Shown one piece after another: positions 1 through 64,000 of a stretch of DNA of 64,000 nt; positions within the stretch are counted from its first letter, which is position 1; each line of letters starts with the position of its first letter. The translations under genes and the position numbers were made by a program. The notes under the pieces are model-generated. The model had not been told where the DNA came from and did no database searches. It saw nothing but the letters and a program-made list of their open reading frames with translations. This DNA is from Gracilinanus agilis (Eukaryota). The DNA lies in the NCBI RefSeq assembly GCF_016433145.1, contig NC_058134.1, forward strand, positions 16,926,038 through 16,990,037, in the 5' to 3' direction.

Positions 1-10768: not shown

Positions 10769-12049
10769 AAGAGGCCATATATTTCTGACCTGGTTCAAAT
10801 CCCACCTTTAAGGCTCTGACTTTCTGACAATCTGACTCAAAAATCCAGTGTCTGTATTGACTACAACATTGTGGGGAGGTAAGGGTGGGAGGGAGAAACT
10901 CAAAGAACTGCTTTGTCTTACATACTAGACCCTCATCAATAATTGATGCCTGAGTTTCACCATGAATAAATGAATTACTTTGGGGATTAGGTGGCTTCTG
11001 TATTGGGATAAAGCAAGGTAAGTACTAGGTGCTTATCAGCATTAACACTTTAGTCTAAATTTAGTCAGACCCTTCCCACGGCCAGGTGTGGGAGGAGACA
11101 GCCTGAGAGTGGGGAGGAAGAGGCAGGGGATCTGGGGGAAACCTAAAGGTGCCGAATGCCTCAGGAGGAGAGGGCGAGCCTGAAGATAAATCTTGGTGGA
11201 GGCTGGTTTCTCCGGGGCGATTTCTGACTCTAAAGTACTACAATATTTTACTCCTAATTTGAGCAGCAGAAAAGACTTAAGTGGGGGGGGGCATGAAAAC
11301 TTTCAAGGAGTATTTCAGGGGCTGTCATGTGGAGGATGGAGCAGAGGTGTTCTATTGATCCCCAGAAGGCAGACCTGGGGCAGTGGGTGGAAATTGCAGG
11401 AAGACCAAATTTGGTCCAATTTAAGGGAAAACTTCCTAATATTTTGGGGTTTCTAGTTAACTAGCACAGGGAGTGAGTTCCTCATGCCTGGAGGTCTTTA
11501 AGCAGAGACTATATTATAGAGGAGGTAGGGCTCCTCTTCAGGTCTGGATGGCCCCTGAGATTTTGTAATTTTACAGTTCTGTGCCAACATGAAGCCAATG
11601 TGAGGGCTTTCTCAGAATCTGCAGACTGGAACCTCTGAGTAATGGGACCACGCAGGAATTTTCCAAGGCATGAGGTTGCCATCTGACGCCTTGTGACACT
11701 GATGATTCTAAAGGGTGACCAGCATTCTTCCATCTTTTGTGCTTTATTTCCACATTTCCTACCTTTTCCCTCTTCCTTCTTCCCCAAATCATTTTTTCCA
11801 TTTAAGAAAGTTTGTTTCTTTAGCAGATAAACTAATGTAGTAAAGCCAGCCCAAAGCCAGCACTTCTCTGACTTGAAAGAATGTCAAGATTGTCAAGAGG
11901 ATTATTTTGGTTTGTTCATAGAGTTTTTGAAATGAGGAACTTAACGAGGGTTAAAGATCCTGCAGGACTCCAGCAAGGCTGTGGCTCATTGTCTTGCCCA
12001 TCCCAAGCCATCCCTTGGGGGAAGCTCTGGCCCATGTTCTCAATATCCC

Positions 12050-12310
12050 ATTTATTTGGTCATTATCATTTCACAGCAGTCAGTTTTCAATTTCTTGGGG
12101 TAATTCTTCCCATTTACATTGTTGTGGCTCGAGTGTCTGTTTCCTTGCTCTGCCTCAGTTCGTGTGAATCTTTTCACAATTCATCATTTCTGATAGCACG
12201 GTCATGCGCTGTCACATTCGTGCACCATAGCTTGTATGCCCATTTCCTGGGTCTTGGGCATCCGTTTTCTTTCCAGTTATTTGAGGCTACAAAAAGCAGC
12301 ACCAAATGCT
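12050..12310 (-). mobile_element. Old L1 ORF2 C-terminal fragment
   Basis: Minus strand translates to LFVASNNWKENGCPRPRKWAYKLWCTNVTAHDRAIRNDE, similar to the L1 ORF2 LFVVAKNWK..CPS..EWLNKLWY..YY.AIRNDE block. Confidence 0.75.
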
Positions 12311-12539
12311 CCCTGCGGCACAATGAATAGAGCACCAAGCCTGGAGTTGGGAAGCCTCATCCTCCTGGGTTCAAATCTGGCCTCAGACACTTCCTAGTGG
12401 GGTGGCCCTGGACAAGTCACTTAACCCCCATCGCCTAGCCCTTACCCCTCTTCTGTCTTAGAATTGTGTCTGAGTATTGATTCTAAGGTTGAGGATAAGA
12501 GTTATAACAAACAAACAAGCCACATACATTTAGTTACAT

Positions 12540-12660
12540 ATTCTCTCTCCTTAAGATTGTAAGCTCCTTGAGGCAGAGACTTGTTTTTAAAGCTTCAGTA
12601 CTTAGCACAGTGCCTGGCACACAGTAGGTGCTTAATAAATGCTTATCGATTCATTATTCA
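12540..12660 (+). mobile_element. L2 3' end relic
   Basis: tgtaagctccttgagg...agcacagtgcctggcacacagtaggtgcttaataaatg. Confidence 0.8.
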
Positions 12661-13101
12661 CATGAGTTAAGTCTTGAAGGGGTTCCCATCCACCGAGGTA
12701 AGGCCTTCACATGCTGGGGAAGGGGAGCAGCTCCCGAAGAAATGAGGAAGAGAATCTGGCAGAGATATTGGGTGGGTGGAAGGTGTAAAAATGCCTCCTG
12801 CAAACTAATTGGGGCCCGGAGTAAGTGTTTGACTTGCTTGATGGACACAATGGGTTGGATTTTATATATAGGTATGTAATTTACAAGACTTACAAATCTG
12901 ATCGAGAAGGAAGCCGGCGCTTGTCTCTTCTAGGTCCAGGCGGGGCACTGCCTGCGTTGACTTTGCTGAAATATTTTCTTTTATCCGATGGAAGACTTCA
13001 GGTCAGGGAGGGAGACGGGGCTTCTGGGGGAAACGACAGGCATAAAACTAAAGGGAGATCATTGAGCTTTTAAAAACAGCCAATCTCATTTGTTGACTTC
13101 C

Positions 13102-13291
13102 TTTTTTAAACCCTCACCTTCTGTCTTGGAGCCAATTGGCTCCAAGGCAGAAGAGTGGTAAGGGTGGGCAATGGGGGTTAAGTGACTTGCCCAGAGTCAC
13201 ACAGCTGGGAAGTGTCTGAGGCCAGATTTGAACCCAGGACCTCCCGTCTCTAGGCCTGGCTCTCCATCCACTGAGCTACCCAGCTGCCCCC
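13102..13291 (-). mobile_element. SINE1_Mdo-like SINE
   Basis: Full-length match to the other copies in the window. Confidence 0.9.
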
Positions 13292-15079
13292 TTTTGACAG
13301 CTTGGTAGTTTCTGAGTTTCCCTGGGCGGATGGTTTAAGGCTTTAGTTCCGTCGCTTCTCTCTACTTTCCTTGTTCCCAAAATGGTTCTGGTTCTGTCTC
13401 TTTCCCTAAATTCAAGTAGCCAAACAAAACCCTCGCAGCATTTCTCTCGGTGGGCAATTGAGGTTCCTCGTGAGTCATTCCCCAACAAAGCAGGCCTTTT
13501 GGCCAGGCCCAGGCATCTCCCATTTCCTCCCGTGGAAGGAAAACCTGGGCCGGAGACAGATCTCGATTCTATTTTGGAGGCAGAGTGCGATGTGGGGGTG
13601 ACTGGAACGGGCTGGGGATCCACGCGGAGGCGAGCCTGTTAGACACAGCCTTGTCACGGGTAGAGAGAATATATTAAAAGTGATTAAAGCTGCCAGCAGC
13701 TGCCGCATAATAAAAGGGGAGGGAGGAGACGGAGAAGAAGAAACAAAACCCATTTTTGCCCGCCTGGTCAAGGATGGGAATCTTCTCTCTCCACGGGTCA
13801 TTATGGCCCTTTGGGCTCCCCCTTAGGACAATCTCGGGAGATACTATCTTATTTTTTCATCATGATTCCAAACAATTATATATCATTCTAAGGTTTCCTA
13901 ACCTAGTTAGGTGCCTTTATTATTCCCATTTTACAGATGAGTAAAGTGAAGGTGAAGGAGCCGAAGTCTCTTGTGTAGGATCGCAGAGCTAGTAAATGTT
14001 TGAGACGGGATTCAATCTCAGGTCTTCTGATTCCAAGTCCTGCCCTTTAGCCGCTGTGGACAGGACCAGCAGGGCTTTGGCCACACTGGTACGAAGCAGG
14101 GCTTTCTTCCCTTGCCTCCAGCTCCTGTGCTGATGGACATTCCAGGTGAGGCAACCTCACCCCTGGGGTCTTTACGTCAGGTCCCGTCACCCCCGGCCCT
14201 TAGCCTTTCAAGCCCAAGCACGAGCTCTCCTAGAGCATCTGCCCCCGGGGTCCGCCTGCCCTCTGTGGCGCCCCCCCCCCCATCTGAACTGGCCAGGCAC
14301 CAGCATCCCTGTTTCACTGCGATGGTATCAGGGTGGAGCCATTTAGAGGACTTAAGGAGAACCAGGGAGAAGCACAGAGTGAGGGCAGAGAATGTGGGGT
14401 CAAATTCTGGTCCAGCTGCTTTCTACCCCTCTGACCTGAGCAAGTCACTCTAACTCACTGGGCTTGCCTCAGTTTCCCCATTTATAAAACGAGGCAGTGG
14501 GATGAGACGATCTCATTGGACGACTTTGCAGATGTCCAACAATCATTTTCTCAGGAATGCAAAGAGCGGGGAGAGGATTCCTAGTCAGGGAGAGTCTCGT
14601 TCTGACCCCCTGAAGGGACTCTAAGCCCCCTCCTCACTTTAAATCCTGCAGCCTCCCCAGAGCAAGTAAAATCCTCCATTCCGAGGGAGCTCCCTGGGCA
14701 GGGACGGGCTCCTTTGTATCCCCAGAGCTCTGTGCAGTCCAGCATCCAGTAGGTGCTTGAGAAATAGTTGCTATTTGATGGATAGACTCCAGGCAAAATC
14801 ATCATTATTTCCTATTGCCCTTAACGAGCCTTATCTTGTGTCTTAGAATCAATATCGAGCATCAGTTCCAAGGCAGAAGTGCAGGAAGGACTAGGCAACT
14901 GGGGTTAAGTGACTTACCCAGGGTCACACAGCTAGGAGTTGTCTGAGGTGAGATTTGAACCCAGGACTTCCCCTTTGCAAGCCTGACTTTCCTCCACTGA
15001 GCCCCTGCCCAGCTTCCTGAGACTCCCTTTGCTTGGAACCTCTTAAGCCCTTGTTGCCCTCAGGCCTCATCTCTAGCTC

Positions 15080-16050
15080 TGCTAGTGCGTGCACGTACGG
15101 GGGCGCCGCAGTCTTGGGGAGGCTTTAAGGGGTGGTCTCTGTGGCCCTGGGGCAGAGCGCCCCATTGCCAGCCTCCGTGCCAGGACGCCAGGGTTAGGCT
15201 TCCTTCCTAGACCTCCACGGGCCGCATCAGGTTTGCCAGTGAATGCGGGGGCGGCTCTTTAGAAGGGCGAGCCCTTGGGGGCAGGGACGGAAGCCCCCCT
15301 GCTTCCCGGGCGGAGCCTTTCTTTCTTCCCTTGGGCAAAGGGGCCTGGGGGGCGGCCCCGGGGGGTTCCCCGAAAAGCCCTTCTGGGAGGACCCTCTTCG
15401 CGGCTGGAAACGTCTCGTTTCCGGACCTGATTTTGAGGATGCTCTCGCGGGGCTTCCAAGTGAGATTCCGCTTTCGTCCGCCGTGGGGGGGCCTCGGCGG
15501 AAGGGGGCTGGGCTGGAGCTTGCCTTGTCTCGCGCTACCTCCGCCTGGGGAGCCCGACTTCCGCGCTATAGAGAGAAGGAGCCGCGCGAGGAGCCCCGAA
15601 GCGCCCCGGAGCTTGGGCTCTGGGAACGAACGAGTCCGGGCAGGTTTGCTTTTACTCTCCGCGTGGCCGAACCTGGGCAGGCTCTGCCAAAGGACAGCCA
15701 GCTGGGCTCCGGACGGCCCAGAAGGAGGAGGTCGTCTTGGGGAAAGTGTGACGGTCCCTCCGTCCCCCCAGTGTGTTCCTTAAGCCAAGGCCGGCCCTCT
15801 CTCCAGCTCCCGACTTCCTCCAGTGGCGATGGAGCGCCGCGTGGCGTCCAGCGCGCCCGGCTCGTGGCAGCATCACTGGGAGAATCCTGACCAGGCTGGG
15901 GAGGGGGAGGCCGGGAGGGAGGCCAGAAAGGCAGGAAGGCCAGGACTGGCCGTAGGATGGAGAGAGGGGAGCCCAGGAGGACCCTTCGCTGGCGGGCTCA
16001 GATGCTGCTGCCGGGGGAGGTTTGGGGTAGAGAGAAGAAGTTCCATTTCG
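15080..16050. promoter_or_regulatory. Intronic CpG island between SNX10 coding exons 1 and 2
   Basis: Dense CpG, very high GC, no repeats. Confidence 0.7.
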
Positions 16051-16147
16051 GAGATAATGAGTTTGAGAAGGTTCCGGGACATCAGGTAGGATGGCAAACT
16101 GGATGGGCCAAATCTAGGTACTCTGCAGGCATTAAGAGAAAGAAAGG

Positions 16148-16596
16148 GGGAGGCAGCTGGGTAGCTCAGTGGTTGGAGAGCCAGGCTTAGAGATGGGAGG
16201 TCCTGGGTTCCAATCTGGCCTCAGACACTTCCCTGCTTTGTGACCCTGGACAAGTCACTTAACCCCCATGGCCTAGCCCTTACTGCTCTTCTGCCTTGGA
16301 GCCAATACACAGGATTGACTCCAAGATGGAAGGTAAGGGTTTAAAAAAAAAAAAAGAGAAGGGAAGGAAAGCCTTCAGCCCATTGGTGAACCTCCTTAGG
16401 GACCGTGGATAAGAATCGTCCAGGTTGGGGTCAGCTAAGAGACTCAGGGGATTTAGAGCCAGGTCTGGAGATGGACGGTCCTGGGTTCAAATTTGGCCCC
16501 AGACACTGCCCAGCTGTGTGACCCTAGACAGGTCACTTCACCCCCATTGCTTAGTCCTGACTGCTCTTAGAATTGATTCTAAGGGAGAAGGTGAGC

Positions 16597-16626
<30 letters not shown>
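16148..16626 (+). mobile_element. Two tandem CORE-SINEs (about 16148-16355 and 16446-16626) with A tails
   Basis: ggcagctgggtagctcagtgg head, B-box and poly-A tails. Confidence 0.88.
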
Positions 16627-16628
<2 letters not shown>

Positions 16629-18293
16629 AAGCACCTGGGTCCGAACCTGGAGCAGCCACATAGATAAGGTCTTATTGAAGCTTCCGTCTGCAGAGCAAAG
16701 GTCTGAACGGAAAACAAAACTGAAGGCAGAATTAGCATCATGATTCCTAATTTAGAAAGTGACTTTTCTATAAACCATAGTGTAGAGGCTGACTTCCATT
16801 ATCTGACAGAATGCAAGCTGCTGCGTCTTGTGCTCCGGCCCCAGCCCAGAGGAGGTCCTCAGCTAATGTTTGTCCGGTGCCCGACTGACCGGTGAGACAG
16901 GACCGCTCCCACTTTGTGCATGGGGGAACCGGACCGCAGGCAAGTGGCTTCTCAGCTAATTCACCAGTGGTGGGCCCGGCCTCCCGCTGGACACCGAAGG
17001 GAACCCACGGCAAGCCCTGCCCTGCCCTCGCTCCGGCCCAGCATTTCCTCCCTCCTCCGGTGCCCATTTCATTGGGAGGACACACAGGAAAGGGTTAATC
17101 CTAGCCTGCCCTAGCCGAGCCGTCTTCTCCCATCCTCGATTTCTCGTTAGGCCAAACACGTCATTGAAATGTTTAAGAAGATTATTAAACTGATCCACCG
17201 CAAGGGCTGCTCAGAGCATCTCCCCAAGCCAGCCACGTGATGCTGCAGGCAGCCCAGAATGGCGCAGGGAGGAGCAGTGAGTCAGCTTTTCTTCCTTTTG
17301 AGAGCTGACGGCCGGCTCCCAAAGGATGTCTGGATCTAATTAAGAAACCCTCAGCAAACGCTGGTCTGATNNNNNNNNNNNNNNNNNNNNNNNNNNNNNN
17401 NNNNNNNNNNNNNNNNNNNNNNNNNNNNNNNNNNNNNNNNNNNNNNNNNNNNNNNNNNNNNNNNNNNNNNNNNNNNNNNNNNNNNNNNNNNNNNNNNNNN
17501 NNNNNNNNNNNNNNNNCTCTAGAATAAAAGGGAATCTTCTCTGCCTTTCCGGCAGTTGGATGATAAGCAGCAGTGCGCAGCGTGTGCCAGACCCAGGGCT
17601 AAATCGTGGGGATTCCAAGAGAGTCCCTGCCCTCTGGGAGCTTAGGTGGAACTGGGGAGACGCGTAAAAAAAGACTGAACAAGGGGGTGGGGGCTCAGGA
17701 TCTGCTGAAATGCAGAGGATCAGATCACAGCTGGGTGGGGAACTTTCCAGCTTGGATCCAGCCGCCTCTCCTTTCCCCATTAACTCTTCTTCCAGCGCTC
17801 TGTGTTCCTGCCAAAATGGCTAATTTGCTGTTATGTGTACAGAACACTCCATCTCCATCTCCATCTCCCTTTGCCTCGACCTCCCTCCTCGACTTTGCCT
17901 GGTTTCCTTCAAAACTGAGCTCAGAGGCCACATCCTCTAGGAAGGCTAATCCCTCTCCAGCATCTGCTCATCGGTTCTCCCCAAGAGATTACTCTTTCTC
18001 TCTCTTCTGTAACTTTTCTGTCTAGCTGGGCCCTCTCACTTCAGCCACCCGAGGCCATCACAACAACAAACCCTTATTTTCTGTCCTAGTAACAACTCTC
18101 AAGTCAGAAGGGCAAGGCCTAAGCAAACAGAGTCGAGTGACTTACCTAGGGTCTTACAGTGAGGAGTATCTGAGGCTAGATTGGAACCCAGGTCCTCCTG
18201 ACTCCAGACGTGGTGCTTTTATCCACTACAGTGTCACCTAGCTGCCCAGCTGACCCCATTGGGGTCATAAAAGCTCAGACTTAACATCTAGAC

Positions 18294-18484
18294 TAGGGGT
18301 TCCCAAACTTTTTTGCCTACCACCCCCTTTTCAGAAAAATTATTACTTAGCCCCCTGGAAATTAATTTTTAAAAATTTTAATAGCAATTAATAGGAAAGA
18401 TAAATGCACCTGTGGCCATCACCGCTATCCTGGATCTCTGCAGCACCCACCAGGGGGCGGTGGTGCCCACTTTGGGAATCACTG
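18294..18484 (-). mobile_element. hAT (Charlie-type) MITE, ~190 bp, copy A
   Basis: Terminal inverted repeats (TIRs) TAGGGGTTCCCAAA...TTTGGGAATCACTG. Flanks atctagac/ctctagag fit an 8-bp NTCTAGAN target. Reverse complement of the 62595-62789 element. Confidence 0.9.
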
Positions 18485-20329
18485 CTCTAGAGGGACCAGA
18501 ATGGTCATCAGCTTCCACCATCTCATTTTATAGTTGAGTAAATGGCCAGCTTATCCTGGTGGCTTCTCTGTCCCCGAATCATTGCCAGTTGTTGGATTGG
18601 TAAAACTGACCATCTATCCAGGACTGGCTGGCCAACCTCGTCCAGGGGTGCACTTCCCCTTCACTGCGGATGGAAACTGGGCTGCTCTTAGGAGCGTGTG
18701 GGCCAAGGCATCCTGTTGAGGATTCTGGGAAAGTTATTAAGATCAAAAAGGATTTATGCAAAATGGGCCAAGACTTTATCAGGGAAGCAGAACCTGCCAT
18801 AGTCCAAGGAGACCGAGTGTGCTTGAGTAAGTTATAGGGAATGACTTGCTTTTTCTCACCCACCGTCTCTTTTTCTTTTCAGTTTCTTTTCTGAAAATGA
18901 AAGCTTTTAGCCTCTGCCCTCAGCCTCGCTTTCCTTGTTTTACTGTAATGTAGATGCTCTTTCCCCACCTTTTTCTCAAGTTTTTGCTGGTTTCTCATCA
19001 GTGGGGGGGTAAAGAAACCAAAACTGCCCTCTTTTTCTCCCCCACCTCTCTACACAGGGTTCTCCCCCCTTTTCAAGGTTCCTTCTGACTCTCAAATTCA
19101 GTCTTTTGCTCTTGTGACTTTGAAATTTTGGAAAATCTTACACCCTTCTTTTCTGCTGCTCACAGGGTGGTTCATAGGGAACATACTTTACACATTTGAG
19201 TTGATAACATTATTAATATATTATTGGGCGGTGGGGTAGTGTGGGGAATAGAGTGCATGGCCTTGGGTCAGGAAGACCCAAGCTCAAAAGTGACTTTAGA
19301 CATTTCCTTGCAGTGACCTTGACCAAGTCACTTAACTTTGTCTCAGTTTCCTCATCTGTAAAATGAGCTGGAGGCAGAAATGGCAAGCCCCTTTAGTCTC
19401 TGCCAAGAAAACCCCAGATGAGGTCACAAAGAATTGGACAAGCCTGGAAGACTCGACAACAAATATATTATTCAAAGAGGCAGCGAGCCTCCGGCTGGGT
19501 GATATTTGACCAATCTCTAGTTCTGTAGAAGGTGCCAGCCTGCCCTATCCATGAAATCACAAGTCTAGACCTTCCCCTCTTCTTTCATGCCTCCATCTGT
19601 GCCCCTCCATTAGACTGTAAGCTCCCTGAGAGCAGGAATTGCCTTTCTTTTATTAATTGTATTCCTAGAGCTTAGCCAATGCCTGGCACACAGTAGGCTC
19701 TTAATAAATGTTTATTGTATTGGCATCCCTCTTAATGAGATGCAAACCCATCCTTTGGGGGGGGGGTGGTGGTGGGGAATATCCCACTGTAGAGAATTAG
19801 AGACCTCCTCCTTTCTTTTCCTCTTGTCCAGACCCATTTGGGTCCATCCCCTATACCTCACGTGCCTCGCCAGGTGACTAACCCTAAAGGGCAGAGCCAG
19901 GACCTACTTTTATTTCACAAGCTGGTGAAAGAAGGGAAAGGCCCCAGTTCCTTTTTTCTTTCCCATGTTGAAATGTAGAAGTACAGAATGGCTGGAAGAA
20001 AGAGGGTGAGGGGGGCGGTTGAGCCGTTTTCTCTGTCAGCCTTCCTGTCACTATGGGCAAGAAGGGGAGCCTTCCTCTTGGCCCCGAGTCACACATGGCC
20101 AGAAGCTGTCCCCAGAGCTCTCATACAGTCAAGTCGAACCAGGACTGGCCACTCTGAACCTGCTTCATGGGATGGTCTCTCAGGACCTACAAGTGAGGGC
20201 CAGGCACTGCTAGATGCTGGGAATGGAAAGACGGACGTTGGCCTCCCTGCCTCCAGTCTTTCCCCTATGCTCCCCATCCTCTAGTTTTCCAATCCATCCT
20301 CCACTCTTGCTGCCCAAGAGATTTTCTTT

Positions 20330-20990
20330 GTTTTTTTTTTTTATTTCCATATGATTCGTTTTTGTACGTGAATAATCTTATAAAACAGAAACCCCCAGAG
20401 CTACCTCCAAATACACAAGTGATAAATGATTTCATCTGCATTCCTCCTCCCGCAGTTCTTTCTCTGGAGGTGGAGAGCATTCTGTGCTCCGAGTCCCTCA
20501 GAATTGTCTGGACCATCATATTGCTTTTAGCAGCAAAGGCAATCACAGTTGATCATCGCACAGTGTTGCTGTTAATGATCTGGTTCTGTTTATTTCGCTT
20601 TGCATCAGTTGATGTGGGTCTTTCCATTTCTTATAGAAATCAGGCAGTTCTTCATTCCACCCAGCCCAATAGTATTCCATCACCATCAGATACCACAATT
20701 TGTTCAGCCATTCCCCACTGGAGGGACATCCTTTTTGTTTCCAGTTCTTTGCCACCACCAAAAGATCAGCTAAACATTGTGGAACAAACAGGTCCTGTCC
20801 TATTTTTAAAAATCTCTGGGATACAGACCAAAGGAGTGGCATTACTGGATCAAAGGGAATGCATTGTTTTATAGCCCTTTGGGCATAATTCCAAATTGCC
20901 CTACAAAATAACAGATCAGTTCACAACTCCACCAGCAATGCATTAGTGTCCCAATTTTGCCACATCCCCTCCAGCATTTATCATTTTCCT
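20330..20990 (-). mobile_element. L1 3' fragment (end of ORF2 plus 3'UTR)
   Basis: ORF 20543-20842(-) contains LLVVAKNWKQKGCPSSGEWLNKLWYLMVMEYY...LMQSEINRTR; T-run tail near 20330. Confidence 0.9.
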
Positions 20991-22036
20991 TTACTCCAAA
21001 GTGATTTTCTTAAAGAGCACATTGCTCTCCTATTCAGTTAACTCTAGTGGCTCCCTATTACCTCTAGATTCAAATACTATTTCATCTTTACCTCCTCCTT
21101 TTAAAGTATCTATTTTTTTGTATTTTTTTTGCATACCCAATTAGTAGTATGTTATTATATGTGTGTAATTTATAAGAAAATGGACAAGGTACAGTTAGGT
21201 GGCTCAGTGGTCAGAGAGCCAGGTCTAGAGATGGGAGGTCCTGGGTTCAAATCTGGATATATGATTCTGGGTAAGTCACTTAACTCCCATTGCTTAGCCT
21301 TTATAGCTCTTCTGCCTTGGAACCAATACACAGTACAGATTCTAAGCCAGAAGGGTTTTTTAAAAAATAGGTAAATGGACACACATTGGTGTATGTTTGT
21401 GCAAAAATGTTTTTCTGAGAAAAATGAGTGGAAACTCCTTGTTCAGAGAAGGGGAAAAACTAGAGCAAAATTATCCATGGAAGGAAAGGATGGATGTGGG
21501 AACTTGGTTGGGGGTGGTGGGAGAACTGCTTCCCTGTTGTCTCTGTCCTTTGTCATGAGATCCTTACAAGCCAATCCATTCAGCAAATATTTATAAGGCA
21601 GCTACTATGTGTCAGGCACTCTGCTAGGTGTTAAGCATACAGAGACAAAGCTGGACCAGTCCTTGCCCTCAAGGAGTATCCATTCTTTAAGGGGAAAGGA
21701 GAGAAATACTCTTTTGAAATGATTTCTTACATTTCAGTGAAATAGATATGGTTGTCTAAATGTGTTATTGAATTGAATTTCGAAGGAAATCCCACACATT
21801 TCCAAACGAAAACCCCAGTATTGCCTCATTCTAAAAATTATTTCTTTTTGGGTAGGCTGGCTCTGTGGGAAGAAATTTTCCCAGGCGTGTTGAGGGTTGG
21901 TGATTCACATCACTTTGCTTCTCTTTCTAGAGAGTTAGAACTCTGGCTCGTATCTTCTTTGGGGCAAGGAATTCTCTAGGCTTTCCAGGCTTCTTTGATG
22001 CTAAAACAAATCCCTCGGCTTGCCATGTCTTCCCAG

Positions 22037-22123
22037 GAGTTCGTGAGCGTCTGGGTCCGGGATCCTCGAATTCAGAAGGAAGACTTCTGGCACTCCTACG
22101 TTGACTATGAGATATTCATTCAT
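22037..22123 (+). CDS. SNX10: SNX10 coding exon 2 ([29 protein letters not shown]), start of PX domain
   Basis: cttcccAG acceptor, 87 nt, donor GTAAGT at 22124. Near-identical to human SNX10 residues 9-37. Confidence 0.97.
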
Positions 22124-22904
22124 GTAAGTAGAAGATTCACCCTAAGGTCACGGGCAAAGGCAAGGGGGCTTGTAGGTGGCCCGGGTCATCTTCCCCATGT
22201 GAAACTAAGGATTAAGTCACCTGTCATGTTTCTTAGAATGGGAGCAGAGTAGGAGCTGGAGGGGAACTAGGGCTGCCCTTGGGTTTTCCTGGCTCCTAAA
22301 TGGCTCTCGTTTAAGACTGAAGGGGAGGGATTGGTCTATGGTCCGATGTTTATTTGGATCTTTGATTTCATCAGTCAGGCAGTCAACATTTACTAAGCAC
22401 TTACTATGTGCCAGGCACTGTGCTAAGCCCAGATACTGTATGAGATGGGAAGAAAGGGAAAAGAGCTCCCAGTTTGATGAGTGGCGACACCATTCAAAGA
22501 ATTATGTGCAAACAAAAATATAGCAGGTTCTGGTCGGAGAGCAGAGACACAGCCAATAAGGGGGATCAGGAAAGGCTTTCTGGAGTAGGCAGGATTTTAT
22601 CTGGGGCTTGAAGGAAGGCAGGAGGTGGAGACAAAGAGGGAGAATTCATTTCATGTATGGGGAACAACCAGTGAAAGAAGTATCTGGAATCTGGAGAGGC
22701 AAGGAGGGAACTCTTGGTAAGGAAATTCCTCTCTCTGTTAAAATAGGTACTTGTGTAGTTTATAATCTTAGAGGGGGTATTTCATAGATAAATGACTTGT
22801 CCAAGGTCACACTGCCTATATTTGTTGAAGGACCTGAACTCCCATCTTCCTGACTGTGAGGATGTCTTTCCTTCCACTCACTGCTCCAGGCTAATTTTTT
22901 TTTA

Positions 22905-23898
22905 AAACCCTTACCTTCCCGTCTTGGAGTTAATACTGTATTTTGGCTCCAAGGCAGAAGAGTGGTAAGGGCTAGGCTATGGGGGTTAAGTGACTTGTGT
23001 AGGAAAATATATGTACGGTAATGGGGTCACCAGGGATGTTACAATAAACTAAGTGGTTTGTGGGAACACACTCTGGGATTTATGAGAGACTGGACCAGGG
23101 TGAAGAGACCAGAGTTTACTGGATCTCCACAGGAATGGCAGTTGATCTTAACTGTCACCAGCTTCCACTAGACCAGAGTATAGTAACAGGCTAACAAGGT
23201 AAAAGGGACTTAACAGCTTTAATTATGTTTGACTAAAAGGTGGGAAAGGATTTCTATACTTAAAATCTAAGGGATAAAACCACAGGGCAATGGGAGGACT
23301 TATTCTACTCTTATCTAAGTGATCTAAACTAACAGGGCCCAAGGAGCTGTAAATGGAGTCTCTGGGTTTCTGCCTCAAACCTGGAACCTGCCAGGCTTGA
23401 GTACAGCTAGGACTTTATGGCTTTGGGATTCTCACTGCAATCCACTGATGATGTCTGGATGCCAGGAGTCAAGATGATCTCAGGTACCAGTAGAGAGGGT
23501 TCTGCTTGAAGCATGTCCTCCAGTACTCAAACTTCTCCTCCTCTCTTGGCTCCGTAGATCTTGTCCTTTTCTTAGATGCCACACCACACAGCATCCCAGG
23601 GGAAATCAGGAAGCAGGATGTCCTTTGCTCTGAGGTCTCCCAGGCTGGCAACAGTTTTTGCCCACCACTCATGGAGTCCACACACACAGGGCACAGACAG
23701 ACTTCCTCCTCCTTCATTCCAACCTGGAATTCCCAGCTCCAGCTCCTTCCTGCTAGGTACTTCCTAATTACTAGCTAATCTCATCTTACTTATAACACTT
23801 GCCCAGGGTCACACAGCTGGGAAGTGTCTGAGGCCAGATTTGAACCTAAGACCTCCTGTCTTTGGGCCTAACTCTCAATCCACTGAGCTACCCAGCTG
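22905..23898 (-). mobile_element. SINE1_Mdo-like SINE split by the LTR (22905-22997 plus 23802-23898)
   Basis: The two halves join into a continuous SINE consensus. Confidence 0.88.
22998..23797. mobile_element. Solo LTR (800 bp), ERV1-like from its 4-bp TSD, inserted into a SINE
   Basis: TG...CA termini. TSD CTTG at 22994-22997 and 23798-23801. Removing it restores the SINE motif aagtgacttgcccagggtcacacagc. Confidence 0.88.
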
Positions 23899-24506
23899 AA
23901 TTTTTGATGAATCTAAGTGCTTTTCCTAGAACATTTTTAAGTTCCACCTCCTCTGGAAGCTCAGCCTTTGTTTAGATAGGGACAACAGAAATGGAAATTT
24001 GGTGATTCCTGCCTTCATCTGATCATTGTAGATAAGTGAACGTAGGAGTGAAAAAAAAATCTAGCCCCAGTTTTATCTCTGGGCCTCCCCCAGCTTTCTT
24101 TTCATCAACCCTAGGACCGAGACAGAAAAAAACCAAAACTGCTCCCAAATGGGGTCCCAGCAAGGCAGTGAGGGGGCAGCTGCCCGACCCTGGCCAAGGC
24201 ACTTCACTGGTGTTTGCTGGCCACGGCAGTGAATTTGCCAAGAAAAGCCCACGGACAGACAGACGGACAGTGTGGTCCTCTGGGCCGCCTTGGATCACCA
24301 AGAAGCAGACCGGGGTCTGCTGTCATCGGAAGCAGCAAAGGCAGGAGTGACACCCTCGTGATCCATTGGCGTACTTAAGTCAGTGTAGGGAGACCGCAGG
24401 GCTAGCAAAGCCTTCCCTGTGCTTTCCTCTCCCTGTTTAGTTCTGCTCTCATCTCGCCGTCATGCTTGTCTGAGACCTAGCTCCATCTCTGCTTCTACCT
24501 CTGGAT

Positions 24507-24578
24507 CTATTTCTGTCTGTCTGTCTCTCTGTCTCTCTGTCTCTCTGTCTCTCTGTCTCTGACTGTCTGTCTCTCTCT
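24507..24578. repeat. (TCTCTG)n/(TCTG)n microsatellite
   Basis: Directly visible. Confidence 0.9.
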
Positions 24579-26234
24579 GTTTAGGGGTATAGATACATGG
24601 ACATGTGGATGTATTAGAAGGCAGCACAATTGGAACCAAGGAGACCTGAATTCAAATCCAGCCTCACACACCAGCTGTGTGACCTTGGGTTCTCTCACTT
24701 TCTCATCTGTAAATGGGTGTGATGATAACATTTCCTTGGAGGGGCTCTTGTGAGGATCAGATGCGAGAGCGTTTGTAAAGGGCTGGCTGAACTTTTCACT
24801 ATAGAAAGGCTTGTTGTTATTTCTAGCCTTTTCCCTCTTCCTTTCCTTGTTACACCCCGGGATCTAGCCAAGAGGACTAATTGCTCTTCCTTGCACACGC
24901 CTCCTGGTTCACCACCTCTGCGCCTTTGTCCATGGTGTGCCCTCTGCCTGGCATGTCCTCACTACCAACCTCTCCCTCTGCCACCTCTGCCAGACCGCCT
25001 AGAGCTCATTAATTTGTACTTAGTTGCATGTTGTCTTCCTTATTAGCTGGGGAGCTCCTTATTTTTTTGCCCTTCTGCATATCCCAGTGCTTAGCACATT
25101 GCCTGGCACATAGTAGGTGCTTAATAAATATTTATTCTTTATTTCTGATAGATCGCTGTTCCTTCAGAGTAGGGAAGGGGAAAGGATTAAGCATTTATTA
25201 ATAATCATAAGCGCTCTGTAAATATTATTTTGTTTGGTCCTCACAACAACCTTGAGAGAAAATTGCCCTTAATTGTTCCCGTTTTACTGTTGAGTAAAGT
25301 TATTAGTTATGAAGTTGAAAGAGAGAAGAAAGAAAGAAGAGAAAAGTTAGTCGTTATGAACCTTGTCCAGAGTCACACAACTAGTAAGTGTTTGAGGCTA
25401 GATTTGAACTCGGGGCTCTTGGATTCCAGGTCCAGTGCCTCATTTTACAGATGGAGAAACTGAGGCTCAAACAGACTAACAGCTAGTGAGATGACAAGAT
25501 GAAGAGAGAATTAGTAAAAAGAAAAAGTCAGGATTCCAACTCGGGTCCCCTGACTCAAACCCACTGCTTGTTCCACTCCACCAGGCTGTTCTGCTGACTT
25601 CCCCAGGTAGCTTTGCCAAAAGTCACCAGGAAAAGTCAGAATTACTTGTTAGAAATACTTGTTGGCTGGGACTTCTTTGATGTGGGTCCTCCCTTCACTT
25701 ATGCAGATTGCAGCCCTTCTAGTACCTCAGGAAGGACCAGAGGCTGGCTGTGGTCCTTGGCCTCGTCCGGGGCAGCTGACCTCGCAGGGATCTCGCTTAG
25801 CCTTTGCCCATTTGTGAAGCTCGTCCCACCCAGAAGCACCCCCCTGGCCTTGGGCTCTGATGAGCCGGGCTGAAGGGTTTGTAGGTGGCTGGTTGGAGTT
25901 TGGGGGACAACATGGCTGACTTGGAGAACGCTGGAAATTCTTAAAGTTTTTCTGTTTTGGAAAAATGAATTCTGTTGCTACTCCATTGGAGTTATCGCCA
26001 ATTAAAATGTAAAACAATTACATGGGAGAGAGGGGGGTGCTGGGACCTTGGATCCACCGAGACCCCAGTGTTTCTTGCAGCCCTCCCCTTTCCCCAGAGG
26101 GACCCTGACCCACTGGATCTCGTGCTCAGCCTCCGGCCAGGAGATCAACGGCTGAGAACAGTCAGCCTCTCTCTCCGTCTGCTTCTCTCCATCAAGGCCC
26201 TGTTGGCCTTTGTAAAGTTTGGTTACTTAGTGAT

Positions 26235-26970
26235 ACGATTCTGGAGTAGAGGAAGCCCGGGATAGGGTTCTGGGGTAAGTGGAAGAACTCCATAGGGTTC
26301 TAGAGCCAGAAAAGACCTTGTAGGGTTCTGGAGTGGGGGTGCATGCGTTGTGGAGTTCTAGAGTGGGGATGTGCTTTACAGGATTCCAGAGCATGAAAGT
26401 CCTTTACAGGGCTCTAGAGTGAGATCATCGGTGCCCGGTTCTAGCGTGAGGGAGGCTACTTTATGGGGTTCCAGAGTAGGGAAGTGCTTCATAGGATTCC
26501 AGAGGGTGAAAGTACTTTATAGCATTCTAGAGTGAAGGGAAGTCCTTGGCAGGGTTCTAGGAGAAAGAGGGAAGAAATGCTTTCTAGGCTTCCAGAATAG
26601 GAAAGTACTTTATAGGTGTTGAGAGGAAGGGAAGCCCTTGGCAGGATTCTAGAGTGAAGGGGGCTCCTTTATGGGGTTTCAGAGTAGGGAAGTGCTTCAT
26701 AGGATTCCAGAGCACAAATGCACTTTACAGGGTTCTTGAGCGAGGAGAAGGTCATTGTATCACTCTAGAATGAAGAGTGCTATGTTATGGGGTTCTAGAG
26801 TGAGGGGAAGCCCTTGGCAGGGTTCTAGGAGGATGAGGGAAGAAATTCTTTCTAGGCTTCCAGAATAGGAAAGTACTTCATAGGGTTCTAGAGCGAGGGG
26901 AAGCCCTTGGCAGGGTTCTAGAGCGAGGGAGGGTTCTGGGAAGGAGATACTGTATACGATTCTAGAGTGG
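26235..26970. repeat. Diverged ~28-30 bp tandem array (about 25 units), core RGGNTTCYAGAG
   Basis: Core recurs at a regular period, for example near 26297, 26325, 26355, 26383, 26411, 26791, 26883 and 26913. Confidence 0.9.
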
Positions 26971-27292
26971 GGAGCCTTGCTTTATATGTTCGGGCTTAGC
27001 CGGGTGCCTGCCCCGTAGTAGGCGCTCTTTTCTTTCTTTCTCCCCAGTGCCTTCCTCTTCCCTCCGCAGTCTTCGTGCCTCCCCTGCGCTCTCCGTCCCC
27101 AGGCAAGCCTGTAAAGGTCTGGTTTGCTCCAGGCACTGCCGTGTCCCCTGTGCCAAGGGGAGCTCCTTGAGGCAGGGGCAGCTTTTCGCCTCTGCCCCTC
27201 CTGTGCCAGGGGTCTGCTAGTCACGCCTCCCCTGAGAGGCGAGTGTGAGTCCACCGGCCGCGCTGAGGCCATTTTCCGTTTCTCCTCCCCAG

Positions 27293-27393
27293 ACCAACAG
27301 CATGTGCTTCACCATGAAGACGTCCTGTGTGAGGAGACGGTTTCGGGAATTCGTGTGGCTCAGAGAGCGGCTTCAGAGCAACGCGCTGCTGAT
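27293..27393 (+). CDS. SNX10: SNX10 coding exon 3 ([33 protein letters not shown])
   Basis: tctcctccccAG acceptor, 101 nt, donor GTGAGT at 27394. Contains the PX-domain RR(Y/F) motif. Confidence 0.97.
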
Positions 27394-28755
27394 GTGAGTG
27401 TCCGAGGACTCGGCCGGTCCTTGGAGCCTCCTCCCCCCTTTCCTTCTGTCTCAGAACCAACGGGCAGAGGAGCACGAAGGGTTGGGCAATGGGATTAGGT
27501 GACTTGCCCAGGGTCACACAGCTAGGAAGTGTCTGAGGCCAAACTTGAACCCAGGACTCCTGACCCTGGGCCTGGCTCTCCATCCATTTAGATACCCAGC
27601 TGCCCCCCGACCCCTCTTCATCCCAGGGCCTTCTCTCGGTGACTTCTTTCCTTGATAGTCCGAATGAAGCTCACTTTGTATATGTTGTTTCCAGGTTGTC
27701 TCCCCCATTAGATTGCAAGCTCCTTGCAGGCAGGAACTGGCTTTTGCCTTTTCAGTATCTCCAGCACTTAGCACGCTGCCCAGCCCATAGTAGGTTCCTT
27801 GTTCATATTGATTAATCAATCCATATTCATCAGCCTCTCCCACTTTTATATAGTCTTTTTCTTAAAACCTTTGCCTTCTGTCCTAGTATCAATTCTAAGA
27901 CTGAGGAGTGGCAAGGACTAGGCAGTTGGGGTTAAGCGTCTTGCCAGGAAGTATCTGAGGTAGAATTTGAACCCAGGTCCTCCCATCTCCAGGCGTGGGG
28001 CCAGTCTATCCTCTGTGCCTCCTCGTGCCCCCCCTCTAATATATTCTCTGTAAAGTTACCTTTGCAAGGAGAGTTCTTGCCCAGCGAGCGCCTGCTCCCT
28101 CCGCCTGTGGAATAAAGCCCCAACTCAGCAGCTTGGCATTCGGAGCCCTCATCATCTGGCTTCAGCTACCTTTTCCAACATTGCTCACCTTTCTGCTGAG
28201 GGGAGCCCACTAGATGCTCCCAGAATTCCAAGGGCATTCTTTGTGCAGGGCCATCCTCCAGGCGTGGACTGTCCTTTCCTCTCAGGGGCCATCCTTGCTT
28301 CCTCAGAGCTGTCCTGGCACCACCTCCGCAGGGCAGCCTTTCCTGACTCTCCGTCTCTGTTTCCTTCTTTTCTCCTCCTGGGTCTCTCCCGACTCCCGAG
28401 CCTCGAAGGCAGGGACTGGCTGCCCCTTTGTCTTGGCATCCCAAGCCTTTGGCACACAGTAGGTCCTCCCCATCGCTGCTTGGCTGGCTGAACTGAATTC
28501 AAGGTTTCCCTTGAAATACCGAGTCGGAATCCCGAGTGGGGGTCGTAGCTTTAGCTGGCAGGTTGCAGGAGGATCTTCTGGACTTTTCCAGCTTCTGTTT
28601 CTCCCTGGCAGGGAAGAGGAGGATGAAAAGCTGGGATTCCTCTTCCCTGCCTCCCCCCAATCCCGCCAGGCGGGGCAGAACCCGCTGAGGACTCGGTCAG
28701 TCACTCGTGCTCCCCAGTAAGGCTTGGCTCCTTTTCCCTCTTTCTGTCCCCCCAG

Positions 28756-28854
28756 ACAAGTGCCTGAACTGCCTTCCAAAAACCTGTTCTTCAACATCAA
28801 TAACCGAGAGCACGTGGACCAGCGGCGGCAAGGGCTGGAGGAATTTCTGAGGAA
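28756..28854 (+). CDS. SNX10: SNX10 coding exon 4 ([I]QVPELPSKNLFFNINNREHVDQRRQGLEEFLR[K])
   Basis: ttctgtccccccAG acceptor, 99 nt, donor GTAAGT at 28855. Phase 2 matches exon 3. Contains the PELPSK proline loop and the RRQGLEEFL helix of the PX domain. Confidence 0.97.
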
Positions 28855-29899
28855 GTAAGTGGCCGGGGGTCTTGGGGATGGTGTCTAAGGTGGGGGGGGG
28901 AACCTCTCCCGACTGTCCCTTGTGGCCAGGGCCTCTCGCTTGCTCTGGGTGTGCCTCCCCCCCTGGAGCCCAGTGCTTGGCACATCGTGTGCTCAATGAA
29001 TGTTTCCTGTGCAGGTGAGCCGAAAGTCTCAAGCCCAGCTCACAGGTAGGGACAGCCAGGTGGTTTGGTGAATGACTAGAGCCCCAGGCCTGGAGTCAGA
29101 AGGAGCTGGGTTCAAATTTGGCCTCGGACACTTCCTAACTGTGACTGGACAAATCACTTCACTCATCTGCCAGTTTCCCCAACTATAAAATGGAGAGGAA
29201 TAATAGTACCTCTAGGGGCAGCAAGCCAGGTGGCTCAGTGGATAGAGTTAGGTCTAGAGCCAGGTGAATCTGGGTTCAAATCTGACCTCAAACACTTCCT
29301 AGCTGTGAGACCCTGGGCAAGTCAATTAACCTCAATTGCTTAGTCCCTACTGCTCTTCTGTCTTAGAAGTGATACTANNNNNNNNNNNNNNNNNNNNNNN
29401 NNNNNNNNNNNNNNNNNNNNNNNNNNNNNNNNNNNNNNNNNNNNNNNNNNNNNNNNNNNNNNNNNNNNNNNNNNNNNNNNNNNNNNNNNNNNNNNNNNNN
29501 NNNNNNNAACCTATCAAGAACTTTACCAAGAAATCCTCTGAAGTCTCCAAGGACACAAGCCAGAAATTAGGGGCAGGCAGGCAGATTTAGAGCTGGAAGG
29601 GATGGGGAAACTGAGGCCATCTCAGGTTAAGCAGCAAACAGATAGTGTCCCAGTTGGGGGTTGAATGCAGCCTGGCCCCCACAGCTCCCCAAACTAAGGT
29701 CCTTGATGGCCCAGCTGCCTGTCTTTGCCTCAGCAGCCTCAGTGCCTACAGGGGGCCCGGGACGTTTTGGGGATTCATAAACTTTGATTGGATTAAGGAT
29801 GGTTTTACTGCAGGTCCCCTCCCTCGAGGGCCAGGCGGTGGCCTCCTTCTGGTCACGTGGGGGTTCCTGTTCTGGTTCTGGTTCTGAGTTTTTCCCAGC

Positions 29900-30700
29900 G
29901 CCTCTGCTGAACCTAGAGGAGGTCTATTCATCCCCTGTATTAGAGCGCCACCTTGTGGAATTGCAGGCGCACAACACCTGGGGGCGCTGTGGGTGTCTTT
30001 TTTTCCTCTCAGACACTGTCATGGAAACAGCCGGGTCACGTGCTTCCGCAGTGCCGGTCCAGCCGGCCTTGCTCTAGCAGGCCTTGGGTATGGCGGCGGC
30101 AGCGATCCCAAACTGCCCCCAGCGGGGAGTCCTTCGGGGCCACGGAGCTGCCTGGGCATTTGCGGGATGGAGCCCAGCGGCCCCAGGCGCCGGGGCCCGG
30201 GATTAATGCCCGCTTTGGCCCAAGAGCAGCCACGGGGTGGCAGAGGCAGGCTTTGAACCCCTGGTCTTCCATCTCAGGGGCCAGCCCCGAACCCTGGCTC
30301 CTTTTCTAGGGGGGACCCCCTACTCTCCCCCACACCCTCAAATCCTTCTATTAAATGTGCCAGCGATCCCGGGGTGCGCGGCGCCTGGGGGTGCTGGTCC
30401 TGGTCACCAGCGGGTTTTTTCCGAGCTGGAAAGGGCCCCCGGCGACCCCGCTTCTGGCCCCGGGCGGTGCCCCCCCTCCCTTCTGCTTCTGGCCCCATCC
30501 GCTCTCCGGCCGCCCTTTAAAGGAGGAATCCCGAAAACTCAACTGAGAGATGAAGAGAGAAGCAGGGCCGAGCCAGTGAGCAGGCTGAGCCCTGGCAAGC
30601 CTGGGGCGGAGAAAAGATCCCGGAGCTGCCCCAGGCCTCCCCCTTCCCCCATTTCAGAGGCCCCTCCCTCAGGCAGTGTAGGGCCCACCTACCCCATCTG
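29900..30700. promoter_or_regulatory. CpG island in the intron after SNX10 coding exon 4, with CTCF-like motifs
   Basis: CpG-dense. CCACAAGGTGGCGC on the minus strand at 29945-29958 and ACACCTGGGGGCGC on the plus strand at 29974-29987. Confidence 0.7.
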
Positions 30701-32690
30701 CTGCCTAGATGGGCTGTTTCCCCTGAAGCCTTCCCGCCCACCCCTGGCCCCGTTTGAGGCTGGGGGCTTCAGCTGTAATCTTCTGGAGGACCAGAGGCTG
30801 CCTCCCTGGCCTTGCCTTTCTCCAGGGACTGCCCGAGGCTTAGGTGGCGCCCCCTAATGGGAAGAGGGTCATGGCTACTTCTCCTTGGTCCATCTGTTAG
30901 AGTCTGTCTGGGTACTGCGCCCAGACCTCGCCACGTACTTCCATGTTCTTGGGCTCAGGGATCGCACCGTGGTTGCCCAGTCTTATTGCAGGGCAGAGCA
31001 GCCTGGGAGTCAGAGGATCTGGAATCGAACTCTGCCCTCAGATGCTTCTGGTTCCTTGGGTGACCTTGGTAAAGTCCCTTGAACTTCCGGTTCCTCGTAC
31101 TAGACAGCCTTAAAGACCCCTGGATTTCTGAGTCATTTGAATTTTTATGGAGAAGTAGCATTAGAGGAGATACTGTGTGTCCCTGGGCAAGTCACTTAAC
31201 TTTCTGAGCTTCAGGCAATTCCCCAGGATGAGAAATGACTGACTCTTCTTTGGCCTTCAGCCTCAGGGAAGGGAATGGTCCCAGAGGGACATGCCCCCAT
31301 CAGGGAAATGACAAAACTCCATTCAGTTGTTTTCAAGTCAACAAACATTAAGCTCCTTCTTGAAATGACCCCATTTCAGAGCTGGTGCTGACTGGCTTGT
31401 ACAGATGAGTGAGCTACAGTTTACACGGTTCAGATACTTTTTGTCATTTGAGGCTCACATCACCCCATTAGGTAGGGTTTCTGGACAAGATGACTCCCAT
31501 TTCACAGATGAGGAAACTGAGGTTCCCCTGAAGGAATTTGAAGTGACTTTCCCACAGTCCTACTGCAGGAAGTGCCAGAATTCTAAGTTTAACTCTTTTT
31601 GCTCCAGCCTCCTCCTGCCAAATAAGTCTTTATAAAGCGATGGGCCAGCAGTGGATAGAGCACTGGGCCTGGAATCAGGAAGATCTGAGTTCAAATCCAG
31701 CTTTAGATACTAGCTGTGCAGCCCACACAGCCTCTGCCTCAGTTTCCTCATCTGTAAAACAAGACAGAGAAGGAAATGGCAAGCCATTCCAGCATCTTTG
31801 GCAAGAAAAGCCCTAAAAGAGTCAACAGGAGTTGACCACAACTGAAAATGACTGAATTAATATAGTTTTATTTTAAAAATATTTTTCCATGGTTCCATGA
31901 TTCATGTTCTCTCCCTCCCCTCTTCCCTACCCCCTCCCAGAGCTGACAAGCAATTCCATGGGATTATACATTTTTTAATTTTAATTTTAATATTTTATTT
32001 TAAAAATATTTTGAAAATGACTAAGTTAAGAACTTTAGAAGACACAAAACACTACTAGCACAATGACCTCCTGATGAAAGGGTGGAATATTGAAAATATG
32101 ATGACATTCTTAACTTCCTGAATAGCTTTTGCATTATGATAGTGCCATTATTTCAAAACCTGTTGAGATCATTCTGACAGAAGAAAAGGGGCATTCCCTA
32201 GGTTTGAATTCTCCTGACTGGGGAAGCCAATTGCAAATCTCAGTTTCCTCATCTGTAAAATGGGGACGATTATGCCCATCCAGGAGCTGAGTCCCAAGAT
32301 TTTGGCAAACCTTCAAATACCATCTGAATAGCAGTGGTTGTCATTATTCCTATGTTTCTTCATAATGATTAGTCACTGAGTTTGCATTTTTTCAGTAAAA
32401 ATGATTGTCCTCCACGTGTCTAACTGGTGCAGGATGGCACGGTTTTTGTTTCTTCTGGTGATTAAATGTGAAAAAGATTTTGCTTTGTCATTTCTGCGAT
32501 GAGAAAGTTACAGAATGCATCAGCAAGAAATCTGCCCCGGTGGCCTCAGGTAACTTGCTTTTTTTGTTCCTAGTAGTCCTAATAGTCTGCATTGATGTAT
32601 AGTATAGGGTTTTAATGTTTCATCAAGCCCTTTTTAAGCCTGATCTACTAGCTGATATTGGCAGATAGTTCCTTAAGGGTGTCTTTAGCA

Positions 32691-32869
32691 ATTCTGACCA
32701 CGTTTGCTTGCTTTCTTGCATGGTTGCCTGTAAATGGACAGCGAATCTGTTGCTTTTTAGACGGCATAAGTCCAGTGGTTAATCTTCCTTTCTGTCCAAA
32801 AAGGCATCTATGATTGGGCCAGGTTCTAAGAGACTCTGGAAACCATGAGTCAATGTGAGAACAGACTGG
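32691..32869 (+). promoter_or_regulatory. Duplicated intronic module, copy 1 (NFAT:AP-1 composite at 32837-32852)
   Basis: About 85% identical by hand count to 33434-33610; contains TGGAAACCATGAGTCA. Confidence 0.7.
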
Positions 32870-33433
32870 TGTAGCTGAGTGATATGGGAATGAAGTGCTA
32901 GTGTTTTCCCTTTTTAGCAGATGAGGAAACTGAGGCAGAGGTGAAATGAGTTGCCTAGGTCACACTGCTAGTGTCTGAGGCTGGATTTGAATTCCGCTCT
33001 CCCTGACTCCAGATCTAGTGTTCTCTCTATCCACTGTCCCACCTCACTGCCTAATTTGGATGTCTGATATCATTTGGGAGGTGCAATTCTTATTAGCTCT
33101 GCTTTATAGATGAGGGAGTGGCAAAGAGAAACAGGGAGGGTTGAATTCAGAAATGGGCATCTGCCGCCAACCTTGCCTACCCTTAACATCTGTCGTTTTT
33201 TTCCCCTGTCAGAGTTTTGTTTGGTTTCTGTGGGTGAAGAGGCATATTATCCCTTTGAAACTAGTAGGGCCCTTCCTTACTTGTTGAATCCAGGCCCCCC
33301 ACTCGTGAACATTGGCAGCCCTGCCCAGCTCACCTCTTTGATTCAGAAGGCCCCCATAAAGCTTTTTCCCCTTTCCTAGCAGAAGTCTGTTCAATAGAGG
33401 GCACCAGAGCACAGATCATGGATGTTGTTAGTG

Positions 33434-33610
33434 ATTCTGACCAAGTTTGCTTGTTTTCTCGCATGGTTGCCTGTAAACAGACAGTCAATTTGTTGTTTTT
33501 TAGACAGCCTAAATCCAGTGGTTAACCTTCCCCCATCCAAAAAGGCATTTATGATTGGGCCAGGCTCCAAGAGTCACTGGAAACCATGAGTCAATGTGCG
33601 AACAGATTGG
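33434..33610 (+). promoter_or_regulatory. Duplicated intronic module, copy 2 (NFAT:AP-1 composite at 33578-33593)
   Basis: Same TGGAAACCATGAGTCA block as copy 1. Confidence 0.7.
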
Positions 33611-35499
33611 CGCGGCCGAGTCGTGTTTTCCATTAGAATTGTGTGTATATAAAGCACCTAATAAAATCACAGTGAGGAAAACCAGATTTTGTTACTCGGA
33701 CTAGTTTAAGGGGGGAAATGTATTTTGTCTCTGTACGGCTTAAACTTGGGAAGCAAAAGGAATGGCCCACATTTGGGGGCCTGACATTTCCCAGTGTCCC
33801 TAACTCGCTCCCCGAAAGCCATTCGCAAGGATGATTTCTAATGCCCGTGAGACGTGGCTTCCTAAAGCTTCCTGGCTGAGACAAGGATTACTTTTGATTC
33901 CTTCTGTAAGAGGGCTGCCCCTTAGCATTCAGGTTTACATGGATTTGGTAAGCAGGTTTGTTTAGAGCAGCCATTGTTTGTTGAAAATCTCCATTCCGTT
34001 GGAGAATTTGTTTGAGACGTTGGACTTTTAGATGAGATTCATTTATGGTCCCTATTAAATGTGAAGTAGTTAAGAAAAAGCCTTCCGCTTTCCCAGGAGT
34101 CTGTTTGCCATCCAGCACTCTGCTCAGGGGTTCCCTGCTCAGGGAATATGTTACTCATGCCCATGGGTGGTGGTTCTCTGCCTCCTCATACCATCATGTA
34201 TGTGTTTCTGGGTTGTAGCCTCTTTCCACTCAGAAGAATGGGAGCGCGTGGAGGCAGAAACTTTCTCATTTTGTCTTTGTATCCTCAGCATCTGGCACCC
34301 AGCAACAATTGCAGCTTATACTTGTTGGTTGCTAGGTTGAATGCATTCTTTCTGCCCCCTCCCTCTACCCCACTCCTTTGGAGAATTTGTTTGAGACTTT
34401 GGTTATATATATATATATAAAAATAATTTGGAGTCCCCATTAAGTGTTTAGCATTTTAAAAACATATGATCAGTTTAAAAAACAAATCAAAACCCTCCCC
34501 TTCCATCTTAGGATCAATCCTGTGTATCTGCTCTAAGGCAGAAGAGTATTAAGGACTAGGCAATGGGGGTGAAGTGACTTGCCCAGGGTCACCCAGCTAG
34601 GAAGGGTCTGAGGCCACATTTGAACCCAGGACCTCCAATCTCTGGCCCTGGTTCTCAATCCATTGAGTCACCCAGCTGCCCCCCATATTAGATTTTCTGA
34701 GGGTTCCCAATGTTATCCATTACTAGGTCACTTCCTATAGGACAACTTTATTCATCCCCATTGGTTAGTACCCTGTCTCTTCAACTGACCCTATGTTTAC
34801 AGCTCTGTTTTTGTGTGGTAGCCCTCTCTTCCACCCAGAATCATGTCAGCTTCCTGAAGGCAGGCAGTTTTTCTTTCTGGCTTTGTATCCTCAGTGCCTA
34901 ACACCCATGAATGATCCTGTTCCTTGGTTGATATTCTAACCCTTAGCCCTATCCCAGAAGAATGTTACTTCCTTGAAGTCAGGCAGTTTTTTTTTTATCG
35001 TTTTATAGCTCTAGAACTGTGATCTTGGTCACATTATAGATGGGGAAACTGAGGCAGGAAGGGAAGTGTCTTGTCCAAGGTCCCACAGGTAGTGACAGAG
35101 GTAGGATTTGAACTTCGACCCTCTGACTTCCAAAACCAGGACTCTTTCCACTGGATCACTTTGTCTTTGTATCCCCAGCACAATGGGTGGCACATAGGAA
35201 GTTCCTTCCTTGGATTGGATCCAGATTGCTTTATGGAAAGCTATGTGGCTGATATAAGATAGCAGGAGGAGAAAAATCAGAATCAAGCCTCTTAGGGGCT
35301 CTGCCTCTGCATGCACAAATTGAGGGAAGCCTGGCAGGCAGGACTGAGATGCACTGATGTCGCTGGACTCCTGGGCAATGCCCGGTTCCCTTTCTATGGT
35401 GATTCCTCTTGGGGATGACTTTTTTTTTTTTTCTTGAACTCACATAAAAGAAAGGAAGCCGATCTGTTTTTTTTTTTTTTTTTAATTTTAAATTTTACA

Positions 35500-36400
35500 A
35501 TGGCCCATCCTCGTACTTCAGGGCTGGCACAGTGCTCTCCAAAGCCAGCTTAGTGCCCAGAAGATGGAGCCGCATCAGGCTGCGTGGGATGCAGCTGCTT
35601 CCGAAAAATGCCCTCAGGGGGTTCCAGCATCCTTCCAGCATCCTTCCAGCATCCTTCCTCCTGGCCCGCCCCGCCCCGCCCCGCCTCACCCCGCCCTACC
35701 CTCCAGGCTTCGGAGGCTGCGGCAAGCTCCCTCCGCTTCCTCTCCGGGCCGCCCTCCAGGTGGCGCCGTTGAGCAGGAAAGAAGCCCCGGCCTAATGAAT
35801 CCAATGGAAAGTCAAATTGGAAATTGAATTATAGCCGGGGAGAAGGGACGGTAGCCTTGAGGTTGTGCTCGGCCCGGGCTCTCCGAGAGCTCGCTCGCTC
35901 GCTGCTCCCATGTGTTAGCTTGCTCGCGAGTTAATAACGGCGCCGGAGCAGTTCAAGGCTTGGGCGAATTGCTTTCGACATGAAATAAAGCCAAAATGAA
36001 TTTGTGTCCGATATCATTGACATTAGTGCTCATTACTTCTGGGGTGTAATGCCTCAAACCATCGGAAATCAATTTTAAAGATTGCCCATTATTTTATAAA
36101 GAAAATAAAATACATTTCCAACAGCAACAAAGCAGTAAGTACCAGCGCAGGGAGAGTTACTTATCCCCTCGGCCGCTTGGCTGGCTGGCTGGCGGTGGGG
36201 CCGGCAGGCGGGCTTCCTGCCTGGGCTGAAACTGGGCCCCCCCAACCCCCCCTCCCAGCTCAGCCCAGCCCAGCATCCCTGCCCGGCCCTTCCTCTCTGG
36301 AAATATTTAATGCTCCAGAGCTGTTTACAGATGTGGAAAGGAAACTGGAGGGGGCGAGCCTGAGGAGCCTGGCTGGGCTCTGATGGGGTTGAGCCACTTT
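35500..36400. promoter_or_regulatory. Intronic CpG island with Sp1-type boxes, CCAAT and a CTCF motif
   Basis: (CCCCG)n near 35665-35695, CCTCCAGGTGGCGC at 35753-35766, CCAAT near 35801. Confidence 0.7.
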
Positions 36401-38477
36401 TTCGTGGAAGGAGCTCATTCCTTTGGGCAGGGGGTAATGGGGTGGGAAGGCATGGCACGGAGGAATGATCTAGACTCCATCCTTGCTTGGAAATGGCTCC
36501 TTTGAAAAGGAACAACCCTTCAGGCCCCTTTGGGGCGCTCAGAACCCCTCTGTTTGGAGAGTCTTTGGGACTCGGGCTGGAAAAAGAAATCGGGTCCATT
36601 TTGGTTTGATGGACAAAATCCATAAGCGCAGGGGAGTGCTCGAGGGGCTGTTTTTGGGTGGCTTGATTCTATGCGTTGCTAAGTATGTTCATGTGATATG
36701 TATCATGTTTGGGTCATGTTACACACATGGCACAAGTGTGTTCGTGTTATGGGGATTCCTAGAGCTATAAATGCCCCGTCTTCCAAGGATTCCAGCACCT
36801 GGAAAAGCACAGAATTAAAACCAATGCACATGTGGTGTCCGTGGGTTCAAACACACATACACTCATAGGGTCGGAGCTGGGGTAGATGTGGCCGCCTCTG
36901 CACGCGCGCACAGATGCCCACTCTCGCATGTCTGCGTGCCTCGGCACACAATCCCGATCCAGGGGGGCACAAATTCTCATGTAGAGATGATCATGGCACG
37001 CACATGGAGACACATGCTCACGTCTACACACATCACTTAGGCATTCACACCTTTGCCCCCAGGGGCCAGTGACCCATTCCTCACAGGCTACAAAGGCTCA
37101 AAGTTCTGTCTTCCAAAGAACAGAAAATAGGCAAACACAACCGTCTGGACATAGGATAAGAGCAGCTAACAGCTATACGGCGCTTCCTGGGTGTGAGGCG
37201 CACTACTAAGCCCTTGAGGACGGTGACCGTCTCATTCGGAGCCCCGCGGTGCCGCATCTCTCTTCTCCCCGTACATCCAAATAAATGGAGCCTCTCCAAT
37301 GCTGATGAGCCCAGGTTTTTAAGGAGATAAAAATAAACCCTAGATTTGAGTCTCCCAAAACAGGGAGAAGAAAATCAGGTCCATTTGGTCTGATGGGGGA
37401 AATCTGTATTCTGGAGACCTGGCTGTAAAGTTCCGCAATTCCACGCTGGCCACTTAATTTGGCGCCCTGGGCACCCGCGTGGTGTCAGTTCCAGGAAATT
37501 CTCCTCTCACTGAACAATGCATCCAAGATCCAACCCATCCATACCTTCCCGGACTTGTGTAAAAGGAGATAATGTTGGGGTTTACACGAATTGTTGTCGA
37601 GCCTTTCTATGCTCATCAGATCAGAGGAAGTGTGTTTCCCAAGCAGAGGGTCCCGGATCACAGGCCATCTGCGATGACTCAGAGGCTTGGATTTAGTATG
37701 AATGCCAGAATCATCTCAAGACATCGTTTTGGTACAAGAGTTGGAGCCTCAAATCCATCTTTAGGCAAATCTTTCTGGAATGCAGGAGAGTTGACTTGAC
37801 GGGCATCCCGGGCACATGTTTAGTGAAAAGAAACAATCTTTATATCTATTAGCTTGCTGATTCAATCAATCCATCTCCCGGTGCAGGGAGAGAAAGACAT
37901 GGAAGAAATGTTAAATTCAAATTCAGGATCATTAAAAAAATCAAGCCAAACTTTATGTGTACAAGTACACACACACATATCTTACCCGTGAAAGCAAATT
38001 TATAAAACATGTCTGAATATAAGACATCCCATGATTCACTTGTGTTTGTTTTAAACCAAGGGTCCTGGAGAAGTCTGACACTTGAGGACAATCTAGCCAG
38101 TAAAGATCATTGAGCTGAGCTGGTGGCTCGCTCTTTAAAAACTTCCTTAAAGGAGAATAAATTTCTGCGATTATATAAGCAAAAAATTTCTGTAATTGCT
38201 CCACACCGCCGTGGCAGATGGGTAAATTGCAGAAATGCCCTTGGAGTTATTCTTCTAACAGATGTCTTTCTCTATTAGCTTCATGTTTTTACTCACCTAA
38301 AATTCCAAATAATTTAATAAAAGTTAACATATGCTATTGTCACCTTAATTGTGGGTCTGCTTGCTAGCTGATGTGATCTTCCTCATGATATTTTTTTTAA
38401 TATGTTTTTATTCTTTGGAGGCACCCGGTCATCCGTCCCTGCCTCTTCACCTTATGTGTGTCTTTATTTTTAAATAG

Positions 38478-38693
38478 GATCCTACAAAATGCCCTTTTGC
38501 TATCGGACAGCAGACTTCACCTCTTCTTACAGAGTCACTTAAGCTCTGAAGACATCGAGGCCTGTGTTTCTGGACAGACAAAATACTCTGTTTCTGAAGC
38601 GATTCAGAAGTTTGCTTCTTCCAACAGACGTTTCCCCAAAGAAGATGAAGAGGGGGGGAGAAAAGCCAATTCTATAGATTATGGCTCCACAAG
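38478..38693 (+). CDS. SNX10: SNX10 coding exon 5 (ILQNALLLSDSRLHLFLQSHLSSEDIEACVSGQTKYSVSEAIQKFASSNRRFPKEDEEGGRKANSIDYGST), end of PX plus extended PXe helices
   Basis: ttttaaatAG acceptor, 216 nt, donor GTAATT at 38694. Phase consistent with exon 4. Confidence 0.96.
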
Positions 38694-39181
38694 GTAATTC
38701 CTTCCGATCATTTTTCATATATCATACGTGTATGTGTATTTACATTCCACATATTTGTGTACAGACATACACACACTTCACTTTTTTGTTGATGTAAAAC
38801 TAAGATAATGAAAAAATTAATTGACTGAGATTTTATTGAGCTGTGACAGCTCATCATAGAAGTCTTCACACACACCTCCACACTGAATTAATGAATGCAG
38901 TAGAAATTCAATTATCTGCATTCTGATNNNNNNNNNNNNNNNNNNNNNNNNNNNNNNNNNNNNNNNNNNNNNNNNNNNNNNNNNNNNNNNNNNNNNNNNN
39001 NNNNNNNNNNNNNNNNNNNNNNNNNNNNNNNNNNNNNNNNNNNNNNNNNNNNNNNNNNNNNNNNNNNNNNNNNNNNNNNNNNNNNNNNNNNNNNNNNNNN
39101 NNNNNNNNNNNNNNNNNNNNNNNNNNNNNNNNNNNNNNNNNNNNNNNNNNNNNNNNNNNNNNNNNNNNNNNNNNNNNNNNN

Positions 39182-39245
39182 TCACAGTTGTGAAGACAGC
39201 AGTCCACATGGATGTAAAACAAGCCCAGCTCTTCAAGAATCCTGA
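39182..39245 (+). CDS. SNX10: SNX10 last coding exon, visible part (HSCEDSSPHGCKTSPALQES*); 5' end lies in an assembly gap
   Basis: Frame CAC(39183)...GAA TCC TGA(39243-39245) matches the human C-terminus GHSSDDSSSHGCKVNTAPQES*. Not present in the supplied ORF track. Confidence 0.9.
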
Positions 39246-41500
39246 AAAATAATTTTTATGTTACTCTGTCAGTAATAGAAAATCATGCCCATGTCACACG
39301 GACAGGGTTGGTTCACAATAGGTACCTCCCAACAGAAAGTCAGGGTGACATGATTGGTGGTGTGTTCGCCAAGCTGTTGCCCTTTTTTTTTTTTTTTTTT
39401 TAAGTTCATTAATGGTTTCCAGTTCCGGGTTTTATGTTGTCTTATTTTGACTAAGGAAAATTCTCTTGGTTATGACTCAGTAAAATAGCAAACACTGAAT
39501 TTTCAGGATGAGGATGATTGATAAACGAGCTCCTTCTCCAATAGGAAATGATTTGTGTTAATATATTTAGGTGTGAATTTAAACCTGTGTGTGTTGTGTA
39601 AAACCTTTGGTTTGGTTCAATTAAAAAATCCACTTGGTACATAAACACAGTTTAAGCCCAGGATATTGCATTTTCTCCTACATTAACATGTCACTTTCCC
39701 CAGACTTTTGAAGCCTGTCATAGGATTTTGTAGTGGATGAATGAGATTTGCTGATATTACGAGGCTCTGTCTCCGAAACAGGGCAAAAACTCGGATGTTG
39801 CTGTGAGTGTGAGTGTGTGTGGCTGACTCAATCCTGGCGAGGGCTGCTCAGCTTCCTCGCCTGCTATTTATTATGCACACAGATGGCACCCACAGCTTAG
39901 CAACGGAGACCTGTGTTCAAATACCTTTTACTCAAGAATGCAAATTCAAATAAATAGGCCGATAGTCTCTTCATTCTTAGCGAAATAGCTTCCCAAGCAG
40001 AGATCAGCTTAAGCCTCAGGTTGGGAGACCCCCAGGCTTTGTTTCTGTCATGTATTTGGCTGCCAGAGAGGAATTTATTTTCTTTCAAAATGTCTCATTT
40101 CTTCTTCACTTGCAATATCTCCTTATTCCTAGTGGTTGTTGCTAGTTTCTTCATTAAAGGGAAAGCCAGGTATTAAAAGGCAGACTAAAGGTAATGGCTA
40201 CCAAAAAGTATTCTGCTAATTTAGGAAATAAGATTAACTAATTGATTATGCATTAAAAAAAAGGCCCATCGATTCCTTTACCCCCTTTAAGGCTCCACTT
40301 GAGAAATGTCGCAGTCTGATAAAATATAGCCTCCACTAGCCTAAAGATAAACTTGGATTCAATAACTTTCTGGTGACAAAGCACTTTAATAAGATAATGA
40401 TCCAAATTTCTTCCTTGTCCTTCCTTGTACAAAGTAATCAGTTTCTATTCTGAGCAACTGGCAGAAAGATATTTGGGAATAACTTGTTGCTTCTCTTGGC
40501 TATTCCTCCTGGCTAGCCTCCTCTGGAGGCTGGTCAAAGATGCCTGCAGAAGGCAGTTAATTTCAGGAGTGTTTTTGTCGTTCTATTATTAATAAACTCC
40601 TCATGGAGGGCGAAGGATAGGACTCAAAATAACAGCACCAAACAAAACAAAAAACGGAGGATAAGAATTATTCCCTCAATTTTGCTGTCTTGCTTTCTTG
40701 TTTGGCCTAAACTCTTATTAGATTTTTGGGAAGGATCTTGATTTAGTATGTGAGGGCTGTTACTGCATCATGGGAGAGCCATTAATTGAAAACAGGGGGG
40801 AAAAACCCCCTAAGATTTAAGAGCTTTCTTAATCACCTTGGTAACGGCGGTGGGGGTAAGAGAAGAAGGAGGGGGTGGCTTGCCATCTAGCTATTAGATT
40901 TATTTATTTATTTTTCTTAGCAGTACATATTTGAATTTACAATCACTATTTCACTTTCGGAATATTTTTAGAAAATGTGAGCAGCCATAAATTTTCATGT
41001 TATTTTTAGATCTTGTAACATAAATATCAAAATGTCTATCTTGTAATTTGTTCCATAAGATGTAATGAATTTTATTTCTAAATTAAATGTGAAGAAATCT
41101 AATCTGGCCTATTTGGTTTATTTCTGAGAAAAAAAAAAGAGAATCAGTCATTTCTTCAATGAGATCAGAATTTATTTTTATTGTTTTTCAAAATTACCTA
41201 AAGAATGTTGGCAAATTGATTTAGTTTTCCCAATTGGTTCTTTTGCAGTTAAAGTTTGGGGATTTTATTTTCAGTTTGATTATTTGGGTTCCCAAACACA
41301 GGCCAATAATAAATAACTGATTTCTTGCCAGTCTCATGAATTTGTATCTAAGATAACACTCTGCTCATCCTCTACCCCCCATTTCCCTGCTTTGTTCAAT
41401 TTCTTACTTACCTGGATTGAATGCATAGGAACCTTTCCATGGGGGCAAGAACACTCAGGTAATTTATAGAGAATAAATGCCCATTTGGATGATTTTTATT
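39246..41500 (+). other. SNX10: Probable SNX10 3'UTR; 3' end uncertain
   Basis: AT-rich, repeat-free sequence after the stop codon, with AATAAA at 39949, 40591, 41308 and near 41473. Confidence 0.55.
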
Positions 41501-42399
41501 TTCAAAAGTATTTATCTAAAAATATGCATTAAAAAACCCCCAAATACTTGAAAATATTTTATGGATTGCTGGGAGCAGGAGTATCCTAGTGATTAACTTG
41601 GACATTTTGAATTTTTAAAAAAAGGCAATACTTCCTTTCCCCTCCCCACCCTTCCTTTTAATTGGTTTATGTGGAACTTAAAGGTTTCCACCATGAAATT
41701 CAACGACCTGTTACGCTACTCAAAAGTCCCACATTTAGGGCAGTAAATAATATTCCTACTTAAAATGTTCTGCTTTTAAAATTGCTACCAAAAGGAAAAT
41801 GCTACTAGGAAATAGCTTGGTATTTTATAAACGCTCCCGAGCGTTTATAAACAACGTCCATTGAGAAAGGTCCAGTGTCACGGGTTTTTCCGAGACTAAT
41901 TCACATTTTATTGCATAATTAAATACAAACATACATTTGCAAAGGAGAGGAGGCAGATTTCCTTAGCAGTTTTTATAAATTAAAAAGATGAATTCAAGCT
42001 CAATTCTGGAAGTAGAGCCAACAATCATTATAATTTTATTTAGAAATCATTTGGTGTTTTCCTTTAGCTCCCAGAAGATGCACCATTAGAAAGCCCCAAG
42101 GGCGTCTGCAGCCCCTGGGCCCAAATGGGACGCCTTTTACTGGTTTAAGACAAAAACTCGTCTTCCTCCCCCCAAACCCCTGGTCCTTCTTTTCCCTAAC
42201 TGAGCATCCTTCCCATTTCAAGTTATTTTGTTGCCACGTTTGCAACACAATGCACCTTTTTCACCCAGGTCCTGGGGGGAAACATTTTTTCCAAGAAAAG
42301 AAAATGATTGTTGTTGTTGGCTGGTTTTATTGTGTAGTGGAGCCGGCGGGAAGTTTTTAGACGAAAAAACAAATGCTGCCGGGAATGAAAGTTTTTAGC

Positions 42400-44500
42400 G
42401 ACCACCTGGCAACAGAAGAACCGCTGACCCTCCGATGATACGCCCCCCCCCCCCCCAACCCTCCCGAGAAATGATTACAGTTTGTAGGAGGGAGGCGAGA
42501 ATCCCAAAATATGTGAATTAGGTAAGATGTCCAAAAAAAAGAAGAAAAGAATAGCAAGTGTTTACAAAGGCCGCCGGTGGCCCCTCCTGCAGAAGGAGAG
42601 CCCCAAGGCACCACTGTCCCCGGAAGCCAGACCCCACCACGGGGCGTCCCTTCCTGGCAGGACACTTTCCTCCCTCATTGTACTGACAAGGGCACTCACT
42701 GGGCAGAAGGGATTTAGCGTCCACGACCCTTTCCTTTTTCTGCGAACTCCCTCTGAACCACGGACTCGGTAGGCCAAAGGCAACAACAGCCCAGGCTCGA
42801 GCCCCATTTCCCCTGGCATTTACACTCTGGGCTTTGGCCCCTTTCAAGGGGCGCAGCCCGAGGGCTCCCTCCTCGGCGGCTGTGCAGCTCCCGCCGCGCA
42901 GCTGGGGGCACCGTCCTGGCCAGCTTCTTACCTCCGGGCTCCCCACCCACCCACTTGCACTGACTGGGTGCAGGGGCTGCCTCAGTGGCCTGCGCACCAG
43001 CTCCCGCGCTCCCTCTGCGTGGGTCTCTCTCTCTCTGCCCCGCACACGCGCGTTCCTCCCTCCTCCCCAGCCTGGGCTCGCGGCGTGCACAGGCTCCAGC
43101 AGGCTCGAGCTGCTGGGACTGCTTGTCAGGTAACCAAGCAGCCGGCCTTGGGCCGGTAACCCATGGCAACCGCCCTGGTAACCCATAGCAACGGCAACAA
43201 AAAGGGGAGGGGGAGGAGTGGGAACAACCATGTACACAAAAAGGCAGCCATTGACTGCGCAGACAGACTGGGAGCGGGCCTGGGGTGGGGGGGCTGCCAA
43301 GGATTAAACCCCCCTCGAGCCAGGCCTAGGATGCTTCCTGCCCCCGCCCTACCCCACCCCATCCCACCCTCCCGCTGCCGTCCTAACCGAGGACGGAGAG
43401 AGTCGGGGGTCAGGACTTTAGTGCCCCACCCCCCTTCCTGGGCCACCTCTTCCAGGCCACATCCGGGACAGGGAGGGGCTCCCGCCAGGCCTCTAGTTTT
43501 GCTGAGGACAGGGACTTGTTTATTCTTGAAAAAGCGGCCCTGCCTGGAGCTGAGCTGAGTTGTGCGTATTTGGGTGTGCCTGCAAGGCTGTAGCCGTGGG
43601 TGTGAGCAGTTGTGAGTGTGCACTGTTTGCACGTCTACCCACCCGCGGGCCTGCGCGGGGGTAGGGGGTGGGGGTGGTCTGCATCTACAGTCTTCTCGAG
43701 CGGTGCAGCCATGTTTTCAGGGCCGCCCTGCGTGCGCGCGCCTGTCGGGCTCGGAGCTCAGCGTGCGTGCGCGCGCTCTTTTGTCTGGCTGGGCCCGGGT
43801 ACAATGGCACGCCTTTGTGTGTGCGTGCACATGATGGGCGCGCGCGCGCGCCGAGCCTGTCCCAGCCCCCTGGGGGTTGCTCCTGGTCCCAATGCCGCAG
43901 TAGCTCTTTGTTCCACTGGGGTTCGGAGCTGGGGCATCCTCCGCCAGTGCCCCGGCCTCGAGGGTCAGGCTTGGGTGCCCAAGACCTTAAGTCTGCGGCT
44001 GAAAAGCCACGGCCTCCTTTGGTGTCTGGTCTGCACGCACTCAGGGTTAAAGCCCTCCCTCCCACGCACGCCCGCTCCCCACGTGCCCCTCCTTTCCTGG
44101 GCCGCCCTCGCTCGGGAACCGCCCTCCGGTCTGCTTCCAAAAAGATCTAGTTTTTGGGCGCAGCGTTGGGACGGTGCGGAGCATTCTCTCCGGGAAGCGA
44201 GGCACCTTTGTGCTAGACTACGACGTATCCCTGCTGGACCCCGCCCTCCGGGGTGACTGTCCCTGAAGGCATTGCTTCGGAGGAAATAAGCATCATTCAC
44301 CCCGTGTACGTGTGTGTTCCATGTCAGTGTCCATCCGCACGTAACACACATGTTTAGGTTCCGGGTCCCTGCCAAAGGAACCAGCATCTTATGGCTAACT
44401 AGTAAGCTTACTGGGGGCGCAGAGCTAAGTAGGGCGCCGAGGAATCACAGTATGGCAGACTGTACGTAGGGGCCGCCGCATCAGTGTCTCCAAAGCGGGC
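42400..44500. promoter_or_regulatory. Large CpG island about 3 kb past the SNX10 stop; promoter-like, with RFX X-boxes
   Basis: CpG-dense and repeat-free. GTAACCCATGGCAAC at 43156-43170 and GTAACCCATAGCAAC at 43178-43192. Confidence 0.8.
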
Positions 44501-47499
44501 GTTTCTCTGCTCCAACACAGCCCCTACCTATTTTGTTGCAAGTCTCCTAACTGACCTCCCCGAAAGCTGCAAGTCGTCCCTTTTATGTAGCTGCCATAAT
44601 GGTTTTCCCAAAATATAGGTCTGATCATTTCACTCCCTCTCAACCCTCCCTAGTGCTTCTAGGACCAAATGTCATTTCATCTTTATCTCATCCTTTTCTG
44701 TTGTCTTTTTGTGTATAAATTTTTATATCTTGCATAATTATTATTTTTAAATGCTCACCTTCTTTAGAATCAATGCCATGTATTGGTTCCAAGGCAGAAG
44801 AGTAGTAGAGGCTAGGTAATGGGGCTTAAGTGACTTGCCCAGAGTCACACAGCAAGGAAGTATCTGAGGTCACATTTGAACCCAGGACCTCCCATCTCAA
44901 TCCACTGAGCCACCTAGCTGCCCACAATGTGTGTAATTATTAGTAAAGTGGGCAACTAGGTGACTCAGTGAAGAGAGTCCAGAAGCCTTGAGCTCAAGTC
45001 CAGCCTCCGATACTTCCTAGCTGTGTGACTCCAGGCTAGGCATTTAACCCAATTCTCCTCAGTTTCCTCATCTGTAAAATGAGCTGGAGAAGGAAATGGC
45101 AACTCACTACAGTATCTTTGCCAAGAAGATCCCAAATGGGGTCACAAAAAGTCAGACATGGCTGAAACATGATTGAACAAATGAGTACTGTAGCAAATCT
45201 ATATAATTTTAAATAAGTAACTTACATTGGAGGTACACATCCAGTTGTCTATTGATAGGAATGTGATAAAAAAATTTGGGAGACCTCAACGCCATCCTAC
45301 TTAGAACTAATGAAGTGTATGTCTGTCTGTCCATCTGTCTGTTGATTTTTGTTGTTCTTGCTCAAGACCTGTCATTCGCTGATGAGGGAACCTCCTCTAC
45401 CTACCTAGAGACCAAATGAAGAGGGGTGAAGTTAGATGACAGCCAGGGTCACATGGTAATAGACGGTAAAATGGGCGAAGAGGGGAGGCTTGACCAGGCT
45501 TTCCTGACTCCCCAGGCTGTCATGCCCACACCCGCAGTATTACAGGTACAAACACCATACATAATGCAGTTCTCCTAACTCTAAAACTTAACATTTAGTT
45601 CCACTCTTTTATTTTTCAGATGAGGAAACTGAGGAAGGCTAAAGTGAAAGGATTTGTTCAAGTTTATAAGGGCAAGTAAGTAGCAGAGAGGATTCAATCC
45701 ATTATTCTTTTCAAATGAAAAAGATTTTATCACAACCCTATGGATATTTATTAATTTATAATAGAATTAATATTTATTATGAAAATATAACTATTATATA
45801 GAAGAAATGTTAATATTTAGAAGACTTGTGCCAATCATCATTGTTCTTATCATTTCAGGACTTAAGATCTGTGTTACTATGGGCAAAGGTCATTTAACTT
45901 CCACGAACTCAGTTTTCTCATCTGTAAAATGGGGACAATAATACTTGTGCTATTATTACTATGTACTATATTACCTTTCAGGGTTATAGTGATTAAATAA
46001 TCGACATATGGCACACAGACACATACCTACCCATCCATATGTATATATACCATAGTAAATTATACATAATATATATATACATATTTTTTTGGTCCAAGTG
46101 TATTCTCTGACTCCTCCTAATTTTATGATCACCAGAATGCCATTTAACGCTTAGACCACGATCACAAATTATGTCAGTTTCTAATCCAACGCAGCTTGGT
46201 GGTCCAGTGGATAGAGCTGGTCTTGAAGTCAAGATCCGAATTCAAATCCAGACTCAAAGACACTTGGCCAAGTCACTCGACCTCATTTGCCTCAGTTTCT
46301 TCATCTGTCAGAGCTCTTATAATTATGACTAATACTAGCTAACATCAATAAGTGTTATTAATAAGTGACTGAGTGATTAGTAGGTGAACCCGAAGGTCCC
46401 TTGCAGTTCTCGATCTCTGGTACTGCCGGTTCCGAATTTAGGAATTTAGCTGGTGGAAGAGCTGCTCCTTCAGCTTGGGCTGCCCCCACGAACGGCTAGA
46501 GCACCGGCCACACGCCTGCCTTTCACACACAAAGGCAAACGTGTACAAATCAAGTTTTTGTCGTTGCATCACGCTACCAAGGCCAAGTTTTTATTGGACT
46601 CTTGTAAAACGAATCATCGCCGCCTTATTTACCTTGTGGGGAAGCCGCGTCTTTCATAGACGGGTTTGCGTAGAGTGAGGCCTGCCACGGTCCAATCTGC
46701 ATGGCCTCAGGCTTTCCCTCGGTGCTCAAAGAGAGCCTGGGGGGCATTGAGGGACGGAGGCGGAGGGATCGCGCCATGGAGCCCCTTCCTCTCCGGCCCG
46801 TGCACCAGGAGTGCCCGTTGCTTTCCTTTCCTTTTTTTTTTTAAACAAAAGCAATTCCGGAAAAGTGCACATTTCCCGGGTGCCAGTTCCCGTTTTGCCG
46901 GCCCTTCCTGCAAACAGCGGGAGCCCCAAGGCCTCGTGGCGCGGAGTCCTGTAAGCCCCAGTCCGGGCTGCGCGGACGCACAATGAATCGNNNNNNNNNN
47001 NNNNNNNNNNNNNNNNNNNNNNNNNNNNNNNNNNNNNNNNNNNNNNNNNNNNNNNNNNNNNNNNNNNNNNNNNNNNNNNNNNNNNNNNNNNNNNNNNNNN
47101 NNNNNNNNNNNNNNNNNNNNNNGAGCATCTGGAATTGCCGCGCCAGTGAGGTTTAGTGAGGACGACCTATTGCTGGAGTCAGGCGGCCCCTTTGTAATCA
47201 GCCGCCCGCTCTGCCGGGTGCGGGGCGGGAGGGGGGCTGGAAGGAAGAAGCCCGCGAAGGACATTACCTTCCTGCGCGAGGGGAAGGAAGTTTCGCTCCC
47301 CCCCCCCCCCCCCCATATTGCTGAGGAGCGCTGGCCTTCCCAGCTGAATGGAAACATTAATTGCCATCATAAGGGGATGCGGTTATGTAAGCGCCCCGGG
47401 AGAAGGCGGAGGGAGGGAGGGAGGGAGGGATTGAGCCTATTGCCAAATGAGGCCATATTCGGACTCTTTGGATTTGGGGGTAGGAGGGGGAAAAGGGGG

Positions 47500-47645
47500 G
47501 GGGGAGCAGGGAGAAAGAGACAGATTGAGAGAGAGAGACAGAGAGACAGAAAGGGAGAGGGAGAGACAGAAAGACAGAGAGACACGCACACACAGAGAGA
47601 GCAGACAGAAAGGGAGAGACAGACAGAGAGAGTGAGAGGAAAGAA
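47500..47645. repeat. (GA)/(GACA) purine-rich microsatellite running into N gap 47646-47851
   Basis: Directly visible. Confidence 0.9.
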
Positions 47646-50304
47646 NNNNNNNNNNNNNNNNNNNNNNNNNNNNNNNNNNNNNNNNNNNNNNNNNNNNNNN
47701 NNNNNNNNNNNNNNNNNNNNNNNNNNNNNNNNNNNNNNNNNNNNNNNNNNNNNNNNNNNNNNNNNNNNNNNNNNNNNNNNNNNNNNNNNNNNNNNNNNNN
47801 NNNNNNNNNNNNNNNNNNNNNNNNNNNNNNNNNNNNNNNNNNNNNNNNNNNATGCCATGTCCATAAATGAATAATTCATAATAGTGAAAGAGAAACTGGG
47901 CTCCTCTCAAGCACATTGCCTATCTCCTGGTCAGACCACACAAATCCCAGATGTCATCGAATGAATGCTTGGCCTGTAATCTGAGCTGTCTTCTTTTCCA
48001 TGTTGCATAATACTTAATGAAGAATACCACTAATAAAAAAATCAGCAATGTCCAGCCTCTTTGTCACACCCTGAAAGTTGAATGAACAGCGGCACAGTTT
48101 CATAGAAAGAAGCTGGGCCTGGAGGGAGAAAGCCGGGGTTTGAATCCTGTATCAGCCACCTCTTGGATAAACCACTTAACCTCTGGTGGTCTCAGTTTCC
48201 TTATCTGCAAAAGGAGGGGGTTGGACTAGGTAGCTCACTTCCAGCCGTGAACCCAGGAGCCTGCGTTCCCAACTTCCCCCATGTTTTTGCTTTGGTAATC
48301 TGTGAATTCCCGGGTTCACCCGGGTCCCAGAAGTTAAGGCCAAATGGTTTATTTGTATTTCTCCAGCCGAGTCCTCTTCCTCGAGTACCGGGTGATAAGA
48401 TGAATCTAACAGCTCCTCCGTGGGGATCACTTATACACGAAGATAAGCAGAGCCCCACATTTAAAACATTTTCCCTCGCTTCCCTGATAAAGGAGTCTGT
48501 AGTAACAAGTGCATTAGTCCGACATTTGCAACTTTTAAAGAGAAACACGGCTCGGGCTCTAGTTAGCCAATAGGTCGTTAATTCGTCCATACTTCTCCAC
48601 CAAGATTTATCGCTGACCGGCAGCTAAAATATGCTTTTAAGGGAACTGTCAAGCCTTCAAATAGGCAACAGAAAATAGATTCCAGCCTTTTACAACAAAC
48701 ACAGATACGGTTACAATGACAATCTGTCTCCGACAAAAAGACTCCCACTCCTCGGCCAGTGACAGTCTGACCCATCTGGAACACAACCGGATTAGAGGAG
48801 ATCCTGAAAGAATCTGAGTGTTTCCACCTTCGAGTCTGGCCTGCGAGAGGTGGATCCGAGGTTGAAATGTTTGGGCCAAATATTTCTTTGTGGCCACTTG
48901 GTTGATGAGTTGTTTCTCTTGCTTTGGGTCAAGGTAAATGAATGTATCAAGATCAACTCTAGCCATTTACTTTAATTTATTCCCATTGTCCTTCACCCTG
49001 AAAGCAGAAGGCGAGCAGGGAGTTGTTATTAGTGGAATCCTTAGGAACTGGGAGGATAAACAATGTACATCAGAGAGGTCAGGATGGGGGACGCTCTATA
49101 ATCTTAAGATAACTTGTGTAAACCACCGCAAGGACTGGGAATGGGGTGTATAAACACACTTCAAGTAAGTATAGATGGGCTAATCTTTCACCCAGGCCTA
49201 TTTTTTTTTAAAGGGATGGTATGTAATTCGAACAATTCTAACCGTGTCCAATCGCTCTCTGCTTGGAGGAGAAAGGACACTTACCTGAGTTATAAATAGA
49301 CTACGGCATCATGGGGCCGGGGGGGAATGGGCAGGGCTAGAAGATCTGGCTCGGGTCTCTTCTGGCAGCTGGCCAGGCAGCTTTAGGCGGGTGGACCCGG
49401 TTTGGGCCTCTGTTTTGTCATCTGCAAAATGAAGAGGTTGGACTCTACGGTTCTTCCAGCTTTAAGCCCATTATTGTACCTGCCTGATAGGATTATTGAA
49501 TGAGTTGAGCTCTCTGCCAACCTGAAAGCATTCTGTAAATAGCAGGTCTAGTGGCACCAAGGCCCATTCCAGCTGGAATATTCGGTGCCTTTGCTATGGG
49601 CATCTGCTTCCCCTTGGGAGGTAGACCTTGCCTCTCTGAATTCTGTGTTGTTTTTTTGTTTTTGTTTTTAAACCCTCACGTTCTATCTTAGAATCAATAC
49701 TGTGTATTGGTTCAGAAGAGTAGTCAGGGCTAGGCAATGGGGGTTAAGGGACTTTGCCAGGGTCACACGGCTCTCCTAATTCCTTTTTTCCCCTATGTTT
49801 ATACCACTTTATTTTTTTAATTCATCATTGATTGATTGATTGATTTTTTAAGAAAAATTTTCTATGGTTATGTGATTCATGTTCTTACTTTCCCCTTCAC
49901 CCCTCCCCTCCCCTCCCCCCCCAACATATCAGCCACTGGTTTTAACATGCGTCATCTATCAAGACCTATTTCCATATTATTGATAGTTGCATTGGTGTGG
50001 AGCTCTCCTGATTCTTGAGGCAAACTTGGGAACCTCATTACAAATGGGATGCATGCTTATCCTCAGAAGCACTAGAGAAGAAATCCTTTGATTTGTAAGA
50101 TCGGGAGAGGGTGATAGTCACTTGTGGTCTGTGCCCAGGTCTACCAAGTTTAGAACCAACAAAAGCAGACCTCTAGAGGCCGGGGTGCCTGGCAAGAAGC
50201 AGAGATAGATATTTGTCTTCCTCTCCCTGAGCACTATGGGCTAGGACCAGGTGATGGTAAGGGTCCTGAATGGGAAAGCAGGTTTCTGGCTAGCCCAATG
50301 TGTC

Positions 50305-50408
50305 CTCTTCTTCCTCCTCTTCCTCCTTTCTCTACTTCCTCCTTCCTCTTCTTCTTCCTCTCCCTCCTCCTCTCCCTCCTTCTCTTCCTCCTCCTCCACC
50401 TCCTCCAT
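50305..50408. repeat. (CTC/CTT)n polypyrimidine repeat
   Basis: Directly visible. Confidence 0.9.
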
Positions 50409-52357
50409 CATGACCTCCATTGAGCTGGTTAAAAGGAAAAACCAGAGAGCTTCCCCTTCGGAAGGCTACGGATTCACAGATTCACGATGACTGCAAATCC
50501 CCTTTCAATTTGGTAGTCAAGAGACATCCTAAGAAATATTCTGATGAGACATTTAATCAGCTGAGTGTCTTCCTGCTGCTTAGACACATCTACACGTCTA
50601 CACGTCCTTGTAGTCTCCAGATATTTTCTTTGAGACAGTAGCCATGTGCCTTCCTCTCCTAGGTAAGTCTGTTTCAGCAGAGGGGCGATTCCATTCCCTT
50701 TTAGATCAGCTAAGACTTTTAGAACCTCAGGAGTACGTTGTTTCTATCCGCAAATGTTTCTTTTCTCCCCGCCTTCTGTAAGTGTAGACCTCAGTATTCC
50801 AAGGACCCTGTCATTTATCAAAATGTGCATCTGCCCATTACCACGACTTACCGCCCCTTTAACTTAGCTGACAGTCTTTGGGAATTGCTGCAAAACAAGC
50901 CCCTTCTCTGCATGTCCAAGGGGCCGGAAAGCTGCAATTCAGGGGAGAAACAGCAGATGGGAGCAGTGGAGACGGGACGGAAGCAGCTCGGAAGGAGGAG
51001 CCAGCAGATGGCAGTGCGGAGGAGCGAACAGACCAGCAGAGGAGCGGACAGTCAGACATCACTGCAGCAGCAGCTGATCCCGGGGCTTCCTGGGGAAGTA
51101 AATAGCCGGGTTTGGTGCAGGGAGGTGGACTTCCCTGGGCTCATAGCTTGCCCTAGCTATTGCGTTCTCCGGATTCCTGTGTTTCCCACCCAGGACGTTG
51201 CATGTAGAAACTGGACTGATTCTGGAGTTGGAGGATCTAGGTCCAAACCCACCCACTGACACTTACAACTTGCGTGACCTTACCTCTTTGGGCCTCAGTT
51301 TCCTCATCTATAAAGTGGAAGGATTGAACAAGAAGGCCTCCGAGTTCTCTTTTAATTCTTGGGAAGCCTTCTCAACTCTACTTCCTTAGTCATGCATGTA
51401 TTTCCTCTCCAACCAATGGTTTAGCAACCTGTGGGAGAGGGTATCGCTGTGCACGTGGGAGGAAATTCCCTTTATTGCTAATTTTGCTGTGTTGTTTAAT
51501 TGAGTGTTATTTGCTTTGAAGTAGCTTGGCCGCTGGTTGGTCTGGTAAAGGAAACATTGGTGGGGGCTCGTGGACTGTGCTTTTGAGTGGTCAACAACCA
51601 AAGGGAGCTGGATTAGAGTATATAGGGATAATCTTAACAAGCATACGCTTAATATTGAAATAGTAAACGTTTAAACACATCCAGCTTAAAGAGAAAAGAA
51701 GGAAAGGAAGAGAGGTATCAGGAGCCAGAAAAGAATTCTTAGGGTATTTTGGCTGGTTATTTGGAGAAGACTGAAGCCACCATCTAATATGAATAGCCAA
51801 TCTCTTGTTATAGTGATAGGGGACAAGGCTAGAAAGGCTATCTAGGTAATCTGCTGTCCTCAGATTAAACCAGACCTAATTACCTGCCCCCCTCCTCCCC
51901 CAACCATGGGATTCAAACATTTTTTTTAAGCTCTTACTGTGCATCTTAGAATCAATATTAAATATTGGGTCCAAGGCAGAAGAGTGGTAAGGGCTAGGCA
52001 ACAGGGGTGAAGTGACTTACCCAAGAAGTGTTTGAGGCCACATTTGGTCTTCCTGACTCCAGGCTGGCACCTTATCCACTATCCCACCTAGACCTAGTTG
52101 CCCCTGAAGAGGTGGGTGCTATTATTATGCTCTTTTAACAGATAAGAAAACTAAGGTAGATAGAAACAATTTGCCCAAGAAGTGATTTGTTCATTGTTAC
52201 TCAGTTGGTGACTCAGTGGATAGAGCACTAAGTTTGGAGTCAGGAAGATTCATATTCCTAAATTCAAATCTGGCCTCAGACACTTCTGAGCTGTGTGACC
52301 CTGGACAAGTCACTTCATCTCATTTGCCTCTGTTTTCTCATCTGTAAAATGAACTGG

Positions 52358-52557
52358 TGGGCAGCTGGGTAGCTCAGTGGAGTGAGAGTCAGGCCTAGAG
52401 ACAGGAGGTCCTAGGTTCAAACCCGGCCTCAGCCACTTCCCAGCTGTGTGACCCTGGGCAAGTTACTTGACCCCCATTGCCCACCCTTACCAATCTTCCA
52501 CCTATGAGACAATACACCGAAGTACAAGGGTTAAAAAAAAATTAAAAAAAAATTAAT
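52358..52557 (+). mobile_element. Young SINE1_Mdo-like SINE nested in the CORE of an older MAR1/MIR-type SINE
   Basis: 15-bp TSD tgtaaaatgaactgg at 52343-52357 and 52558-52572. Confidence 0.92.
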
Positions 52558-55181
52558 TGTAAAATGAACTGGAGAAGGAAATAATAAGCCACTCCAGTAT
52601 CTCTGCCAAGAAAACCCCAAAGGGGTTGCAAAGAGTCAGACATAACTGAAATGACTGAACAACAACAAGAACAACACATAGCTAGTAAGTATTTGAGGCT
52701 GGATTTGAACTCAGTTCTTCCTGACTATGCCTGATTCTGATCTATCCAGTTGCCATCAGTTCTGTTCATGTACCTTCTTGTGCGCCTTGGTAATACAAGG
52801 CAGAATTTATCTTTCCATGACCTTTTGGGTCCCTCACAATTTTGATTCTTCTGAAATCCTGGTGCTCCATGATTTGTTTGATATGGAAATATATGGAGAA
52901 CTGGCCTTTGAAAAGATGGATGGTGGCGAGCCACTTCTTCTCAGCTTCCCATGCGGGTCCCAAACCACTCTTTTCCTATTGAGTTTTGGATCCAATTCAT
53001 TTATTCATTTACTTGGAAACAATCATTAATTTGTACTGTAGTCTTTCCTTCTCTGTGATAACTACTCCCAATTCCATTAGCCAACCTTCATGAGTTGAAC
53101 TTGAACCCTAAAATCCTCTTTCTTTAAAAAACAACAACAGACCTCAGAATCAATACTATCAATTCTAAGACAGAAGAATAAGGGCCAGGCAATTGGGGTT
53201 AAGTGATTTGCACAGAGTCACACAGGTTGGAAGTGTTTGAGGTCAGATTGGAACTCAGAACCTCCAGGTCTGGTTCTCAGCCCACTGAGCCACCTAGCTG
53301 TCCCTCCTAAAATTTTTTCCATGACTATCTTGGGTGACAACGTCCCAAATTCAGATGAGAAAATGTACATAAACACTTTAGAAAGCTTAAAAGTCTATAT
53401 AAATCTAAACTATTACTATTATTATTAGTGATAACCACAACTTGTTATTATCAGAGTTTCTCTAAAAGGGTCTGATCAGTGTTTAGGAAAGCAAATGGCT
53501 AATTTCTTGGTCTTTTTTTTTTAAACATATCCCAAGTGTCGATTCAGATGATCATAGTCCAATATGCCTCCTAGAGCCTTTTAAATTATTAACAAAGTGA
53601 AGTGCTTATGGAATACTCATAGTGCACTGGGCNNNNNNNNNNNNNNNNNNNNNNNNNNNNNNNNNNNNNNNNNNNNNNNNNNNNNNNNNNNNNNNNNNNN
53701 NNNNNNNNNNNNNNNNNNNNNNNNNNNNNNNNNNNNNNNNNNNNNNNNNNNNNNNNNNNNNNNNNNNNNNNNNNNNNNNNNNNNNNNNNNNNNNNNNNNN
53801 NNNNNNNNNNNNAGGAAGTAGAAAAGAAAGAAATGTAGAAGGAAAGAAAGAAGCAAAAAAAAAAAAAGAAAGGAAAGAAGGAATTAAAAAATTTGAATAT
53901 CACCCTAAAAACAAATGAAGGTCTGACTGGACAGAGCTGTGATTTAAAAAGAAAGCCAGTCCAAACTCTCAGAGAAGGCAGAGAAAACCTTTTTATTTTT
54001 TTACACAGATAGAGGATGGGTCCTCAAGATAGACACCAGAGCCGCAAATCATACATGCAAGGAAAACTTATGATCATTTTTCTGAAGGGGCAAAAACCAT
54101 GTGATAACAAAGGGAGGAGGCAGCAATAGCATCTGTGGTGGCCCACGTGGCCATGGAAACTTGGCTGAAAGATGAAATAGTTTGATTTTTTCTTAAATTA
54201 AAAATTTTTTTCAATTAAAAAATCTTTTCTCTCTCTCTTTCTCTCCCCCAACTCCTCCTCCCATTGGAAAAAAATTAGGAAAAAAGGAATAAAACCCTTC
54301 TAACTAATGTACACAGTCTTACAAACCTTATTCCTACCTTGGCCATATCCAAGGCATAATGTCTGCATCCTGTATCACCTTTTTAACATGTAGAAGAAGT
54401 GAGAGCAGATTTTTCTATTTATATAAGAATGGCTGAAATGTTGTATACAGCAGAAAAAAGAGACAAAAAATATGAGGCACACCCAGGAATGTTTTCATAT
54501 ATATATATATATATATATATAAAATTTTAAATATTCTGTTGTAATTGTATTTATTATTTTTAAAAATTTTTTATTTTTTAGAATATTTTCCCATGGTTAC
54601 ATGATTCGTGTTCTCCCCTCCCAACCCCTCCCTCCCTCCCTGTAGCCAACTCACAATTCCACTGGTTTTTACATGTATCATCTAATATATTTTTATTTAT
54701 TTTGTTAAATATTTCCCAGTTATAGGTAAAATTATTTTTAACATTCATTAAAAAAAACCCTTACCTTCTATCTTAGAAGTCATATTGTATATTAGTTCCA
54801 AGGCAGAAGAGCTGTAAGGGCTAAGCAATAGAGATCCCAGACTTCCCCAGGGTCCCACACCTAGGAAATGTCTGAGGTCACATTTGAACCCAGAACCTCT
54901 CATCTTTAGGCCTGGCTCTCCATTCACTGAAACACCTAACTACCTTCTTTAACATTCATTTTAAAAAATGTTGAGTTCCAAATTCTCTCTCTCCCTCCTC
55001 CATCCCAAGGGATTTTCTCTAAAAAAATGTTGTCTTTATTCCTTTGTTTTCCACACTCCCTGTTATATTTACCATTATACTACCTTCCCCTCACCACTGA
55101 ACTGTTCTTTGTCTCAGAGAAGAAAAAGCTAAGTAAAACCACCAGACAAAACAATGGCATCTGTTATCTGTTGATCTAGGC

Positions 55182-55387
55182 CAGGGGTCGGCTTCGTATG
55201 GCTCTCAAGCCATATCTGGCTCTTTTGAGGGCCAGATATGACTCTTTCTGCAGGAGCCATAAAGTCCATTTTTTTTCAGGCTCTGTTACAGGAGCGGCAC
55301 TGTGAGCACTGGGCGGCTCTCACGAAATGACATTTTAAAAAATGTGGCGTTTATGGCTCTCATGGCCAAAAAGGTTGCCAACCCCTG
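55182..55387. mobile_element. hAT MITE of a second family (206 bp)
   Basis: TIRs CAGGGGTCGGC...GTTGCCAACCCCTG. 8-bp TSD atctaggc/aactaggc (7 of 8 match). Confidence 0.9.
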
Positions 55388-55776
55388 AACTAGGCAGTGT
55401 TTGATATTTATAGCATCCCACCTCCTGACAAAGAAAAAGAATTGCTAAAAAGTATGTAGCATTTTAGGGTTTGCAAAGTGCTTTGCTTCTATTACATCCT
55501 TTGATCCCCACACTAACTCTGTATGGTAGGTGCTATTATTTTCACCATTTTTAGTCAGCTAGATAGCAGGTTAGTGCTTTGGGCTTGGAGTCAGGATGAT
55601 CTGGATCTCAGGCACTTACCAGCTGTGTGACCCTGGAAAAGTCCTTGAAAGTCTACCTCAGTTTCCGCAACTGAAAAATGAGAATAATAGCACCTACTGT
55701 TCAAGGTTTATGTGAGGATAAAATGATATAGTATTTGTGAAGCTCTCTGGGCACTTAAAGTACTACACAAATTCTA

Positions 55777-55826
<50 letters not shown>
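55777..55826. repeat. (TAT)n microsatellite
   Basis: Directly visible. Confidence 0.95.
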
Positions 55827-55827
<1 letters not shown>

Positions 55828-57099
55828 CAAATCAAGAAACCCAGGATGAAAGAGATTAAATGATTTGCTCAGCAGGATTCAAACCTGGCTCTTTCAGACT
55901 CTTAAGTCCAATATTCCATCTGTTGTGTCACATGTATTTCATCTTTTCTCTGAGACTAAACTGGATGACTGTCATGAATCTGAGCTCAGCTGCTTTTTAG
56001 CCTTTTCTTTTTTTTTTACATTATTATAGTTTTCACTCATCTTGTTCTCATGGTTTTGCTTTCTTCATACTGTGCCACTGTATACAAGTATCCAGCATGT
56101 GTATATGCGAGTGGATGACTCTGTATATTTTATTATTCTAATGCATTCTAATTCATATTCTAATAGGTTTCTCACTTCAAAATGGGTAAAACACATGTTG
56201 CTGAAGTTTTCATAGCTGATTTAGCTTTGGAATGAAATGCTATCTGGTATCACGATTTTTTAAGTGTGTACTTTACATATAGAAGAAAGAAAGACTTAGA
56301 CTCTTAGATCTAGACAGGTGAGACCTTATTCAGTCCCTTTGTTTTAAGCTGAGAGGTTGTCTTTTTCTCCAATTTCTAAAAAATTTTTACGTAGAGTTGG
56401 TAGAGTTGGATGGGAAGTGGCAATTTGAATTGTTGCTTGCATAGGTTAGGGTTCCCTTGGTATGAAATCCCTCTCCCACTTCAGCTACACCCAGGTTCAT
56501 GGTATTATTTCTGGGAAAGATTTGTCTATATAAAATTATAGCTTTGAGCCCCCATGAACGTATCTCTTTGTCCCAGACCAAGTCAGATGACATTAATTCA
56601 AGGCAAAAGGCACTTAAGCACAATAGCAAGTTAAATAAAAAAGAAAAGGCAACCATATGTAAAGGGGCTCAGTCTCCTACAGATTTCTATGTTACCAGAA
56701 CCAGAGGCAGTTCTCTAGTTATAATACTGAAAAATTTACACTCTTAGGATTGTGTCTCAGCTGAGGTACCTCACTGTTGCTTTCTTTTACTGCTAGTTAT
56801 TTCTCTTCCAAACTGCTTCTGTCATCTGCCTCTGTGTCAGAACTCTTTCCACCTTCCTTGGTTTCTTCTTCCTTAAAGAAAGTATTTATCAATTTATTAT
56901 GAGGTTGACCATGCCTAAGGGCTATTTCAGCTTTTTTGTTAGTCAGATATGTAACTGCACCTAGTCAGCACAGCAAAGAGGTCCAGAGATCAAATTCTTT
57001 CCTTTAAAAAAAAAATTCCTTAGTTTTGTCAACAATTATTATCTCTCTCTTCCACTGTCTGCCCTCCCCCTCAATTGAACTATTAAAAAAGAAACTTAA

Positions 57100-57294
57100 G
57101 GGGCAGCTGGGTAGCTCAGTGGATTGAGAGCCAGGCCTGGAGACGGGAGGTCCTAGGTTCAAATCCGGCCTCAGACACTTCCCAGCTATGTGACCCTGGG
57201 CAAGTCACTTGACCCCCATTGCCCACCCTTACCAATCTTCCACCTATAAGTCAATACACAGAAGTTAAGGGGTTTAAAAATAAAAAAAAAATTA
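57100..57294 (+). mobile_element. Young SINE1_Mdo-like SINE with ~15-bp TSD
   Basis: aaaaaagaaacttaa on both sides. Confidence 0.9.
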
Positions 57295-57438
57295 AAAAAA
57301 AGAAACTTAAAACCCTCAATACAAATATGCATAGTCCAGTAATAGAAAGTCTCATATTAGCCTTGTCCAAAAATGTACTATATATCTAATTCTACATTTA
57401 AATCCCATGCCTCTCTAGATGGATATGGTAGTTTCAGC

Positions 57439-58476
57439 TGTGTAAATGGAATTAGCTCGAGCCCATTAATAGTCAAAAATCTACCCATCCTAGGCGTAGA
57501 AATGATGTAATCCTCACCTTCCTTAGTGGGAAGGGGAGACAAGTTACTCACACGTGACAATGAGTAGCAAATCCAGAACAAGGGATTGCCCTTTGGGCAG
57601 TCCAAATCAATGTAGAGACTGCCATTTGTCCATTTGAATTAGAGGTGGACCCACAGGAAGTGACGAAGGACACTATCTCTTTAAGTATGTTACTCACTTC
57701 CTGTGGAGGCAGTTCCAGTTCGAACTTGGTGCTGAAGGATCTCCTGAGACCACAGACAGCTTACACTCTATATTGTCACGTGGGTAAGTTAGGCTGACTT
57801 CCTTGGCCTAGCTGGGCCGCTTCCAAACTCTGCCTATCTGGCTGTTAGGCCTTGTGGCTTGCAGCTTCATTTATTTAGCTTTTTAACCTTCTCTCTCTGT
57901 CTAGGCCTTTGGCCTGGACTAGCCTCTCCCTTTTTCTCTTTATTCTTATACTTTTACCTTCCTGATTGTAAATAAACTTGCCTCAACCCGATGCTGACTT
58001 GGGTCTGATTTAATTACAGAATCAACCTGAATTGTTGATTCCTGGTGGCTACACATTTTAATATATATCTATAAATACCTAAATTTTCCTTCTTACATTT
58101 CCCTTCGTGGTTGCCAAAATTATAAAGATGAAAAATAATAAAGGCTGATATAATAATATAAATTAGTATTTTAATTAAAGCCATGCTGATAGATAAAGTC
58201 ATTAGACCATGCGCTTGTAAGAATTCAAAACTGCCGCCCGCGCCATTATTGTTACCTCCCGTCTCCTCCTGAGTCTGCTGACCAAGAGACCACTCCCTCC
58301 TAACCCAGGAGATTTAAACTGTTCTCTGCGTGGAGACGTAGGTGTCCCCATGCCCAAAGAACCGGAACCAGAAACCCGTTGGAGCACGGGAAATGTAGTT
58401 CGATAGTTCCCATGTGTCCATAGAAAATACATATATATATACTTAAAGATGGCATCTCCCAAATTTCATTCTTACA
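57439..58476. mobile_element. Composite LTR-like insertion in an L1 relic
   Basis: TG...CA ends with CAGC on both sides (57435-57438 and 58477-58480). AATAAA at 57971 and an internal ttcttaca end at 58097. Confidence 0.65.
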
Positions 58477-58709
58477 CAGCTTGGGTTCATGTTATATCAT
58501 TGGGCTCATTAAAGTTCTAAAGTCTTTCAAAATTATTCTTCTCTGTAACATTATTGTGATTTTTGGGTCTTTATCAATTCACAGAGGCCTTCCAGATTTT
58601 CTCTAAAACTGTCCATTTTATCACTTCTTATAGCAAAATAATTTGTTCACAATTCCCTAAGAGGTGAGTACCCCTTTTGTTTCTAGTTTTTAGTTATTAT
58701 AAAAAAAAC

Positions 58710-59223
58710 TGTGGGAAGTCAATAAGAGAATAGAGAAAAATCTGAGACTCTTCTTTTGACTCCTTTTCTGATGCATACCTTTCCTTATTGAAAAGCTTTA
58801 AGCTCTTAGCAAACCAGTTGTCAAGAGGTTAACATTCTTCCCCTTTGGTCAGAAATACAGCCGCTTGGCAACCCAAGGCCAAAACCTTAGTTTAGCAGGG
58901 GCATTTTGCCCTGGAGAAAAGTGTTCTTAGACTTAGCTTGTTGATAATCACACAGCTGAAGGTCCAGCCTGGTTCTTATCTTCACCTGAAGCTTTTAAGC
59001 CTGTTGTATTGTCTGTGTTAAAAATGCAGCTCTGCACAGTTGTGGGAAACTTTCCTTGTGCTTTTGGGTGAAAAAGAGTTTGAATTTTCATATATAATAA
59101 GCTTGTGACTCGATGGCACTTCGGAGAAGCAGCTATGAATTAACAGTCAAGATCATCTGGTTACTTCTTATCAACTAAGCCGTCCTTATCAGATTATGTG
59201 GAGATGATAAATAGATCTCGACA
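58710..59223. mobile_element. Probable solo LTR (514 bp) interrupting an L1 3' relic
   Basis: TG...CA termini, flanks aaaac/aaaag; the L1 text resumes at gctgctataaatatt. Confidence 0.55.
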
Positions 59224-59260
59224 AAAAGCTGCTATAAATATTATACATATAGGTCCTTTT

Positions 59261-59463
59261 TTTTAAACATATATTTTTTATTTTTTTAAACCCTTAACTT
59301 CTGTGTATTGGCTCCTAGGTGGAAGAGTGGTAAGGGTGGGCAATGGGGGTCAAGTGACTTGCCCAGGGTCACACAGCTGAGAAGTGTCTGAGGCCAGATT
59401 TGAACCTAGGACCTCCTGTCTCTAGACCTGACTCTCAATCCACTGAGCTACCCAGCTGCCCCC
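59261..59463 (-). mobile_element. Young SINE1_Mdo-like SINE with 16-bp TSD
   Basis: acatataggtcctttt at 59245-59260 and 59464-59479. Confidence 0.92.
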
Positions 59464-61155
59464 ACATATAGGTCCTTTTAATCACTCTTTGATTTTAAAA
59501 TCTCCCAGCAGTAAGCCAGGTCAGAAAATATACAGAGTTTATTAACTTCTGAGGCATAATTCAATGCTTTCTGGAATGGCTGCACCAATTCAAAAGTCTG
59601 TTAATGGTGTACTAATACACTTCTTTAACAATCATTTTCCTCTTCTGTCAACTCTTCCAGTATGATTGGTTTGAGGGAGAACCTCAGGGTTGCTTTAATT
59701 TACATTTCTCTAATTAGTGATATGGAACATTTTTTCATAAGGTCGTTCATAGCTTGGATTGTTCCTTTGAAAATTGCCCATTCGTATCCTTTGGTCAAAG
59801 TCTTGCTTTTTGACAACCTCTCACCCCTTCAAGCTTGTTTGCTGTTTTAGTTGGGGTGAATAAATTCCTTTTGTTTCCCAACACGCCTTGTGGCTGCTAC
59901 CAGGACCATGCAAATTACCCTGGAGCTTCACTGAGCAGTCCTGGAGTCTCAGGGTAAAGCAGGCAAGCTTTGCTCTGTATTCCCAGTCCTATTCCCCTTA
60001 GACATGAAAGAGATTCATTTAAAAGAAAGTACATTCCTACTGTCATTTTGGACACTGGAAGAGAATTTTGTTTAATGATGCCTCACCAGGAAAAATGTGC
60101 ATCAAAGAGTCCACATGGATCATGGTTCCATTAAAGACATGGTCATGTATTTGAGGATGATACATTTTGTCCTCGTGGCGTTTCCCTTCTTTACCCACTT
60201 ATTTCTGCCCAGAACTCCTAGCAATTTCTTCAAACACCACATAAACACCTGGTTGTGTGTGGCAGTACAGTCTTTTGGTTCAATGCTATTTGGGCTCAAG
60301 AATCCATCCTCCATTTCTTCTCTCTTCCCCCACCCTTGATGCCTATGGATCAATGGACATTCAGGAGCTGCGATGCAGTCAGTCAGAATTGTGACCCCAG
60401 TGCCCAGGGCCTCATATGTAGGCACTCAAACCACTGAGAAAATTTGTATAAATATGCAAATGTTTCTGGTATGGGGTATAGATTCTTATTACAGCACCAA
60501 GAGAGAACACTTTACCTATGGAGTAATTTTTTATCCAGCAAGTGACTATATAGACTATCTAGTCAGCCCCAATTTATTTTTGTGATTTGAAGATGAACAG
60601 CTCCCTGTGGGGTATTTTGACTTGAAATTCAACATTTCTCCAAACAGAATTAATTATTTCCCCTCATACATTAGACTGTCAGCTCCTTGAGGGCAGGCAT
60701 TATCTTTTTTAAAAAAACAAAACATTTACTTTCTGTCTTGGTATCAATTCCAAGCAAAAAAGTAGTAAGGGATAGGCAACTGGGGTTAAGGGACTTGTCC
60801 AAGAGTTACATGGCTAGGAAGTGACTGAGACCAGATTTGAACCCAGGTCCTCCTAAGTCAAGGATTGCCTTTTGCCTTTTCTTGCAGAACCACTACTGAG
60901 AATAGTGTCCAGTAGGTGTTTAATAAATGCTGATTGAATACACTAGCCTCATCATCTCTGCTGAGAGTACTGTCATCCTCTTAGTCACTTGCTAGTTCCC
61001 GTAGAGTCATTCTTGACTTTTTGTTCCCTTTTGATGCCATCTTTGGCACTGGCTTTCCAGTCCTTGCTGATTCTGACTTCATCACATCTGACACTTTAGT
61101 CACTCTTGGCTCACATGGCCATACTTCCAGGTCAGATCTTTATCCTCTCCTCTTG

Positions 61156-61350
61156 TTTTTTTTCTTCTTCTTTTTTTTTTAACCCTTCTGTGTATTGGCT
61201 CCTAGGTGGAAGAGTGGTAAGGGTGGGCAATGGGGATCAAGTGACTTGCCCAGGGTCACACAGCTAGGAAGTGTCTGAGGCCGGATTTGAACCTAGGACC
61301 TCCTGTCTCTAGGTCTGACTCTCAATCCACTGAGCTACCCAGCTGCCCCC
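61156..61350 (-). mobile_element. Young SINE1_Mdo-like SINE with TSD
   Basis: tatcctctcct at 61141 and 61351. Confidence 0.9.
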
Positions 61351-61389
61351 TATCCTCTCCTTTTGAACTGTGGCAATAGTCTCCTAATT

Positions 61390-62005
61390 TATCCTCCTGG
61401 CTTTCATGATCTCTCTTCAAACTATCCTTCACACAGGTGCAAAAATAATTTTTCAAAAGCATAGGTGTGAGCATATCACTCCCCTACTCAACTACCTTGA
61501 GAGGCTCCCTATTGCCTAAAGGATAAAATACAAATTCCTTTTTGACATTTAGAGTCCTTGGTGGTCTGGTCCCCATCCTCATCTCACCAGTCTTCCTTTA
61601 TAGTATCTCTCTTTGCAACTCAAGAGTAATGCCTTTGGTCCTCACTGAAAACAGAAGGAGGGATGCTATCTCCTTTCCTGTTCTCTGCTTTGGAATCACA
61701 CTGGTCCCAGAAGGAAATACTCCTCACGATTTTGCATGGCCTGTCCTCTAGTCCGGTAACGTTTCCCATCCTCATTTCTGCCTCTCACAATATTTGTCTT
61801 CATTGAGGACTTGGCTAGAGTGCCTTTTCCCCTGGGAAGCCTTTCTTGATGTCTCCGGTTGTTCCTCACCCCCCTCCTCAAGTTATCTTATGTCTATTTA
61901 TCTGTGGACAGGCTTGTCCCCTCAATAGAAGGTTAGCTTTGTGAGGGCAGGGGCTATTTTATTTTTGCCTGTCTGGCACAAAATGGGTGCTAATAAATGC
62001 TTATA
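61390..62005 (+). mobile_element. L2 3' region relic
   Basis: gcaatagtctcctaa, atatcactcccctactc, ccctcaatagaaggttagc and aataaatgct hallmarks. Confidence 0.7.
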
Positions 62006-62594
62006 ATGATTATCTAGTATTTCTCCAGCACCTACTCTTTACTTTGTGTGTGTGTGTGTGTGTTTTTTTTTTACAAATATTATCTCATTTTGTCCTCACA
62101 ATAACCCTGGGAGGTAGATGCTATTATTAGCCCTGTTTTGCACATGAGAAAACTGAAGCAGGCAGAGATTAAAGGACTTGCCCAGGGTCACATGGCCAAG
62201 AAGTATCTGAGGCAAGATTTGAACTCAGGTCTTCCTGATTCCAGGTTCGGCACTCAAACCACCAAGAGGTATCATCTCTTATTGAGCTGAATAGTTGAAA
62301 TGATGAATTATAAATTATAGGACTAATTGTGGTAACTGGTGACACTACCCAGTGTCTTTTAGTTTGCTAAGTATACATTAGATAGGTCTCATTTGAGCCT
62401 TAGAACAAGCCAGTGGGGGGGGAGATGGTGCAGCCACCTTTCTTTCTCTACAATCTGGAGGGGTTCCTGCCTTGCCATTCTGATTTCCTGTCCTTCCTGT
62501 ACCCCTATCCAAGTTAAACCATCCCATCCTCCTTGGGCTACCTTCCATCTTCTTCAGTATATGGGGCATTTGCCTGTTGGCTCTCCCTTAAGAA

Positions 62595-62789
62595 CAGTGA
62601 TTCCCAAAGTGGGCGCCACTGCCCCCTGGTGGGTGCTGCAGCGATCCAGAGAGGTGGTGATGGCCACAGGTGCATTTATCTTTCCTATTAATTGCTATTA
62701 AAAAAAAAACAAAACTAATTTCCAGGGGGGCTAAGGAATAGTTTTTCTGGGAAGGGGGACAGGAGGCCAAAAAAGTTTGGGAGCCGCTG
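62595..62789 (+). mobile_element. hAT (Charlie-type) MITE, copy B of the 18294 family
   Basis: TIRs CAGTGATTCCCAAA...TTTGGGAGCCGCTG. Degenerate 8-bp flanks cttaagaa/ccttagac. Confidence 0.9.
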
Positions 62790-63662
62790 CCTTAGACTGT
62801 AAGTCCTCTGAAGGCAGGGCAGCTGCTTTTGACTTTCTCTGGATGCCCAGGGTTTAACCTAGCCCATAGCAAATGCTTCCTATGTATTTATTTGTTGACT
62901 GCCTGGCTGCCTCTGCCTCTGTGAATCTCCGATGCCCGGGATGCCTTCCCTTCTCATCTTTGCCTCTTAAAGAATAGATTGGGTGCTCCTACTTCCTACT
63001 AGAGTCATTTCCTGACCTCCCTTCCTTTTAGTATTCTGTCCTTCGGGAAATTAATTTGTATTCATTTGATTTATGTAATGCGATATTCCCCCGTTGGAAA
63101 GGAAGCTTCTCGTGGCCGCAGACCTGAGAAGAGTGCAGACTGCCTTGCAGATTCCAAGTAAAGCCGGTGCCTGGCACAGAGATGGCACAGTCCCTAAACA
63201 ACGGAGTGACTTTTCCCCTCCATAGCACAATCTCTTGTACAAAATGGTGCCTAATCGATGTTGATGCCAATCTCTATTTCACAGAAGAGGCAGCCGAGGC
63301 TCAGGAGGGAGGAGATTATGCTCCCCTGGCCAGCCCCGAATTCTTTTCCCGGGCCACGAGAAGCCTGCTTGCTTTCGAATCCTCTTGAGGTGCCCAGAAG
63401 AGGCCCCCCGCACCGTGTCTCCCCTCTCTCCTCCTCCAGGAAGCCCTCATATCCAGGCATGGCCCGGCTTCTCTCTGGGCTAGCAGACTCCCCAGTTGGA
63501 GCCGGGCCCAGCAGCGGCAGCAGCAACTAGAGCATTCCCTGAATATCCAGCCGGTGCGTCCTCCTGGACACCGAGGAAGCCACATTCAGTAGCTGAGCAG
63601 CTGAAGGCATGAATAGCGGGCCCTGATGGTGCCGGGTTAGAGATAGGGAGATGCTGGCAGGA

Positions 63663-63692
63663 ATTTGCATGCATTTGCATATATACAATTGT
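63663..63692. promoter_or_regulatory. Tandem octamers plus palindromic SOX site
   Basis: ATTTGCAT at 63663 and 63673; ACAATTGT at 63685-63692. Confidence 0.55.
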
Positions 63693-64000
63693 CCGTCTGA
63701 GGCTCCGCTTTCCTTCTGGGCGCCCCATTCTCCTCGCTGTAACACCGACACAGATCAGGAAATTTCTGATCTCAGCAGCCCAAGAGCGGCTTATCAGGAA
63801 GGAAGGAGGGAGAAGACAAAGAAATGAAAAGAAGGACAGAACTGGGCCGGGGCTTATCTTTGGAGGCTCAGGGACAGGCTTTCCTTTTGGAGACTCGGCA
63901 TCCCCCCCCCCCCTTGTCGATTCCAGAAGGTGCCCGGCTCGTGGGGCAAGATATGGAGGAGGCCGGATCTCCGCCTTGCCACGGCAGAGGGCATCTGGGA

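What the first reader, a model, noticed from the sequence alone, without database searches (positions are those of the whole stretch)
18294..18484. hAT MITE family that carries a CTCF core motif
Seen: both copies contain the motif near one TIR, CCACCAGGGGGCGG at 18447-18460 (+) and CCACCAGGGGGCAG at 62619-62632 (-). Known: repeat-driven CTCF site expansion is documented for SINEs in several mammals, including opossum. Inference: a DNA-transposon MITE may have spread CTCF sites across this genome, a route I do not recall being described.
Basis: partly seen in the sequence, partly recalled or inferred. Interest (0 to 1): 0.72.

Follow-up and report, generated by a model that had tools for sequence, protein, structure and literature searches.

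The report
Opossum hAT MITE carrying CTCF motif

Summary
Window 18294-18484 (+) and 62595-62789 (-) are two independent insertions of one short family. It has 14-nt terminal inverted repeats starting CAG, decayed 8-bp target duplications of the nTCTAGAn type, and no coding capacity, so it is a hAT-type MITE. Both copies carry a full match to the CTCF core consensus at the same element position, 25-38 nt from one end (18447-18460 +, 62619-62632 -). They differ only by a CpG-to-CpA change.

The two motif hits therefore trace to one ancestral sequence, not to two chance events. The copies are about 9% diverged, roughly 8-21 My old by a published marsupial rate.

Non-autonomous hAT elements (MER20, MER91B and others) are documented carriers of bound CTCF sites and loop anchors in placental mammals. 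They already appear in Table S3 of the paper that reported the opossum SINE expansion. What may be new is a young opossum-lineage family of this kind, which that paper's species-specific-word method and 36-bp mapping could have missed.

The scan's first stage flagged this family on other DNA of the same genome (37 notes); none of the eleven distinct MITE notes displayed had been followed up. Verdict: a new member of a known kind, of modest interest.

The parts
18286..18293 (.). left target-site duplication of copy A (ATCTAGAC)
   Evidence: Matches 18485-18492 at 6 of 8 positions; chance of 6 or more matches is 0.004. Fits the hAT target pattern nTnnnnAn.
18294..18484 (+). MITE copy A, 191 bp, TIR to TIR
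   Evidence: No ORF lies wholly inside the element; the two that overlap it (47 aa and 41 aa) both run out past its right end.
18294..18307 (+). left TIR of copy A (first base mutated C to T)
   Evidence: Inverted-repeat arms found; aligns with CAGCGGCTCCCAAA of copy B.
18447..18460 (+). CTCF-core-like 14-mer of copy A, with a CpG at core positions 12-13
   Evidence: Zero mismatches to CCASYAGRKGGCRS.
18471..18484 (+). right TIR of copy A (reverse complement CAGTGATTCCCAAA)
18485..18492 (.). right target-site duplication of copy A (CTCTAGAG)
62587..62594 (.). target-site duplication of copy B (CTTAAGAA)
   Evidence: Matches 62790-62797 at 5 of 8 positions; chance of 5 or more matches is 0.027.
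62595..62789 (-). MITE copy B, 195 bp, opposite orientation to copy A
   Evidence: Its flanks are not homologous to those of copy A, so it is an independent insertion.
62595..62608 (+). motif-side TIR of copy B (CAGTGATTCCCAAA)
62619..62632 (-). CTCF-core-like 14-mer of copy B, with the CpG decayed to CpA
   Evidence: Zero mismatches to CCASYAGRKGGCRS.
62776..62789 (+). other TIR of copy B (reverse complement CAGCGGCTCCCAAA)
62790..62797 (.). target-site duplication of copy B (CCTTAGAC)

Best explanation
The stretch is one of two independent insertions in this window of a short (about 190 bp), non-coding, non-autonomous hAT-superfamily transposon (a MITE) in the opossum genome. A hAT transposase supplied in trans cut and pasted it into nTCTAGAn-like targets, probably about 8-21 million years ago. 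The family's founder carried a full match to the CTCF core consensus (CCACCAGGGGGCRG) in the G+C-rich subterminal block next to one TIR. Part of that core (the C5/G5 run) belongs to an imperfect extension of the terminal inverted repeat. Every new insertion therefore delivered a ready-made, oriented candidate CTCF site.

Shown here: the element's anatomy, the independence of the two insertions, and the motif at the homologous position in both. Inferred by analogy with MER20, MER91B and B2: a minority of copies, those left unmethylated in open chromatin, are probably bound by CTCF, and most are silent carriers that decay at the CpG. Nothing shows that either copy in this window is bound or functional.
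For: Anatomy. There are 14-nt TIRs. The 8-bp TSDs match at 6/8 and 5/8 positions (p = 0.004 and 0.027). The TIRs start CAG/TAG. No ORF lies wholly inside the element.

Relation to known hAT elements. The terminal 16 nt are 14/16 identical to the published OposCharlie1 (hAT) terminus, compared by eye with the consensus in the supplement of PMC3621081.

Independence. The flanks of the two copies are not homologous.

Motif. It matches the IUPAC core exactly in both copies, at the same alignment columns. The only difference is a CpG/CpA transition.

Extended TIR. The left end aligns with the reverse-complemented right end through the C5 run.

Age. K2P distance is 0.098. With the 3.21e-9 per site per year rate quoted in PMC3621081, this gives about 15 My, with a 2-SE range of 8-21 My.

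Precedent. hAT non-autonomous elements are bound by CTCF and anchor loops in eutherians.

Leads only. 37 unchecked first-stage notes on other windows of this genome describe a 192-194-bp hAT MITE with a CTCF core.
Against: Only two copies could be examined, so the ancestral state, copy number and subfamily structure rest on n = 2 plus unchecked notes.

Keeping the motif in both copies is what neutral decay predicts: the probability of at most one difference in 14 nt is 0.63. There is thus no sign of selection.

The one published opossum CTCF ChIP study credited the lineage-specific expansion to MAR1_Mdo SINEs and did not report this family. Its method could have missed it.

Both copies sit in CpG-depleted DNA (CpG o/e 0.22-0.29), which is typical of methylated sequence, and methylation disfavours CTCF binding.

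No autonomous partner was identified.
Confidence: 0.6

Rival explanations
1. Inert look-alike. The core match is a by-product of the G+C-rich subterminal inverted repeat of a hAT end. Copies are methylated from insertion onward and essentially never bound by CTCF, so the family spread motifs but not binding sites.
For: Half of the core lies in the extended imperfect TIR. An exact core is expected about 0.35 times per Mb of sequence, so some family will carry one by chance. Local CpG o/e is 0.22-0.29. Schmidt et al. reported only MAR1_Mdo for opossum. There is no excess conservation of the motif.
Against: The 14-mers are canonical high-affinity-type words, and copy B has no CpG left in the core. 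Every well-studied TE family with such a core (B2, MER20, MER91B, SINEC_Cf) has a bound fraction. Schmidt's screen used species-specific words and 36-bp reads with Bowtie -m 3. Thirty-six-mers over the motif differ by only 2-3 bases between the two copies, so its silence on this family is weak evidence. Diehl et al. raise the same concern about the method.
Confidence: 0.3
2. Functional pair. The two copies, whose motifs point towards each other (+ at 18447, - at 62632; 44 kb apart), act as convergent loop anchors enclosing the 3' part of SNX10 and its downstream region.
For: Convergent orientation is read directly. Earlier notes place SNX10 in this window (unchecked).
Against: Convergent orientation is expected for one in four random pairs. 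Five other CTCF-like cores lie in the window. No occupancy, Hi-C or conservation data are available. The enclosed interval is not an obvious regulatory unit.
Confidence: 0.05
3. The subterminal block is mainly a binding site for the element's own transposase or for a host repressor (for example a zinc-finger protein targeting the family). Its likeness to CTCF's motif is incidental to that role.
For: hAT transposases bind subterminal repeats (established knowledge). The block is partly mirrored at the other end. The motif-bearing right half is less diverged than the left half (4.6% against 15.6%, Fisher p = 0.018).
Against: The CCACC half of the core is absent from the other end, so the full 14-mer is not a repeated transposase site. 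The difference between halves is based on two copies and on an A/T-rich, indel-prone left half. This reading does not exclude CTCF binding.
Confidence: 0.1

Closest known systems
MER20 / MER20B (eutherian non-autonomous hAT-Charlie elements) and MER91B (hAT-Tip100)
   Same: They are short non-autonomous hAT elements whose family sequence carries a CTCF motif. Copies are bound by CTCF, anchor loops and TAD borders, and mediate binding-site turnover.
   Different: Those families are ancient (MER20 about 90 My) and eutherian. This one is in a marsupial and looks young, about 8-21 My. Binding is shown for them and not for this family.
MAR1_Mdo SINE expansion of CTCF sites in opossum (Schmidt et al. 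2012, PMC3368268)
   Same: Same genome, same idea: a lineage-specific repeat carries an M1-type CTCF motif to hundreds of places.
   Different: MAR1_Mdo is an RNA-copied SINE, whereas this element has TIRs and an 8-bp TSD. The SINE heads in this window carry a weaker word (CAGCTAGGTGGC...), while the MITE carries canonical words. Canonical words would not register as species-specific in that study's screen.
B2 SINE (mouse, rat) and SINEC_Cf (dog) CTCF expansions
   Same: A repeat-borne CTCF core is spread by transposition, and only a fraction of copies is bound.
   Different: Those are retrotransposons with copy-and-paste spread through RNA. B2 also carries the upstream M2 motif.
OposCharlie1 (OC1) hAT transposon and its 192-bp MITEs in marsupials (PMC3621081)
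   Same: The terminal 16 nt are 14/16 identical, the MITE length is similar (192 bp), the TSD type is the same, and the age range is similar (15-45 My for OC1 transfers).
   Different: Beyond about 21 nt the ends differ from the OC1_Das consensus (by-eye comparison), and OC1 ends hold no CTCF core. This is therefore a related Charlie-like family, not an OC1 deletion derivative. The OC1_Md consensus was not available to check.

Membership tests
hAT-superfamily non-autonomous element (MITE) | 8-bp target-site duplication | tested here: met
   Copy A: ATCTAGAC / CTCTAGAG, 6/8. Copy B: CTTAAGAA / CCTTAGAC, 5/8. Chance probabilities are 0.004 and 0.027. The duplications are decayed, as expected at about 9% divergence.
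hAT-superfamily non-autonomous element (MITE) | Short TIRs beginning YARNG, and target preference nTnnnnAn | tested here: met
   The 14-nt arms are 79-81% complementary. The ends read TAGGG/CAGCG and CAGTG. Three of the four TSD copies have T at position 2 and A at position 7.
hAT-superfamily non-autonomous element (MITE) | Small size, no coding capacity | tested here: met
   The copies are 191 and 195 bp. No ORF of 30 aa or more lies wholly inside copy A; the two that overlap it run out past its end.
hAT-superfamily non-autonomous element (MITE) | Many dispersed copies in the genome | tested here: inconclusive
   The window holds two copies with unrelated flanks. A genome-wide count was not possible. 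The 37 first-stage notes elsewhere in the genome are unchecked leads.
hAT-superfamily non-autonomous element (MITE) | Autonomous partner with matching termini and a hAT transposase | not testable with these tools
   No opossum genome or repeat library was on hand. The TIR is 14/16 identical to OC1, which is suggestive only.
OC1 (OposCharlie1) deletion-derivative MITE | Both ends homologous to OC1 over tens of bases (positions 1-58 and 104-192 in OC1_Das_NA) | tested here: not met
   By-eye comparison with the OC1_Das consensus: similarity stops after about 21 nt at one end and about 16 nt at the other. The OC1_Md consensus was not available.
CTCF-binding site | Match to the core (M1) consensus | tested here: met
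   Both copies have zero mismatches to CCASYAGRKGGCRS. Only 3 exact matches occur in 64 kb, against 0.022 expected.
CTCF-binding site | Occupancy by CTCF (and cohesin) in vivo | not testable with these tools
The published opossum ChIP peaks are not in the held supplements.
Repeat-driven CTCF site expansion (B2 / MAR1_Mdo / MER20 type) | Motif present in the family's ancestral sequence | tested here: inconclusive
   It is present at the homologous position in both copies, with a CpG/CpA difference consistent with an ancestral CpG. The sample is only two copies.
Repeat-driven CTCF site expansion (B2 / MAR1_Mdo / MER20 type) | Family copies enriched among ChIP-defined binding events | not testable with these tools
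   No ChIP data could be reached. Schmidt et al. name only MAR1_Mdo for opossum, but they screened only species-specific words.

The most novel reading that the evidence does not exclude
A young, didelphid-lineage hAT MITE has seeded thousands of canonical, oriented CTCF cores across the opossum genome, and a substantial share are bound and act as loop anchors. This would be a second, DNA-transposon-driven wave of CTCF site birth in opossum. The 2012 ChIP study could have missed it because the words are canonical rather than species-specific, and because 36-bp reads over the motif map to many copies. It would be the first recent (under 25 My) cut-and-paste-driven CTCF expansion shown in a mammal.
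Probability: 0.2. Interest if true: 0.55.

Novelty: new member of a known kind. Interest (0 to 1): 0.3.

Why it matters
Repeat-borne CTCF sites are a main source of lineage-specific genome folding. For recent expansions the textbook cases are SINEs, and hAT MITEs are known only as ancient eutherian fossils (MER20, MER91B). If a young marsupial hAT MITE with a canonical core is bound, the early, still-decaying phase of a DNA-transposon-driven expansion could be studied directly. Motif-intact and CpG-decayed copies could be compared, and methylation could be set against occupancy. It would also show that the published opossum picture (MAR1 SINEs only) is incomplete for method reasons. If unbound, it is an ordinary repeat with a chance motif.

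Tried and rejected
Sequencing runs. The look-up of sequencing runs was tried twice, and read laying depends on its run ids. This ruled out a genome-wide copy profile, ChIP evidence and cross-species empty-site checks.

Public DNA collections. The viral, metagenome and bacterial/archaeal genome collections were not scanned. They hold no opossum genome, and the refusals argued for caution.

Rfam. No family matched anywhere in the window, so no known MITE-derived miRNA is present.

Local hairpin around the motif. It is not better than shuffles (z = -1.2 and -1.4).

Segmental duplication. Rejected as the source of the two copies, because their flanks are not homologous.

Further or degenerate copies. 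None were found by blastn or by the nhmmer profile.

Shared repeat behind the other five CTCF-like cores. Rejected at 44% column identity.

Identity with OC1 MITEs. Rejected beyond the TIR.

Earlier findings by sequence. The search was blank.

Literature. I found no paper on an opossum or marsupial hAT MITE with CTCF. Absence from this library is not proof.

Position weight matrix. No PWM score was computed, because no matrix was available from a tool.

Full report
**What is in the sequence**

Window 18294-18484 runs from one terminal inverted repeat to the other of a 191-bp element. A second copy lies at 62595-62789 on the opposite strand.

blastn gives 86% identity over the full length and finds no other copy in the 64 kb. 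An nhmmer profile built from the two copies also finds only these two. A global alignment gives 168 matches, 17 mismatches and 10 gap columns, for a p-distance of 0.092 and a K2P distance of 0.098.

That is 2 matches against 0.16 expected in shuffles. They occupy the same alignment columns, so they count as one ancestral sequence inherited twice, not two independent occurrences.

**What kind of element it is**

- The ends form 14-nt inverted repeats: CAGKGRTTCCCAAA on the motif side, and CAGCGG/TAGGGG...CCCAAA on the other side.
- Copy A is flanked by ATCTAGAC and CTCTAGAG (6/8 identical). Copy B is flanked by CTTAAGAA and CCTTAGAC (5/8 identical). The chance probabilities are 0.004 and 0.027.
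- An 8-bp duplication, a T at position 2 and A at position 7 of the target, and TIRs beginning YARNG are the hallmarks of the hAT superfamily (established knowledge).
- No ORF lies wholly inside the element.
- The flanks of the two copies are unrelated. They are therefore separate insertions, not a segmental duplication.
- The terminal 16 nt are 14/16 identical to the terminus of OposCharlie1, a hAT element known from opossum and other marsupials. Similarity stops after about 21 nt (by-eye comparison with the consensus printed in the supplement of PMC3621081). The element is thus a Charlie-like relative, not an OC1 derivative.

I could not name the family, because no repeat library was on hand.

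**Genome and age**

Earlier notes of this scan place the window at the opossum SNX10 locus (unchecked by me).

PMC3621081 quotes a neutral rate of 3.21e-9 per site per year for opossum and wallaby. Half the pairwise distance then gives about 15 My, with a 2-SE range of 8-21 My, or about 12 My without the CpG-context changes. This rests on two copies and assumes a star-like history. It is an inference.

**The motif**

Both 14-mers match the IUPAC core CCASYAGRKGGCRS with no mismatch. Only three exact matches exist in the window, against 0.022 expected from base composition.

The single difference is CG in copy A against CA in copy B at core positions 12-13. This is the usual decay of a methylated CpG. 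A second CpG just downstream has decayed in copy A instead.

The motif lies 25-38 nt from the element's end. When the left end is aligned with the reverse-complemented right end, similarity continues past the 14-nt TIR through the C5/G5 run. The CCACC half of the core is missing at the other end. The core therefore sits partly inside an imperfect extended TIR.

The local hairpin potential is not above shuffles.

Keeping the motif in both copies is not evidence of selection. At 9.2% divergence, the probability of at most one change in 14 nt is 0.63. The motif-bearing right half is less diverged than the left half (4.6% against 15.6%, Fisher p = 0.018). With two copies and an indel-prone A/T-rich left half, I draw no conclusion from this.

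**How surprising it is**

An exact core is expected about 0.35 times per Mb of random sequence of this composition. Across the consensus sequences of all repeat families in a genome, one or a few families carrying it by chance is the expected starting point of any repeat-driven expansion.

**Comparison with what is known**

That is right: Schmidt et al. 2012 credit an opossum expansion of some hundreds of sites to MAR1_Mdo SINEs (PMC3368268).

That route is well described for placental mammals:

[quoted passage not shown] A MER20 insertion maintains a conserved loop in mouse (PMC6979391).
- MER20 and MER91B are enriched at loop anchors and domain borders (PMC9902604).
- hAT and TcMar elements are enriched for CTCF binding (PMC7156512).
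- hAT-Tip100 is the only family enriched in five-way conserved sites (PMC13399162).
- A review lists MER20 DNA transposons among CTCF-bound TEs (PMC7786948).
- Schmidt et al.'s Table S3 of repeat fossils at deeply conserved CTCF sites is full of non-autonomous hAT elements: MER20, MER20B, MER91B, MER102b, MER119, MER117 and MER103. Their hAT classification is from my knowledge of RepeatMasker classes.

The mechanism is therefore known. What may be new is a young family of this kind in a marsupial.

**Why the opossum ChIP study may not have seen it**

That study looked for repeats only among species-specific over-represented 14-mer words. The MITE carries canonical words that all species use.

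Reads were trimmed to 36 bp and dropped if they mapped to more than three places. The 36-mers that cover the motif and TIR differ by only 2-3 bases between the two copies here.

Diehl et al. raise the same concern about that method. The study's silence on this family is weak evidence against binding.

**What could not be done**

The first query held an N run, which I corrected; the second query held none. I stopped there and sent no letters of 17300-19500 to any search tool afterwards. As a result there is no genome-wide copy set, no ChIP read evidence and no cross-species dating.

The first stage of this scan flagged the same kind of element on other DNA of this genome. Thirty-seven notes hold both 'MITE' and 'CTCF', describing 192-194-bp copies and up to five per window. 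None of the eleven distinct MITE notes displayed had been followed up. These are unchecked leads. They fit an abundant family whose consensus holds the core, but they are not independent tests.

**Mechanism and odds**

My best reading is a hAT MITE whose founder happened to carry a canonical CTCF core in its subterminal block. Cut-and-paste transposition spread oriented candidate sites. Most copies are methylated and silent and decay at the CpG. By analogy with MER20, MER91B and B2, a minority are bound.

The anatomy is shown. The ancestral motif rests on two copies plus leads. Binding is inferred.

- The main rival is that no copy is bound (0.3).
- The convergent orientation of the two motifs, 44 kb apart, is a one-in-four coincidence, and the window holds five more CTCF-like cores. 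I give a functional loop between them 0.05.

**Verdict**

This is a new member of a known kind, of modest interest, with a cheap and decisive test available to anyone with the genome, its repeat annotation and the existing ChIP data.

Noticed in passing
window 7701-7714 (+), 29945-29958 (-), 30847-30860 (-), 35753-35766 (+), 51001-51014 (+): Five further CTCF-core-like 14-mers lie outside the MITE copies: one exact (51001) and four with one mismatch. The window total is 7 against 1.18 expected in shuffles. They do not share a repeat (44% column identity). The one at 35753 sits in a run of GC boxes.
   Followed up: partly
window about 901-1900, 15101-16100, 35401-36100, 43301-44600: Four CpG-island-like stretches (GC at least 0.55, CpG o/e at least 0.6 in 500-bp windows), which may be promoters of SNX10 isoforms or neighbouring genes. 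Both MITE copies lie in CpG-poor DNA (o/e 0.22-0.29).
   Followed up: no
window 2895-2916 (-), 9857-9878 (-), 29223-29244 (+), 33028-33049 (-), 44899-44920 (-), 46192-46213 (+); also a decayed copy at about 18150-18262 next to copy A: There are at least six heads of a tRNA-derived marsupial SINE carrying the weaker CTCF-like word CAGCTAGGTGGC. These may be the MAR1-type elements that Schmidt et al. linked to opossum CTCF sites. Identity with MAR1_Mdo was not tested.
   Followed up: no
window 18276-18293 and 62790-62807 (reverse complement): Beyond the 8-bp duplication, the left flanks of the two copies share GACTTA..C..TCTA at nearly the same offset. It does not score above shuffles in local alignment. 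It may be an extended target-site preference or chance.
   Followed up: partly
copy A 18294-18484 against copy B 62595-62789: Divergence is uneven: 15.6% in the A/T-rich left half against 4.6% in the motif-bearing right half (Fisher p = 0.018). This could reflect subfamily structure, mutational bias or constraint. It cannot be resolved with two copies.
   Followed up: partly
window 3433-3785, 17371-17516, 29378-29507, 38928-39181, 46991-47122, 47646-47851, 53633-53812: Seven runs of N, 1401 bases in all. They were left as they are. One lies 780 bp upstream of copy A.
   Followed up: no

What the first reader, a model, noticed from the sequence alone, without database searches (positions are those of the whole stretch)
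32691..33610. Duplicated intronic module preserving an exact NFAT:AP-1 composite site in an osteoclast gene
Seen: two ~178-bp copies 743 bp apart, about 85% identical by hand count, share an invariant 22-bp block CTGGAAACCATGAGTCAATGTG plus ATGATTGGGCCAGG (CCAAT box). Known: TGGAAA-N3-TGAGTCA is the canonical NFAT:AP-1 composite spacing, NFATc1 with Fos/Jun is the master RANKL osteoclast programme, and SNX10 is RANKL-induced and mutated in osteopetrosis. Inference: a tandemly duplicated RANKL/calcium-responsive enhancer, possibly marsupial-specific in dosage.
Basis: partly seen in the sequence, partly recalled or inferred. Interest (0 to 1): 0.78.

Follow-up and report, generated by a model that had tools for sequence, protein, structure and literature searches.

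The report
Opossum-only partial copy of ancient SNX10 switch
The two look-alike stretches are real: one is the middle of a non-coding element kept in this SNX10 intron from birds and lizards to mammals, the other is a partial copy made only in American opossums, and nothing shows that selection preserves the NFAT:AP-1 site they share.

Summary
Observation confirmed. There are two direct copies of about 205 bp (32677-32886 and 33420-33621), 83% identical. Both carry the exact 22-mer with TGGAAA-N3-TGAGTCA. They lie in the 9.6-kb SNX10 intron between the exons for residues 73-104 and 105-155. The window is Gracilinanus agilis.

The unit is not a transposon. Copy 2 is the interior of a conserved non-coding element found at the same place in this intron in six other marsupials, deer, echidna, quail and Anolis.

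Copy 1 exists only in the two didelphid opossums (Gracilinanus, Monodelphis). It sits inside an old MIR SINE and replaces about 50 bp of it. That looks like a templated repair insertion, not a head-to-tail tandem duplication.

The AP-1 heptamer arose in marsupials; other amniotes read TTAGTTA there. The GGAAA half is older. The composite is intact in Gracilinanus (both copies), Monodelphis copy 1, devil and bilby. It is weakened in wombat and possum, half deleted in Dromiciops, and destroyed in Monodelphis copy 2.

The 22-bp identity is expected by chance (P = 0.42), and the motif evolves no more slowly than 15% of other windows of the unit.

An ancient regulatory element is likely. A RANKL/NFATc1 enhancer with doubled dosage is untested and weakly supported.

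The parts
33420..33621 (+). Copy 2, the parental copy. It is the interior of the conserved intronic element and carries TGGAAACCATGAGTCA at 33578-33593 and ATTGG at 33552-33556.
   Evidence: Colinear single-copy orthologues in Dromiciops, devil, wombat, brushtail possum and bilby, and in deer, echidna, quail and Anolis.
32677..32886 (+). Copy 1, the daughter copy, found only in the didelphid opossums. It is inserted into a MIR SINE and carries the same composite at 32837-32852.
   Evidence: Present in Gracilinanus and Monodelphis only. It replaces about 50 bp of the MIR that is intact in Australidelphians. In the tree, the copy-1 pair (100/97) is sister to the copy-2 pair inside the didelphid clade (98/98).
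32887..33050 (-). Old MIR-type SINE, reverse orientation. It is the target of the insertion and is shared with Dromiciops, wombat and possum.
   Evidence: Many diverged copies in the window. The orthologous, longer MIR is present in Australidelphians.
33051..33329 (.). Spacer between the MIR and the conserved element. It has no homology to the flanks of either copy.
   Evidence: Local alignments score no better than shuffles. It aligns to Dromiciops and wombat upstream of their single copy.
33330..34070 (.). Marsupial-wide conserved non-coding block. Its core, about 33380-33715, is conserved across amniotes. Deep anchors lie at 33386-33419 and 33655-33692, on either side of the duplicated part.
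   Evidence: Within the block, about 6-33 of 40 columns are invariant in 7 marsupials (most 40-bp windows 10-25), against 1-6 of 40 beyond 34070. nhmmer E-values are 3e-21 (deer), 1e-18 (echidna), 2e-47 (quail) and 1e-39 (Anolis), all in the same intron. CpG o/e is 0.5-0.72 here against 0.06-0.2 around it. No conserved RNA structure and no Rfam hit.
28760..28855 (+). SNX10 exon piece (residues 73-104) that bounds the intron upstream.
   Evidence: phmmer against PDB 4on3 Sorting nexin-10, E 1.3e-14.
38479..38631 (+). SNX10 exon piece (residues 105-155) that bounds the intron downstream.
   Evidence: phmmer against PDB 4on3 Sorting nexin-10, E 1.3e-22.

Best explanation
Copy 2 is the middle part of an ancient non-coding element that has sat in this SNX10 intron since before birds, lizards and mammals split. 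Conservation of that depth, without a reading frame or RNA structure, points to a DNA-level function. The most likely function is an enhancer, acting on SNX10 itself or on another gene of the neighbourhood; the HOXA landscape is one candidate. This step is inferred.

On the marsupial stem the interior of the element was remodelled. Two substitutions turned TTAGTTA into the AP-1 heptamer TGAGTCA, 3 bp downstream of an older GGAAA. That created an NFAT:AP-1-type composite. This step is shown.

Later, in the didelphid lineage after its split from Australidelphia and before the Gracilinanus-Monodelphis split, about 205 bp of that interior was copied into a MIR SINE about 540 bp upstream, with loss of about 50 bp of the MIR. 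The copy does not include the two deeply conserved anchors. The pattern fits templated synthesis from a nearby donor during double-strand-break repair. It does not fit unequal crossing-over or transposition. The pattern is shown; the repair mechanism is inferred.

The daughter copy then evolved at about the local background rate. It is most likely a nearly neutral passenger that happens to carry a second composite site. Whether either site binds NFAT and Fos/Jun is untested.
For: - Window identity and gene: the window is 100% identical to the Gracilinanus agilis SNX10 locus. The SNX10 exon pieces are confirmed.
- Copy number: two copies in Monodelphis; one in Dromiciops, two dasyurid assemblies, wombat, possum and bilby.
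- Insertion site: copy 1 interrupts a MIR that is continuous in Australidelphians.
- Timing: the tree places the duplication inside the didelphid clade. Paralogue divergence is about 17% uncorrected, less than the roughly 26% between didelphid and Australidelphian orthologues.
- Conservation: a 7-marsupial conserved block, with significant hits in the same intron in deer, echidna, quail and Anolis.
- Not RNA: no conserved RNA structure, no Rfam hit, and folding z-scores of -0.9 and -0.05.
- Rate: Gracilinanus-Monodelphis identity is 87.1% for copy 1 and 88.5% for copy 2, against 79-86% for the surrounding intron.
- Motif: the 22-mer run has P = 0.42. The motif window has 10 parsimony steps against a mean of 14.9, and 15% of windows are as low.
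Against: - The composite is somewhat better kept than the unit average: 6 steps over 13 specified bases against 0.94 per column.
- In Monodelphis the site survives only in the daughter copy. That could mean selection for at least one site per genome rather than neutrality.
- GGAAA is enriched in 33560-33810 (5 seen, 1.15 expected) and several of these sites are conserved. This is compatible with an NFAT- or ETS-type input.
- A genome-wide search for further copies of the unit could not be run.
Confidence: 0.62

Rival explanations
1. Both copies are working NFAT:AP-1 (calcineurin- and RANKL-responsive) enhancer modules of SNX10, and the duplication raises inducible dosage in opossum osteoclasts.
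For: - The composite has the spacing of the NFAT:AP-1 composite as I recall it and is intact in both Gracilinanus copies, in Monodelphis copy 1, in devil and in bilby.
- It lies inside a conserved element with extra conserved GGAAA sites.
- SNX10 is an osteoclast gene mutated in osteopetrosis (PMC8173195, PMC5462793).
Against: - The 22-mer identity is expected by chance.
- The motif is lost in Monodelphis copy 2 and Dromiciops and weakened in wombat and possum.
- It is absent at the aligned place in deer, echidna, quail and Anolis, where the element is still conserved. The element's old function therefore does not depend on the composite.
- Copy 1 lacks the deeply conserved anchors and evolves at the background rate.
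- No paper in the library reports NFATc1 control of SNX10 through such a site.
Confidence: 0.12
2. Site hand-over. The composite is functional, and after the duplication selection needs only one intact site per genome. This let Monodelphis lose it in the parental copy and keep it in the daughter copy.
For: - Monodelphis copy 2 has 3 changes in the 13 specified bases plus one in the spacer, while its copy 1 is intact.
- The Monodelphis copy-2 branch is long (0.15 against 0.054 for Gracilinanus copy 2).
- In both opossums some deeply conserved positions keep the ancestral base in copy 1 only: 6 in Gracilinanus and 11 in Monodelphis.
Against: - Dromiciops has a single copy and lacks the GGAAA half.
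- Retention of ancestral bases does not differ between deeply conserved and other columns in any copy (Fisher p 0.2-0.7).
- The pattern rests on two species.
Confidence: 0.13
3. The unit is a fragment of a dispersed repeat or an LTR pair, and the shared motifs are those of a transposon promoter.
For: Two direct copies flank about 540 bp. Copy 2 is followed by TATATAAAG and AATAAA, which at first sight looks LTR-like.
Against: - Copy 2 and its downstream TATA/AATAAA stretch are orthologous and single-copy across amniotes.
- There are no inverted termini and no third copy in the window or in eleven other SNX10 loci.
- The sequence between the copies predates the duplication.
- No hits in the viral or metagenome collections.
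Confidence: 0.03
4. The conserved element belongs to the long-range regulatory landscape of the neighbouring HOXA cluster, not to SNX10. SNX10 would be a bystander host, and the opossum duplicate would be irrelevant to osteoclasts.
For: - Conservation at amniote depth is typical of elements around developmental regulators (my own knowledge).
- In human cells the HOXA cluster loops to loci in SNX10 and SKAP2 (PMC7657955).
- A distal HOXA control region lies beyond SNX10 (PMC10762089).
Against: - The cited loop anchors are at 10-kb resolution and the marked site is downstream of SNX10, not this intron.
- I did not check whether HOXA lies near SNX10 in Gracilinanus.
- There is no direct link to this element.
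Confidence: 0.1

Closest known systems
NFAT:AP-1 composite elements (IL-2 ARRE-2 type; HOMER NFAT:AP1 motif)
   Same: GGAAA and TGAGTCA lie on the same strand, separated by 3 bp. The AP-1 half tolerates degeneracy in known sites, as in the wombat and possum variant TGAGGCA.
   Different: No binding or inducibility data. The site is lost or damaged in four of the nine marsupial copies (three independent events) and is absent outside marsupials. Matching the spacing to the known composite relies on my memory of ARRE-2 and the HOMER matrix; the one paper found lists only WGGAAA-TGASTCA (PMC1702496).
Deeply conserved non-coding elements in introns of bystander genes
   Same: About 300 bp alignable from quail and Anolis to mammals at the same intronic place, with no coding or RNA-structure signal.
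   Different: The target gene and tissue are unknown. The marsupial interior is strongly remodelled relative to other amniotes.
Templated insertions (filler DNA copied from a nearby donor during end-joining repair)
   Same: A short donor in cis about 540 bp away, same orientation. The insertion comes with a deletion of about 50 bp at the target. No target-site duplication was seen at the MIR ends; the ends of copy 1 itself were not searched.
   Different: About 205 bp is long for typical filler. Junction microhomology could not be established after tens of millions of years of divergence.
Shadow or redundant enhancers born by local duplication
   Same: A second partial copy of a regulatory element within 1 kb of the first, with complementary loss of sites in Monodelphis.
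   Different: The daughter copy lacks the most conserved anchors, and there is no evidence that it is active.

Membership tests
NFAT:AP-1 composite element | GGAAA core and TGASTCA-like heptamer on one strand with a 3-bp spacer | tested here: met
   GGAAACCATGAGTCA at 32838 and 33579.
NFAT:AP-1 composite element | Kept by purifying selection in related species | tested here: inconclusive
   Intact in 5 of 9 marsupial copies; lost or weakened in 4. Parsimony load is in the lowest 15% of windows, which is not exceptional. Absent in deer, echidna, quail and Anolis.
NFAT:AP-1 composite element | Cooperative NFAT plus Fos/Jun binding and cyclosporin-sensitive induction | not testable with these tools
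   No ChIP, ATAC or reporter data.
Transposable element or dispersed repeat | Many dispersed copies, and absence at the orthologous site in outgroups | tested here: not met
   Only two copies in 64 kb. Copy 2 is present at the orthologous site in 10 other species. A whole-genome copy count was not possible.
Transposable element or dispersed repeat | Terminal structures (TIR, LTR ends, poly-A, target-site duplication) | tested here: not met
   No inverted termini in the unit. A target-site-duplication search was run only at the ends of the neighbouring MIR and found none; the ends of the unit itself were not searched. The flanks of the two copies are not homologous.
Head-to-tail tandem duplication (unequal crossing-over) | The repeat period includes the intervening sequence, and the spacer is duplicated with the unit | tested here: not met
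   The spacer has no second copy. The MIR and spacer pre-exist as single sequences in Dromiciops, wombat and possum.
Conserved non-coding element | Orthologous position and conservation well above the neighbouring intron over deep divergence | tested here: met
   Same intron in all species. Invariant columns drop from mostly 10-25 of 40 to 1-6 of 40 beyond 34070. E-values down to 2e-47 in quail.
Conserved non-coding element | No coding or structured-RNA explanation | tested here: met
   No Rfam hit. RNAalifold energy is -0.9 kcal/mol with no covarying pair. Gaps are not multiples of three. ORFs in the unit are not in the protein collection.
Templated repair insertion | Nearby donor, deletion at the target, no target-site duplication | tested here: met
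   The donor is 540 bp downstream and about 50 bp of the MIR is replaced. No target-site duplication was seen at the MIR ends; the junctions of copy 1 were not searched separately.
Templated repair insertion | Microhomology at the junctions | tested here: inconclusive
   Only GG-level matches at the 5' junction, and the junctions have diverged.

The most novel reading that the evidence does not exclude
The composite site is functional, and the opossum duplication allowed a hand-over: selection keeps at least one NFAT:AP-1 site per genome. Monodelphis would then have moved the working site from the ancient element to the daughter copy inside a MIR. This would be a dated example of binding-site relocation by templated repair within an amniote-wide conserved element.
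Probability: 0.13. Interest if true: 0.55.

Novelty: new member of a known kind. Interest (0 to 1): 0.33.

Why it matters
The result replaces an attractive motif story with a dated history:
- The element is amniote-wide.
- An AP-1 site was born in it on the marsupial stem.
- A partial copy was made only in American opossums, by a repair-type insertion into a SINE.

If the composite proved active, the locus would be a compact natural experiment on enhancer redundancy, with one copy in Australian marsupials, two in opossums, and the site surviving only in the daughter copy in Monodelphis. If it is not active, the case is a useful warning that exact motif identity between 83%-identical paralogues is expected by chance. 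The conserved element itself may deserve a look by people who study SNX10 or the HOXA neighbourhood. Whether it is already catalogued in eutherian resources was not checked here.

Tried and rejected
No read depth or RNA evidence was obtained.
- The look-up of sequencing runs listed one holder and no RNA run.
- Exact-pattern scans of the viral collection and the metagenome collection found nothing. The search of earlier findings by sequence was blank.
- ORFs across the units are not in the protein collection, so a protein route to further copies was dropped.
- The search of protein representatives (ticket) was still queued after ten polls and was abandoned. SNX10 proteins were reached through the search for homologous proteins instead.
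- P0006 (an isoform X2) was not on record.
- The LTR-pair idea was rejected: the TATA/AATAAA stretch after copy 2 is part of the amniote-conserved element.
- snoRNA, miRNA or other structured RNA was rejected.
- A large tandem duplication was rejected.
- A test of constraint from retention of ancestral bases gave no signal.
- L001 turned out to be the window's own genome. I used it only to identify the species and did not read its letters opposite the window's N runs.
- No human sequence was fetched or compared, and the human SNX10 entry was left alone.
- The SNX10 exons were searched one by one by reference.

Full report
**1. What is there**

The repeat finder and a self-blastn show two direct copies, 32677-32880 and 33420-33621. 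The alignment is 204 nt at 83.3% identity, and the starts are 743/741 bp apart. The 22-mer CTGGAAACCATGAGTCAATGTG is exact in both and occurs nowhere else in the window, even with three mismatches. The block that contains ATGATTGGGCCAGG is also exact in both. A gapped local alignment and shuffling tests find no homology beyond the unit, either in the flanks or in the sequence between the copies. Between the copies, 32887-33050 is a reverse-oriented MIR-type SINE with many diverged relatives in the window. A profile built from the two copies finds no third copy in the 64 kb.

**2. Gene and genome**

Short peptide motifs located SNX10 exon pieces on the + strand. Three pieces were searched one by one by reference and hit PDB Sorting nexin-10:
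- 22028-22123, residues 7-37, E 6e-15
- 28760-28855, residues 73-104, E 1.3e-14
- 38479-38631, residues 105-155, E 1.3e-22

The finding therefore lies in the 9.6-kb intron between residues 104 and 105.

The SNX10 locus of Gracilinanus agilis (L001) is 100% identical to the window, so the window is that species. I did not read L001 opposite the window's N runs.

**3. Is the exact 22-mer evidence of selection? No.**

The core has 168 identities in 202 columns. Permuting the differences gives an exact run of 22 or more in 42% of trials. Differences between the copies are transition-rich (25 transitions, 7 transversions), which is what neutral decay looks like. GGAAANNNTGAGTCA is expected 0.01 times per window. 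One ancestral occurrence is therefore a 1% event per window. That is unremarkable for a scan of thousands of windows and many motifs.

**4. Comparative evidence**

I reached marsupial SNX10 proteins through an exon-containing ORF. From these I fetched the gene loci of:
- Monodelphis (L002), Dromiciops (L003), two dasyurid assemblies (L004, L005)
- wombat (L006), brushtail possum (L007), bilby (L008)
- echidna (L009), red deer (L010), quail (L011), Anolis (L012)

The two-copy profile finds two copies in Monodelphis and exactly one in every Australidelphian. That single copy is always colinear with the window's copy 2.

A seven-marsupial alignment shows a conserved block at about 33330-34070. 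Most 40-bp windows in it have 10-25 invariant columns (range about 6-33), with a peak of 33 at 33386-33425. Beyond 34070 only 1-6 of 40 columns are invariant.

A profile of that block hits the same intron in:

| Species | E-value |
|---|---|
| Deer | 3e-21 |
| Echidna | 1e-18 |
| Quail | 2e-47 |
| Anolis | 1e-39 |

Copy 2 is therefore the interior of an amniote-wide conserved non-coding element. The deepest conservation lies in two anchors, 33386-33419 and 33655-33692. They flank the duplicated part and were not duplicated. There is no Rfam hit, no unusual folding and no conserved RNA structure. The raised CpG retention over 33400-34100 fits a constrained or unmethylated element.

**5. How copy 1 arose**

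In Dromiciops, wombat and possum the MIR upstream of the element is continuous. In Gracilinanus and Monodelphis about 50 bp of that MIR is replaced by the copy of about 205-210 bp. The MIR and the spacer are therefore older than the duplication and were not duplicated with it.

A maximum-likelihood tree puts (Gracilinanus copy 1, Monodelphis copy 1; support 100/97) as sister to (Gracilinanus copy 2, Monodelphis copy 2; 89/87). Both pairs sit within a didelphid clade (98/98), and all Australidelphians fall outside it.

So the copy was made once, after the didelphid-Australidelphian split and before the Gracilinanus-Monodelphis split. A short donor in cis, the same orientation, a deletion at the target and no target-site duplication seen nearby (at the MIR ends only) together fit templated synthesis during double-strand-break repair. 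They do not fit unequal crossing-over or transposition. The mechanism is inferred; the pattern is shown.

**6. History of the composite site**

| Lineage or copy | Sequence at the aligned place | State |
|---|---|---|
| Quail, Anolis | GGAAATCTTTAGTTAGG | GGAAA present, no AP-1 heptamer |
| Echidna | GGAAATCTTTAGGTAGG | GGAAA present, no AP-1 heptamer |
| Deer | GGGCATCCTTAGTTAGG | neither half |
| Bilby | TGGAAATCATGAGTCA | intact |
| Devil | spacer TTA | intact |
| Didelphid copies except Monodelphis copy 2 | spacer CCA | intact |
| Wombat, possum | TGAGGCA (one shared change) | AP-1 half weakened |
| Dromiciops | 9-bp deletion removes the GG | NFAT half lost |
| Monodelphis copy 2 | TGGAAGCCCCGAGCCA | both halves lost |

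The GGAAA half is old and the AP-1 heptamer is a marsupial novelty.

On the marsupial tree the 16-column motif window has 10 parsimony steps. The mean over all 16-column windows of the unit is 14.9, and 15% of windows are as low or lower. The motif is a little better kept than average, but not exceptionally so.

The CCAAT box is didelphid-only; Australidelphians read TATTAG.

GGAAA is enriched in 33560-33810 (5 seen, 1.15 expected). The sites at 33627, 33676 and 33787 are kept in 5-7 of 7 marsupials. This is compatible with NFAT, but equally with ETS or other GGAA readers.

**7. Constraint on the daughter copy**

Gracilinanus-Monodelphis identity by segment:

| Segment | Identity |
|---|---|
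| Copy 1 | 87.1%, no indels |
| Copy 2 | 88.5% |
| Surrounding intron | 79-86% |
| MIR | 95.9% |

Retention of the Australidelphian-consensus base does not differ between deeply conserved columns and marsupial-only columns in any of the four didelphid copies (about 80-90% in every class; Fisher p 0.2-0.7). In both opossums a few deeply conserved positions keep the ancestral base only in copy 1. An example is TGTAAATGG, which copy 2 has lost. Such complementary retention is suggestive but not significant.

**8. Literature**

Reviews and primary papers on SNX10 in osteoclasts describe its role in trafficking, fusion and osteopetrosis, and effects of SNX10 on NFATc1 protein. None describes an NFATc1-bound enhancer or promoter site in SNX10. 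In human leukaemia cells the HOXA cluster loops to loci in SNX10 and SKAP2 (PMC7657955). A distal HOXA control region lies beyond SNX10 (PMC10762089). An element this deeply conserved could therefore serve a gene other than SNX10. That is a lead, not a result.

**9. Verdict**

The site is intronic in SNX10, the composite has the right spacing, and the unit is not a transposon. However:
- the duplication is a didelphid-only partial copy made by a repair-type insertion, not a tandem enhancer doubling common to marsupials;
- the exact site identity is what chance gives;
- the site has been lost repeatedly;
- RANKL/NFATc1 responsiveness is untested.

The best-supported reading is an ancient cis-regulatory element of unknown input, with a probably near-neutral opossum-specific daughter copy.

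**10. Limits**

I had no read depth, RNA, chromatin or whole-genome copy count. No human sequence was used. Matching the spacing to known NFAT:AP-1 composites rests on my own knowledge of ARRE-2 and the HOMER matrix, not on a tool result.

Noticed in passing
window 35214-35255: An ORF ending ...IGSRLLYGKLCG* matches the alternative C-terminus of Monodelphis SNX10 isoform X3 (...TIGSRLLYGRLCG*). This suggests an alternative terminal exon in the same intron, about 1.6 kb downstream of copy 2, which would truncate the PX protein after residue 104.
   Followed up: partly
window 35400-36100: A CpG-island-like patch inside the intron (GC up to 0.64, CpG o/e 0.54-1.07), just after the putative alternative terminal exon. 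It could be an internal promoter or another regulatory element.
   Followed up: no
window 33386-33419 and 33655-33692: Two near-invariant anchors, TTCAATAGAGGGCACCA... and CCTAATAAAATCA...GAAAACCAGATTTT, are conserved from quail and Anolis to marsupials. I could not assign the first to a known factor. The second resembles a posterior-HOX/PBX-type site followed by a GGAAAA site; that reading is from memory only.
   Followed up: partly
window 32887-33050: The MIR remnant next to copy 1 is 95.9% identical between Gracilinanus and Monodelphis. That is higher than either copy of the unit or the surrounding intron (79-86%). The sample is small and the result is unexplained.
   Followed up: no
L002 about 21097-21312 (Monodelphis), opposite window 32603-32606: Monodelphis carries an extra SINE-like insertion of about 215 bp just upstream of copy 1 that Gracilinanus lacks.
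   Followed up: no
window 33460-33480 versus 32730-32745: The amniote-conserved TGTAAATGG is kept in the daughter copy of both opossums but changed to TGTAAACAG in the parental copy. Wombat and possum have also lost it.
   Followed up: partly
window 3796-4300 and 5200-5750: Long CT-rich simple-repeat tracts, seen as repetitive ORF translations.
   Followed up: no
   Followed up: no

Follow-up and report, generated by a model that had tools for sequence, protein, structure and literature searches.

A 43-bp array downstream of SNX10 in the opossum Gracilinanus agilis is best explained as the core of an ancient cis-regulatory element, most likely bound by winged-helix factors of the RFX family, that lies within an orphan CpG island, with about 0.45 kb separating it from the end of the SNX10 transcript; we give this reading a probability of roughly 0.6. 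What began as a motif sighting becomes a defined 43-bp element, invariant across mammals and open to deletion or mutation. The features of the window (the whole 64-kb stretch of opossum DNA that was analysed) on which the argument rests are as follows.

39243-42712, plus strand: SNX10 3′ UTR, beginning at the stop codon and reaching the equivalent of the gene end annotated in the Tasmanian devil, placed by collinear 4-kb alignment.
42750-44350, no strand: CpG island containing the boxes, with AT-rich DNA on both sides, defined from GC and CpG composition.
43030-43270, no strand: conserved non-coding block around the boxes, with an GCACACGCGCG motif upstream and GGGAACAAC ... ATT(T/G)AC.GCGCAG downstream.
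43130-43142, plus strand: weak third box, GTAACC-A-AGCAGC, with one mismatch in its right half, overlapping CAGGTA.
43139-43155, plus strand: conserved flank directly 5′ of box A with a GCCGGCCT core, found by alignment, common to the lizards and partly to the bird.
43150-43192, plus strand: core array of four RGYAAC half-sites starting at 43155, 43165, 43177 and 43187, found by pattern search.
43156-43170, plus strand: box A, GTAACC-CAT-GGCAAC (GTAACCCATGGCAAC), X-box-type with an N3 spacer, found from the sequence and by pattern search.
43178-43192, plus strand: box B, GTAACC-CAT-AGCAAC (GTAACCCATAGCAAC), a direct repeat of box A 22 bp downstream, found in the same way.
43193-43198, plus strand: extra GGCAAC half-site, specific to the opossum.

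Paired boxes and same-strand half-sites

In the RFX literature, the monomer site is given as GTTRCY and the X-box as GTNRCC-N0-3-RGYAAC. The initial annotation of this DNA had listed two perfect GTNRCC-N3-RGYAAC boxes starting 22 bp apart, a weaker box at 43130-43142 and an additional GGCAAC at 43193, and all of these are present in the sequence, boxes A and B both fitting the N3 pattern and matching the RFX matrices. To call the pair perfect X-boxes overstates the match, which is perfect only against the loose biochemical consensus. Both boxes sit at the limit of that consensus, N3 being the widest spacer it allows, and they are not true palindromes because GTAACC, which forms the left half, does not match an inverted RFX monomer (its complement, GGTTAC, does not fit RGYAAC). 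The left half instead overlaps GGTAAC, itself an RGYAAC sequence, so that the left halves double as half-sites on the same strand. A pattern search of 42700-43700 placed every RGYAAC match on the plus strand, and the four half-sites of the array, at offsets of -1, 9, 21 and 31 from the start of box A, are spaced by 10, 12 and 10 bp and recur as four same-strand half-sites in every mammal compared. On its sequence, the array is open to being read both as two N3 inverted boxes and as four direct half-sites one helical turn apart.

The GTNRCC-N3-RGYAAC pattern has three matches in the window against 0.06 expected from dinucleotide shuffles (0/100 shuffles reach three). Boxes A and B are copies of one 22-bp unit, identical at 18/22 positions and at 15 of the first 16, and the presence of the pair in one genome therefore needs local duplication only and does not represent independent chance events; Tandem Repeats Finder did not call the 22-bp units. 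Chance is excluded by the conservation of the pair between species, described below, and not by the motif statistics.

The window was scanned with the JASPAR matrices MA0600.1 (RFX2, full site with a 2-nt spacer) and MA0510.1 (RFX5, half-site), using counts from the supplement of PMC5838959 and the 80% full-site threshold used there. With the N2 matrix MA0600.1 the boxes score 0.851 and 0.825, above the threshold yet unremarkable at rank 8 of 34 window hits. When one neutral spacer column is added to MA0600.1 to give an N3 variant, box A scores 0.93, the highest in the 64 kb, and box B scores 0.91 at rank 3. Half-site hits with MA0510.1 of 0.94, 0.91, 0.87 and 0.87 crowd into 45 bp of one strand, against an expectation of about 0.03 at the density of such hits over the window, and the best two rank second (0.94, box A) and fifth (0.91) in the window and count as strong half-sites. 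The hits at 0.94, 0.91 and 0.87 are retained in all mammals compared. As a control, six comparable hits were followed in the rest of the alignable 4.3 kb, and only one of them is shared by both other marsupials, versus 3/4 in the array, where the half-site lacking a retained hit in the other marsupials is the extra GGCAAC at 43193-43198.

Readings of the array as Myb, NFI, YY1, PAR-bZIP, CTCF or forkhead sites, judged by eye, were partial or not conserved.

Conservation in mammals and sauropsids

SNX10 loci with 10-kb flanks were compared from Dromiciops, Tasmanian devil, echidna, red deer, Anolis, hummingbird, Myotis, colugo and Zootoca (L001 to L009, in that order). They were reached through SNX10 exon translations, then a marsupial isoform query and then full-length non-human SNX10 proteins, human being left out. 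Eight non-human species besides the opossum were informative, the site in Myotis falling in a 100-N assembly gap.

Both boxes and their 22-bp spacing are identical in opossum, Dromiciops, Tasmanian devil, echidna, red deer and colugo, that is, in marsupials, a monotreme and placentals. Across these six mammals 40/43 columns of the core (43150-43192) are invariant, compared with 26/79 in the left flank and 19/98 in the right (19-33%), and the echidna has a single base difference, located in the spacer between the boxes. Judged by this contrast between core and flanks, the paired sites are under strong purifying selection and constitute a real, deeply conserved control element. The setting of the array is also alignable: 39250-43270 is collinear with Dromiciops and devil, marsupials of South America and Australia, over about 4 kb at approximately 74-75% identity, 39250-42700 of it being the SNX10 3′ UTR region, and three-way marsupial identity peaks at 0.86-0.90 over 43050-43250 versus 0.68 overall. 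The block around the boxes aligns to echidna over 43039-43268 and to colugo over 42993-43195.

The initial annotation had described a helically phased cluster of X-boxes that also took in a weaker box and an extra half-site. The weak third box is kept as a box in marsupials only, the corresponding sequence being GTAGCA in echidna, GTAGCG in deer and GTAGAG in colugo, and the extra GGCAAC is found only in the opossum, other marsupials having CGCAAC or CGCGAC. Both are, on this alignment, lineage-specific and outside the constrained core. The helical phasing did not hold up as a separate property of the array. The 22-bp spacing is constant in mammals, as is the rest of the block, and since the whole block is invariant, mammals cannot show which positions matter and selection on phase is inseparable from selection on sequence. 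The hummingbird, the sole lineage with an indel, has a spacing of 16 bp, about one and a half turns, and the squamates have a single box. Phasing of the boxes is, from these comparisons, a possible feature of the element.

All three sauropsids examined keep at least one site scoring 0.90 or more. Zootoca has one box, identical to box B. Anolis has one box, GTCGCC-CAT-AGCAAC, with two changes (A to C and A to G) where the consensus allows N and R; they bring the left half nearer to the optimum GTTGCC and raise the N3 score to 0.95, and for these reasons Anolis favours the inverted N3 reading of the array. The hummingbird sequence is GTAACT-CGG-GGCAAC followed 16 bp later by GCAGCC-CAT-GGCAAC, in which GGTAAC and both GGCAAC halves are retained and the left half of box B is lost. 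The sauropsid sites are all preceded by a GCCGGCCT-type flank and lie 3.8-5.7 kb after SNX10, and this common flank and similar distance support their orthology. What amniotes preserve best is RGCAAC and the CC(C)AT leading into it, where the RFX matrices carry most of their information. The element is, on the evidence of these alignments, at least as old as the amniotes. Parsimony, applied to three sauropsids only, mildly favours two boxes in the amniote ancestor with loss of one unit in squamates.

The SNX10 locus and the CpG island

SNX10 is encoded on the plus strand of the window; its coding exons lie near 22.05, 27.35, 28.77 and 38.48 kb, and its stop codon falls at about 39242. An N run at 38928-39181 coincides with the last SNX10 coding exon. 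The gene end annotated in the devil (L002:42402) corresponds to about 42712 in the window, which leaves roughly 440 bp to box A. The placement of the boxes on the 3′ side of SNX10, as originally annotated, is borne out: they lie approximately 3.9 kb past the opossum stop codon, with a range of 3.7-4.05 kb in mammals and 3.7-5.7 kb across all species compared. Read from these loci, such a near-constant distance across amniotes shows stable linkage and not regulation.

Within the SNX10 3′ UTR, three-way identity peaks at 0.8-0.9 over 40650-41050, and pieces of the UTR align to placentals. Its most conserved part includes an X-box-like sequence, ATCACC-TT-GGTAAC, at 40832-40850, which is kept in Dromiciops and devil with higher half-site scores (0.95-0.96) and for which no match was found in the monotreme or the placentals.

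The boxes are situated towards the 5′ side of the CpG island. At 43501-44500 GC content is above 0.55 and the CpG observed/expected ratio above 0.6 over several hundred bp. Around the boxes GC and CpG rise between about -400 and +1200 bp; marsupials, the two placentals and the bird show this most clearly, echidna and the lizards less so. In the six mammals GC skew is negative upstream of the boxes and mostly positive downstream. A switch of GC skew within a CpG island is typical of the centre of a divergent CpG-island promoter, and the coincidence of island and skew switch at the boxes is suggestive of such a centre. None of the nine loci has a protein-coding gene called in the 10 kb downstream. 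In published ChIP data, RFX peaks are centred slightly upstream of transcription start sites, with under a third in promoter regions, and validated human X-boxes are mostly located from -500 to +500 bp of start sites.

Two further features lie downstream of the island. Repeats at 44780-45190 resemble marsupial SINEs, and many copies of them occur in the loci of Dromiciops, devil and echidna. A second deeply conserved non-coding block at 46810-46990, AT-rich and enhancer-like, has about 80% column identity with deer, bat and colugo; its distance from the boxes, on their downstream side, is about 3.6 kb (about 1.9 kb in placentals), and it runs into an N stretch at 46991-47122. At least two N runs, this one and the one over the last SNX10 coding exon, thus coincide with strongly conserved sequence, and they resemble deliberate masking more than assembly gaps.

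The initial annotation had also tied the boxes to cilia through SNX10, proposing an RFX module that controls SNX10 from its 3′ side or a cilia-linked lncRNA. The report it had in mind exists, a role of SNX10 in ciliogenesis with the V-ATPase having been reported (Chen et al. 2012), and SNX10 has also been reported in osteoclast function. No link between RFX and SNX10 itself emerged from this analysis or from the papers and target tables searched: SNX10 is not in the searchable RFX target tables, and no paper was found coupling it with RFX X-boxes. A human lncRNA, SNX10-AS1, is named in the literature, and the literature on lncRNA names near human SNX10 gave no direct RFX link and no coordinates for it. 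The proposal of an RFX module is partly supported, in its motifs, matrix match, constraint and 3′ location, and is weakened by the ordinary N2 scores and by the missing literature connection with SNX10. The array is the obvious place to look for a transcriptional link between SNX10, RFX and cilia.

Probable RFX binding, its rivals and known RFX systems

RFX proteins probably bind the array, judging from its motifs and their conservation, and the reading that competes most directly with this one is that another factor or complex recognizes the GGTAACC and CCCATRGCAAC words, the resemblance to X-boxes being partial and coincidental. We regard this as unlikely, if deserving of serious attention. 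The N3 spacing and the left half do depart from the ChIP-derived RFX optimum, with ordinary N2 scores as noted above; mammalian constraint spans all 43 bp together with the GCCGGCCT flank and CAGGTA, beyond what RFX contacts need; and GGTAACC occurs three times in the window, each time at the array. However, the best-kept part of the element in amniotes is precisely the part that is strongest in the RFX matrices, the Anolis changes obey the degeneracy of the X-box, and no factor with a better-fitting motif is known to us.

The constraint might alternatively act on RNA: the block would belong to an SNX10 isoform with a long 3′ UTR, or would mark where the first exon of a non-coding RNA meets its intron, and would be preserved for splicing or for recognition by RNA-binding proteins. 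The CAG|GTA just upstream of the boxes is invariant in six mammals, and the long SNX10 3′ UTR remains conserved until about 440 bp short of the boxes. An RNA-level role is nevertheless very unlikely, because the fold of 43100-43215 is no more stable than shuffles (z-score +0.49), no Rfam family occurs in the whole window, and the putative donor at 43129/43130, a reading of CAG|GTAACC, varies between species at +4 to +6 and lacks the usual +5 G. The lizards and the bird, moreover, keep the box and not CAGGTA, and the CpG island around the block is promoter-like in its composition. A neutral local tandem duplication, or a functionless chance match to the motif, could account for the spacing within a single genome without selection, since the boxes are copies of one unit; this explanation is scarcely credible, and is refuted, both copies being identical in the marsupials, the monotreme and the two placental orders compared while the flanks diverged, with the box kept in lizards and bird as well.

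Under the preferred RFX reading, RFX dimers would occupy the two tandem N3-spaced boxes or, viewed alternatively, four half-sites presented once per helical turn on the same face of the DNA. Bound RFX would activate transcription starting in the island, unless the paralogue involved were RFX1, which would instead repress it. Transcription from the island could yield a non-coding RNA from either strand; alternatively, the array may serve SNX10 directly, enhancing or silencing it from the 3′ side. Candidate targets are SNX10, an antisense RNA and a non-coding RNA further downstream. A more elaborate proposal is that the array supports a distinct RFX assembly, in which four same-strand half-sites would hold two dimers side by side on one helix face, fixed since early mammals from a single amniote box and serving as an orphan CpG-island promoter switch through which the ciliogenic programme would be coupled to SNX10 or to its antisense or downstream RNA; we consider this speculative and rather improbable. 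The unusual grammar of the array, with N3 spacers and same-strand half-sites one turn apart, makes it a natural test of the flexibility of RFX dimers on DNA.

The RFX5 complex binds the S-X arrangement of MHC class II promoters, which resembles the array in that RFX-type boxes are repeated in the same orientation with a short, fixed distance between them, and box B resembles the CCYAGCAAC half-site type of the RFX5 matrix. Unlike the S-X arrangement, the array is not followed by an X2 (CRE-like) or Y (CCAAT) box where one would be expected, and the locus is not known to be connected with antigen presentation. A second comparison is offered by the X-box pair of MAP1A, which acts in repression. 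The two MAP1A X-boxes, at +38 and +80 (Table S5, PMC5838959), and the opossum boxes both represent two close RFX sites, possibly just downstream of a start site, but the MAP1A sites are N2 palindromes about 42 bp apart whereas the opossum boxes are N3 direct repeats 22 bp apart. Both GGTAAC and GGCAAC serve as right halves of experimentally validated human X-boxes, GGTAAC in MYC, according to the same table. Compared with the RFX X-boxes of ciliary and other target promoters (JASPAR MA0600.1 and MA0510.1), the array is alike in its fit to the consensus and the half-site matrix, its CpG-island setting, which promoter-proximal X-boxes share, and its deeply conserved RGCAAC, and differs in its N3 spacer where N1-N2 is usual, in a left half that is not an inverted monomer, in its same-strand half-sites and in being known from sequence alone.

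Elsewhere in the window, a canonical palindromic N2 X-box, GTTACC-AA-GGCAAC, is located at 3222-3235 and is the best hit to the RFX2 matrix in the window (0.91-0.94). An N run adjoins it, a CpG island at 1.0-1.75 kb is close by, and the X-box is identical in the devil in a conserved context (L002:8405, about 1.6 kb upstream of the annotated SNX10 start). A near-palindromic X-box-like sequence, GTGGCC-AT-GGAAAC, at 54142-54165, outside the flanks that were compared, scores 0.91 on both strands with the RFX2 core matrix.
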